From Gnetum montanum (lineage: Eukaryota; Plantae; Gnetophyta): DNA of 64,000 bases. Positions within the stretch are counted from its first letter, which is position 1. Each line of letters starts with the position of its first letter. A model generated the notes under the pieces. The model did not search any database. It was not told the DNA's origin and worked only from the letters and a program-made list of their open reading frames with translations. Position numbers and translations under genes: made by a program. Location: NCBI GenBank assembly GCA_015680685.1, contig MNCI01001825.1:436195-500194 (forward strand), given 5' to 3'. Positions 1-64,000 of the stretch are shown in pieces.

Positions 1-3000
1 TTCATCCATTCACAATGTAGGAGCTGGTCACCGCAATGAGGACAATGAAGACTAACAAGGTGCCTAGACCTGACGAGTAGCCCATAGAGTTCTTTAGGGC
101 ACATAGGGACCTAATGGGTGCAAATATTCTAGACGCCTTCAATCACATGCTCCACTAGCGGGAGGTGAGAAGTGAAATCAACTATTCATGCATTGTCTTA
201 ATCCCCAAGATTCTGGAGCCGTCATCACCCATGCACTTTTGGCTGATTGGGGTTTACAACACTCTCCTCAGACTATTTACAAAGATGCTAGTCCAACGGT
301 TAACATTGCTCATGCCTCAACTTGTCGAGTAGAATCAAGCGGGCTTTGTGAAGGGTCGTTTCCTCCAGGAGCAAGTACTTCTGATGCAAGACATACTACA
401 CTCATTCCGAATGTCTGGGTTCCTTGGGCTCTATGCAAAACTAGACATCATGAAAGCATTCGACATTGTCAATTGGACAACGCTACAAGAAATAATGTTG
501 TGGAAGGGATTTATGCCAGACTTCATGCGTCTGTGTGTGCAGATTCAATCATTAGGATAGTACTTGTTCGACATTGAGGGGAAGTTTTGGGGCTTTGACT
601 CACTTGGGCAAGGCCTGTGTCAAGGCGACCCCTTATCCCCTATGCACTTTATTCTGATAATGGATTTGCTACAAGGGTGCTACAAGATGGAGGGGCTTTG
701 AGATGTGTTAGTGGCAGGGGTGCACTGCATTGCAGAGCACTATGTAGATGACACAATTATCTTTGCACATGTGGCCATCCCTTAGGTAGCGACACTCCAA
801 CAAGCGTTGGGGTAGATGACGGCAGAACTGGGACTTGCAATCAATAAGGCAAAGTTGACACTACACCTAATCAACACAGACACACAAGTGAAGGAATCTA
901 TTAGGTCTTAGGTATCTTGCCTGGGACGACACAGGATTCCTACCTTGGGATGCCAATCTTTGACTGGCATCGGAGGCCAACATGGAATGCACTGCTTCAC
1001 AAGTTAGAAACAAAGATGGGGCATTGGACAAACGACTTTCCTTCAAGAAAGGGTTAATTGATCCTTGCATCATCTGTTCTAATGGCGGTGGTGAGATTTA
1101 TGGCCTCCATGACACAACTACTTGAGGGGGTGACCCAAAAAATTGATCAGATTATAAGGCGCTTTGTTTGGTTGGGGGGGCAAAGGAGGAGGTAAATTGC
1201 ACCTAGTATGTTGGGAAAATACCGCAAAGCCAAAAAATGTAGGAGGAATTGGCATCCTAAATTTCAAGACAAAGGTTCTGCTAGGGATGCAAAGGCTTGT
1301 CAACAAACTGCTAGCACCAGAGGGACAGCCTGCCCAATGGGTTAGCATTATTCGAGGGAAATATCAATTTTGGGAGGTTGGCTCAGGCAGGTCATAGCTT
1401 TGGAGCGTGTTGTGCTAGCACGCTACTCAGATGTAGGAATGTGGTCTACTGGGCATGGCCCCAAAGGGGATTATTTAGCATTGCTTTCCATCAACCCCTA
1501 GGTTCAAGATTATATGGCAAGGCTAACTGCTTGAGAAAGTCAAGGCTTTCCTTTGGTTGGTTGCTAATAGGACATTGCTGGTGAGAGGGTTCTTGCGAAA
1601 GAGAGGTTTGGATATCGACCCTTGATGCCCCCTCTTCATGCAGAGTACAGAAACAATTCATCATTTCATTTCCGAATGCCCATACATGCTTAACACCTGG
1701 CAAGCTGTGGAACTAAGACAACCTTTGAGATTGAATGGGGATAAAAAGGAAACGGTGGTGCTGTGGGCAGCTTGGAACCACTGCAATCACCTGATTTTTA
1801 GGGCAACGGCCACACCGCCATTGGTTGTTGCCACTCATGGGCTGAAGATGTGGGAAGAAGCGACGCATAATATGGGTCTCCTGCAATATCAACGATCGAC
1901 GGTGGTAGAGTTTAGACTTGACAGAAAGTTGTGGATGCTGGTACAACATGCTAAATGGGCAAACTTGCTACCTTGAATTGACAGAGTGCCAAATTTGGCG
2001 AATGATACTTTCTTTGAGAAGTGGGTTAGGGAGGAAACGACATTTCGGGGAAGGAAGATCTTGTTGATGGAGGGGGTTGTACCTAAGGCATTGGTTGTCC
2101 CAACAGACAAGGAGATGTTCCAACCAATGCTACATAGCTACAAGTACATGCATTAGTTCTTCCACGGCCCTACACCAAAAACAACTAGCGACCATGTCCC
2201 TCGAATGGTGCCGCCACCGCTATGGCAGAAGGTGATGCCCTTTGTTGACACGTTTCTTGTGCAATCCAACACTATGTCAAAGTTGTTGGGAGTGCACTTC
2301 ACCTTTATGAACTGCCTCGGGAGGGCATTGCAAGTCAACATACCGTTTTTCCTCTTGATTTCCCTACGAAGACGATGACTTGGAAGGCATGTAGGGCTTA
2401 TCTTGGCACTTTGGCAATATGGGACGGAGGTCCCAACGATGGTCTATCTAACAACTTTATTGGTATACCACTGACGATGATTCCTGGACGATCATCGGGC
2501 CAATGCGTTGGGCTCAAAGTTGCCAAAGGGAGGGGGCAAAGCTGCAAGTTCCTCAACAGCCCCACAGGGGAGGAGTGAACGGGCGCTAATGAGGCCAATG
2601 GAGGTTGGACAAGCATGCAGGGCGACAGAAAATCAAGCTCAAGAGGAGGAGAAACAATTGTTAGGAGGGCTAGAATGTGTATGAAGAGGCCCTCCAAAAG
2701 GCGCAATCGATTTGGTGGCTTGGCACAAGGAAGAATGGCAAGATCTCTCTTGGTGGAACCAACAAAGACGAGAGTTGATAAAGCAATTGTTATGGCACGA
2801 TCCTCCATGGCCAAGGGAGAAAAAGGGCACGCAGTTAGACGCAGAGAATGCACAACAAGAAGCCAAGATTAGGGGGGAACAACACTAGGGGATTAAGTTG
2901 GATGTCATGATCGCAATTAGTCACGGTTGCGGCCCTTTTGGTTGGGTTGCTATCTTGGTGGGGTTTGCTGAGTGGGTAGCCAACTCGACCTTGCACTACG

Positions 3001-3232
3001 TGAATATTTGTGTAGGCATGTGTTTTCTGATCTGTCTGGAAACCCTCCTTTTTCTTTAAGTTTCTGGTTTTTGGGGTTGGGTTGGGTTTTGGATTGTCTA
3101 TGGGCTGACACCTGCAAGGGTGGCTTGTGAGGTGTCAACACATGGGACGGTGGTTGCTAGGTGCCCCTTTTCCTAGTTGTAAACTCTCTTTTATACTATT
3201 AATAAAACCTGGACATTTCTCAAAAAAAAAAA
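1..3232 (+). mobile_element. Degenerate L1-clade LINE (3' part: RT, zf-RVT, extra C-terminal domain, 3'UTR, poly-A); relative of the family at 15466; lies in the SMG8 intron, antisense
   Basis: RT motifs KLDIMKAFD, QGDPLSP, HYVDD; KLHLVCW..KPKNVGGIG; zf-RVT ETIHHFISEC; LWAAWNHCNHLIF; A-tail 3222-3232; many stops and frameshifts. Confidence 0.92.
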
Positions 3233-3724
3233 GCAGCAAATATCCAAGTTGTGTAGCAATTGCACATTGGAAAAATATGAACCGTAAGTTGTGTGCGCTA
3301 AGAATCCACCAAGAACGGACCACATATGAAGTGGTAGTTCGAGAATTCAAGTTGGCACATGATGACATCATTAAAGGTTCAAATGAACCTCGTCTCACAA
3401 ATAAGACCAACTAGGAAAATTTCTCAAAGAAAGAGATCGTGAATACATGAAATCATGATATGAAGCAACTGTTGAAATTGACTCATGAATGACTAATGAA
3501 ATCAAGAATTATAATAACAATGATGTATGATATAAACAAGTTGTTGATCAATTAATAATCTCCCTAATAAGATCCTATAGAGTTGTCCATGAAACATAAA
3601 ACAAAACTCTAACAAAATACAACATATATTATTTCTTCCTCCCTATCAAGACCATGTGTCTACCAATTTAGAAATTGTTGTTGGCATTATGCAGTGGAAC
3701 TGTCAGAATTTAAAAGCTACATTC

Positions 3725-3935
3725 TAAACCATCATGCCTTTTCATGGCGTAAAAACAAATGGCTAGAACTCTCAGAAGATTGGCTACAAATTATACACTT
3801 GCCTGGAATTTCTATTCCAAAGTTCCACAATGTCTCTCTTGGAGGAAGTTAATCTTGCCTTGCTTTACAGAAGAACAGCTGCATTTTTGGTGGAAGGATT
3901 TTCATGTTCCATTTCGTTGCCTCCTTTATGTCTCT
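3725..3935 (-). mobile_element. L1 LINE zf-RVT remnant
   Basis: Minus strand reads KILPPKMQLFFCKARQD*LPPRETLWNFGIEIPGKCIICSQSSESSSHLF (CxxC...ExxxHLF). Confidence 0.7.
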
Positions 3936-4997
3936 TCTTGGTTGCTAAATGTCTTCAATGCAACCTAACTGCCATTTAGTTCTGGATTTGACAATTTCTA
4001 ACACCATGTTGAGCTTTGTTTGTATAATACTAATAAATTTATTTGACTACATTCAAATCAGATATTTCATTAAAATTTAGTACAAAATTTTCCAAATTTC
4101 TCAAGTCCATCTCAATAAATCAGAAACTCTCACAATATCAAACACCTCAAGACATGTATTATTATTTTTATTCTGCTTTAATCATTTGATTCTTTGTTTC
4201 TTATTTTGATCATTTCATTACTGACCGGTTCTCCTTCTTTTCACTATTATTAACCATCGTTTGGAGTTAATGTTTGTTTGCTGACATTCTTTTAAAATTT
4301 TATTATTTAAAAAAATTGACAGTCAGTCTTCTTCAGGGTTTTATTTGTTAGAAATAATGTGTCATGCAAACATCATTCAACAAGCTAATAAACAAAGGGA
4401 GAAAAGACAAGATTCTATTTGGCATCATCACAAACAAGAAGATGAGGTGTTTTTTATTTTACCAAAAAGAATTGATGGGCAGATGCAATTATTTTTGGAC
4501 CCAATTCTTCATCATTTTACATTATTTTTCACTTTTTATAATTGGGGAATGACTTTTCATCAACTCCATTTATGGCCCCAATATTTTCTATAAATATGAT
4601 GGCCATACATTGATGTAGGTGATTGCTTTTGAAGAAATAAAAGTTTGCTACGAATTTGTTTTCTCAAGTTAACTATTCATCTTCATAAGTCTCAATTTCT
4701 CTCTATCCTACTATTCCTCTATCCCATTTAATCCTATCCTCACAAAGACCTGCAGGAATTTAATTCAAATCATCATCCAACCAGGTCAAGTACTCATCAT
4801 CATCCTTTTTAATCCCCTTTCAAGGTGGTCAACAGAAGGTGAAAAGTTTTTCCTAATTTTCTGAAATCTGCTGCTATCTACAACAATGTATTGTGATTAT
4901 CAATGATTCAAGTCAAAGCACTCCTTGGGGCGAATCCAAGGATATCAAGTTTGTTGATTTTCGATTTGTAAATTTCAAGTTATTGCAGAACACTTTC

Positions 4998-5715
4998 ACC
5001 ATGACTTGTGGTTAACTCATCTCACCATGACTCGTGGTATCGCAGACATTAATTTTCTTCAGACCATGACTCGTAGTTCACTCGTGGTAACTCACCACAA
5101 CTTGTGGTTAATTCATGGTTGATGCAAAATTGTCAACTACGACTTGTGAATGCATTGTGGGCCAAACTTCTCCAAAGATATCTTCACCACAGCTCGTGGT
5201 GATCTCGTGGTACAGTAACCACAACTCATGGTCAACTTGTGGTGAAAGTACAAACTAGTTTAGCTACATATTTATAATATATTTCTATTATTTGGCCAAG
5301 AGAATCTCATATATTTTACAAATTAATAAAATCTTAAATTGATTCATTGAGAATTGATACTCATATTGAAAACCAAAATCAAAATGACTGTAAGTTATTC
5401 AATAATAATTCTTATGAAAAGTTCTATTAATTTGATTCATAGTGTTTTTTTTTTCCATGGCATGGACTTTCAATCACGTTTTTCTCCATTGTGGGATCTT
5501 ACATGGAAGCATGACGTGGAGGGCGACAAAATACACTCCCCCCTCCCCCACTGTGCCAGACGTATTGGCCTCTTGGCCAAAATAAGGAAAATTTATCATG
5601 GCTCATCCTCGTGGACTCCTTAGACAATTTATTCTTTTGTTTCTACAATCACCACAACTCATGCTATAATACCACAACTTGTGGTAAAAACAGAAATCCT
5701 TACAACTCGTGGTTA
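4998..5715. repeat. Cluster of semi-palindromic ACCAC(G/A)ACT(C/T)GTGGT-type motifs, probably subterminal repeats of a non-autonomous DNA transposon, interrupted by an AT-rich insert
   Basis: Repeated accatgactcgtgg/accacaacttgtgg motifs at 4998-5245 and 5650-5715; similar cluster at about 40620-40945. Confidence 0.6.
5252..5393 (+). repeat. Dispersed ~140 bp repeat, copy 1 (copy 2 at about 12054-12193)
   Basis: aactagt(t/c)tagcta...tttggccaagagaatct...aaaccaaaatcaaaatga is nearly identical in both places. Confidence 0.85.
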
Positions 5716-6881
5716 AGTCATAGTCGCTCAAAATTTGAAATTTTTCAGAGTTAAGACTGGATTTTAACACATCATCCTCATCCTATTTTATCCCATTCAT
5801 CACTTCATTATTCATATTGCTCCACCCGCTACAAAGTTCAAAGACATTTTCTTAGAAAACCAGATTCCCCGTTCATTGTGACCTTTTACACAGGTCATGA
5901 CTATTTGAACTTCTTTAGAACATCATGTCTCGACACCTCTTAACTTCATTGAGAAAACATTCAAAACTGGATATTATGTTTATATTTATTACTTCAACAT
6001 AATGTTTCTCAAACTAAAGGCTATCTTCCAATAAAAAGCAAGAAATGTTTAGCTATCTTATAAGTATCTTTCAAAATCTCATTGTGCCTTCCACTAAAAG
6101 GCTGTAAGTATTGCTTTTAACTACTGTAGGAAATTCAGTTCCCCCAGGTAATAGAACTCTCCACATCCAACACTGATGTCCCTGAAAAGACCTTAGACTT
6201 TAGCTAATGATTATCAATATTTGGCAAAGTAAAGGCATGTTTCTAAGTTTTAATGCATTACTTAGGATCATTTAAAAAAATGCAGTCCTTTTCAAACTCT
6301 TCCCATACATTCTGTTGATCTAAGATGAAATCACAAAGATATTTTGTTCTTCACCAGGTCCTTTTCCATCTTCTAGTATGACTAGATAATAGCATCTCTA
6401 GTAGATGACTACATCACTTTACGACAAACATCATCAACATTCTGCAAAATTATTATTAACATCCCCTATGTCTCTACGACCCTGCCTAACCAAATTTCAC
6501 TAGCAGAATTGGATGATAACCATAAACAGGATAACAGCAACTTTGTGATTATCAAATTTTGGATGAAGAAGAATCATCTGGAGAACGTTTGAGAAAAATT
6601 TGTTATCCTTGAAATTTCCAGGAATCCAAACTCAATGTTCAAGCAAATCATCTAAAAAATGTTATTTCCACCTTGAAATCAACTGATCTTTTTTTGTTGA
6701 TTAATAAAATCTTCTTTCTACCTGTTCAAAAAAATTTTAACTGATAAATAAAATATTTCCCTACCAGAAGAAATTTAAATGCATACAATTGAATCCAAAC
6801 ACTCATTTCAGAAAATTTCTTTTGATACACTGTTAAATAAAACATAGAAGAAAATATTCCGAAGAGAAAACAGTTACATAC

Positions 6882-9758
6882 CATAAAGATTCTTTGAAGT
6901 TGTGATATTGTACTGGCAAATTTTTGTATATGTTCTCTATCACTTCGACCAGAATGATGGCAATGGGGACAATGCATATAAACAGGTAGATTCATGTTAA
7001 CCAAAGAAAATCCTGGACCTTCTCCTTCATTCAGAAATGTGACCACAGCATTCCTTCCATCACACATAAAATCATTATTTGGAAGGTTAGAGGCCTTCCT
7101 TATGCTTGTAACAGTTAGGTTCAAAATTGTTTCATGTGCACCTTTCAACCTCTTATCATCTCTATAGTTGGGCTTATTTTGTAACTGACTTTGCTTTGCA
7201 CCTTGTTTATCTTCCTTCAAAATATAAGTCTGCTGATCTGCACCCTTTTTACCAACATTTTTAACATAATCAGAATATGGAGAACCCAATTTTTCTAACT
7301 GTTCCAGTGACAGAAAGAAACGGTGTCCATAAGAGCATTCATGCTCGAATCCAATGTAAAAAGTAGTATGCTTGAATCTCAAGCTAGGTTGTGCTCTATT
7401 ACTTTTCTGAGATGTTGCTGTCACTGTCTTGTGCCCTAAAAGAAAATCTGCTTGCTCTTCCCGTCCATCAACAGTTGGCATCTCAACAATCTTTTCAAAT
7501 GCAGTAGATTTTGACTGAATAACATTTGTGTCTTCAATCACGGCATGTGGCATCTGGTCTTTCTTTTCTTTTCCACCCTTTTGCTTAACAATCTTATCTG
7601 AATTTCCATGTTGTTGTTTCTTCTGCTGAAGTGGCGGAAAAGCCGAATCTGAGGTGGAATTTGACTTTGCAACAACCTCTGCAAATGGTTTTTTCATTTC
7701 TGGTACCGGAAACCCCCTCGAAATACTTGTCTTTGGATCATCATCTGGCCTTCTCTCTAAAGGTTTTCCTAGTTTCCCTTTCACTGGAACTTGAGTGTCC
7801 AAGGAAACATCAACAACAGACACAGAATTCAGCGCTGTTTTGTCATCAACACTAACACCTATGTGTTCTGAATCCTGGGTGGTTGAAAATGGTGTTTTGA
7901 AATCATCTTTCAAGATATTGTCCAAACCAGCATGTGGAGGATCCTCTAACACATGTGAAAATGTCCATTTAAACAGGAGATTTTCACTGGTGCAAAAGCC
8001 ACTTTGCTGCAAGCCTACAGATACATCATAATACTTTATTCCTCCTAGACGTAATAAACTCCATGCTGCACCCCCCATTGGATCTCCATTGTTGCTGAAT
8101 GGTATGCTCAATGATGGTAAATTGTCCTCACAGTTAGGAAAGTGAGAAAACTTGACATTTGCACTCTCAAAATCAAATGGATCATTGCGTAATCGCCTAG
8201 ACCTACCACACGCACAAGCATGTAGAAAAACAAAGCCGCTGGAGTGTGGCCTTGTATTAAATTTTTTATCTGAAGGACTAGAAGTTTCAGGGACCTCATG
8301 AATTGGGTGCACACATGGTTTACCAGTCAAGCTAACAGCATCACAAAGCTGCCTCCCAGACTTCCAAATTGCCTCACAATTATCTTTTAACTTGTCAAGA
8401 AAAGATCGTACTGCAGGTCCCCTTACCATACTTTGAAATGCATGTAAAGCTTTTTCAAGCTGTGTCTTATGTACAACTGTTGGATAAGATGGTGGCAATC
8501 CTTTCAGATATAATTCTTTGGCAGAAGGAAGAGCTCTTTTGCACCATGCTGCAGAAAATTTCATATCCAAACCCCTTCCAACCTCCAAACAAGACAGGAT
8601 TGTTTGTAAAGGTACTTGAGCTTTACACGTTTCAGTCGTCTGAAAACTACCACTCCCTTCTAAAAATCCACGATTAAGCTCATTGTCGAATGTATTACAA
8701 ATTCTACCTTCAATCAATAAATCATACAGAATACAACATGCTGCTTGCCAACTTGTGATACTTGGAAGTTCAGGTGGTGGAGGACTAGAGTAAGACTTCA
8801 TGGATGTTCCAGCACCTCCTGCTGCAGCAGAAGCAGCTGCGGCTGCTGCTGCTGCAGCAACCATACCCACACCCACTGAAGTACCTGCAGAATTTACACT
8901 TATTCCTCCTCTCCCTCGAAGTGCGTCAATCTGACGGCTGAGAAATTCCTTGATTGATAAAATATCTTCGGTTACCCCAGTGTGACTATTATGTTCTAAA
9001 CGCAAGCTTTCTAGAAATTCCTTACCCAATAAAATTTCTTCCAGCGCTGCATTTAAAGAATGAGATTTTCGATTGCTAGATCTGTCTATAAGTGCAATAG
9101 CCTTAGAAGCATCAAGTGTAAATAAAGGTCCAACAGCACCGCCTGCTGACATTGAAACAGCAGACCCAGGACCACGTGGACCATGTCCAGAACTAGTAGC
9201 AGTGCCTCCATCACCTCCCCCAGCAATAATTCGACACTTTTTAATCAGAAAACGTATTTGAGTTTCTAATGATGTCTGCAACCTCTTCCGAAACCCACCT
9301 TCCAGCTTACCTGCCGGGCGTGCCAGCATCACAACAGGGTTGGATACTTTGGACTGTAAACCCGGCCCTGGAATATGAAGAATTCCAGGCCCCTGCTGAG
9401 CCGATATGCCCTGAGGATTAACGGGTGACTCCGTGGAATGGCTGTTGAATGAATTACTGGTTGATGACGACGTCTCAGGAAAGTCATCAAGGACAGCAAA
9501 CAACAAGACAGGAGTACACTGACCAGGGAGCAGGTTGGTAGAAGAGCCTGAAATGCCTTTAATGGCAGAAGTTGCTCTTGAGTTCGTTGTAACCCTGGAT
9601 CCTGTCCCAGGCGTTGGCACAGGAAGCAAACCTGGCAGAATTTGAGATTTGACAAAAGGAACCAAGGAGTGTTTGGCAGCTTGTAATGTGCGAAATGTTT
9701 TTAACAACTGCGTCTCGAACCTCACTCCTTCGTGAACAAAGATAAGTACATGGCACAC
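6882..9758 (-). CDS. SMG8: Nonsense-mediated decay factor SMG8, exon 2 (2877 bp, phase 0/0); further exon(s) lie left of the window
   Basis: 959-codon frame with plant SMG8 motifs WKSGRQLCDAVSLTGKPCVH, HSSGFVFLHACACGRSRRLRNDPFDF, GFEHECSYGHRF, NLPVYMHCPHC, KFASTISQLQRIFM; acceptor CAG|GTG at 9758; donor ATG|GTATGT at 6882. Confidence 0.9.
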
Positions 9759-10224
9759 CTGCAGTGATTATAAGTTACAATTGTTTCGGTTTCAGTTTCA
9801 TAAGTTACAATGCATGAAATTTCAGAATTCTAAATATATCAACACAGGACATGCATGTTAGCAAATTTGATCAAAAGCATCATTTTTGAGACCCTTCGGA
9901 TGATAACTGACTACCCTTTCCTTGTTTTACGAAGGAAACGATTTTTGAAATGGTGTAAGTGTTATATAGAAAAAAATGCCTAGTGGGAAGAAATTTCATG
10001 TATATGTACCAAACCCTTACCAAACTGCTATAACATTGGACAAAAATTGGAAATGATGAATCAAGAGAGCTCTACGAGAATAAGCCAACTTTTAATCCAG
10101 CCAGAAATCAGGAACCGAAACACGGAGTCTGGAGTATTTGCTTATTGTATATATAAGAATCTCATAGTATGGATCTATGCGGGGAAAAATATTTATGTAT
10201 ACCTAATACAAAAAGGAAACTTAC

Positions 10225-10794
10225 AGAGAACATAAACAGAAGTCCATGAAGCGCATCTGTTTCATGTTGATCGAGCACGGTGCGATACTCGTGTGGAATG
10301 GAGTTGCTTAGCTCTGTAGTGGCCCTCTCTAAATGAGGAGAACCCCAAGCGAACTGCAAATAAACGGTCGCTCTCTCCTCATCGACATAGTACGTAATAT
10401 GCTGATGATGCTTGTAACTATTTGCAGGCAACTCGACGGCCACGTCTGTGAAGCCCTGGCGAATGTGAACGTCTTTGTTTCCAGAACCGAAAATGTGAGC
10501 GTCCAGAAGCCTGTTCAGCAGCTGCGTCACGCTATCCGCATTTCTGCCTACAGCGCCTACGACCGCAACGCCGCCTGAACTTGAAGACGACGGACTTGCA
10601 ACGCTTGGAACTGGAAATTTTGCTGGAGGAGGATTTGCAAAGCCTGAATTTGAATTTGAATTTGAAGAAGAAGCAGACGAAGGCGAAGAGATTGGAAAGG
10701 ATAGTGGATCCAAAGGCACACGCGCAATATTTGATGATGCGGATCGCGTCAAGACTCTGAAGGTTGGAACCGAGGAGCCTGCGCCTGCATCCAT
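10225..10794 (-). CDS. SMG8: SMG8 exon 1 (ATG at 10794, 190 codons)
   Basis: MDAG...RVLTR, GVAVVGAVG, QLLNRLLDAHIFGSG, LHGLLFMFS|GTAAG donor; joins in phase to VCHVLIFVHEG of exon 2. Confidence 0.88.
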
Positions 10795-12780
10795 AATTTC
10801 ATGTCTGCGTATAACTCTCGACTGCAGACTTCAGCCGTAGAAGCTGCATTTACTGTACCAGATGCAAGGACCACTGCCTCACATGTCCGCTATTCAACTA
10901 ATATTTTCCTTACAAGAAAGCGGGAACCTCCAAAAAACCGCAGAATTTCAGTATTTTACAATGCGATTTGGAGTAATCAGCAGTTAAAGAGATATATATA
11001 TAGCTATAATGGAGAATTATAGAGAAATATTACGGTGTACAAAAGTGATTTGATTCTCCTGGACGGTTGATTTTTTCCGTGGGAAGCGATGAAGGCAGGT
11101 AGAGGGTTCTTCGAATTATTTTATTATTTTTGTTTTCTTTTTTAATTTAAGAAAACTTGGGGTTGGTAGCAAAGCCCCACCTATATTTTTTAAAATATTT
11201 TGGTCGCCACTATGGACATAGAGTGAGAAGGGGAGAAGGCAGATGTGTTTTTGGGAATATTTTTCCCCATTACCTTAACATGATATTTTGATAGAATGCA
11301 CGTAGAATGCAAAGATGTTTAAAGTGTCAAGATTATGAATGAGAGAAGATTCAAGTGGTTAGCTCATTATCTTGTTGAATAAGAAGTTGCAAGTTCTAGT
11401 CAAACTTGAGCAAAGGTATATAAAGTGGGGGTGGTGGTAGGGTGTCAAAATCCGATGATTATATGTACCCTAGAACATATACCAACAAAAAATTTTCATA
11501 GAACATAAGTAGAACACATCAATTAGATCATTGGTAATGATTCATGTGTGCTTTGTGGTACATATGTAGAGACCTTGCATCCTACTTTTTTCAATGCACA
11601 AAGTGTATTGGCATTTGGATTCAACCCAACTTAACTCTTGAAGATTTATTGAGATTTTGATTATCCACTATAGAAACATGGTGGAATAAATGTGTAAAAG
11701 CTCTTATTCCTTACATCCTAGTAAATGTGTAAAAGCTCTTCTTCCTTGCATTCATTATTAATGGTGGATTACTCGTAATGCTTTTATGTTTTAAGGAACC
11801 ACCATCATTCCACATGTTGTTGTGTTACAAGTTCTAAATATTTTGTCTATTGTTTCCAAGCACAATGATGCCTCTTAATTTAGACAATGAGAGAAATGAG
11901 TTGCTTGTCTAGGATTAAATTGTTGTTATGCACTTTTTGAATATAAGTTGCTTTAAAAATTTTGTTTTGTTTTATTTTATTTTATTTAATCAATTGAGGT
12001 GCTTGACTATTGTTGTTTGTTTCATAGGAGGATTATGTTTTGTTTGCCATTGTAACTAGTCTAGCTATATATTTATAATATATATCTATTATTTGGCCAA
12101 GAGAATCTTATATATTTTACAAATTAATAAAATCTCAAATTGATTCATTGAGAATTAATATTCATATTAAAAACCAAAATCAAAATGATTGTACATTATT
12201 TGAGTGCATTTTTTTATCGCATTTTTCTCCATCCTAGCATCTTACTATTTTTCATACTATTTTTTTCTGCCTCAATTATAGATATAGGTTTACAATTTCT
12301 CTTCTAAAAAAACATGAAACATTCATAAAACTAAGGTAGACCATAACAATGTGTTAGATCAACATGCACATTAGAATTGAGCTTATGACTTACCAACCAT
12401 AAGCTGCATGCTTTAACTAACATAGCAATGTCTCACTAGAAAAGGGTCTCTAAAGTGTAAATTGAATTTGCAACCTCTTATTTGCACAATAGTTCTTAGA
12501 TGAAATCACCAATTGAGCTACTTTTCATATATGATCAATTGATGGGCCACTTGGGGGATGGGTATTGGACCATTAATTTTGAAAATACTTTTAAAGGTTT
12601 TCATCTTTACAACCAATCCTAAAAAACCTTCCCTTTATAAAAAGGATTAGGGCTTGGTGTAATCATTGTGTAATTGCCTAGAAACTCTAAGAAGGACCTT
12701 CTCTCATTAATGTTATCTACAAGTCAAGCTTCAAATATATCACCTTGCAATAGTCAACATCTAATAAATGAAAGTGAAAC

Positions 12781-13696
12781 TGATGAATCGTGGTTTGTCA
12801 GGTGTTGATATCGGACCCTTGTTAACCAGGTGCTAATATTGGACCCCTGTTATCAAACCCCTGATATCTAATGAGTCCCAATATTGGACACTCGATATTG
12901 GATCCTCGATATCGAGTACGCAATATCGAGGCCTGGCTAGCGATATCGAATACGCAATATCATGGTTCCTATGTGAGCCTATAAATACACAATTAGGCGC
13001 ACAAGAAAGTAATAGGAAGTTAGTATTAGAGTAAGATCTTTTTTTTGGTTTTTCCTCTCAACCCTTTTCCCAGTGCATGCCCGCAGTGTGATTATTGTAA
13101 TTGTACGAAACCTTTATTTAAGTGTGACGTACTTGGACACCCACATGACCAGCAATAAAGATTGAGATTACTTCATCATTGCAGCATTCACTTAGTTTTA
13201 ATTGTTATTTATTGCTTTCTTACTTAATCTCTCTTTACCTTCCTCTCCTATCCTTGTTAGTAAACGTAGAATGAGTACAACTTAATCACGAGCATTTAAG
13301 TGTGACTACTTGGTATCCCAATAGCGTACCTAGGACATGCGCTTAGTAATCCTAGTGGTAGTACATGAAGTCCAAGATGTGTAAGAATGATTAAGGATGG
13401 ATGCTCATTGCACTTAGGCTAGCTTAGACTCTCTTCACCCATTCCCTCTTAGCTTAATTAAAGTTATTCTCCATTGCTTTTAGGAGTAGCACTAATTTAG
13501 GACCACATCATACATCTCACTCTAGACTAAACCATACATGACAAAGTAAATACTAGTCTAGGTGGGAAGACAACAAACTGCAATCAACGAATAACTACCT
13601 AGATACCACAACTAGTCCGTTTGCAGAGTTCGACTGAATCATGCATAAACGCTCGTATTCGTATGGTTGAGTGTAGGGGTACCTCGCCACTCATCA
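12781..13696 (+). mobile_element. Probable solo LTR (~916 bp)
   Basis: TGATGA...TCATCA inverted termini, GATAT(C/T)G repeat array near the 5' end, TATA (cctataaatac) near 12980; flanks gaaac/aaagc give only an imperfect TSD. Confidence 0.55.
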
Positions 13697-15550
13697 AAAG
13701 CGATTCAACTTACATACAATGTTAACAAGGGAACATAATCTAAGAAGCACAAAACTTTGCCACATAAGAGCTAACCTCTAAAGGGTGTTGTATTTTATTG
13801 ACTAGACTAGTGCAATATCTAGATAACTAAGCGCTCAATTGCAAGTCACTTAGTGTGTATGATTAAGTGTAATTAAGATCTATGATTTTGATGTTGTTAT
13901 GGCCATAATAAAATATTATTAAAATATAAAAATTAAGTTTTAATTAAGATAATGCAAAAACTAAGGCCAAGCTACACTAGGCGAGAAGCATTTTTTTTTT
14001 TCGGTTTGTTATACACATCTTGGCCTTACATAATAGTCATTGGGTTACCAAGTGCTTACTTGAAATGGTACACGTTATACTTGAAATGGTACACGTTATA
14101 GTCATTGGGTTAAGAGCACTGATGAGAGTACCAAATGGTACACGTTATACTTGAAACCAATCATATTTATGTCACCATAACTATTATGTGATGAGACATA
14201 AATAATTAACTAAGTACATGTAAAGGAAAAGATCAAGGAAATTAAATTGCAATTAAAGAAAGTATTGAACTAAGCCAAGTGCTACAATGAAGGTAAATCA
14301 AGTTTGATTTATTGTTATTCATCAAAATGTATTCAGGTACATGATCACTTGAATAAGATTGTAGCCCATCAATTTAAATTCACATTGTGGGCAGTTTGAT
14401 GACAAATTCTTACTTCTATAGGAACAAAGTACAAAAGCCTCACTACAATTGTGACCAAATAATGTCATAAATGTGGTGGTGTGCGCATTTATATAGGCAT
14501 TTATTGCCTTTACATTGACACAACTTACCCTATGTTGATGTTAATGCATCAACATTACTACGTTAACACAATCAACTGAAGACTATTCATCGATAATGAT
14601 GTGTAAAAAATACTGAGTTACCATACATTTCAAAAATAGTACTACTAGATCATTTCATAGAATATTCCATACATAAAATAGCAATTATCTGCACTAAAAT
14701 ATATCAAAGATATTTAGTCAAATATTCCATAATAAAAACATTCATTTTGATAATAAAATATTCCATAATATGCACTAGATGTCTTTAGACTTTCATTAAA
14801 CCAACATGAAGTTAAAGAAATCTAGCCTAGTAGCCCTTATACCAAGAATTTCAATTTTAAAGAAAAAGTAAGAATCACATGGCTTCAAATGCATAAGCAC
14901 ATTTAAAATTTAAAACCAAGAAACTAAATGCAACCCATTCTTAAAGGTAAGCATTAATGGTTTTAGTAAACAATTTACAAGTTCTAGTAAAAAATGAAGC
15001 CACCTACATTAATGGTTTTACTTTTTAAATAATTTAAAATTAATTTATTTTTAAAAACCACCACACTTATGAACACCTACACTATAAAGATATATTCTAG
15101 AAAACCAACTTCAAACTAGAAATTTTGAATCGTAATTTGCAAAAGTTTTAACCCATATTCCTTTTGAGTTCTTGGTCATAAAAAAACAAAATAGATATAT
15201 GTTTTAGGAGGTTTTTCTAAATGGAGATGTCCAATTTCCAATTCTAAATGAAGTATATTTTGTGTTGATCATAATGTGCTCTCCTTCCAAAGAATCATAT
15301 TCCATCTTATATAGAAAATTTTAATAGTACTTTTTTGTTTTAAATTCAAATTTTACCTATTTCATCAATATTGTTAACTTAAACTTTAAACCTACATAAC
15401 TATTTCATTTTTGAATTTTAGATATCATGTGTTTTAAAGATTAAAACTTACTACGTTAAGGCATGGAAGCAAACAGGCCCAGTGGGATATCGATTTGGGG
15501 CAGCAACAAACCCTGCGGGAGGTCTACCAACACCATACCTCTGGTCATAC

Positions 15551-18500
15551 ATGAAGGTGTTTAGCTAGAATTGCAGGGGACAGGGTACCCCCTACAAAAG
15601 AAATACCCTGCGCAGAATTGTCCGGGATGAAGATTGTGATATTGTTTGTCTCCAGGAGACCAAGTCGCAGGCAACGAAGTCGCACTTCCTCCAATGGGAA
15701 GGCTGATCCACCCACGCGCACCCCTGCTTGGGTCGAGTCGGTGGACTCGCCATTCTGGCCCGCTACACCATGAATCTCATGGACGCATCGCAGTGGGCCA
15801 TCACCGTCCAACTCCCTTCGCAAGGGGTCTGGCTGACTAATTTTTACGACACTTAGAGTTGGGGGGAGCAGTTGCACGAGTTGACCCGGGTGGCGACACT
15901 GGTCCCAGAACATCGATCGTGGATCGTGGTGGGGGACTTCAACCAACGCCTCCACCCTTGGGAGAAGTCTGGGGGGGCTACCCCCCCTCCACAAGGGGTG
16001 TCAGAATTCCAGAATTTTCTGGCAACCTTCTCCCTGATAGATCTGCCCATCGAGAATTGCCGTTTCACGTGGAGTAATCGAAGGAAGGGCCCGGACCGTG
16101 TCCTCACTCGGATTGATCGGGTTTGCGTTGGCATTGATCTTCTACTCCATTCCTCCATCCATGTGTCGGGGCAGGAAAGGGTGGCTTCAGATCACTGTTC
16201 GCTGGCCTGTTTGATCGGGTCGGATAAACCCAAGGCCCCACGATTGTTTCGTTTCAAAGCTGCTTGGTTAGCCAAGCCGTGGCTGAGGCCGTTGGTGGAG
16301 GAGATCTGGGCAGACTACTGGCCCGACCAGGGGGACCCACGGAACTTCCTTAAGGAAGCCTTGCTTCGACTGAAGTGGGCCATCAAGGCCCTACCAGTGG
16401 ATGCAAAGTTCTCCTTTCGAATAAGCCTGCGGACGCTCCGTGGTCAGCTTGGCCAGATCCAGGCCCGACAAAAAGCAGGAGAGGACCTGCACGCAGAGGA
16501 GCAGCACACATTGCGTCAGCTTTTGTCCCTTGACTTGGAAGAGGAGACATACTGGCGACAACGTTCCTACATCCGCTGGATCAGGGAGGGGGATAGGCAG
16601 ACCAGATTCTTTTTTGCCATGGCCAAAACCTGTGGGGGCTGTCATCCACGTTGTCTTCGCAACCAGGATGGAGAGACTACTGATGATCCATAGCGAATTG
16701 CGCATGAGCTGACGCAATACTGGGGCGGAATCTGGGCCAAGCGCCCCACCAGGCCAATCTCGATTCCTGTGCAGCGAGTGTTGACCGAGCACGACAACGT
16801 TCGGCTGCTGACCCCTTTCTCTTGGCAGGAGCTCACGGCTACGATCAATAGCATGCCAAGGGGAAAAGCACCTGGTCCTAATGGCTGGAGCCTTGATTTT
16901 TTAAAAACATTTCTAGATATTGTGAAACCCAATATGCTAGATGTGTTCAATCTCATGCTGGCCAGGAGACAAGTTCGGAGGAAACTCAATTGCTCCTGCA
17001 TTGTGTGCATTCCGAAGCAGTCTGACGCACACCGCCCGGAACACTTCTACCCCATCGGGGTATGCAATGTACTCATCTGGATCTTCTCTAAGCTGCTGGT
17101 GCATCGGCTTGTACCGCTCATGCCCAGGCTTGTGGGGATCAACCAGGCGGGGTTCGTTCAAGGGCAGGCCATTCAGGACCAGATCCTCCTCTTGCAAGAG
17201 GTGATTTATTCGCTTCGAAATTCGGGCTTCCTCAGACTTTGCCTCAAGCTTGATATCTCTAAGGCTTACGACACGCTCAGCTGAGAGGCATTGCAGTCCA
17301 TTATGTACCTGAAGGGGTTTGATCTGCAGTTCATCCGACTTTGCATTCACATGCAGTCATTGACCGGTTTCTCCTTTGATGTGGGGGGGCGGTTATGGGG
17401 CCTCTCCTCCCTTGGGCGGGGGTTGAGGCAAGGGGACCCACTCTCGCCCCTCCTCTTCATCATCGCCATGGACTTAACGTAGCACTACTGCAGCACATTG
17501 GGGGTGGACGGTTTGAACATTGCCGGAGTAGCATGTCGGGCCGAGCACTATGCAGACGATATGATGTTGCTTAGTAGGGCGACGATCCCGCAGGCACGGT
17601 GCATCAACATTGCTTTGTCCCGCCTGGCGGCTGAATTGGGGCTAGAAATCAATAGAACCAAATCCGCAACCCACTTTATTAATGTGGATGAACAAGTTAA
17701 AAATCGGGTGACACAAGTCTTGAATATCTTGCCAGGGGCATACAGTGACACATATTTGGGCATCCCCCTCTTCAGGTGGGGACGGACCACGACGTGGGGC
17801 CTGCTGCTAGAAAAAATCGAAAGAAAAATGAGCCATTGGACGAATAGATTCCTTAGCCGCAAAGGTCACCTGCTTGTGGCCACTGGAATCCTCATGGCAA
17901 TCGCTCGTTTTGTGGTTGCCGTGGCCACCCCCCCAAACGCGGTCATCAATGCAGTTAACACACTGATCCGTAGCTTCGTTTGGGAGGGGGCAAGGGGGGG
18001 CACAAAATCCATTTGGTCCGTTGGGAGCGTGTGGCGTGCCCCCGAAGCGCGGGTGGCTTGGGCATCATGTCATTCGAGGACGAGTTGATGATGGGACAGC
18101 AACAGTTAGTGCTCTGATTTTCATGCCCGCATAGAGAACCGATCCCATGGATCCGCATCATGAATGCCAAATATCTGCATTGGGATTCAGGAGCACGGGA
18201 TTCTAGGCCTTGGCAGGCGCTGTGCCGACATGCTCGTGTGATGCAGACCTCGGGCTGGGGGGGCCTCGAGCCACAGGCCCTTCTGACGGCCAAATACCCC
18301 CAACTGGACTATTGGTTGAGGATCTAGCAGGGGCGGCTGCCCGAAAAAATAAAAATTTTCCTGTGGCTACACAAGAACGATGCGCTGCCCGTACGGGCCC
18401 TGCTGTGGTGGCGCGAAATTCTAAACAGTGATACGTGTCCTACATGCGGCGCTGCTACTGAAACGGTGCAACACTTCGTGGCTGAGTGCCCTTGCATGCA

Positions 18501-20037
18501 CGCCATGTGATGCACGGCGGCAATGCCCCCCCCCCCTCCGAGGCGCCTCACGGGTGACTCTCAGGCCACGCTACTTTTATGGGTAGCGTGGAAGGCATGG
18601 AATAACGTAGTTTTCCGATAGCAGCAGCGCCCACCTCCGCAGTGGCTAGTCTCCCAGGCTTTCATCGCGTGGAAGGAAATCGAGGTGACGATGAGAATCA
18701 CGCCCACTTTCGAACTGGACTACGTTGCCTTCCAGGAGGACGAGGCGCTTTGGCAGATGGTGGCCCAGTGCGGCTGGTCTAACCCTCTACAGCGGCTGGT
18801 CGGGGATCCAGATCTGGCAGACGACGCGTTTTTCTCCAACTGGGTCAACGACCATACCTTCTTCCGCGGGCATGAAATCTGGATTATAGAATCTTCGATT
18901 ACCAGCTGTCTGGGGGCCCTGATCGCTGGAGAGATCATTTTGCCCTCCACCCGCGGCCTCCAGGATGCTGAAATGTTCTTTGATGGCCCCGTCCCTTGAA
19001 CTAGGAGCCGACAAGTGCCCAGATCTTCCCTGTCGCGCCTCTGGGCCCAGGGCGCAGATCTGGTGGACCGATTCTTCGTCCAGTCTAGCAACGCCTCCAA
19101 GTTGCAAGGCCTACACTTCGCCTTCCTGCGCTGTCTCAAGTTGGGTAGCTAGGTCAACCTCCCTCGCTTCTTTAAGGAGGCCCTTAAGCTCAAGCGTTGC
19201 AACCGCCACTCTGGTTTAATTCTGGCGCTCTGGCAGGGGGTGGAGGGGGGGCAACCCCCCCTTGTCCTCTGCCCCCCCCATGGGGGGTCTCTCCAGAGTG
19301 CCCCCCCTCGACTAGGCCACAAGCTACGGCGATGCTCAGGTGGGTGGGTGATTGGCCCCGGTGGGGTTCCTCCGTCACACGGGGTCGAAGGACCCCACGG
19401 GAGCAACGCTCCCCCGAACGCCCTGACAAACTGACTTCCCCCCCCTCCCTGGAGGAACTGGAATGAGGAGCTTCGGCAGGCCACGCAAAGGGCGGCGGAC
19501 GAAGTCCGAGAAGAATGGGAAGCCAAATGGAATGAAGCCCTCACGCAGGCCCAGGCCGACATTGAAGCCCAGGTCACTGAGCGTGAGCAGAAACAGGTTA
19601 AGCAGCAGGAGCTCATGGCTGACGCTGCCAAGGCCCACCTCATTGACGAAATCAGGGTCCAAGTTCAGGAAGAGTTAACCCAAGAAGAGGAGGCCCAGAG
19701 ACGACGTGAGCAAGCGGAGCAAGAGCGGCTCCAAGAGGAGGAAGACCAGTGATAGAGGTAGCTTGACTGCGCCCACAGGCATAATGCTCGACAATGGCTA
19801 TGGGAGGGGCGATGCCCATACCATATTCTTGGCATCAATTGTGAGAGCTCCTAGGCGGAACTTAGACGACACATCCGCAGAACCTCAGCGCACTACCACC
19901 CTGATGCAGGAGCTTCGCAGGAGGACAGGAGTAGACAAGAGTCGACCATGCAGGGTATCCAATTTCATGGACACGGAGGATCATCGAAACACTTTGGATA
20001 TCCTCCACGAGTTGGAGCACCCCAACTGCACCCGCGC
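15551..20037 (+). pseudogene. Disrupted LINE ORF2 polyprotein including the C-terminal extension
   Basis: Domains collinear but broken by point-mutation stops and small indels; ends in an N gap at 20038. Confidence 0.9.
19813..19999 (+). pseudogene. DnaJ/J-domain coding segment at the 3' end of LINE copy 1
   Basis: CPYHILGINCESS*AELRRHIRRTSAHYHPDAGASQEDRSRQESTMQGIQ/(~10 nt deletion)NFMDTEDHRNTLD; HPD at 19897-19905. Confidence 0.85.
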
Positions 20038-20529
20038 NNNNNNNNNNNNNNNNNNNNNNNNNNNNNNNNNNNNNNNNNNNNNNNNNNNNNNNNNNNNNNN
20101 NNNNNNNNNNNNNNNNNNNNNNNNNNNNNNNNNNNNNNNNNNNNNNNNNNNNNNNNNNNNNNNNNNNNNNNNNNNNNNNNNNNNNNNNNCTCGGAGGGGC
20201 CATTCTTGATGGCCCACCGCTTGTAATCTCTTGTAACATACTTTGAGTTCTTGATTAATATTATCCCGACTACTTTCTCAAAAAAGAAAAAGAAAAAAAA
20301 AGGCATGTTTAATTAGCCAAATATGTAATGTTGAATCTTTGTATGTTACCCTTAAAATTAAAAGATTCTTTAGATTTGTGGAAGTAAATTCATAGATGTA
20401 TGAGTGATTTGAATGATTTACTTTTTAAAAGGTCCTAAAACATTTCACATGGAAAGGTGTCATCTTTATTAATCCAAGAACCTAAAGATTCAATATACAT
20501 GTAGATACAAGCACCGACGGATTTAGAAG

Positions 20530-20665
20530 TGCAAACAATGAGGTGTTTGTTTACCAATAAGTCTTAGGTTAGTAACCCTAGGTCCCATGATTGATTCTTG
20601 TAGGCAACACTAAGTTATAAATTTAAAAAAAAAAATTATAAAAGGAATTCTAAAACTAGTTCAAA
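20530..20665 (+). repeat. Degenerate copy of the SINE-like repeat at 37334
   Basis: Shares caatgaggtgtt...gttataaatt, an A-tract and gaattctaaaactagt with 37334-37465. Confidence 0.45.
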
Positions 20666-21137
20666 AAATATATATAAAAAGAAACTAAAAATCATTTTCA
20701 AAATGAATGCATTGCCAATTACACTGGAACACAAATTGTGGTTGATTGTGGTTTTTTTCCTACCTCCATTTGTACCATAGATCACAACAAAGTATAATGC
20801 ATTAGATACCTTATTTGCACGTCATTTTTATTTTACGAGTGCTTTAAGCCCATGTTTAAACTTACTTTTATATTCTTTTCAGTCGTCAAAAGCCAATAAA
20901 CAGATGAACAAAAATAATAAAAAATAAAGGCATGCTCAACGTAAAATGCTTACATTGTTATAATTTTCACTCATATTAATCTGTCCATGTGCATATCCAC
21001 CTAGTTTTAGTATCTTCATGTAGTTAATTTCCATACATTCAAGGATGGCTAACTTTAGTAGCAACTTTACAAATTGAAGTACAGCAAAATAAAAAAACGT
21101 TAAACCTCAATGGACGTTGAGTTGGAAATAACATCAT

Positions 21138-21294
21138 TTAAAGGATGTCCTTATTCTTAAAATGCAACGAATGCTGGCTTGTTTTTGATCCTTCAGAACC
21201 ATCTATTGGAGGCCGCTGCTTAGCTAGAACATCTTCAACAATTTGAACCTTTGTGGGAACCAACATGACATAATTTGGATCGGCTATTTCATAG
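21138..21294 (-). CDS. OM47: OM47-like mitochondrial outer-membrane beta-barrel protein, last exon
   Basis: AG acceptor; (S)YEIADPNYVMLVPTK...KRPP...stop at 21138; matches the recalled family motif SYQRADPNFVMLTP. Confidence 0.8.
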
Positions 21295-22754
21295 CTGGTG
21301 CACAAAAATACAAAAATAATCAATACAAGATATAAGATGATGATGATGATTTATCATTTATCAATGTGCAGTAATAATTCAATTACAAAAAGTCCATCTC
21401 ATCTCAAAGATCTTAACATTTCTTAACATTTAAACCTTTTCTTATCTTATGATGTTTCAACAAATTTTATCAAAGTTATATCCTCTTCAAATACTATTTG
21501 ATGAGAAACAGTTAATTTTAACAACAGATTTCTGCATTCTCAAATGTCTCTGATGTTTTGATGGAGTACACAGTTGCACCAACCACAAGATCAACCAACG
21601 GTTGGTATTGTAAGAATGAAAAATTTAACATTCCCGTAACCCTGGCTCAATGCCAACAATTTTTCTAGTTTACAGTCCAAGACCAACAATATTGTCAGAT
21701 TGCAACAGCAATATGACAATGGCTATTCTCTTAATCATTTATGTAAGCAGAGTCCTAAGTGCCATCATATATTAGATATCAATACATGCCTTGAAAATAA
21801 TTGATGAAAAGGGAATGTATCCTAACAGTCAATTATTAGACCGACAATAACATGTATATATTGCAGGAGGTGTTCGAACATGAGAAGGTGTTCTTTAAAT
21901 AAGAAAACGAGAAAAATAGCTTTGTTACAGTAAATGAGAACTTGAAAACTTGACCTATTATATGCATCTTATTAAAAAAAAACAATGTCCTAAGCTAAAA
22001 TATCTCAGCATCCTCTTTCCATATAGCACGACGCCCTCTCTTCTAACTTGACTCATTTATAATAATTCTCAATGTTTGCTGTACTAGAGCAAAGTCTGCG
22101 AGATTGTTCTACCAAGTTGGGGCTCTCTCTAAAGTTACAAGTCCAGAACCAAGTTCTTGATGACAATGTTCACATAGGCTCTATTATCATTGAAACACAC
22201 ACACATTACCATTGATTCAGGCATTCTACTTTTGCTTCCCCTTCCTAAAGACAACTAGAAATCCCACATTGACAATTAACCTCGTATCTATGTGGCAATT
22301 AGTGAAAAGCCATTCCATGTGAAGAAAAGCAATAACATGTATCGAAGGGCAAAGGAAAGGAGGCGTATGACATCAGCAATTACGCATTATCAAAATTGTC
22401 CCAATATGAAAGGATAAATTTCTGCAAATTACCTAAGAACTCGCTAACTTTCAACAGCACTTATAATAAGCCAAAAGATATCAAGGTCATTGTATTAGCA
22501 GCAGCAGCGTCAATGGCAACCGGCAGTTTTGCATATCCTGAACTTGAGGTTGCCAAGTTAACCACCAACCTCCTGTGGTTGACATAGACACCATGCCAAG
22601 ACACATTTGAACGATTTTTTTACTAAAAGAATCAAACATGATTGAATGAAACTAAAAGAAAATGCAAAAAACAAACATTTAATGATGTCATTCCATGAAT
22701 TGGTGCATAGGAAAAGTTAAAACAGTTTTATTTTATACAACAAAGGGATTCCAA

Positions 22755-22759
<5 letters not shown>

Positions 22760-22808
<49 letters not shown>
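22760..22808. repeat. (CT)n microsatellite
   Basis: Direct reading. Confidence 0.97.
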
Positions 22809-22813
<5 letters not shown>

Positions 22814-23663
22814 TTTTTCTCTTTTCTGTCCTTCCTAAAAGAAACATCAAAATGAGAGATGTCTTTGGCATTTTTGTCTTCAGCAGCAGAAGAAGTACCA
22901 TTTTCTTTATTTTTATTCTCCTAGAACATGACCCTTAAACTCTATGTTTTTTATTTGCTCGACAGAAACATATAACATATTTTTTTGAATGGCAAAAACA
23001 TTTCACACCACATGAACTGCAGGAAAGATGAATCAAGCATCTCTATTGGTACGGAGAAGTGATCTTTTTACTTGTGTCTAGGTTGATTTAATAGAATTTA
23101 ATGAAGACTACAATGCACCTAGTCATGCTGATACTGCAATTGATTAAGTCATTCTGTGTTATAACCTTTCCACATGTTGCTGTAGATGATGACATCTGGC
23201 TTAATGGATTTGTAAATGCAATTCATGAAAGTTTTTTCCTATCTACAACAACCATTAAAAAACATTATTATAACCTCATTCAATGCCACCAAAGACCTAT
23301 TGCTACTTCTTTTGGATCCTTGATTGTTATAATCTCATTCAATGCCACCAAAGACCTATTGCTACTTCCTTTTGGATCCTTGCTTGTATTTGTATTTTCT
23401 TCTGCCAAAGATTCATCAATCCCAACAAATTTCCCTTCCCCACCAATTTGTTCGATGTTTGAAAGCAATGCATCTAGATAAACATTTTTGCAAAAATTAT
23501 ACGACAACATAGTGCTTTGAAATTCAATTGTGGAATGGAATATAATTATTTGACAATTGCGAACCAAAGAATTTGTCACAATGCAAAATGGGAATTGGAG
23601 AACCATGTTGCATCCCGGATGTTTTTCTTTACTCTTCTACATTGCTTACAATAAAATTCTATT

Positions 23664-23836
23664 CCATCAAATCCAGAATGATGGCGCATTCACATTTCTT
23701 TCTTGCAGGAATCACAACTCTCCCCATCAAATCCAGAATGATGGTTCATTCACATTTCTTTCTTGCAGGAATTACAACTCTTTTCATCAAATCTAGAATG
23801 ATGGTCCATTCACATTTCTTTCTTGCAGAGATCACA
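23664..23836. repeat. 60-bp tandem repeat, about 3 copies, inside Merlin copy A
   Basis: catcaaatc(c/t)agaatgatgg..cattcacatttctttcttgcag recurs with period 60. Confidence 0.9.
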
Positions 23837-24443
23837 CTTTCTTGTTGCAGGCAGTAAACCAAGACATTGATAAAACTGCATACATTTCTCCATGGTCATA
23901 GTAAGCCTAATGAAATCATCCTTGCAAATATAGAGCTGTGATGAGACAGTGCAACAATGTTCTGTTCCTACACAACTGTACTCTGTTCTTGCATCATTTT
24001 GTTGTTAAGAGGAAGAGGCTACTAGAGAAAACAAACAGGAAAACAACATGATGCAAATATGCAAGATAAAAGATAAAGAATGCTACTGCATTTTATTTTA
24101 TAAGTCATCTATATTTCACTTGGTGCTGTTTTAAATATTCCTGATAGCAAATTGCTATAGGTAGCAACAGCATTATTTCAAATTGCTATAGGTAGCAATG
24201 GCAGTATTTCATTCTACCGAAAATCAAAATACAAAGTTAAACTTAGAGTGTCATTACCTTTAGCGAATGTAAAATAAAAATACGAAAAGCACGTCTTTAT
24301 GCATTATAAATGTCCACCAATTAACTACAAGTGGCCAATTAACCACCTGTGCTTAATCTGCCCACCCAAAGTTTAATCTTGTTGTACATGTCCACCAATT
24401 AACCACAGGTGTTTAACTTGACCACCTAAAGTTCAATCTTGCC

Positions 24444-25882
24444 AAAATATAGACGATCTTCAAAATAAAAATGCAGCAGCATTCTTTCTTTTCTATATTG
24501 CATCTTTGCAGGTTGTTGCTTTCCTCTTTGTTTTCTCTGGAAGCCTCGTCCTCCCAACAACAAAATAATGTAGGAACAAAACACAAATGTTGAAAGAGTA
24601 GAACACAATCGTGCAGGAACAAAACACCGTTGCACATTTTCTAATTAACAAGGACGTCTCATCACAGCTCTAAACTAGCCTTACTATGATCACGAGAAAA
24701 TGTTGGCACAATTTTGTTAACATCTTGGTTTACTAAATGCAACAAGAAAGTGTGATTTATGTAACAAAGAAATGCAAATACATCAATATTCTGTAATTGA
24801 TGAAATAAGATTTTATTGGAGGCAATGCATAAGAGCAAAAAGCATTCAAGATGCAACATGGTTGTCACATGTCCATCTTACATTGAAATAAATTCTTTGG
24901 CTCAGATTAGATTGGATTAGTCCACAACCAAATTTCAAAGCACTCTATTGTTGATGGGTATAATTTTTAAAGAAATGTTTGTGCAAATGCTTTGTTTTTA
25001 AGTAAAGAGAAAATTGGTGGGAAAAGAAAAATGGTTGGGATTGATGAATCTTTGTTTGGTAGAAAAATACAATCAAGGATCTAAAAGGAAGCAGCAATGG
25101 TTCTTTGGTGGCATTGAGATAGGTTGTAACAATGTTTTTTCATAGTTATTGTAGATAAAAACAACACTCATAAATTTCATTTATAAGTGAATTGAATCGT
25201 GCAAAATCATCTACAGCGACATGGAAAGGTTATGACACGGAATGACTTCATCAATTGCAATATCAGCATGCCCAGGTAAATCATAGCCTTAATTTTAAAA
25301 TCATGATACAAAGGAAAATACAAATTCTATTGAATCAACCTAGGCACAAGTGATAAGATCATTTCCTTCTACCAATAGATATGTTTCATTCATATTTCCT
25401 GAAGTTTATGTGATACTGAAAATTTTTGAGCAAACATGTTTTATATTTTAGTGGAGCATATAAAAAAATATGGAGTTTCTAGGTCGTGTTTTAATGATAA
25501 AGGAAATGAAAATGAAAAAACTGGTACTTTAGCTGTTGCTGCTGCAAACAAAAATGCCTAGGATGATATCTGATTTTGATTTTTTTTTTCAGAAGGATAA
25601 AAATAAAAAGATGCATTTGGATCACTTTGTTATATAAAAGAAAAATGCAAAGCAGATTCCATCCTCCTTGTTTGCTCTTACTTTTCCTAGAATATTTGCT
25701 ATGCACCAATTCATGATATGATATGATTAAATGTTTCTTTCCTGCATTTCGTTTTTTATTTCATTCAATCATGTCTGAGTGACAAATACTTTTAGGAAGA
25801 AAAAATGTTCAAATGTTTTAATGTTCAAATGTGTCTCAGTCCACAGGTCGTTAACTTAGCCACTAAAAGTTCAATCTTGTCG
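24444..25882 (+). mobile_element. Degenerate Merlin/ISXO2 transposon, copy B, inverted relative to copy A and 5'-truncated
   Basis: Plus strand KIGGKRKMVGIDESLFGRKYNQGSKRKQQWFFGGIE...IYSD.WKGY...HAQVNHSLNF...NTNSIES; terminal motif ccacagg..ttaactt..ccac...aagttcaatcttg near 25841-25881. Confidence 0.8.
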
Positions 25883-26279
25883 TAAGCTTTACTGGTGCAA
25901 ACTTCCAATATGGTCAACTAGAAAATGGCCCAAAATAATTTCAAGCATTTTGCAAAAATTCCATAGACGTCAACCATCCCAAGGAAGTGTTACAAAACAG
26001 TTAAAAGTAGATTGAACCTAAGGGTAATATTTCTTAGGAAAATATTAAAGGCTAATCATGAAGAGTCAATACAATTAAGTATTAATCATAATTTATCCAT
26101 TTTTAAGTTATTTAAAAAGAGCAAAATGCAAGAATAGCCCAACATGTCAGCAATATGGTTGAATAGTCTTTTGCCCAATTACTAATATAGGCTATGTGAA
26201 AAAAAAGCTCAATACATGGTATCAAAATAGGACAGATACAGGCCATTCATATGTTGACAGCTAATGTGAACGAAAGTTG

Positions 26280-27180
26280 GAGTCAAATGAAAAGTTGTAT
26301 TAAGAAGATAAGAAGAAAAGTTGGTGGTGAAGCCAGAAAGTGCAATACTAAAGAAATTTGAGATGATATCCCTTGATGTATGCTCTTTACAATTGATATT
26401 GCATTGGTGGATAAATCTAAGGAAGCCTTGGCTAAGAAAATAGAGATTTGGAGAAGTACCCTAGAATTAAAGGGGTTGAGGATTAGCAAAAGTAAAATGG
26501 TTACATGGAATGCATTTTAATGGAATAGTGAGTACTGAAAATATGAATATTAGAATTCAAAACTAAGAAGAAATTAAATTTAAGCAATTGAGATACTTGG
26601 GATCACTTATTCAAAAGGATGGTAAGATTAACAATAATTTGATAAACAAAATTGAAGCATAATTGATGAAATGATGAGAAGCTAGTGGTGTTCTTTGTGT
26701 TTAAAGAATCCTTGCTGGTTAAAGAGAAAATTTTATATAACTACTCTTAGACCTGCAATCCTTTATGTTGCAAAATGTTGGGTTATCAAAAAGCATAAAG
26801 CTCAATGTGTGCCTGTAGCAGAGATGCAAACACTAAGGTAGATGTGAGTATCTCTAAAAATGATCAAATCACCAATTCTTTTATTAGGAAAAGTTTGGGG
26901 GTAGCTTGGGGGTAGCATCCATAGATGAAAAGATTAAGAAAAGTCATCTTAGATAGTTTAGTCATGTGTTGAGAAGACTAGAGAATCCACCTATTAGAAG
27001 ATGTCTCTTTATTACAGTTGAGAGGAAAAACAAAGAGGTAGACCTAAACATACTTGCTTTCCAATTATCTAAGATATGGATGTTAATGCTTATTTGGCTC
27101 TTAATAGAAGTGAATGACAAAAACAAATTCATAAAGTTGACTCTATGTAGTTGGGATAAGGCTAAGATGATTATGATGAT
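26280..27180 (+). mobile_element. RTE-clade LINE, 3' fragment
   Basis: DIP*CMLF..DIALV, EIWRSTLELKGLRISKSK, RYLGSLIQKDG; plant RTE-type end gttgggataaggct followed by (gat)n. Confidence 0.85.
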
Positions 27181-27400
27181 GAACCCAAATATATTCTATG
27201 ATTTATTATACTATAATCTCTTGGTGTCATTTCTTTGCTACCTTAACAAGATCTTTATCTTTTTTTAATATTTAAAGTAATCCTGAATCTAGTGAACATA
27301 CAAGGTGTTGTGACAACATGCTTTCAATAAATTTAAATTCCCTTAAAAATCAATGAATGACAATCATCAGCCCTTACAAATAGCAGCAGCAACAAAATAC

Positions 27401-27473
27401 CTGGCTTTCTGAAGATTGTCAACATGCACACCAAAACCACTTTTGATTTCACCGCTGCTATGATTCTTTAGAA
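27401..27473 (-). CDS. OM47: OM47-like exon
   Basis: AG/GT bounded; (F)LKNHSSGEIKSGFGVHVDNLQKA(S); phases fit the neighbouring exons. Confidence 0.8.
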
Positions 27474-27580
27474 CTGTATATTTTCAAACAAAAAATAATA
27501 ATAATTATAGCTCAATCTCACATGAGATGAAACACATTTTTAATCAAACACTACTAAGGCATTTGGGACTTAAATCATAC

Positions 27581-27662
27581 ATGACATATTAAAGGCAACA
27601 GACGGCTGCCACCAACTTTTGACCGCCACTGCTACAGAAGATGCAACTGTTCCTATCTTTGC
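27581..27662 (-). CDS. OM47: OM47-like exon
   Basis: AG/GT bounded; AKIGTVASSVAVAVKSWWQPSVAFNMS (family motif KSWWxPS). Confidence 0.85.
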
Positions 27663-27738
27663 CTGATTGAAATAGTAACGACATTGTCCGATAATTATAC
27701 AGGGAAAACTTAAGAGAAATTCCAAGGTCAGTTTGTAC

Positions 27739-27829
27739 CTTTAACAAGATATTCTTATTAGGTTGCCATGAAGCAGCTACTTGAATATTGGAGTCACCGT
27801 GCAATGATGACGAAACATTTGAATTCAAC
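27739..27829 (-). CDS. OM47: OM47-like exon
   Basis: AG/GT bounded; LNSNVSSSLHGDSNIQVAASWQPNKNILLK (family motif QVAASWQxNKN). Confidence 0.85.
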
Positions 27830-27950
27830 CTACATTATTTCTAAAATATAAATTAAAGATGAATAGTATAAGGAATTGCATACCAGGTAAGACATAAATT
27901 TGACTAAAAACATATTCCTTCATATAGTGCTTCTAAATCTAGAAGATCAC

Positions 27951-28027
27951 CTGGAATGAAACTCAAAGCCCAAATCAATGTAGTTGGTCACACCATCAAT
28001 GCTAGACTCTTCAAATGGATTCCTAAC
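27951..28027 (-). CDS. OM47: OM47-like exon
   Basis: AG/GT bounded; VRNPFEESSIDGVTNYIDLGFEFHS. Confidence 0.85.
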
Positions 28028-28169
28028 CTGAGTAAAATGTAAAATGGTTCAGAGGTTAAATTGTTGGATGCCTACTAACACAGAAGTTTTCCTATAGGAA
28101 CAAGTCAAAATCAACATTATAAAGCTTTCCTTAAGATAGGCATAACAGGTAAAACATGATTTTTGAACG

Positions 28170-28765
28170 TTCCTGTGTTTCTAACATTGAATGAGCTTAT
28201 GATCAAAATTGATAAAAATATAAGAAATAGAATTGAGGTAAGATGGTCAAAATGAAGATAGGTTAGTGGTGTTCTATGTGATAAAAAATACTAATAAAAC
28301 TGAAGGGGAAATTTTATAGGAGAGCAATTAGGTCTACTATATTATATGATGCTGAATGTTAGGTAGTACAAAAGAGGCATAAACAACAAATCAGTGCAGC
28401 AGAAATACAAATGCTTCGATGGATATTGAATGTTATTAGACAAGATAAACTATAGAATACATACATTTGAGGAAGACTTAGAATGGCCTCTATTTCAGAT
28501 AAGCTACAAGAATGGCAGCTTAAATGGTTTGAACATATACAAAGAAGATCAGACACTAAGCCTATAAAAAAAAGGTTGCTACATCAATGTTCTAGGAAAG
28601 CCACTAAAAGGAAGACCAAAGAAGACATGGAAAAAAATAATCGAAGATGATTTAAAGAAATTGTAAATAAACAAAGATCTAGCTCTTCATAGAGATGAAT
28701 GGCAAAAAAGAACTCATCTAGCTGACCCCATTTTGTTGAGATAAGGCTAGGATGATAATTATGAA
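28170..28765 (+). mobile_element. RTE-clade LINE, 3' fragment
   Basis: KLKGKFYRRAIRSTILYDAEC, AEIQMLRWI, QLKWFEHIQRR; ends agctgacccc...gataaggct. Confidence 0.85.
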
Positions 28766-28799
28766 TGAGTTTATGGTTGATATTCATTAGGAGCTTGAA

Positions 28800-31700
28800 G
28801 TTCTTGGAGAAAGGCTCCTCAGTTTGCTTTGGTGATTCATCTAATGTTGGTACTCATGTGATTTTGGCGGTATTGTGATGGTTGCAGCAACAATAGTCAG
28901 CACTTCTTTGTATGAAGTTGGATCTTCGACTCTAGGTGGGAGGCCTTCCTTTGTGAAGGCATCAAAGGGTGCACATATGGTAGAGGCAAAGAAAGAGGAT
29001 ATATAGCTTCACGTTGAATGGATTGACAAGGGTTTCAAAATTGGTATTTCAAAGAAAGCCCTTCGAAATCAACAAAAATGCTTTCAATATGTGTTGTTGG
29101 GAATGTTCTCCAGAAGGGATCCAACATTAAGACACATGCAGGCTTGGGTTCAAAGAACTTGGCTATCAATGATGGTAGAGTTGGTCCCATTTTGGGGTGG
29201 TGCCATTTTTTTAAGAATTCACTAAGAAGGTCAAAACACATGCAGTTGAGGCAATTTTGGCTTGGCACACAAGTGATGTTGTCATGGAAGTCAAATGATA
29301 GAAGCCTGGACCCCTTCCTTCCCAACAAGAAAAATTAGAGACTACATGTGCTATCTGGAAGTATGTTTGGCTTTGGTTACTAGGGTTATTGGTGGAGTTT
29401 TGGTTGAATGGGATGCAAGAGACTATTGTTGGCTATTTTGGAGAATTATTAATAATTGATGACTATAAGGATTTTTTCTAGTCTAATGACTTGGATTTGC
29501 ATATGTATGCTAGAGAATATTGAGTTAACACAACAAATTGAGCTAGAAGAATCACATGGGGTCTTTCTTTAGACAATAATCAAATTGAATTGCAGCTCAA
29601 CTTTGTGCCCTATGAAACCCTCTCCATTGCAAGAGTGACAACAACTGGCATCACAAAATGCTTGAAACCCCCAGCATGTGTAACCCAAAAATGCAAGTAA
29701 TGATAGAGAACAATTTTCTAGAATGTCAATCAACATGTGCCCAAAGAAACTCCACCAACTGTAGAGCAAAGCCAAAAACATGGATCTAAGGAACAAGAGA
29801 TTCAATACCTCTACACTGATGCTCTATCATGTCCTCAACCCCTTGATGATGCACGTCACTAAATCAACTAGTTTAAGAGTTTTCATCATATCCCCTTTGC
29901 TAGGTATTCCCAATCCTTTCTCTCATCATGTTATGCAATGACATCATTTTCCCAAGCAACAAATCCATGATTTCTTTTTCCCAGACTAACGGGAAGCTAC
30001 TAGACTAGGAGTCCATTCTTTTCCAACTCATTCATCAAGAGCTTGATGGCCATTGGGAGTGGCAAGAACAAGAAGCCTATTGACAATAGTGATAAAAGGA
30101 TAAGTAGGTGCATGATGGGGATCAAAACTCCAAATATTTCGATGCATTTGCATCACACCAACATGCTAAAAATCATTTGGTCTCTTTNCATTCCCAATCC
30201 TTTCTCTCATCATGTTATGCAATGACATCATTTTCCCAAGCACCTTCATGATAGTAACAAAGAGCATTCTTAGGATATTGATGCCTCTATTGTTAAGCCT
30301 GTGTATAAGCATCAACACACAAATAAAGAAGAAGTCCCAAAAATAGGTCAATTCAATAGTAAGATTTCTATGTCTAATGTGCTCAAAAGGGTAGGGGCAG
30401 GCCACCAAGTAATGTGGCATAGTCCAAGGTCACCAAAGAAGATGTTGTAGACAATAGGTAGAGGACTCTAGACAAATTTTTTTCTCAATTCGAAGCCAAG
30501 GAGTCCATGGATTCAAATAGCATTGATCATGTTGGGGGTGGCAATTCCTAGTCATTGTCCACCCTATGAAGTCATGATTGTCTTAACATGGAATGTTGTC
30601 AAGCTAAATGACCTAAATAAAGTTTTCTTCTTGAAAATTTTGTTGCAAAAAAGGTGGGTAGATTTTATTTTGTTACATGAAACAACTTCGTGGAAATGCC
30701 CATTTCCATCTTTTCTAGGTGGACAAGTGTGTGGGTTGTGGTTGTTTGTCAAAGTGGGGGATTGACAAGTTTAAGAACTAGTTGGTACATCTTAGGGGTC
30801 TCAAGTCCCCAATGCAATATCATGAATGTCTATGGAACAGTTTTGTGAGCAAAAAGAGCTTAGTTTTGTCAAGAAGTTCTTGAGATGTCCAATTCTAGTC
30901 ACAAATTGATTGGTAGAGATTGGAACATGGTTCATTCCAGCATGGACTTGTCAAGTGGAGCTGTTGATACCACTAATGTTTCTTTCTTTGACAATTTGGA
31001 GTTGGATAATAGTTTGGCAAAGCTCATTGCCCCTTTGGTTTGTTTTACTTGGAAACACAACTATAGTCAATCTTGAAGGGCATCCAAACTTGGTCATTTT
31101 TCCTTTCACAGTGTCTTTGGCAAAATCTTCATCGCAATTGCACTGCTCTCCCATGGAGTTTCTCTCACCATGGTCTCCTAATTTGTCATTTGGAGAAACC
31201 TCAAGGAAGGGTAAAGTTCCATTTTGAAAACGCTTGGATTAAGGACTCCATCCTAAAAGCATAAATTGCCTCAAAGTGGTTAGCATTTTACATTAGACAA
31301 GGTTCGAGAACATTCATCCACAAGCTTAAAGATATTAGATACTTGTGTAAACAAAGGTAGAAACAACCTTGGCTGGACTATCAACAATGGTTGCCCAAAT
31401 CCATGATTTCTTTTTCCCAGACTAACGGGAAGCTACTAGACTAGGAGTCCATTCTTTTCCAACTCATTCATCAAGAGCTTGATGGCCATTGGGAGTGGCA
31501 AGAACAAGAAGCCTATTGCCAATAGTGATAAAAGGATAAGTAGGTGCATGATGGGGATCAAAACTCCAAATATTTCGATGCATTTGCATCACACCAACAT
31601 GCTAAAAATCATTTGGTCTCTTTGCATGCTAATTTGCAACAGGATGTGGAGGTGTGCTAGTCTTTTTTCTCTAAGCTCTATTGCAAAGTTCATCAAGGCA

Positions 31701-34250
31701 ACCCCAAGCCTTTGGGAGCTCTTATCCATAGGAAATTCTCTCTATATGATAATCTCATGTTATAGGCCCCATTTTCTTGAGAATGAAACATTGAAATTTC
31801 TTTAGTGCTAATATCTCTTCTTTAATCCACAATCACTACCATCATGCTTCCTTCCCCATATGTTGGAATGATACAATTCTAACTCTCATTTCCAAGAATG
31901 ATAAAATTAAATCTCCAATTGATTGCAAATCCATTAGCCAATGCAACTGCCTTTTCAAATTTCTTTCAAGAGTTTTGGTTAAACAACTTCAACCTTTATT
32001 GGGAGATCTTGTTGAACTAGAACAATTTGGTTTCATTCTACGACAAAATATTTCAAACAATGTCATTGCCACCCATGAAGCTATCCATTGGGCATAGTCA
32101 TGATGTACGGCCATTTGTATTTTTAAGATTGATCATGCTAAAGCCTATGATTATGTCAATTGGCAAGACTTGAACTTCACTTTAGAGAAATTGGGTTTTG
32201 GGGAATGGTTTTGCCCATTTTGTATCTTTTTCCTTGTAGGTGGGTGGGCAGTTGTTTGATCACTTCACCCCCACTAAGGGTCTTTGGCAAGATAATCCCC
32301 TTTCTCCCTATTTATTCTCTCCTTGCTAATAATCTTCCGAGGCATTTAGATAGGTTTGTTGTGGTTGATCCTTTCCCTTGTGTTGTTAGAATTCAACATT
32401 ATGCAGATGACACCCTAATTTTTTTAATGCAGCAATGAGAGAAGCAGAAAAGGTTAAATAGGCTTGGGATTTCTTTGGTAGATGCATAGGACTCCTTGTT
32501 AATTGGCAGAAATATGAACTCATTAAGGTTCATTGCCCTCCTTAGCTGTTCTAGCAAATGGTAAATATGCTACAATGTCAGACCAAATTCCTTCCTATTT
32601 CATACCTAGAAGAGGCATCTTTACTAGTGTTACAAAGGTAGAATATTGGGAATTGGCCAACATGTAGAAGAAACTTTCAGCTTGGCATGGTATTTTCTTA
32701 TCCTTAGCATGGAAATTGGTCCTTGCCAAGGTAGTTTTGTCTAGCATCCTAGTTTACATCATGTTAGTTATTGGTCCACTTGTGAGCATTGTAAATTGGA
32801 TTGATCAAGCCATTAAACATTTTTCTATGGTAAGGCTCTAAAACCTACAATCATTTTCATCTAGCTGTCAAGGATAAAACCGCTCAATCAAAACATGTTG
32901 GAGGATGTGGTTTGTGGACAATGCATCTGCACTCCAACATTTTAGTTGCAAAGCTTGCTTGGAAAGTCTAGACTAGATTGGACAAAGGTTGGATTCATTG
33001 TATCTAGGGGAACTATAGTAGAATTTTGGAGGTAAAGGAGCAAACTTCTATAATTTGCAAATCAATCCAAAAGGGGTGGACCTCTATGTATTCTTTGGAA
33101 TGATGGTAATTTGGGGGAGGGAGGGTTGTTTCCCTCTCTCTTCTTCTTGTCTATAGAGGATCAAATATTGGTTTCAAGCAGTGCTTTTCCAAGGCCATTA
33201 CCTTTCTAAAACATTTAAGGCTTGATATGGTTCAATCTCTTGCATCTAAAGTGGCCTAGATTGAGATAGTTGGTGCCCTTAACCTCGATACTTCTATGGT
33301 ACTTTCTAATCTTTTGTAGTATTTGCATCAATGGTGCATCCCATTTGGGCATGGCAAAGATGATTTTATTTTTTCAGATACAAGAAAGAAAAGTTGGATC
33401 TCTCTACTAACTAATGCCCCTTTTGAAAAAAGGGATCTCTAGGGCCCCATATGGAAGCTTCCATGTAGGCCTAAAGTTCACTTTTTTAGTTGGCTCTTGG
33501 GTCATCAGGCCGCTTTGACTATAGACGACAATGTTCAACGTCATGGATTTCATTTGTCTTACAAGTGTGCTCTATGTTTCAGTCATGTGGAGACTTTATG
33601 TCACTTGTTCATCAATTGTATTTATAGCAATGCTACTCGTCACATCATAACAAAGTTATGGGGTTTGCTTCAAGTTAACCTTTGGAAATGACTATAATGT
33701 TAAGTCCATTTTGTCACTCATGTGAGTGCGATTTCCCTAGGGCTGAAGGTCATGTGGCAGGTGTGGCTAGAATGTAATTGTCACATATTGGCATGCAACT
33801 TGGCCCACCTACCATCCTTGGTGGCTATAAAAGCTATTTTTCATTTTGATTCTTGGGCAAAGGCTACAAAAATGGCTATAGCATCCCTTATATGCTAGTC
33901 AATCATGCATGAGTTGACAATGCACATTGACCTATGGAACTTAGATGCTCTTTCTTTTTTGCAATGTGAAATGGAATGCTTACTGTATGATGTTGAAGGG
34001 TTGTATATGCCCTTGGATTATACAAGCCACATCATTGTAGAATAGCGATAGCTTTTTATCAAGGACTTGGAGGTTCATGTGACAATAACATGCTTGCAAC
34101 TACAATACGTTTGCAATGTGGAGGGGAGGTCATTGTTAGGGAAGGGTGCTATGATGCCTAGGAGGTTTATAGGTTTTTTGGTATTGAGGACATTCCAATA
34201 GCCCACTATAGATCTTATAGCCAGCTAAGTTTATCGGTACCTAGCCCAAA
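28800..34250 (+). mobile_element. Old, heavily degenerate near-full-length L1 LINE of a different, AT-richer family; boundaries approximate
   Basis: DUF4283-like VWLWLLGL.VEFW; APE MIVLTWNV, LHET, FHFENAW; RT KIDHAKAYD, QHYADDTLIF; zf-RVT CALCFSHVETLCHLFINC. Confidence 0.8.
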
Positions 34251-36594
34251 GTCACATGACAACTAATACAACATTTTACCTTGGATTCACATGTCATCCT
34301 TCTTTCTAGTTTTCACTTCTATATGCTCTCCAGGTTCTACCCACATAATTTTGAAGTTCACTTTTACATGTAGTCCTTCCTTGTAGAGGAGTTGTGTAAG
34401 GAGCTCATCAAAGCCATTCAATCCCAAATTTATCTAGTATATCATGAAGGTTTATTAAGTTCATTAATCAGTTTCAATAGAAGCCCACTCCATTTGTTTG
34501 ACCTAGGGTTTTAGCACTTTCACCCCTTGTTGTGGCTAGTGCTTTAACCTATCATCATCGTTTTCATTCCTCATCAACATCACCCTTTGCACACTCATCT
34601 CCAAGCTTGTCTAAGTCGGTTTCAAATGTCAATGATGATGACGTTATCATTGCTTCAACAACCAATCTCCTCCAACCATCCCTCATCGCATTGCTAGTTT
34701 AGAGCCAAGCTCATCTTAACTATGACTTAACATGAAGTGACTTTGTTAGGACATATTTTGATGATGTGTTTCCTATGGAACTCATGTATTTTTCTTGTAA
34801 ATTGAAGGACTTGGATGCCAAGTAGGGATAACATGAAACCCAAGATAAATCACATGGATGCCAATGATAAGGCAAGGAAGTTGAGATCAAAATAAAGTTG
34901 CAAAAATAAGACATATATTTCAAAGTTTAGCTCAAGTCTAGCTCGCAATTCATCCATGATGGGGTCATGAGTTAATCGTAATTGCATAGAGAAGCCTACA
35001 TTAACCTCCAGATGGGGTCATGACTAGGTCGCAATTCTAAAGCTACCTATAAATGACTCGCCATGAGGTCATGATTAACACTAACAACAAAAATGAAGAA
35101 AGATACACTTACAGTATCCTTACAATTAACTCATGATGAGATTATGATTGTTCATAACCTATTGTGACCTCTTTTCCTCATAGTCGGTTCATGATTGTCA
35201 ATAACTAAAGCTATTTTGTACTTGATGCAACTTGCACTCATCTAGTGGCAAAGTCACAAATCAAAAGCTATAAAAGGCAATGCCTAGAGAAGAAAGAATT
35301 TTAGTCCCCTGATGAAGAAAATGTTGGAAGTGACCAAAGAAGATATTGTGATGAAGAAATGATGTTTGAATTGATGCTAAAATTGATATGAGATTTGTGG
35401 TTGATTATTGTGATTGACATTGATATTAATTTACAATATTAATAATAGATTCTTTTCATTTTGTTCATGCTTCATTCTTGAATATTGTTATAATAGAGTT
35501 AGATATCCATTGATAGTGAATGTGATTTGTTATTGATGTTAGATTGGATAGTTGAGGATGCATAATATTTATTGATATTGAATATGATGTTTGTGATACT
35601 GGAATTATGATACGAATTAATGTTAAGGATGATTTTAACAACAAAGATATTGCCTTGAATCCCAAAACGTTGAACATGTGCTATTGAACCCCCAACTCAT
35701 TCATGTTGCTCACTGCTATACTCCACAAATATCTCAACAAACTTTGGTGCTTCCTTTTGATGCCTAAACAACAGGTTCCTTTGCCACCCATGATCCCTTA
35801 TGAGGGGTCCTCTTCAAATTTTTCATTGTCATAGAGTGCTCAGATCCCAAAAGTCTCCTTCAATCTTCCTACATCATCAAATGGATCCCAGGATAGCTCA
35901 AGCCGTAAGCTTCAATGATGTTTATCCTGATGATGGACAGGTTGACTTGCCTCCCTCCAACTACCATGTTAGCCACTTGTGATAATCATTTGGCTAATTT
36001 TTGCTAAATATACATGATGAATTTTGGCACCCATTTTTCCATGTCCTATTGTATTCAAGCTTTCAGTTTTTTGGCCCATGCATATTTGATGTAAATCATT
36101 TTGCTATGTTTTTAATATAATCTTGTTTCATCTTTCTCTCAAAAACATTGAATGAGTATACTAGTTGAATTTACAGTTATATGCACAACTGAGAATTGAA
36201 CTCATGACCTCATACTATAGGTACTTTAACAATGAGCTCATCGCAAACTCAACCAAACCTTTTAAAAAAAGGCTAAGTACCAAGGCATGATATATAGGCA
36301 AGATAGATTAAATGTGAAAAGATAGTTAAAATTACTTTTAAAAGGAAAGCATTAAGCTTAGAAATTTGGGATACTAAGCATTGATTCATTTTAGCTTCTA
36401 ATTCACATGGATGGATGTACACATCATTGATCTAGATAACATTCAAGCCAGAAACCATACTAGTACCACATCAATGTACATACCATTGTACTTGCTTATA
36501 TAATTGAGCCTTTGGATTTTTAAAGATGTGGGAATTAGATTACATTTTACTTGTTCCCCATAATATTTTTTTTAAAAACATGGTTGATACGTAC

Positions 36595-36636
36595 CTTTCT
36601 CTGGACAACCATATGTTGATAAAATGAAGCTATTAC
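36595..36636 (-). CDS. OM47: OM47-like 42-bp exon
   Basis: TAG|...|GTACG; VIASFYQHMVVQRK (family motif IASFYQHxVVQR). Confidence 0.85.
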
Positions 36637-37333
36637 CTACACAAACAAAATAATCTCATTTAATGACATTGTGCTATTTACAATATTTATGGTCAAAGGA
36701 AAAAATGACGAGATATCAATCATAGAAAAAAATTTGAACATATCTTATTTCAAAAAACGGTAATCAATAATAGATATGGTGAACTGGAGTCGGGGCCTGT
36801 GCAATCTTGTGAATTTGCAAATGATTAATATCTGATAAGGCTGTTCAGATGGCCTTTTTTATTTGTGCCTTTTCAAACCAACACTTACCACCCAAAAATC
36901 ATGGGCAACCAATTACGGATTACACTAATCATGTCCCAAAACCAACAATATCAATCAGACTCAATTCCCCAAACAATTAGGGTTAGATAACTACAATTAG
37001 TTACAATGAAATTAATTCATAATAATCAGGGGAGGTAGTTATAAACTTCTTAACTGAAAATCAAGGAGAGAATTAGAGAAATGATACAGATTCAACTTCA
37101 CTATATAAACATCTGCCACTTAAAATCAAATCTACACTGCCTTCAAAGTTTATTTATTACATCTCTACAAATCCTATCTTCAATCTACAAAACACATTTT
37201 TTTCTGTAAAGTTGCCTTTGTGAATATATCAATTATAATCTCATAAATACTTTCTTTAGTTGTAAAAACTTCTCTTCAACCACATTGAAATAATACCTCA
37301 AATATGCTTAGTCCTTGGATGAAATGCAACAAT

Positions 37334-37465
37334 GAGGTGTTAGCCTAGTGGTAAGGATCTTAGCCTAGTAACTCCAGGTTACAGGTTCAATTGTTGGGTA
37401 GCATTCAGTTATAAATTAAAAACAAAAAAAAATTCTGTAAAAAAGAATTCTAAAACTAGTCCAAT
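37334..37465 (+). repeat. tRNA-derived SINE-like repeat
   Basis: A-box-like TAGCCTAGTGG (37341) and B-box-like GGTTCAATT (37384), A-rich tail, second copy near 20530. Confidence 0.5.
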
Positions 37466-40400
37466 AGATCCAAAGGGTCTCCACGGACATAAGAAAAAAT
37501 TTCAGTTTCAATTTATCAAGGCCACATAGCAAAAGGGTTTGGACAAGGGTTCAAGATAGCTAAAGACTAGGCCAATATAGGTCTTGAATGTAAGGATACC
37601 TTTATAATTTCAATGCTATCACTAGAAGTTGATTTAATCTATGTCAAATAATAAAGAATAACAAATTCGAATGACATTATTAGAAGACAATGTCCAATGA
37701 TAGGGATTTATGAGGTTTTTTCTATGGGGTCAATTCAAGTCACTTAAAGCAACAATTCAAGCAATAGTATTGGGTTATTTTTTATGCAACGTATTGCTAC
37801 AAGTCACTACCACCACAAAGTTGGGTGGTAGCCTCTAAATTTTTCTATGCAACTTGTTGTTGTAGATTGTTGCAACAATCTCTAACAATAATGTTGTTCC
37901 TCCTTGTTGCTAGTGATCACTCCCATAGTATTAAATGATAAGCCCAAATCTCCATCTCCTCTATTCTACTACTATCATGGCACATCACTTGGGAGACGTC
38001 AAGCAATTAGCTCATTATTTGTTCTCTATCTTCACTGCTATCATTGCAAATTGCCTTAGTCAAAAACAAGTGATAACAATCTCTTGCTATAGTTGGTAAT
38101 GAATTGCATCAATGCCCAACAATAGCTTAAAAACTACAACAAGCACAACCGAATTTTGAGCCTAAAGCAAGGGCAAATGCACTTCAATTCATCTCAAACT
38201 TCATCAATAAGACCACCCTAAGTTTAAGAACACTTAACCATAATGGTTTAATAGATTCAAATACAATAAGAGGAGCTTGATTCAATTTTATGTTGGTTTG
38301 CAACGAAACACTTCAACAACTATCAAAAATAAGATTGAATTCAACCTTCCAACCCTTCAAGGAACTAGATCTCGTTAAATGATGCTTAGAGCTAGTATGC
38401 ACAATTAGGAGCCATGAAATCTTCAAGTTATCAAAGCTTTCAACATGTAGAAACATTCAAATTTGTGCAAGGGGGATTTGAATAAACCACAAGATGGTGC
38501 ACCCAATCCCCCACAAATTGGCTAGGAGATGAGATTTAAAATGTAGATCCTCAAATAGTAGGGTTTTGAGCAAATAAATGAATCAATTCCTTACTAGAAC
38601 AAAACATAAAGAGCTCTTAAAACCTTCAAGCACGTTCATCATAATGATCAAACATAACTGCCATTACCATGAGAATAAAACCTGATTCTCACATAAAATT
38701 GCATTGCATATATGCTTCAATTGAGATTCAAAAACATGAGAAACATTAAGATTGTAAGAACTGCTATAAATTGAGAGAACACTGAGAAACTATCTGAAAG
38801 GTTGTGAAAACATGTGAGAATAAAACTACAAGATTGTGCGAATTGTGAATGAGAGAAATTTTTGAGAATCTTCACTCTATTGTGAGAATAATTTGCTACA
38901 GGACAACAAGAACAAGAAAAGGAAAAACAAAAAAAGCTTAAGAAATCACCAGCACATTTCTCTTCTTTGAGTCACATTCACAACAAAAGGAAAAGCTCTT
39001 ATCAAGTTTACAATGAAAGGAGAAACCTTTCTTTATAGCTTTTGGGGACTTAGAATTGCCTCAAACAACATGAGGCTTACATGAATGAATAATGGCCCTT
39101 CATCCAAAAATGGAAATGTGCCCACATTACATAAACCTAACTGCTAAACATAACTTGACTTTAAACTTTAAAACTAAAGGACTTAACATAAAGCAAACTT
39201 TAAACCATGAAGAGAAACATCACATGGAGTGTTTATGTTAGAATGGATAACATTGCCAACAATATTTGCCACTAAACTTCTCCAGAGGTTTCTAGGTGAT
39301 TAGAAAATATGTCTAGGTTCCACAAACCTTGGGTTACCTTGAAAGCAACCACACGGTAATAGAATTAATCATCTAAAGTGTTTGCCTCCATTCAGTATGT
39401 TCAATATAGTGTGAATGTGCTCCTACGTCCTTGACGCACTTTCATGTTTATGTTACATTTGTGTCTTTGTTTTATGTTGAAGTATGTTGGAGTCATGTAG
39501 TAGAAGTTAGAAGTCACTAAGAGCTATAAGTAGAGTCCTAAAGTTCATGTTTGGATTTTCTGCTAGTTTAGAAGCTATAGTTGTGATGTTTGTATTGAAG
39601 AAAACATAAGGAGAAGATAAAAATCTAAAATAACAAAAATGGATCAATATTGCCTCATGTTGGAGCATGCCCTTTTAGCAAGGATATCTCCTCCCAAAAA
39701 GCAGAAACTGAGAGGCACCCCTCATTCAATGCTATTGTAATATATGCAAACTTGAAGCAATAAAAGCTATCTTTCCCTTCATTTGTATGTGCATGTCAAG
39801 ATCATTGTGCTGGAGTTCTCTTTAGGTTTTTCTCTCATTCTCTCAATGCACGTTTTCATCAGAGTTGAACCTCCCCTTTCATGGTTCTTTCAACCACATT
39901 TCTCTTAGCCATTCTCACACTACTCTCACAAATTCTCTCAAGAAGTGAACAACTGCTACACATGGAACTCTTAATTTAAGTTCCTACACTTTTCTCTCAA
40001 GTTTCTCATGCAATTTCATATTTCATTTTACGTGTTTTGTTTGTTTCATGTTTATATTTGAATTCAAAGTTTCTATGGATGTTTAAGCGAGGGTTCATGT
40101 TTTTACCTTGCATTTAAGGTTTAGTATAAGAAGGTTCAACTCAAATTGGACTCTAATTACTATTTTGCATCTCAATTTGGAGATTCTTCACATGGAGTAA
40201 CCCTCTTTTGGGGGTTTCTTGCTCCCACTTGAAGTTTGACCCATTTCTTGCACAAATCTTGTTGAATTGGGCATATCTCAAGCATTGAAGGTTTGATGAA
40301 CACTGGATGCATGTTGTTGCATCTTCCCTAGCATGCTTGAAGGCAAATTCATGGAGATTTTAAAAATTTTCATCCTATTTCCTAGTCTTGGCCTTAGTGG

Positions 40401-42551
40401 CACAATTCTATGAATTTCCATGATAATTTGATGTAATTTGCTATCATAAAGCCTCATTCCTAATCTCCAAAGGCTAAAAGTCATTTTCCATACCTTCTTT
40501 CCCCTACTCAAGGTCAAATTCAACTCCAATTTTCATCCCAAAGTCATATTGTTTTCATTGTCAGGTCTATCTTAGACAACAACCACACCACAATTTGTGT
40601 TTTGGGAAATTTTTCTTTCTCACAACTTATGGTCCACTCATGGTCTATCATTTTTCAGCCACCATGACCCATGGTGGACTTGTGGTCTATCATTTAAAGT
40701 ACTAGGTAGGTACATGCCTTCAAAACAGCCACCACAACTTGACAATGCCTTGTGGTCTTGACTATGATACATGGTCTAATATAGCATGACTTGTTCTATG
40801 TATCGTGGTCAGCCTCTTTTCATTTTTCTCTCTATTTCAATTATCACAACTTGACAATGATCCGTGGTTTCAAGGATCACAACCTCACCACAACCATTGA
40901 TGGAGTACCATAATCTCACCATAGCCCATGGTGAAGTACCACGAGGTCATCACACCTCCTAGTCTATGCAATTTTCACAAGTGACCTTGCCACTCATCAT
41001 CACCTTATAATAAATTTACCAAGGCAAATTTGAGGCTGAAATTTTAAAGACAATTTAAGACCCCTAATAACTACTGTCTAAATTTACTAAATTTTTTTCT
41101 TCAATCCTCTTAAAACATAAGGCTAGACTTACACTAGCAACTAAGGATACCATAATTCCCAACTAGATTGTGATCCATAACCAATCCAAATCGTAATTGT
41201 TTAGATCACAATTTGGAATCGTTTGGATCACAATCCCCATCAGATCTTCATAAGTATGATTTGGTCTTGGCATGAGAGGTATCATATTCATATGTTTGAG
41301 TAAGCTATGGTACTTTTATTTCCATTAATATGCATATTATGATAATTACTTTTTTATGTCAGATTTAGCTATGATCATTTTGGTTCCTATCATGCTATTG
41401 TATATGTCTCAGATTATTGATATTCACATTTTGGCTTTAAGCCTCTAGTTGTTTAGGAAGTCCCATGTTTAGATGTGTACTGCTTTTGTTAATATTAAGC
41501 ATTGATGATTTATTTTCCATAGGCAATAAGATGCATTTTGTGTCATTGAGCTTTTATTTATGCCATCTTCTACTCATTGGTTTGGATTTGCCTCATAGGC
41601 TTTTGGACATACAGTTTTTAATATTGTGTGCTCTAGTAGTGGACAAGTTAGGCATGTGCCCAGGGGCTTTGAAATTATTATTTATCTTTAACAACTTTTA
41701 TGCCCATTTTACATAATGTCCTACTAGCCCAATTTGGTTAGGAGGCATGACACATTTTACCTTATAAGTGGAGATGGGCACCACTATCCAATCCTACCCA
41801 TACATGAACTTAATTGGGCTTAATATCCTAGACCATTGGATCCAATGAGATTGAGTTACACAACACCCAAATGTTTTCAATGAAGCTATCATTATTTGCA
41901 TGTACACACCTCACATATGATTTCTAATCACTTATCTTGGAGGTATAATAAGGTGAAGTCTAGCAATGATAGTGAACCAAGCCTTATTTGTTTAGTATAG
42001 AACTTGAAAAAACCCCAACTCACATCTAATCATGATCAAATTATCAATTTGGATGACATTCGATGTGAGAGTGCAAATCCACCTTGCATATGAATAATTG
42101 TTGAAACCTATATATTTTTAATCACTCATCATTGTATGATGCCTTTATAAAAAAAATATTGTTCGATGAAAATGGAGTAGAAGTTTACAAGTACATCAAA
42201 CCACATCTAGTGCTACTTGCAAAACAAACTTGAAACAAGTAAGTCACACAATTGGTTGCTAATTTCGAACTTATTAAGTGAATGGGAACTATAGTTGCCA
42301 TCCTTGGCTATCCATCTCCTTGAGGCATTATAGCACTTGAAAAAAATAGGAGGTAACATATGCTCTATAATCAACCTACTATTACAATAACTTCAATGCT
42401 TCCTTAGAGTTAAAAGGAAACTGAAAAAAAATTGTACTGAATTTTCTGGAGGTTGGTTGTAGTGGGCTCTACAAAAAGACTTAAGGATTTATCCTGCTTG
42501 TATAAAAACATTTAAAGGACCCTGCACAATATCCACGTCAAAAAAAGATAA

Positions 42552-42710
<159 letters not shown>

Positions 42711-42986
42711 TGAGAAAGACTGCCTTGTAGTTGGTTTGACAACTGCTACATGCCTTTGAGGTATGACTCTCATTCTTGCATTGCTTTTTCATTTGCATTA
42801 TTAATTTTCTACCATAGTGCCCCAATTACCAATAAAAAAATAAAAACAAACCAACAAAAGAAAAGAAATGTTGACTTTTAACCATACAGATCACATGTAT
42901 TCAAAGCTTAGGGTTGAAACTCTAACAAAGCTTTGTAAATATACAACAATCCCGATAAGCCTGTACGTAAGAAATTTAGTTTTTAC

Positions 42987-43114
42987 CTCTGAGTTGTTAC
43001 AGTACTCCAAACTAAAATTAAATGAAGGATATAAGGCTCCTCTTTGTCCCATTCCATAATCTATTGCAAAGCTCCAATTCCTAGAATCATAAATTGATTC
43101 AATGTGCAGCTCTC
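42987..43114 (-). CDS. OM47: OM47-like exon
   Basis: AG/GT bounded; (G)ELHIESIYDSRNWSFAIDYGMGQRGALYPSFNFSLEYCNNSE. Confidence 0.85.
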
Positions 43115-46040
43115 CTGGTAAAAGTATTAAAATATTCAGCAATTAAATATGCTAACGGAATTTCATTTTAAAAATATAAAATCACTATTTCTGACCTAAA
43201 TGTTTTGAAAAATCTAGTTCCTTAATTACCTAATATTAAAAGTATGATTTCATATCATAAAATTAGAATATAATTTTTAAAAAAATCTGCTTGATAATAA
43301 ATGTTAGATTGCTTTTCTATGGCTTAAATGATGTGTCGAAACATATTTTTTTAACCAATTATGAGTTCATTTTTAATTTTATCATGAACTCTTTTTTCTT
43401 TAAATGTGGTTTTGTTTAAGTTTAAAATTTATATATAGCACCCCACTTTTGTACATTAGATCTTAATACTTTATATTCTATATTATGTTGTTATACAGTC
43501 ATTAAATATTTGGACTTAAACTTGTTTTTGAAGTTCATATATATTATGTTGTTATGTTTTATGCTTATAAGTAAACATCATTGTATTTTATGAAAATAAA
43601 TTATACAATGATATTTAGAAATTAATGAAAATAAATTAGAAACCCTCAGCCTCATAAAGTAAAAGCAAGTTTAAAAGGATTGATGGTTGGCCACAAGAGT
43701 AAAGCCAATGAAAAAAACTAATAGTCAAGGGTGCTTAATGTTACCTTCTGTCATGCTCATGATGACAAGCATTTATAATATGTTTATGGTGTAATTTATA
43801 CTAAATGGCTAAAAAAATGATAAAGGATTCATTCAATAAGAGCAGTTGTCTATGTTATGCTGAATCTAACTTGCATTTCTATTCTACAAGCTTGCTTTGA
43901 TACCACTGTTAAGGCCTATCAACACAGTTGTTCAACAATAACAATGGCTAATATTGTTGGCACTGCTATCTATTCCAACATTCCAGTCTTTACCCATTCT
44001 ATGAACTTTTGTGCACAAGCATTTGCCCAAGCCTTGGGGTCTCCTTAAGACTACAAATGATGGAGGTTTCCCTGTTGTGTTTACCTTTTTGCCAAGTAGG
44101 GGAGGCCATGCTAGCTTAAGGAGTGAGGGAGAAGGAGAGAGGAAAAAGTGTGAAACTAATCTTTGCTGGTTAATTTGCCTGTCTTTGGGGTTGAGATTGG
44201 CTGCTCTTCAGTTATACTGCTTGGCTGAGCTTAGAGTTATTCTTGTATGGTTGGAAAGTTGTCGCTACTAGCTCCACTTTGAGCTGTTTTAGATGGCTAT
44301 TTCTGGCTAACCCTAGCTTGTGTTAGACTGATTAGCTGCTCATGGCTGAACTTGGGTTGTATGGAGCCAATTTGAGACGCTATTAGAAGTTGAATTTGGG
44401 ACTGTTCTGATCAGATTTTTCTTGGAGGTCATTGGTCCAGGAGAAAAATATTGAGCAGTCAACACCAACTAAGCCTTGTAAGTGGGCTCTTCTTCCCCCA
44501 AATCAATCAAACCAGCCACAAACACTTTGATTGGTAATTGGTGTGTCCTTTCTTGGCATGGACAAGTTTAGGGCTCTCTCTGTCTTGTGCATGCATGGGA
44601 TTCCTTTGTGAAACATGAGCCATGGATTCTTTTGTGACTCATGCATTTGATTCTTGGATTTGAATGTATTGGGCTCCTAAGTTGGTTTTTGCTTGTCATG
44701 TGCACCAAGTATTTCAAGTTTGTGCAATCATAATTAATGAATGTCCCCATTATTTTATCCAAAGTTGGTGATCTCTTGTGTGGGCAACAAGGCCATAGCT
44801 TTTGAAGGTGCTTGATGGTATTAGCCCCTACAATTTTATCCAACCCCAATGTTCTTCTTGTATAGGCTATAAGATATTGCAGGGTTGGAGGCATTGGTTG
44901 TGTGACAACCGGATAGCCAAAGGGTCTATTTAGCTTTCATAAAAAATATAAAAAAAAATTCTGCATATTGATGTTAGTTGTCTTTTTATCATGCCAAAAT
45001 TAAGTGCACACGTTTTGTTAAGCATTTTCTTAGTTGGTCTTGGGGATTTGTTGAGACAGAGTCATCAAGTTCCAATTCATTGTTAAATGGCCCTTGTTCA
45101 GGTCTACATTTCTTTCATTGTGAAAACCTAAGAACCTTGAAACTGGGTGGTGAAATTTGCAAAAGTCTGACACCATGTTAATCCATCATGCTTGTTGAGC
45201 CGATTTGCAACTATGTCACTTTGCAAATTTCTTTAAATGTTCTTATGAGAAATTAGAAATTTAGAATTTAGAATTTGATTTGGCTTAGAAATTGGAATTT
45301 ATTTTTTTCTTTTTCTCAAAAACCAATCTCGGGTTTCTTTGATAATGATGAATCCAGATTGGTAATAGTCTTACTTTCATGGCACTTATTTTCTTAAAAT
45401 ATGTTCTAAAGGAATTTCTCAATGAATTTTATTTCCAAGTAAATTTAAATAAGCAGTAAATATTGGCTGTGCATGCATGTTTATTTGTTCTTCCAAACAG
45501 TGAACCTACATAAATGATGATACAAAAAGGCTTATGGGCCCTAGAGTAAAAGGTATCCTGCAATCTCACACTTAGACTTAAGAAGCATGATGCATTTGTT
45601 TGGTGTGCCTTAATTGAAGTTCGTAGCAATTTTGGCACACATTAAGGAATTCAACACTAAAGAACTCATCTTCATGCTGGAAACTGAGTGATTTTCATTG
45701 ATTGTCTCATGCCCTCTCTTCAGAATGCAGCTCAACCCTGAATAGATGTCATTGCCTTTTTAATGTCAGATTGCTGAATGTATGCTAAAGAAAAGAAAGT
45801 TAATTTGTGTAACCTCAAACAAAGTAGATGTCTAAGAATTACAGAAAATCATATTTGTACGTGTTTAAAAAAATAGTTTGTCAAATAACTGCTTTGCTCC
45901 CTTTTACTTTTATTTACAATATCTTAACTCTTGAGTTATACATCATGTTGAAGATAGATGTACAAACTGTGTTAAATTTTGTATACTCAAGATCTTTATG
46001 AAAATAGAGACAAGAATATCAAAATTTCTTTACACAAAAT

Positions 46041-47717
46041 TGAATAGGAAAGAGAGAAGAAAGATTGGAAAAATAATTTTCTCACTCTCTTATTCATCTT
46101 GAATCAACAATTATAGCAATTTATAGGAAAGAATTACAATAGGAAATCTACTAAATAAGGAACAAGAAATCGGGAAAATAACTAACAGATATTGATGATA
46201 GAAATTGATTCTGAGAATCAACTAATTTTGGTAAGTTGATCAAGCTTTATTCTGACTTTCTAACACTCCCCCTCAAGCTGGTGAATAAAAATCTATCATT
46301 CCCAACTTGCTAACAAAAGAATCAAAGCTTGGTCTACATAAGGCCTTCATGAGAATATCAGCTTTTTGCATCTTGCTCGAAATGGAAAATAGAGCAACTG
46401 TTCCAGTATCAACTTCGTTTTTTATGAAATTCCTATCGATTCTTACATGCTTCATACAATCATGCTGGATTGGATCTTGGACGATATTAATGGCAGACTT
46501 ACTATCGCTAAACAACCTCATTGAACCACTTCGGGGTATCTTGAGATCTTCCATCAACCTTTGTAGCCAAATGAGTTCACAAATTCCTTGTGCTATAGCT
46601 CTGTATTCAACTTCTGCACTACTAAGTGCTACAACAACTTGTTTTTTACTTCTCCACGTCACTAAGTTTCCCTAGACCTTGGTACAATACCATGTAGTAA
46701 ACTTGCTATCTTCAATGGCTCTGGCCCAATTTGCATCAACAAAACCAACAATGTCTCTTTCACTGCACTTTTTGAACAATAGTCCCTTCCCTGAGAATCT
46801 CTTTAGATACCTTAGAATCTGATTTACAACATCTTGGTGTCTCTTTGTAGGAACATGCATGAATTGGCTAACAATACTTATGCTAAAAGCAATATCTAGC
46901 CTAGTGAAAGACAAATAGATGAGTTTACCAACCAAGCGTTGATAGCTTTCTCGATTTATAGGAGGATCTTTTTCAAGAGTCTTCTATTTCCAGTTTCATT
47001 CCAATGGAGTCTCTGTTGGTTTACATCCCATCTTGCCAGTCTCTGAGTAAATCCATGATATATTTCCTTTAAGAGATGAAAATCCTTTTTTTGCTTCTAG
47101 CAATTTCCATTCCCAAAAAATACTTCAGTGGACCAAGATCTTTGACTCTGAACTCTACTTGGAGCTTCCTTGTGAGATCTTCAATTTCATGATCATCATC
47201 TCTTGTAATCACTATATCATCAACATAAACAATAAGGATTGATCTTTTACCATGCTTCCCTTTTTTAACAAATAAAGTATGATTGGCTTGTCCTTGCTCA
47301 TATCCAAGAAATTATTGCTATTCAGTTGGTGTATGGTGATTTGAAGAGAATGCTTTTTGGATTGAGAGGAGGAAAGGGATAAGGGTGGAGTTGAGACAAT
47401 CAAAATCAAGGAGGATTCCACTATAGAGAATTCAAGTGCCATGCTCACCATTTTGGTTTGCTGACTGGGTTCTCATGTCGATGAAAGAATCAACTTTGAT
47501 ACCATGAACAGGAAGGAGAGAAGAAAGATTGGAAAAATAATTCTCTCTCTTTTATTCATCTTGAATCAACAATTACAGCAATTTATAGGAAAGAATTACA
47601 ATAGGAAATCTGCTAAATACGGAACAAGAAATAGAGAATATAACTGATAGATATTGATGAAAGAAATTGATTCTAAGAATCAACTAATTTGGTAAGTTGA
47701 TCTAGCTTTATTCTAAC
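46041..47717 (-). mobile_element. Internally deleted Ty1/copia LTR retrotransposon
   Basis: LTRs at 46041-46265 and 47505-~47717; PBS TGGTATCAAAG next to 47504; PPT AGGGGGAG next to 46266; RT IVYVDDIVIT and RNase H WRSKKQVVVALSSAEVEYRA; gag start fused to RT. Confidence 0.92.
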
Positions 47718-50700
47718 TTTTTTTTTTCGAGAAAGAGGTCGGGATTATATTAAAAGAGCTAAAGTATGTTACAAAGATTACATGCGATTACAAGCGGTGG
47801 GCCACATGGGAAGGTCCAACCGAGAGGGGAGGGCCCCCGAACCACAGAAACTGCGAGTGAGACGGTCAAAACAGAGAAANAAGAGTGTTTCGGTGATCCT
47901 CCGTATCCACGAAATTGGCCGCCTGTTGGAGGCCCTGCATAAGCGACTCCCACCTACCCCTGTCCTCTTGCGAAGCCCCGACATTAGGGTGGTACTGCGC
48001 CGAGGTCCGGCGGATGTGCTGCCTGAGCTCCGCCCAGGAGCTCTCGCAGTTAATGCCCAGAATAAAGTATGGGCATCGCCCCTCCCGCAGCCATTGCCAG
48101 GCATTATGCCTATGGGCGCGGTCAAGCTGCTTCTGCCGTTGAGCCTCCTCCTCCTGGAGACGCTCCTGCGCCGCCCGCGCCTCCAGCTCGCGCCGTCTTT
48201 GGTCTGCCGCCTCCTGCGTTAGCTCCTCCCGAACCTGGGCCCTGATTTCGTCGATGAGGCGGGCCCGGGCAGCCTCAGCAAGGAGCTCCTACTGCCTGAC
48301 CCACTCTTGCTCGCACTCCGTGACCTGGGCCTGCGCGAGGGCCTCGTTCCACTTGGCCTCCCACTCTTCCCGCACTTCGTCCATTGCCCGTTGCGTAGCC
48401 TGCTGAAGTTCCTTATCCCAGTTCCTTCGGTCAGACGTCTCGGGCGGGGGGGAAATCGAACTATCAGAACGTTCGGGGGAGCACCTCGTCCGCATGGTCC
48501 TCTGCCCCCACGGAACATGGGAACCCCAACGGGGCCAATTACTCCCCAGCCCAGGCACCGCCTTAGCCAGCGGCCTAGCTGAAGGGGAGCACTCCGAGGA
48601 GACCCCCCGCAGGGGGGCAGCCCCCCTGCCCCCGCCCCCCGCCAAAGCAACAAAATCAGACCAGAGTGGCGGCCGCAGCGTTTGAGCTTAAGGGTCTCTT
48701 TAAAGAAGTGGGGGAGGTTGACCGGGCTACCCAACCTGAGACAACGCAGGAAGGCAAAGTGAAGGCCCTGCAGCTTGGAAGCGTTGCCAGATTGGACGAA
48801 GTAGCGTTCAATCAAATCAGTTCCCCAGGCCCATAAGCACGGCAGAGAAGATCTGGGGACCTGGCGGCTCTGAGTCCGGGGGACGATCCGCGTCCTCCAG
48901 CCCACGGGTAGAGGGCAAGAGGATTTCCCCAGCGATCGGGGCCACCAGACAGCTGGTAATCGAGGAATCAATGACCCAGATTTTGCGCCCGCGGAAGAAG
49001 GTACGGTCATTGACCCAGTTGGAGAAAAACGCGTCATTTGCCAGATCAGGGTCCCCGACCAGCCGCTGTAGAGGCTCTGACCAACCGCACTAGATCACCA
49101 ACTGCCAAAGCGCCTCGTCCACCTGGAACGCGACGCAGTCCGACTCGAAAGTGGGCATAGTTCCCATGGTTACCTTGATTTCTTTCCATGCCGCGACAGC
49201 TTGGGAGACCAAACGCTGTGGAGGGGGGCGCTGCTGCTGCTGGAAAACAACGTTGTTCCGTGCCTTCCACGNAGAAAACGGCGTTGTTCCGTGCCTTCCA
49301 CACTACCCATAAAAGTAGCGTGGCTTGGGAGTCACCCGTGAGGCACCTCGGGGGGGCATAGTCGCCGCGCGCCACGTGGCGCGCATGCAAGGGCACTCCG
49401 CCGCGAAATGCAGCATGGTTTCCACCTCGACACCGCATGCAGGACACGTCGCAGTGCTTAGGATCCCGCGCCGATGCAGCAGGGCCTGTACTGGCAGCAC
49501 ATCGTTTTGCAGGAGCCACAGGAAGAATTTAATTTTTTTGGGCAGGTGTCCCTACCATATCTGCCGCCAGCCGTCCATCCGAGGGTACTTCGTCGTCAGG
49601 AGGGCCCGCAGCTCGAGGCTCCCCCAACCCAAGGTTTGCATTGTGCGTGCGTGCCGGCAGAGCCCCAGCCACGGCCTCGAATCCTACGCCCCCGAAACCC
49701 AAGGCAGATATTTGGCTTTCATGATTCGGATCCAAGGGATCGGTTCTCCCTGGGGGCGTGAAAATCGGAGCAGTAACCGTTGTTGCCCGATCATCAACTC
49801 GTCCTCGAAAGATGTGATACCCAAGCCCCCTACACTTCGGGGGTGCGCTACCTGCTCCCAGCGGACCAGATGAATTCTGCGCCCCCCCTTGCCCCCCTCC
49901 CAAACGAAGGTACGGATGAGAGTATTAACCGCAGAGAAGACCGCGTTCGGAGGGGTGGCCATGGTCGCCACAAACCGCACGATTGCCATGAGGATTCCAG
50001 TGGCCACCAATAGACGCCCTTTGCGACTAAGGAATCTATTTGCCCAATGGCTCATTCTTCTCTTGATTTTTTCGAGCAGCGGGCCCCACGCCGTGGTCCA
50101 TCCCCATCTGAATAGGGGGATGCCCAGATATGTGTCGCTGTACGTGCCTGGCAAGATATTCAGGATGTGTATCGCCCAGTTTTTAACCTCAGCATCCACA
50201 TTAAGGAAGTGGGCGGAGGATTTGGTTCGATTGATTTCCAACCCCACCTCGGCCGCGAGACGGGACAGAGCAATGTTGATGCACCGTGCCTGTGGGACCG
50301 TTGCTCTACTGAGCAACATCATATCGTCTGCATAGTGTTCGGTCCGGCATGCCATGCTGGCAATGTTTAGACCGTCCACCCCCGAGGTGCTGCAGTAATG
50401 CTGCATTAAGTCCATGGCAATGATGAAAAGGAGGGGCGAGAGCGGGTCCCCCTACCTCACCCCCCACCCAGGGGAGGAGAGGCCCCATAAACGCCCCCCC
50501 ACATCAAAGGAGAAGCCGGCCGAGGACTGCATGTGGATGCACAGGCGGATGAACTGCAAATCAAACCCTTTTTGTAACATGATGGACTGCAAGGCCTCCC
50601 AGCTGAGTGTGTCATAAGCCTTGGTGATGTCAAGTTTGAGGCAAAGCCCGGGAAAGCCCGTATTCCGAAGCGAATGAAACACCTCTTGCATGAGGAGGAT

Positions 50701-51240
50701 TTGGTCCTGAATTGCCCATCCTTTCACGAACCCCGCCTGGTTGATCCCCACCAGCTTGGGCATGACCGGCACAAGCCGACTCACCAGCAGTTTGGAGAAG
50801 ATCCTGATAAGAACATTGCAAACCCCAATGGGGCGGAAATGTTCCGGGTGGTGTGCGTCAGACTGCTTTGGGATGCAAACAATGCGGGAGCAGTTGAGTT
50901 CCCTTCGAACCTGTCTCCTGGCCAACATAAGATTGAACGCATCTAGAATATTGGGCCCCACAATATCTATGAACGTTTTAAAAAATTCAAGGCTCCAACC
51001 GTCAAGACCAGGCGCTTTGCCACCGGGCATGCTAGCGATCGTGGCCGTGAGCTCCAACCATGAGAAGGGGGCCAACAGCCGAACGTTGTCATGCTCGCTC
51101 AGCACACGCTGCACGAGAACCGAGATGGGTGTGGTGGCGCGCCTGGCCCAAATCCTGCGCCAGTATTGTGTCAGCTCGTGCGCAATCTATTGTGGATCAT
51201 CAGTAGTTTCGCCGGCCTGATTGTGGAGACAACGGGGATG
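47718..51240 (-). mobile_element. L1-clade LINE copy 2 (RT to J-domain, poly-A), inserted at the end of the copia 5' LTR; its 5' part ends near an assembly join
   Basis: Poly-T 47718-47727; RT KLDITKAYD, HYADD; zf-RVT CPACGVEVETMLHFAAEC; collinear with copy 1. Confidence 0.93.
47881..48075 (-). pseudogene. J-domain segment of LINE copy 2 (HPN variant)
   Basis: CPYFILGINCESSWAELRQHIRRTSAQYHPNVGASQEDRGRWESLMQGLQQAANFVDTEDHRNTL, stop-free and in frame with the coiled coil. Confidence 0.85.
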
Positions 51241-51399
51241 ACATGTGGATGCACAGGCGGATGAACTGCAAATCAAACCCTTTTTGTAACNAATCTGTTG
51301 TGAGATCTAGCATGGTTTTACAATTAGTTGCCAACCTGACACTAACCCTCCTCCTTTCATGTCTGGGTTTGGGAATGGCATTGACAAAGTTAGGGAACT

Positions 51400-52860
51400 G
51401 TCTTTGGTGTATGATACCATAATTTGTTAGATAATCTTGGAACTCATGATTCAAAATTTTTGTACCATTATTAGTATGCAATTTCTTTAATGGTAAGCTG
51501 GCCTATCTCTCCACTGGGGCGTTAAATTTTTTGAAGGTATTAAACACTTCTAATTTGGATTTGATAATGTAAACCCAATTTTTTTTACAAATAGTCATCA
51601 ATATACATCATGAAATACTTGACCCCACCTACTGCTTTCACATTACCATATGAACCTAGATTGGAATGGATAATTTCTAGTTTGGATCTAGCATTTGTTC
51701 TACATTCACAAGAGAATTTTGGTCTTACACGCTTCCCAAATGCACATGATTTGCAAAATGATTCTAAATTCACATTAATATGATATTCCTTCAATTGTTT
51801 TCATAAGTTTTTGCATATAAATTTAGTTTAAATGACCCAATCATAAGTGCCACAAGTAGTCTTCTTGTGACTTATGTATGGCAGCACAAATTACTTCATA
51901 AACTAGGTTTAATTTAAATATTCCATTTACTTCTTTTGTTTTGGCCAACTTGGTTTGTGAGTTATTGTCAAAAATGGTACAGTTGACCTATTTCCCTTGA
52001 TCTTCTTCAAAATTTACTTTGAGTACAGCTGTCACTAACTCAGTCAACAAAAGGAAAGTATGTCCTTTGAGTGCAATTGTGTAGTACACATTCTTGTTCT
52101 AAACTAGTTTATCTGCAATCTTCGTGTTTATATATCATACTTCTTTATATGTGCAAACAGCTTCCATTGGAGTTGTAGCTTCACCAACATTAACTGAATG
52201 AAGATTATGGAATAAGTCACGATTGCTAGATACATATTGTGAACAACCTGAGTCTATGTACCATGTTTGATGCTCTACTTTTCCAACAATAGCATAAGAA
52301 GATATATCCTTAGTAATTGAGATCAGCTCATCCTCAACTAGGTTAATTTCATCCCTTTCCTTAACTGTTTGAATTATTCTTTTGTTTTTGCTGCTTGGTC
52401 ATCTTCCTTTGCATAATTTTTTTTTTTTGGTGATACAGAAGTTTGTAGGTTCTTCAAGTTGAACCAACCGTCTCTTAGTTCATGTCTTGGTTTTCCACAA
52501 ATAAAGCATGTTCTTTTTCGTCTGTCATTATTGTTTATTCTTCAATTGTTATTGTTATTATTTCGTGAGTTGTTCAACTGAATCATATCTCCAATCATAT
52601 TTCCTACTGTATGATCGTGGATTCTTGAAACTAAAGTCAGACTACCAGTATTGCAAAGTCTGGTATTTATCCTAGGGTATTTAAAGCTTGCACAAACCCA
52701 CAATATTTTTCTAGAATTTCTTGTGAACATCTTACAAATTCTTCATTAGAAATCTTCTCATCTCGTATCATTTGCATAATTTTACTAGAAGGGTGGTCTA
52801 TCTTGGCACTAATTTTACTATATGTTATCTTCTGATCTGTTCATTTTCATAGCATTGGTT
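51400..52860 (-). mobile_element. Degenerate Ty1/copia internal fragment (gag knuckle, protease, integrase)
   Basis: CF(I)CGKPRH knuckle, WYIDSGCSQYVS, CKSCAFGK, GGVKYFMMYIDDY, HTNNGT. Confidence 0.85.
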
Positions 52861-52864
52861 GATT

Positions 52865-53104
52865 GTTGAAGAGTTAACAATAGAAAATAACGTTGAACTA
52901 GCTCGACAAAGGAGTCTCACGCCATACGTACTAGCTAATTAAGGAGACATGGTCAACAAAGTGAGATTGAGTTGTAATGTTGGGCAGAACTTCTGGAAGA
53001 TCAGTGAGGAGGTGAAGAAATAAGAAAATGCTAGTTCAACATTATTTTCTATTTTTAAAATGTTATTTTCTAATTTTCATAATTTAGGAACTAACCTCTT
53101 CAAC
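52865..53104. repeat. Small foldback/MITE-like element
   Basis: 24-bp inverted repeat with 1 mismatch at 52879-52902 and 53030-53053; outer inverted match gttgaagag/ctcttcaac. Confidence 0.6.
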
Positions 53105-53986
53105 TTACATACACACATTTGACGCACCTACGACATACAAATAAATTGTTATGAGAAGTCAAAACCCTTCACTTTACGTTCACATCATTTTGTGAGCTAA
53201 AACATTAATGAGTACAATTTTCGTGAGTTACTATAACAACATACATAACTGCTTAACACATTGACTTATTTAGCTGACCCCATTTCATTGGAACATGGCA
53301 AGAATGATGACAACGACATCACTTGACTTATTAATAATCTTGAAATATGAATTACTACCCAACAGGCTGTTTATGTTGCATATGCACTTTAATCAACCTA
53401 AATTAATGGCAAGTTTCTCCTAAATGAACTTGATGAATTGTTATTTGTCCTTCATGTATTTGTCCGTTAGTGCATGTCCGAGTTCTAAGACTCCAGAATT
53501 GTTCAAGGGAAACAAAAATTGCAGTGGGTTCTAACAGGTTAAACGGAAGTGGATCCTCCATTACATTCAACAGGTCACGAGTTAAATCCTAACAATTTAT
53601 ACTGGTATAAATAACTTACGTAAATCAAATAGTTGAAGCTAAATTCTAACCAATAGATCTCTTATGGATCTAATAAAATAAACTTCAGATTCAATTTCAT
53701 TGCCAGTAACTGTAACAATAAGTCATTTCAATCGCCATAGTCATTTTAATTAAAAGCAAATAGTCTAAACACAAGGAATCCATTTATTCGAATTGATAGT
53801 TTTTGTTTAAATATCTGTGACTGTAGCCATTTTAAGAACCAAACATATATTTTGAAAGATATCTTTATCCACAGAAAATTACAAGAAAAACTTTTGTTCG
53901 TGGAAGAAATTAAATGTTGAACTAAACAAAAAGAAATCCACAATAATACAGTTTTCAAAGATAACTTAATACATTCCATTCCTTAC

Positions 53987-54064
53987 CAGACGGTCTATAT
54001 TGGAAGCCAGCTGACACAGGCCCAATTTTGCCAACCATCCACATATTTGTAGGAAAGTCTGCCC
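53987..54064 (-). CDS. OM47: OM47-like exon (most 5' exon found in the window)
   Basis: CAG|...|GTAAG; ADFPTNMWMVGKIGPVSAGFQYRPS; phase joins the exon at 43114. Confidence 0.8.
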
Positions 54065-54299
54065 CTGTAAAGATGATGATTTAAAAATACTAACATCATA
54101 CAGTAACATACATATTTGAACAAAACAATGGAAAAAAATTAACATCCTTGACTCCAAATTTTCAATCCGACACCCTTTTCAAATACACTTTGTAGGATGG
54201 CTTGCAATGCTTTACTGCCAGGAAAAATGTAAGATGTATATATTCATGATGGTTGGCAGCAAACCTTTTCTTTCACACTCCTAGGACCAAAACTGGGAT

Positions 54300-55454
54300 A
54301 TACAGAATCCCTTCACAATCTCAAGGCAAATGATTTATGACACCCATCAAATGAGAGAAATGTCATTTACGGGCAAAGGGAAATACCTCTATTTTGATTG
54401 TACATATCCAGAAAACTGTTAGGGATGTAGACACCGTATTCCTGACCCATCATGTTACAAAGGAGAGAGTTTGGGGAGCCATCCAACCCATAAGAGATAA
54501 TAAAGTCCCAGGACCAGAGGGATGATGGTGGAATTCTTAAGAGGTTCTGTCAGGATTATGGGCAAAATCTAACATATGCTCTGCCGTAATGCTCAGTAGG
54601 GAGGAAGTCAAAAAGGATATTAACAGTATGCATATTGTTCTTGTGTCCAAAAAGCCAAAAAGCCACCGGCCTAAGGACTTCAAACACATTAAAGTATGTT
54701 ACGTTATCCTCTGGATTATTTCAAAGATCTGTATAAATCATCTTACCCCATATTTCCTAGAGTTGTCTCTTCAAACCAGGCCAGTTTCATCAGAAACAGG
54801 TACATCCAAGATCAGACCATTCTGCTTCATGAACTCATGCATTATTGTCATAAATTTCAGTTCCAATGATGTTTCTTAAACTGGATATTGTTAAAGCATA
54901 TAACACTGTGAGCTACAATACCCTACAACAAACAATGCTTCAGAAAGATCTTCCATAACCATTTTGGACAGCTATTTCATGGTATCCAGTAAACTGCAAG
55001 TTTTCCAATCAATATCAATGGTACATCATGTGAATTCTTCTCATCCACACAAAAGGGACACTCTCTTCCCCTACCTATTCATCATCACCATGCATAAAGT
55101 AAGTACTCCTTAGGAAACAAGGAGTACAATTCATTTCTGTGGGCCTAATATAATGTCTCATTAGCCATCATGCTGATGATAACATGATTATCACCAAGGA
55201 GATCTCATCAAATGCCACTGCTATCAAGAGAGGCCTAGATGCTCTGTCACAACAATTTGGACTTGCTATAAATGAACAAAAATCCATTGTTCATTTCATT
55301 CACAGTTCTTCCAGAAGAACCAATATTCTCTAGCTCCTCAACGTGATTGTGCACTCCTAACAATATTTATCTATGGCCTCTAATATACTTAGGTTGGAAT
55401 CTTGGACTGAATGTCCTTTGTCAAGCAAACCCAAATGCATTCTTGCTTTCTTAA
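54300..55454 (+). mobile_element. Old L1 RT fragment, left part; split by LINE copy 3 and continuing at 62052
   Basis: NKVPGPEG, FLKLDIVKAY, HADDNMII. Confidence 0.8.
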
Positions 55455-55672
55455 TTTTTTTTTTTTTTGAAAAATTATAGTACAAGAGTATACAGTTCAA
55501 GGGTCATCAGAGATGGCCCACAGAAAAGAGAAAGGAGGGGGTGGAAAGCCCAATGCAAAAACACCGGCACCCCAACTCGACAAAACTTTGCACCCGGGGG
55601 GGGCGCACCCACACCAAATGACAAAGAAAAAGGGGGCAAAAAATCTCCTTATCGGCGGCGGGGGAGGGGCCC

Positions 55673-55930
55673 TTAGGGGCGAGTCGGCAAATGACGACAG
55701 GCGCAGTGCGGACGTTCAAGTTCATGGAGCAGGTCCAAGGTGTTGCGATGCTCCTCGGTATCCATGAAGTTTGCCGCCTATTGGATACCTTGCATAGCAG
55801 ACTCCCGCCTGCTCCGGTCCGCTCGTGAATCCCCCACGTCCGGATGATAATGCGCTAAGGTTCATCGGATATGTCTCCGGAGCTACCCCCAGGAGCTCTC
55901 ACAGCTGATGCCCAAGATGAGGTATGGGCA
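55673..55930 (-). pseudogene. J-domain and terminal stop of LINE copy 3
   Basis: CPYLILGISCESSWG*LRRHIR*TLAHYHPDVGDSRADRSRRESAMQGIQ*AANFMDTEEHRNTLDLLHELERPHCACRHLPTRP*; HPD at 55838-55846. Confidence 0.85.
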
Positions 55931-58900
55931 TCGNAGCTCATGTTGTCGTATCTGCTCTTGTTCGCGCTCGTGGAACTGGGCTTCTCGCTCTTTCCATTTT
56001 ACCTCCCATTCCCGCCGCTCCGCCTCCCGCGCAACAGTAGCGACTCATTGTTCAGCTTGTTGCAGCTCCTCAGCCCAGTTNGTCAAGCTGGCTTTGTCTC
56101 TACTCCTCCTCCTCCTATAAGCGCTCCTGCTCCGCCCTTTCCACCTCCTCTTGAGCTCTACAGGCTACGTCCTCCTGTCTCAATTCCTCCCGCACCTAGG
56201 CCCGGATCTCGTCAACGAGCTGGGCTCGAGCAGCCTCCACCATGAGCTCATGTTGTCGTATCTGCTCTTGTTCGCGCTCGTGGAACTGGGCTTCTCGCTC
56301 TTTCCATTTTACCTCCCATTCCCGCCGCTCCGCCTCCCGCGCAACAGTAGCGACTCATTGTTCAGCTTGTTGCAGCTCCTCAGCCCAGTTGGAGCGGTCG
56401 CTGGGGGGTCTAGCAAGGGGGGAGCCGTCCTGGTAGCAGGGAGGCATGGGCCTCGTTGGGAACGACATCCCCAAGCGAAGGTTGTTGTTGGCAGAGTCCA
56501 GCGAGTCTCCTAGTTGGGCGAGGCTGGGGGGCAGGGGGGCAGCAAGTGTGACCCCCCGGGGGGGGAGAGGNNNNNNNNNNNNNNNNNNNNNNNNNNNNNN
56601 NNNNNNNNNNNNNNNNNNNNNNNNNNNNNNNNNNNNNNNNNNNNNNNNNNNNNNNNNNNNNNNNNNNNNNNNNNNNNNNNNNNNNNNNNNNNNNNNNNNN
56701 NNNNNNNNNNNNNNNNNNNNNNNNNNNNNNNNNNNNNNNNNNNNNNNNNNNNNNNNNNNNNNNNNNNNNNNNNNNNNNNNNNNNNNNNNNNNNNNNNNNN
56801 NNNNNNNNNNNNNNNNNNNNNNNNNNNNNNNNNNNNNNNNNNNNNNNNNNNNNNNNNNNNNNNNNNNNNNNNNNNNNNNNNNNNNNNNNNNNNNNNNNNN
56901 NNNNNNNNNNNNNNNNNNNNNNNNNNNNNNNNNNNNNNNNNNNNNNNNNNNNNNNNNNNNNNNNNNNNNNNNNNNNNNNNNNNNNNNNNNNNNNNNNNNN
57001 NNNNNNNNNNNNNNNNNNNNNNNNNNNNNNNNNNNNNNNNNNNNNNNNNNNNNNNNNNNNNNNNNNNNNNNNNNNNNNNNNNNNNNNNNNNNNNNNNNNN
57101 NNNNNNNNNNNNNNNNNNNNNNNNNNNNNNNNNNNNNNNNNNNNNNNNNNNNNNNNNNNNNNNNNNNNNNNNNNNNNNNNNNNNNNNNNNNNNNNNNNNN
57201 NNNNNNNNNNNNNNNNNNNNNNNNNNNNNNNNNNNNNNNNNNNNNNNNNNNNNNNNNNNNNNNNNNGGGGGGGGGGGCTGTCCTGCTGGAAAACAATGTG
57301 GTTGCACGCCTTCCAAGTGACCCATAAAAGCATTGACGCCCAAGAGTTGCCTGTCAACTGCCTCGAGGGGGGCACCGCCGCCTCTCGCCAAGTGGCGCGC
57401 ATGCAGGCGCATTCATAAATGAAGTGTGTGATTGTTTCAGGCACGGCACCACAACGAGGACACGTGTCATCCTGCATGATGCCGCGCCTATGCAGGACGA
57501 CGCGTACGGGGAGCGCATCGGACCGTATCAACCATAAAAATATTTTGATTTTTTCGGGGAGCCGCCCGTGCTAGATCTGCTGCCAACCGTCCTCCGGTGA
57601 AAATTTTGCTGTCAGCCGGGCACGCGGCTCGAGGTCCTGCCAACCCTGGGTCAGCATCGTTCGCGCGTGCTGGTAGATCGTCTGCCAGGGCCGCAAGGCA
57701 AGCGTTCCGACGTCCCATTACGTGTACTTACCATTGATGATGCAGGCCCACTGACTCGGCTCCCCGTGCATGCGTGTTAGGCGGTGTAGGAGCCATTGTT
57801 GCCCAAGCATGATTTCATCCTCAAACGTCGTAATGCCCAGCCCCCCGCCTTACAGGGGTGCACNGAGCATGATTTCGTCCTCAAACGTCGTAATGCCCAG
57901 CCCCCCGCCTTACAGGGGTGCACGATGTGGGTCCAATTCACGAGGTGAAGCTTGCCCCCCCCTCTGCCCCCATCCCCCAAAACAAAGCTTCAGACCATCT
58001 TGTTAATCTGTTGGGTAATGGCAATTGGGGGAACGGCAACGGCCGCCACAAAACGTGTGACAACCATGAGAATCCCGATTGCCACAAGGAGACGGCCTTT
58101 GCGCGTAAGAAAGCGATTGGCCCAATGGTTCGTCTGCCTTTCAACCTTCGCCAGGAGTGGCCCCCACGAATTGTTTCGGCCCCATTGGAATAGCAGGATG
58201 CCCAGGTATGTGTCTTTAGTTTTCCCAGGCGAGATGTCTAGGATTTGCACCACCCTGCCTTTTACTTGCGCAACAACATTAATGAAATGTGCCGCAGACT
58301 TAGTGCGGTTGATTTCCAATCCCAACTCCTCTGCTAGTCAGGTCAGGGCCGTGTTAATACATTGTGCTTGTGGGACCACTACCCAGCTAAGCAACATGGT
58401 GTCATTAGCGTAGTGTTCGGCCCAGCAGGTCACCCCAGCGATGTCCAAACCCTCCACCCCGGACGTGCTGCAGTAATGTTGCATGAGGTCCATAGCAATG
58501 ATGAAGAGCAAGGGCGAAAGTGGGTCGCCCTGTCTCAAACCCCTACCAGGGGATGAGAAGCCCCACAGCCGGCCCCCCACATCGAACGAGAAACCGGAGA
58601 AGAATTGGATGTGCATACACAGTTGGATGAAACTTTGATCAAACCCTTTTTGATGCATAATGGTTTGTAAGGCTTCCCAACTGAGCGTATCGTATGCTTT
58701 AGCTATATCAAGCTTGAGACATAGACCGGGGAAGCCCATAGTCCGGAGGGAGTGCAGCACCTCCTGCATGAGGAGAACCTGATCCTGAAGGATCCTACCT
58801 TGCACAAAACCAACCTGATTGATTCCCACCAGCTTGGGCAGAAGGAGCCCGAGCCGGTTGACTAGGAGTTTGGAGAAGATCCTGATAAGGACGTTGCAAA

Positions 58901-61769
58901 CTCCAATGGGACGGAAGTGCTCCAAGCGGTGTGCGTCCAACTGTTTGGGTATGCACACGATTCAAGAGCAATTGATTTCCCGTCGCACTTGTCGCCTGGC
59001 TAGCATGAGGTTGAACACATCCAAGATATTGGGCCCCACAATATCCATAAAACTTTTGAAGAATTCAAGGGACCATCCATCCGGTCTAGGCGCCTTCCCT
59101 CCCAGCATGCTGTTGATAGTGGTAGTCAGTTCCAGCTAGGAAAAAGGGGCCATCAGTCTTCTGTTTGTCTCCTTCGTGGAGCACCTTCTCCACGTGGACC
59201 GAGATGGGTTGAGTAGGCCGCTTGGTCCAAATTTCCCCCCAGTATTGTGACAACTCATTGGCGATCCCCTGCGAGTCGTTGATGACATCATCGGTCTGGG
59301 TTCTCAAGCAACGGGCGTGGTTCTCCCCTCGAGTTTTGGCCATGGCAAAGAAGAATTTTGTCTGTCTGTCCCCTTCTCGGAGCCATCTGACCCGGGAGCG
59401 CTGCCGCCAATACGTTTCCTCCTCCAGGTCAAGGTGCTAGAGTTGACGTAGGAGACGCAGTTCCTCCAGATGCAAGTCCTCCCCTGTCTCCTGCCAGCCC
59501 TGGATTTGACCGAGCTGATCCCAAACCACCCTTTGACTAGATCTAAAGGAAAATTTCTCCTCCACTGGGAGAGCCCGGANAAGCTGATCCCAAACCACCC
59601 TTTGACTAGATCTAAAGGAAAATTTCTCCTCCACTGGGAGAGCCCGGATGGCCCACTTTAGGCGGAGCAGGGCCTCTTTGAGGAAATTTCGGGGGTCAAC
59701 ATGGTCAGGCCGATAATCAACCCAAATATCCTCAACCAAAGGCCGTAACCATGGTTTGGAGAGCCATGTGGCCTCGAAATGAAAGGGGCGTGGGGCCCAG
59801 GGTTTATCTGGTCCGAGCGAACAAACCAACGAGCGATGATCGGAGGTGACTTTTTCTTGTCCCATCACGTGCACAGTGGTGCGGAGGAGGAGGTCGGAGC
59901 TGACACAGACCCGATCGATGCGGGAGAGAATACGATTTGAACCTTTTCATCGGTTGCTCCAAGTGAACTGGCAGTTTTCAATGGGTAAGTCCACTAGGGA
60001 GTGAGTGGCCAGGAAGTCCAAGAAAGCCTGTGCACCCGAAGGCGGGGGGGGGGGGGGGGCNTGACCAACTTCTACGGGGCACAGGCTTGGGAGCTGAGGT
60101 TGTAAGAGTTGAACCGGGTGGCGACGTTGGTGCCAAACCACCATTCCTGGATAGTGGTGGGTGACTTCAACCAACATCTACACCCGTGGGAGAAGTCTGG
60201 GGGNNNNNNNNNNNNNNNNNNNNNNNNNNNNNNNNNNNNNNNNNNNNNNNNNNNNNNNNNNNNNNNNNNNNNNNNNNNNNNNNNNNNNNNNNNNNNNNNN
60301 NNNNNNNNNNNNNNNNNNNNNNNNNNNNNNNNNNNNNNNNNNNNNNNNNNNNNNNNNNNNNNNNNNNNNNNNNNNNNNNNNNNNNNNNNNNNNNNNNNNN
60401 NNNNNNNNCTGGAGGCAAACGATGTCACAGTTTTCTTCTTTAACAATACGACGCAGGGTATTTCTTTTGTAGGGGGTACCCTGTCCCCTGCAATTCCAGT
60501 TGAAAACCTTCATGTATGACTAGAGGTACGACGTTGGTAGACCTCCCGAAGGGTCTGTTGCTGCCCCAAGTCGATATCCCTCTAGGCCTGTTTGCTCCTG
60601 GATCTGATCTCGGTCGGTCGGCCTAGGCGGCCCTCGCCGTCCTGCACCACTGGGCTACACCTGGCCTCCTCGACAAGGGACTCCTACGCCTAGCGCCGTT
60701 GGGTTCAGGTGCTCCCCTGAACCACGTTAACCCATTCCCCCAAAGGGGGGAGCACAGGTCCTGGTTCTGTAGTGTTCGGTTGGGCTGTGGGTGACCGGGG
60801 GGAGGCCNNNNNNNNNNNNNNNNNNNNNNNNNNAGCAGGGGCTTTGCTATTGCGTGGGAGGGGCTTTGCGAGTGGGGGGGGGCAAGGTAGAGGGGGGCGA
60901 GGTAGGGGAGCAGGGGGGTTACTTCGGGCGGGGGGGTCGGACGGGGGGCGCAAATGTCCTTTGCGTCCCATGGTAACCCAGTTGCCCCCCTTGAACAACT
61001 GTCGTGCTAGGGCTCTCGGCCTCACCTTGCGAAATCGACATTATGCTTCGAGGTGTCTGGGTTTCCCGCAACACCCGCACCCATCAGGTCTACTCACTTG
61101 GCTGTTCGTGCCACGCGTCGGGGTAGGATCCACACCCAGGTTTTCGAAAGTCACTTGGAGGGTTTCCTCCCCCCCTAGGGAGTTCCAACAGTACCTCCCG
61201 GACGAGGTCGGTCTCCGACAGACTACGCCAGACGCAGAAGCATGCGAAGCCCATTCCCTCCATCGATCGCATGACGCGGTCGAAGGCAATGAAGTCACCG
61301 AAAAACCCCACAACCTCCGTCAAGAACTCAAGGTTCCAGAGTTCCTAGGGAATGCTAGCCACCCTCACCCAGACCGGGGCCCAGGTGAACAAGTCGGGCT
61401 CTCGGTGGGCCCTGGGGTGCCAAGGGGTCAAGGCGAGCCCCCGAGCGCCGTAGAACCACGGGCCACCGAGCAACACAGAGTCCCTGGCCTGCAAGGAATG
61501 GAGAACAAAGAGGAGCAGGTCCTCGGAAAGGCTCCGAACATCGACGTCACCCACTTTTCATTGCTCCTTCGCCCACTGGCGGATGAGGTCCAGTCGCGGG
61601 TGGGCCCCTCGAGAGATGAAGCGGCCAATGAGGCTCCTCTCCATAGTGTGGACGCCCTCGAACGGGGGGTGGTGGACCTGCAGCCGCAATGTGTGGTCAC
61701 TGCGGGAGTGGGCCTCGATGGCGCTACCGGGTTTCTCAGCCCCCAACCCATTGGGTCCATCCCCAGCAG

Positions 61770-62051
61770 AAGAGGTTACTGCAGTTGCTGCGTTGGTTGC
61801 CGCTCCAGCAGTTGTTGTTGCTCCTGCTGCTGCTCCGGTTGCTGCTGCTACTGCTCCTGCCGTTGCTGCTGCACTGACGGCTGCTACTGCTTCGGCTGTT
61901 TTCGCTACTGTTGTTGCTGCTGCTGCTGCTACGCCTATTGCTGCTGTTGCGCCTGTTGCGGTCGACATTGCTGCTGCGCCTGTTGCTGTTGTTGGACCTG
62001 TTGCGGTCGACATTGCTGCTACGCCTATTGCTGCTATTACGCCTATTGCGC
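61770..62051 (-). repeat. GCA-rich low-complexity repeat at the 5' end of copy 3, encoding an Ala/Thr-rich ORF1 N-terminus
   Basis: Repeated gcagcaatgtcgaccgcaacagg and gcagcaataggcgta units; ORF 61558-62013 runs into DUF4283. Confidence 0.8.
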
Positions 62052-62330
62052 GCTTTCTTAATTCTTATTGCAATGGCCATGGACAAATACAGGATTAGTT
62101 ATCTCTCCGCAAAAAGTTGAAAATATAGCTATACCCCATTCTCTCAAAAAATAACAGAAAACAACAAAACAAAATAAGTAAAGAAAACTAGCCCCATTGT
62201 CATGACTTCATTTGGTCTAGAGGTAAGAACTGCAACAAGATACATCTTCTGAGATGGAAGAAGACTGCCAAGCCAAAGGAGGTGGGGGCACTGGGAGATG
62301 CTCAAAATGGAACATTGTGTGTTTATTAGA
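62052..62330 (+). mobile_element. Old L1 fragment, right part (continuation of 54300-55454)
   Basis: GKNCNKIHLLRWKKTAKPKEVGALG post-RT motif. Confidence 0.7.
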
Positions 62331-63451
62331 CTTGCAAGGCTAATTGACCAAATGCAGACACAACAACACAATTCAATTTGCTTGGCTGTCTGTAATTATA
62401 ACCGGTAAGAGAAGACTTTGTAGGCATCAGTTAGAGTTTTTGTTTTACACCTCTCCATTGGGCAACTCTCATATACCAAAGTCTTCTCATGAAGTATGAT
62501 CATAACTCTAAACTTTAATGATAACTGTGCTATGTGATCTTTCTACAGTTATGAGTACCATAAGTCTTACTTAACTGCTTACAAATCCTCTTAGTGATGA
62601 ATAAAGTTACATTGATTTAATTCATAACTTAGTACTTATTATAAGCTATCTAAAAACTATTGTCTCTGGTTCTAGTAAATCATAACATCATTTGTGGGCT
62701 TGCTATCACCCTAAATTAGGTTGTACTAAGTTCCTAGGAACCTCTTATATTTTAGTGGTGTTGCTACCTTCCTCTGGCATTGCTACAACTTTTATCTTGT
62801 TGTAACATCTTCTTTGCATTGTGAGTTCATGGCACAATTACAATGCTTTCTGGTAACTATTCTCCTTCATCTTACATGGGCTAGGCCACTCTAGACTTCT
62901 TCAGCAATCCACTACTAAGTTGGTTCAACTGCTCTACAACAATTGATAAACTACTACCTCAACGTAGTATGTCCTATAATCACAACCTTTATAGCTACAC
63001 CTTTTGTGACACCTTCATTCAACTCATTCTGCTGAATTTCTTCATGTTTGTGATGCCCCAATCTACCTTTTGGTGTTGGGTATATCTCAAACTTCAACTT
63101 CTCTTACTAAAGTAACCCTTAGGTACCATTTGGTAGTGATGGGAACTTTAGCTTTTTTTGTTCCTCTTCATACTTATTGTAACGAACCACTTCTCCTTAA
63201 GGTTTTGCATTAATGATTGTAATAGTCTTTCTATGTGTTTGTGTGCATGTTTTGTTGTGAGATTCTATGCGTTTTACTTGGACTATGGTACAAGTGACTG
63301 ATTGGAATAGCAATAAATTTGTTGACCTAATTTTTATATGTATTATGATTAAATGTTTAAATACTTTATGCATAAGAATTATGCTTTAAATACATGCTAG
63401 GAGTGTTTTAAAAAATAATAAATATATGGGAAAATTAAAAAAATTGTTCTA

Positions 63452-64000
63452 TTGGTGGAGTGGAGAGCAATGGGAAAGATGGGAGCGAGAATGGCGGGAG
63501 TGATGGGAGTGGGAGTGGGAGCAACGGGAGCAGGGGCCAAAGAGAGCAATGGTGTAACAAGGCATGGGCTTGGCCCACATCAAGGGAGCTTTGGGGCCAA
63601 GCGGTTGGTGAGAAGAATGAAACCCAAGGAGAGGCAAGTGGAGAAGAGGACAGGCATGGGGTGCGGGTTAGGGTTTCCACGAAGGAGAGAGGAAATGAGG
63701 ACTTTGAAGCTTGTTCCAAGGAAGGGGCCATCATGTGGCTCAAGGTGGGTTGCCTGCCTAAGGAGACATTGCAAGCGCTGGAGTAGAGTTTGCTGGGAAA
63801 ATTTGTGTCCAAAGGGGCACACCCAAGGATGGACCTGATCAGAAGATGGGTCAAGGTAGCCTAGGGCCTGGAGAACATCTGCGTAAGGAGCCTAGCAGAT
63901 GACCACCTGCTCTTTAGCTTCCAAACAGATGAGGATAGAGAGAGGGTGCTCTTGGGGGGCTCGTGGTTCTATGGGGCCCAAGGGCTTGCTTTGGCCCCTT
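63452..64000 (+). mobile_element. 5' end (ORF1, DUF4283) of another related L1 LINE, running off the window
   Basis: LE*SLLGKFVSKGAHPRMDLIRRW...RSLADDHLLF...LLGGSWFYGAQGLALAP, homologous to ORF1 of copy 3. Confidence 0.85.

Follow-up and report, generated by a model that had tools for sequence, protein, structure and literature searches.

LINE copies in the window and their parts

The window, that is, the whole 64-kb stretch of DNA analysed here, is plant nuclear DNA with several GC-rich islands, and at the 3' end of one such island lies a sequence encoding a J-domain. This J-domain forms the 3' end of an L1-clade LINE, and the J-bearing element occurs three times in the window (copies 1–3). 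The order of its parts is endonuclease, reverse transcriptase (RT), zinc finger, extension domain, coiled coil, J, poly(A) and target-site duplication. A related element (copy 4) lies at the left end of the window, and a further LINE, on a contig named L001, was compared with them. The features are as follows.

15458..15465 (+): left target-site duplication of copy 1 (AAGGCATG), with an identical 8-mer at 20300-20307 directly behind the poly(A)
15466..20299 (+): LINE copy 1, decayed and 5'-truncated just upstream of ORF2, delimited by homology to copies 2 and 3
15551..18501 (+): ORF2 core of copy 1, with stops and a 1-nt frameshift near 17986 (indel map)
~15569-16195 (+): AP endonuclease of copy 1 (PF03372, E 7.8e-13)
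~17009-17701 (+): RT of copy 1 (PF00078, E 4.9e-20)
~18292-18501 (+): zf-RVT of copy 1 (PF13966, E 2.9e-10)
18562..19242 (+): C-terminal extension domain of ORF2, ~225 aa, common to copies 1, 2, 4 and L001 (alignments)
19243..19452 (+): linker rich in G/C runs, probable overlap of ORF2 and the J-bearing frame
19453..19809 (+): E/Q/R-rich predicted coiled coil, in frame with J (dN/dS 0.10)
19810..20005 (+): J-domain of copy 1, with HPD and one stop (PF00226)
20006..20037 (+): short C-terminal tail containing His and Cys, matching copy 3 and cut by an assembly gap (20038-20189)
20190..20299 (+): 3' UTR and poly(A) tail of copy 1, from a comparison of the 3' ends of copies 1–4 and L001
about 47727..51290 (-): LINE copy 2, 5'-truncated, from RT to J (HPN), with coil and J at -1 to the extension domain
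55457..62051 (-): LINE copy 3, apparently full length, with ORF1 (DUF4283), ORF2, coil and J (HPD)
1..3235 (+): LINE copy 4, related, with the extension domain kept, another 3' module and no recognisable J

Copy 1 has a GC content of 0.54-0.58 against ~0.3 in its flanks, and the 8-mer of its duplication is found two further times within 15-21 kb. Copy 3 carries a DUF4283 ORF1 (PF14111, E 1.5e-18) and is bounded by a 12-bp target-site duplication at 55445 and 62052, the end of its ORF2 being hidden by a gap (56571-57266). No convincing target-site duplication was found for copy 2 or L001. The RTs of copies 1–3 are 74-83% identical (74% between copies 1 and 3), which indicates that these copies stem from different parent elements, and the RT of copy 4 is 48-51% identical to them. 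No intact copy of the element was found, copies 1–3 all being dead. Single Ns at 47880, 49272, 51291, 55934, 56081, 57864 and 59580 appear to be joints of the assembly, most of them next to exact duplications of 31-146 nt in the local sequence, and they break copies 2 and 3 artificially. Additionally, a short-period repeat rich in Ala and Thr makes up the 5' part of the copy 3 ORF1 region (61780-62050, -).

Between LINE copies 4 and 1 lies a host gene with long exons that resembles SMG8, a nonsense-mediated decay factor (6726-10830, -; PF10220). Two older LINE remnants of other families, with RTs ~30% identical, are located at ~29900-33000 (+) and 54373-54952 (+), and neither the extension domain nor a J was detected in them. 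The right end of the window (63685-64000, +) holds the start of another ORF1, which is 47% identical to that of copy 3, runs off the window and probably belongs to a further member of the J-LINE clade.

A divergent J-domain under purifying selection

The initial annotation, made from the sequence of copy 1, had proposed a J-domain with an intact HPD motif hidden in a stop-riddled frame. The J peptide is indeed present as given, in frame +1 from 19810, and its HPD is intact, as it is in copy 3. One stop (TAG, 19852-19854) lies inside the J of copy 1, where copy 2 has TGG, and three more lie just upstream, at 19750, 19753 and 19759. Copy 2 holds the only stop-free J in the window and carries HPN at the motif. 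A deletion of ~10 nt relative to copies 2 and 3 had also been described for the last helix; it is present, but its size is 11 nt, and from its position at 19959 it puts the last helix (helix IV) of the copy 1 J in frame +2. Since contigs with loose ends at 19959 carry the missing piece (11, 20, 11 and 13 contigs in four DNA runs), this deletion is not the family form.

Against the Pfam DnaJ profile (PF00226), the copy 1 J (19810-19959, stop read as X) reaches the curated cut-off with 28.4 bits against 27.8 (E 1.7e-6), over profile positions 2-39 only, and copies 2 and 3 score 23.4 and 23.6 bits, under the 27.8 cut-off, over almost the whole profile (positions 2-60 and 2-63, respectively). The best three PDB sequence matches are weak (E 0.03-0.04) and are all DnaJ J-domains, and in helix II the basic residues line up with their counterparts in Thermus DnaJ2. 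The AlphaFold model of copy 2, with a pLDDT of 69, has predicted helices at 40-44 and 52-64 and one fused helix at 74-102, and the last 35 residues of the coil are modelled as a long helix. The top Foldseek rows for this predicted model are J-domains, with a probability of up to 0.97 but an E of 0.11 or worse, and a wide structure search with VIA-align returned generic helical bundles only (best Z 6.1). The DnaJ consensus had been read across all four helices; helices I-II and the HPD loop match it strongly, and helices III-IV weakly. With the curated cut-off reached, J-domains as the top sequence and fold matches, and purifying selection in the J frame only, the sequence in the window is a real but divergent J-domain.

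The selection was assessed by simple pairwise counts on 46-412 codons, in which the pN/pS of the J core is 0.18, 0.13 and 0.19 for the three copy pairs (Fisher p 1.3e-7, 4.8e-14 and 1.7e-10), and six off-frame comparisons give 0.66-2.18. Specifically, the corrected dN/dS between copies 1 and 2 is 0.09 for J, 0.10 for the coil, 0.18 for RT and 0.29 for the zinc-finger region, with 0.17 and 0.20 for the extension domain, and the coil read in the other two frames gives 0.99 and 1.61 for the same pair. The linker, with a dN/dS of 0.56 and 0.51 in two frames, is not informative. Coil and J have a dS of 1.1, above the 0.52 of RT. During the active life of the parent elements, coil and J were coding sequence under constraint, and purifying selection acted in their own frame only.

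The J-domain counts as cargo of the element because it lies between ORF2 and poly(A), inside the target-site duplications, and has been amplified with the element; that it is LINE cargo under selection is very likely. A functionless host DnaJ fragment, caught by 3' transduction or template switching, would agree with the fact that every copy seen is a pseudogene and with the J of L001, which is unlike the window J, so that separate captures are possible. Against such a passenger, which we regard as very improbable, stand the strong purifying selection seen across lineages in the one frame of J and coil, at a pS between copies of 0.56-0.80, and a J in the same position in a family with ~40% RT identity. 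The initial annotation is incomplete: it does not mention that the J is carried at the 3' end of an L1-clade LINE and joined to an equally constrained coiled coil, in a layout that recurs in a distant LINE.

Contigs matching 18300-20037 at 80% likeness number 2833, 3845, 3957 and 1967 in the DNA runs of four organisms, and the summed depth over the J bins is 350-4060 against 3-13 for the single long pieces listed; these figures show a high-copy family and are not a copy count. HPD is the majority form in this family: with copy 2 as reference, it is found at the HPN site in 63 of 64 reads of the RNA run X24, in 3 of 3 reads of X23, and in 1376 of 1408 of the contig depth in the DNA run X7. Family members are transcribed, possibly from promoters of their own, although none of the listed datasets that contain the stretch was recorded as RNA. 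One quarter of X24, an oligo-dT/poly(A) RNA run, gave 578 reads on copy 2, on both strands, and X21 and X23 gave 17 and 10 reads, mostly in LINE sense and near the 3' end. The X24 reads may be passive read-through transcripts, because they match both strands and not one of them reaches 99% identity to copy 2. The start of the His/Cys tail is carried by loose ends of RNA reads aligned to copy 2.

A conserved HPD and a basic helix II mark those J-domains that stimulate Hsp70, and J-domain and Hsp70 are a textbook pair. To judge from these residues, the J of the element is likely to act through Hsp70. A J fold without remaining Hsp70 activity, reduced to a module for protein binding or for the targeting of insertion, would be in line with the divergence of helices II-IV from canonical J-domains, with YLD in L001 and HPN in copy 2, and with the other tail that copy 4 has instead. 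HPD is kept, however, in copies 1 and 3, whose RTs are 74% identical, and in nearly all reads, and the basic helix II residues are retained; we consider such a loss quite unlikely.

Reading frame of the coil and J-domain

Copy 1 reads without a frameshift from zf-RVT to J, interrupted by stops only. Relative to copy 2 it is without 11 nt at 19449, which makes it look like an in-frame fusion of ORF2 and J. In copy 2, coil and J lie directly at -1 relative to ORF2, and a PP-SDR-NW junction motif is common to copies 2 and 3 and absent from copy 1. Among the reads and contigs on copy 2, the sole indel at a share of at least 15% is an in-frame 18-mer, although RNA reads cover the linker thinly. The copy 2 junction (48397-48539) is crossed gap-free by one contig and with two gap letters by another. 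No splice joint over the ORF2/J junction was found in the RNA reads, at their low depth there. The fusion of ORF2 and J, which was the first reading from copy 1 alone, was downgraded because of the 11 nt missing from copy 1 and because copy 2 and the reads are at -1. The alignments point to a third frame at -1 for coil and J, rather than an in-frame fusion, and we hold this to be quite probable.

The competing explanation is that coil and J are a C-terminal extension of ORF2, forming an RT-J polyprotein, and that the -1 offsets are frameshifts of decay. The continuity of copy 1, where only stops interrupt the frame, would be expected under this explanation. So would one high-depth contig on copy 1, in which 9 inserted, frame-keeping letters are listed at the junction among the changes at a share of at least 30%, and so would the lack of an ATG common to the copies ahead of the coil. 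Moreover, LINE ORF2 C-termini have acquired extra domains elsewhere, according to the available parts of PMC4686597. Against it stand copy 2 at -1, with no frame-changing indel at a share of at least 15% in its reads and contigs, copy 3, with the PP-SDR-NW motif like copy 2 and unlike copy 1, and L001, which is also at -1. A polyprotein is rather unlikely on this evidence.

The junctions were further searched for signals by which a -1 frame could be entered. Slippery heptamers occur in copy 1 (G or C runs) and in L001 (AAAAAAT); none is present in copy 2, hence none is common to all copies. The folding z-scores of the junctions range from -1.87 to 0.45, none of them clearly significant, and the hairpins are no better than shuffles. 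In L001 (5881-5960), AAAAAAT lies in the ORF2 frame at the opening of the -1 frame, with a predicted stem-loop beginning 4 nt further on. Read at -1, this decayed copy has a stop directly behind the heptamer, and the z of the fold, -0.55, is not significant; AAAAAAT is at most a candidate frameshift site. Even with a programmed -1 frameshift, some fusion protein would be made, at a low level. AUG-independent reinitiation is known for the ORF2 of mammalian L1.

A distant relative and the proposed role of the J-domain

A phmmer search over 1.84 billion representative proteins gave 3 matches, namely P0001, which matches the extension domain, and two unrelated J proteins. P0001, a fragment of 86 aa, is the only relative of the extension domain among these 1.84 billion proteins, and its contig, L001, is one of the 121 candidate stretches in a metagenome scan. 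L001 is a decayed LINE with 34% GC, whose RT is 36-41% identical to those of the window elements and which has no DNA similarity to the window at E 0.01. Its ORF1 is a DUF4283 protein (E 5.7e-19) and its ORF2 ends in the extension domain (~5200-5870). Behind the extension runs a -1 frame of 657 codons, which contains 9 stops where the other frames have 37 and 76; at its end is a full J (PF00226, 36.2 bits, E 6.6e-9), closely followed by the 3' UTR and poly(A). This J, a single copy, has YLD in place of HPD, which would be explained by decay through three C-to-T changes.

Copies 1–4 and L001 form one clade in RT trees, with an SH-like value of 1.0 among 117 rows (the 5 elements and the 112 of 120 matches with at least 280 aligned residues) and 100/100 among 35 rows (the 5 elements and 30 of those matches), with midpoint rooting; the reference rows of both trees are database matches rather than named subclade references. 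The RT of the window LINE is at most 37.5% identical to any of the 112 database relatives compared. Every RT relative that bears a species name is a plant protein. In branching order copy 4 falls between L001 and copies 1–3, and its tail has no Pfam family in any of the three frames and no match to a J profile built from the window. Within 2400-3235, its ORF2 frame encodes a charged, coil-like part and then a hydrophobic one. The slot behind the extension domain may be a swappable cargo position.

The J of L001 scores -1 bit against the window J profile, to which the two unrelated J proteins score 14-17 bits, and hhalign gives the two J types a probability of 6.6%. By these scores the two types appear no closer to each other than to unrelated J proteins, and either one old gain with loss or two captures at the same place would account for them. 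PF00226 was found in 0 of 120 LINE RT relatives among the matches listed (412-1313 aa only). This, together with copy 4, which is without J, indicates that J is not needed for retrotransposition in general.

The extension domain (18562-19242, and 1734-2420 in copy 4) is the best marker for further clade members, and 18562-19242 matches no Pfam family at E up to 1. Its identification as an RNase H was considered and found unsupported, as it has no Pfam family and its profile gives no E below 0.007 among 120 LINE proteins, including carriers of PF13456; its structural model, with a pLDDT of 35, is unusable, and a very degenerate RNase H fold is still compatible. Word-based protein searches, which are weak, gave no relatives of the 3' part of the element among 5272 proteins of 817-2330 aa and 599 of 111-356 aa. 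Likewise, none of 24 candidate stretches was a relative in a metagenome scan with the J alignment, and none of 69 and 30 in the viral and prokaryote collections, respectively, with the extension alignment.

By the usual description, LINE-1-type elements have two ORFs and rely on borrowed host factors. A module retained by a selfish element must have benefited that element, and the simplest client would be the element's own particle, since a long multi-domain RT must fold and bind its RNA. As the best explanation as a whole, we propose, with evenly balanced confidence, that the J cargo recruits host Hsp70 to the element's own RT/RNA particle; that this particle is the client is plausible by analogy, and we hold it no more firmly than that. 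The coil-J frame, which most likely takes in the His/Cys tail as well, would be read from the LINE RNA itself, by -1 frameshift or AUG-independent reinitiation, and the coiled coil would tether J to ORF1p or ORF2p, or to itself. Helix II and HPD would then trigger ATP hydrolysis by Hsp70, which would fold or activate the long ORF2 protein, as Hsp70 and Hsp40 do for the hepadnavirus RT. According to the available parts of PMC2094093, the hepadnavirus P protein, an RT, strictly needs chaperone activation, for which the Hsp70 system alone suffices, and needs that system to bind its RNA template. The likeness to the LINE RT is one of analogy, and the hepadnavirus uses host Hsp40 and encodes none, whereas the window LINE encodes a J.

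In the main alternative for its function, the LINE J would keep the element transcribed by competing for Hsp70 with chromatin J proteins of the host, SILENZIO being one, or by mimicking them. In Arabidopsis, SILENZIO, MBD5/6 and HSP70 silence methylated transposons, and the transposon-encoded VANC21 is a known anti-silencer, as stated in the accessible parts of PMC8616336 and PMC10651127. The family is high-copy and yields poly(A) RNA reads, and a separate frame fits a trans-acting factor. Pfam searches of the third frame, however, yielded no DNA- or methyl-binding domain, and copy 1 was silenced: its differences are mostly A-for-G and T-for-C (112 of 188 listed places, run X1), an excess as in methylation decay. 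We hold this counter-silencing role to be rather unlikely, and the systems it is modelled on differ from the LINE. In the description of the available parts of PMC8616336, MBD5/6-SLN-HSP70 is a J-protein/HSP70 action at transposons but a host silencer, and VANC21 is a transposon-encoded accessory protein but that of a DNA transposon and not described as a J protein.

Recruitment of Hsp70 to the element's own particle can be set beside other parasites. The J of polyomavirus T-antigen is parasite-encoded and borrows host Hsp70. It belongs to a DNA virus and is N-terminal in a helicase, whereas the window J lies at the 3' end of a LINE. T-antigen J-domains (PDB 1faf, 1gh6 and 2pf4) gave weak Foldseek rows with 13-19% identity and a probability of 0.16 or less, and hence no sign of descent.

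Among LINEs, Celine of poplar, in the accessible parts of PMC11288735, shares a DUF4283 ORF1, an ORF2 with endonuclease and RT, a 3' UTR, poly(A) and a target-site duplication. Compared with such plant L1-clade LINEs, the window LINE adds the ~225-aa ORF2 extension and the coil-J frame before the poly(A). For a foreign domain that has become a fixed part of a non-LTR element, at the 3' end of its coding region, there are precedents. According to the available parts of the sources, plant Ta11-type and oomycete L1 elements have an RNase H at the 3' end, archaeal-like in plant Ta11 (PMC5348765), and insect R1/TRAS LINEs have a viral SF1 helicase as C-terminal domain (PMC4686597, PMC6338049). The cargo of the window LINE differs in being a co-chaperone module, not a nucleic-acid enzyme, and most likely in having its own -1 frame. 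The RNase H domain behind the zinc finger, a trait of Ta11-type L1, was not encountered in the window LINE by Pfam.

A LINE-encoded J-domain is likely, though not certainly, novel. Full-text literature, judged by titles and the starts of abstracts, gave no LINE- or retrotransposon-encoded J-domain, in a scope that excludes Repbase and subscription papers. The term 'DnaJ' has 0 occurrences in the available text of PMC5348765 and PMC6338049, and 0 in the text and two of the three supplements of the eukaryote-wide L1 survey PMC5203782; its mentions in PMC12924346 and PMC9940879 are unrelated to a LINE-borne J.

We lean slightly towards the reading that an old, undescribed plant L1 clade encodes its own Hsp70 co-chaperone in a third, -1 frame, by one gain with losses or by two captures, and that this co-chaperone activates RT or counters J-protein silencing, as a retrotransposon counterpart of viral J-domains. 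If so, Hsp70 recruitment would be worth a gene to a retrotransposon, and a chaperone need of the LINE RT, as in the hepadnavirus RT, would become directly testable, because HPD can be mutated in cis. If the counter-silencing role applied instead, the J would be a retrotransposon anti-silencer against a J-protein/HSP70 silencing pathway. For annotation, hundreds of decayed 'DnaJ genes' in such genomes would be transposon ends.

Elsewhere in the 64-kb window, no Rfam families were found, and 22603-25816 is a 3.2-kb imperfect inverted repeat with arms of 70-86% and internal 60-nt tandem units, which is either a fold-back element or an old inversion.
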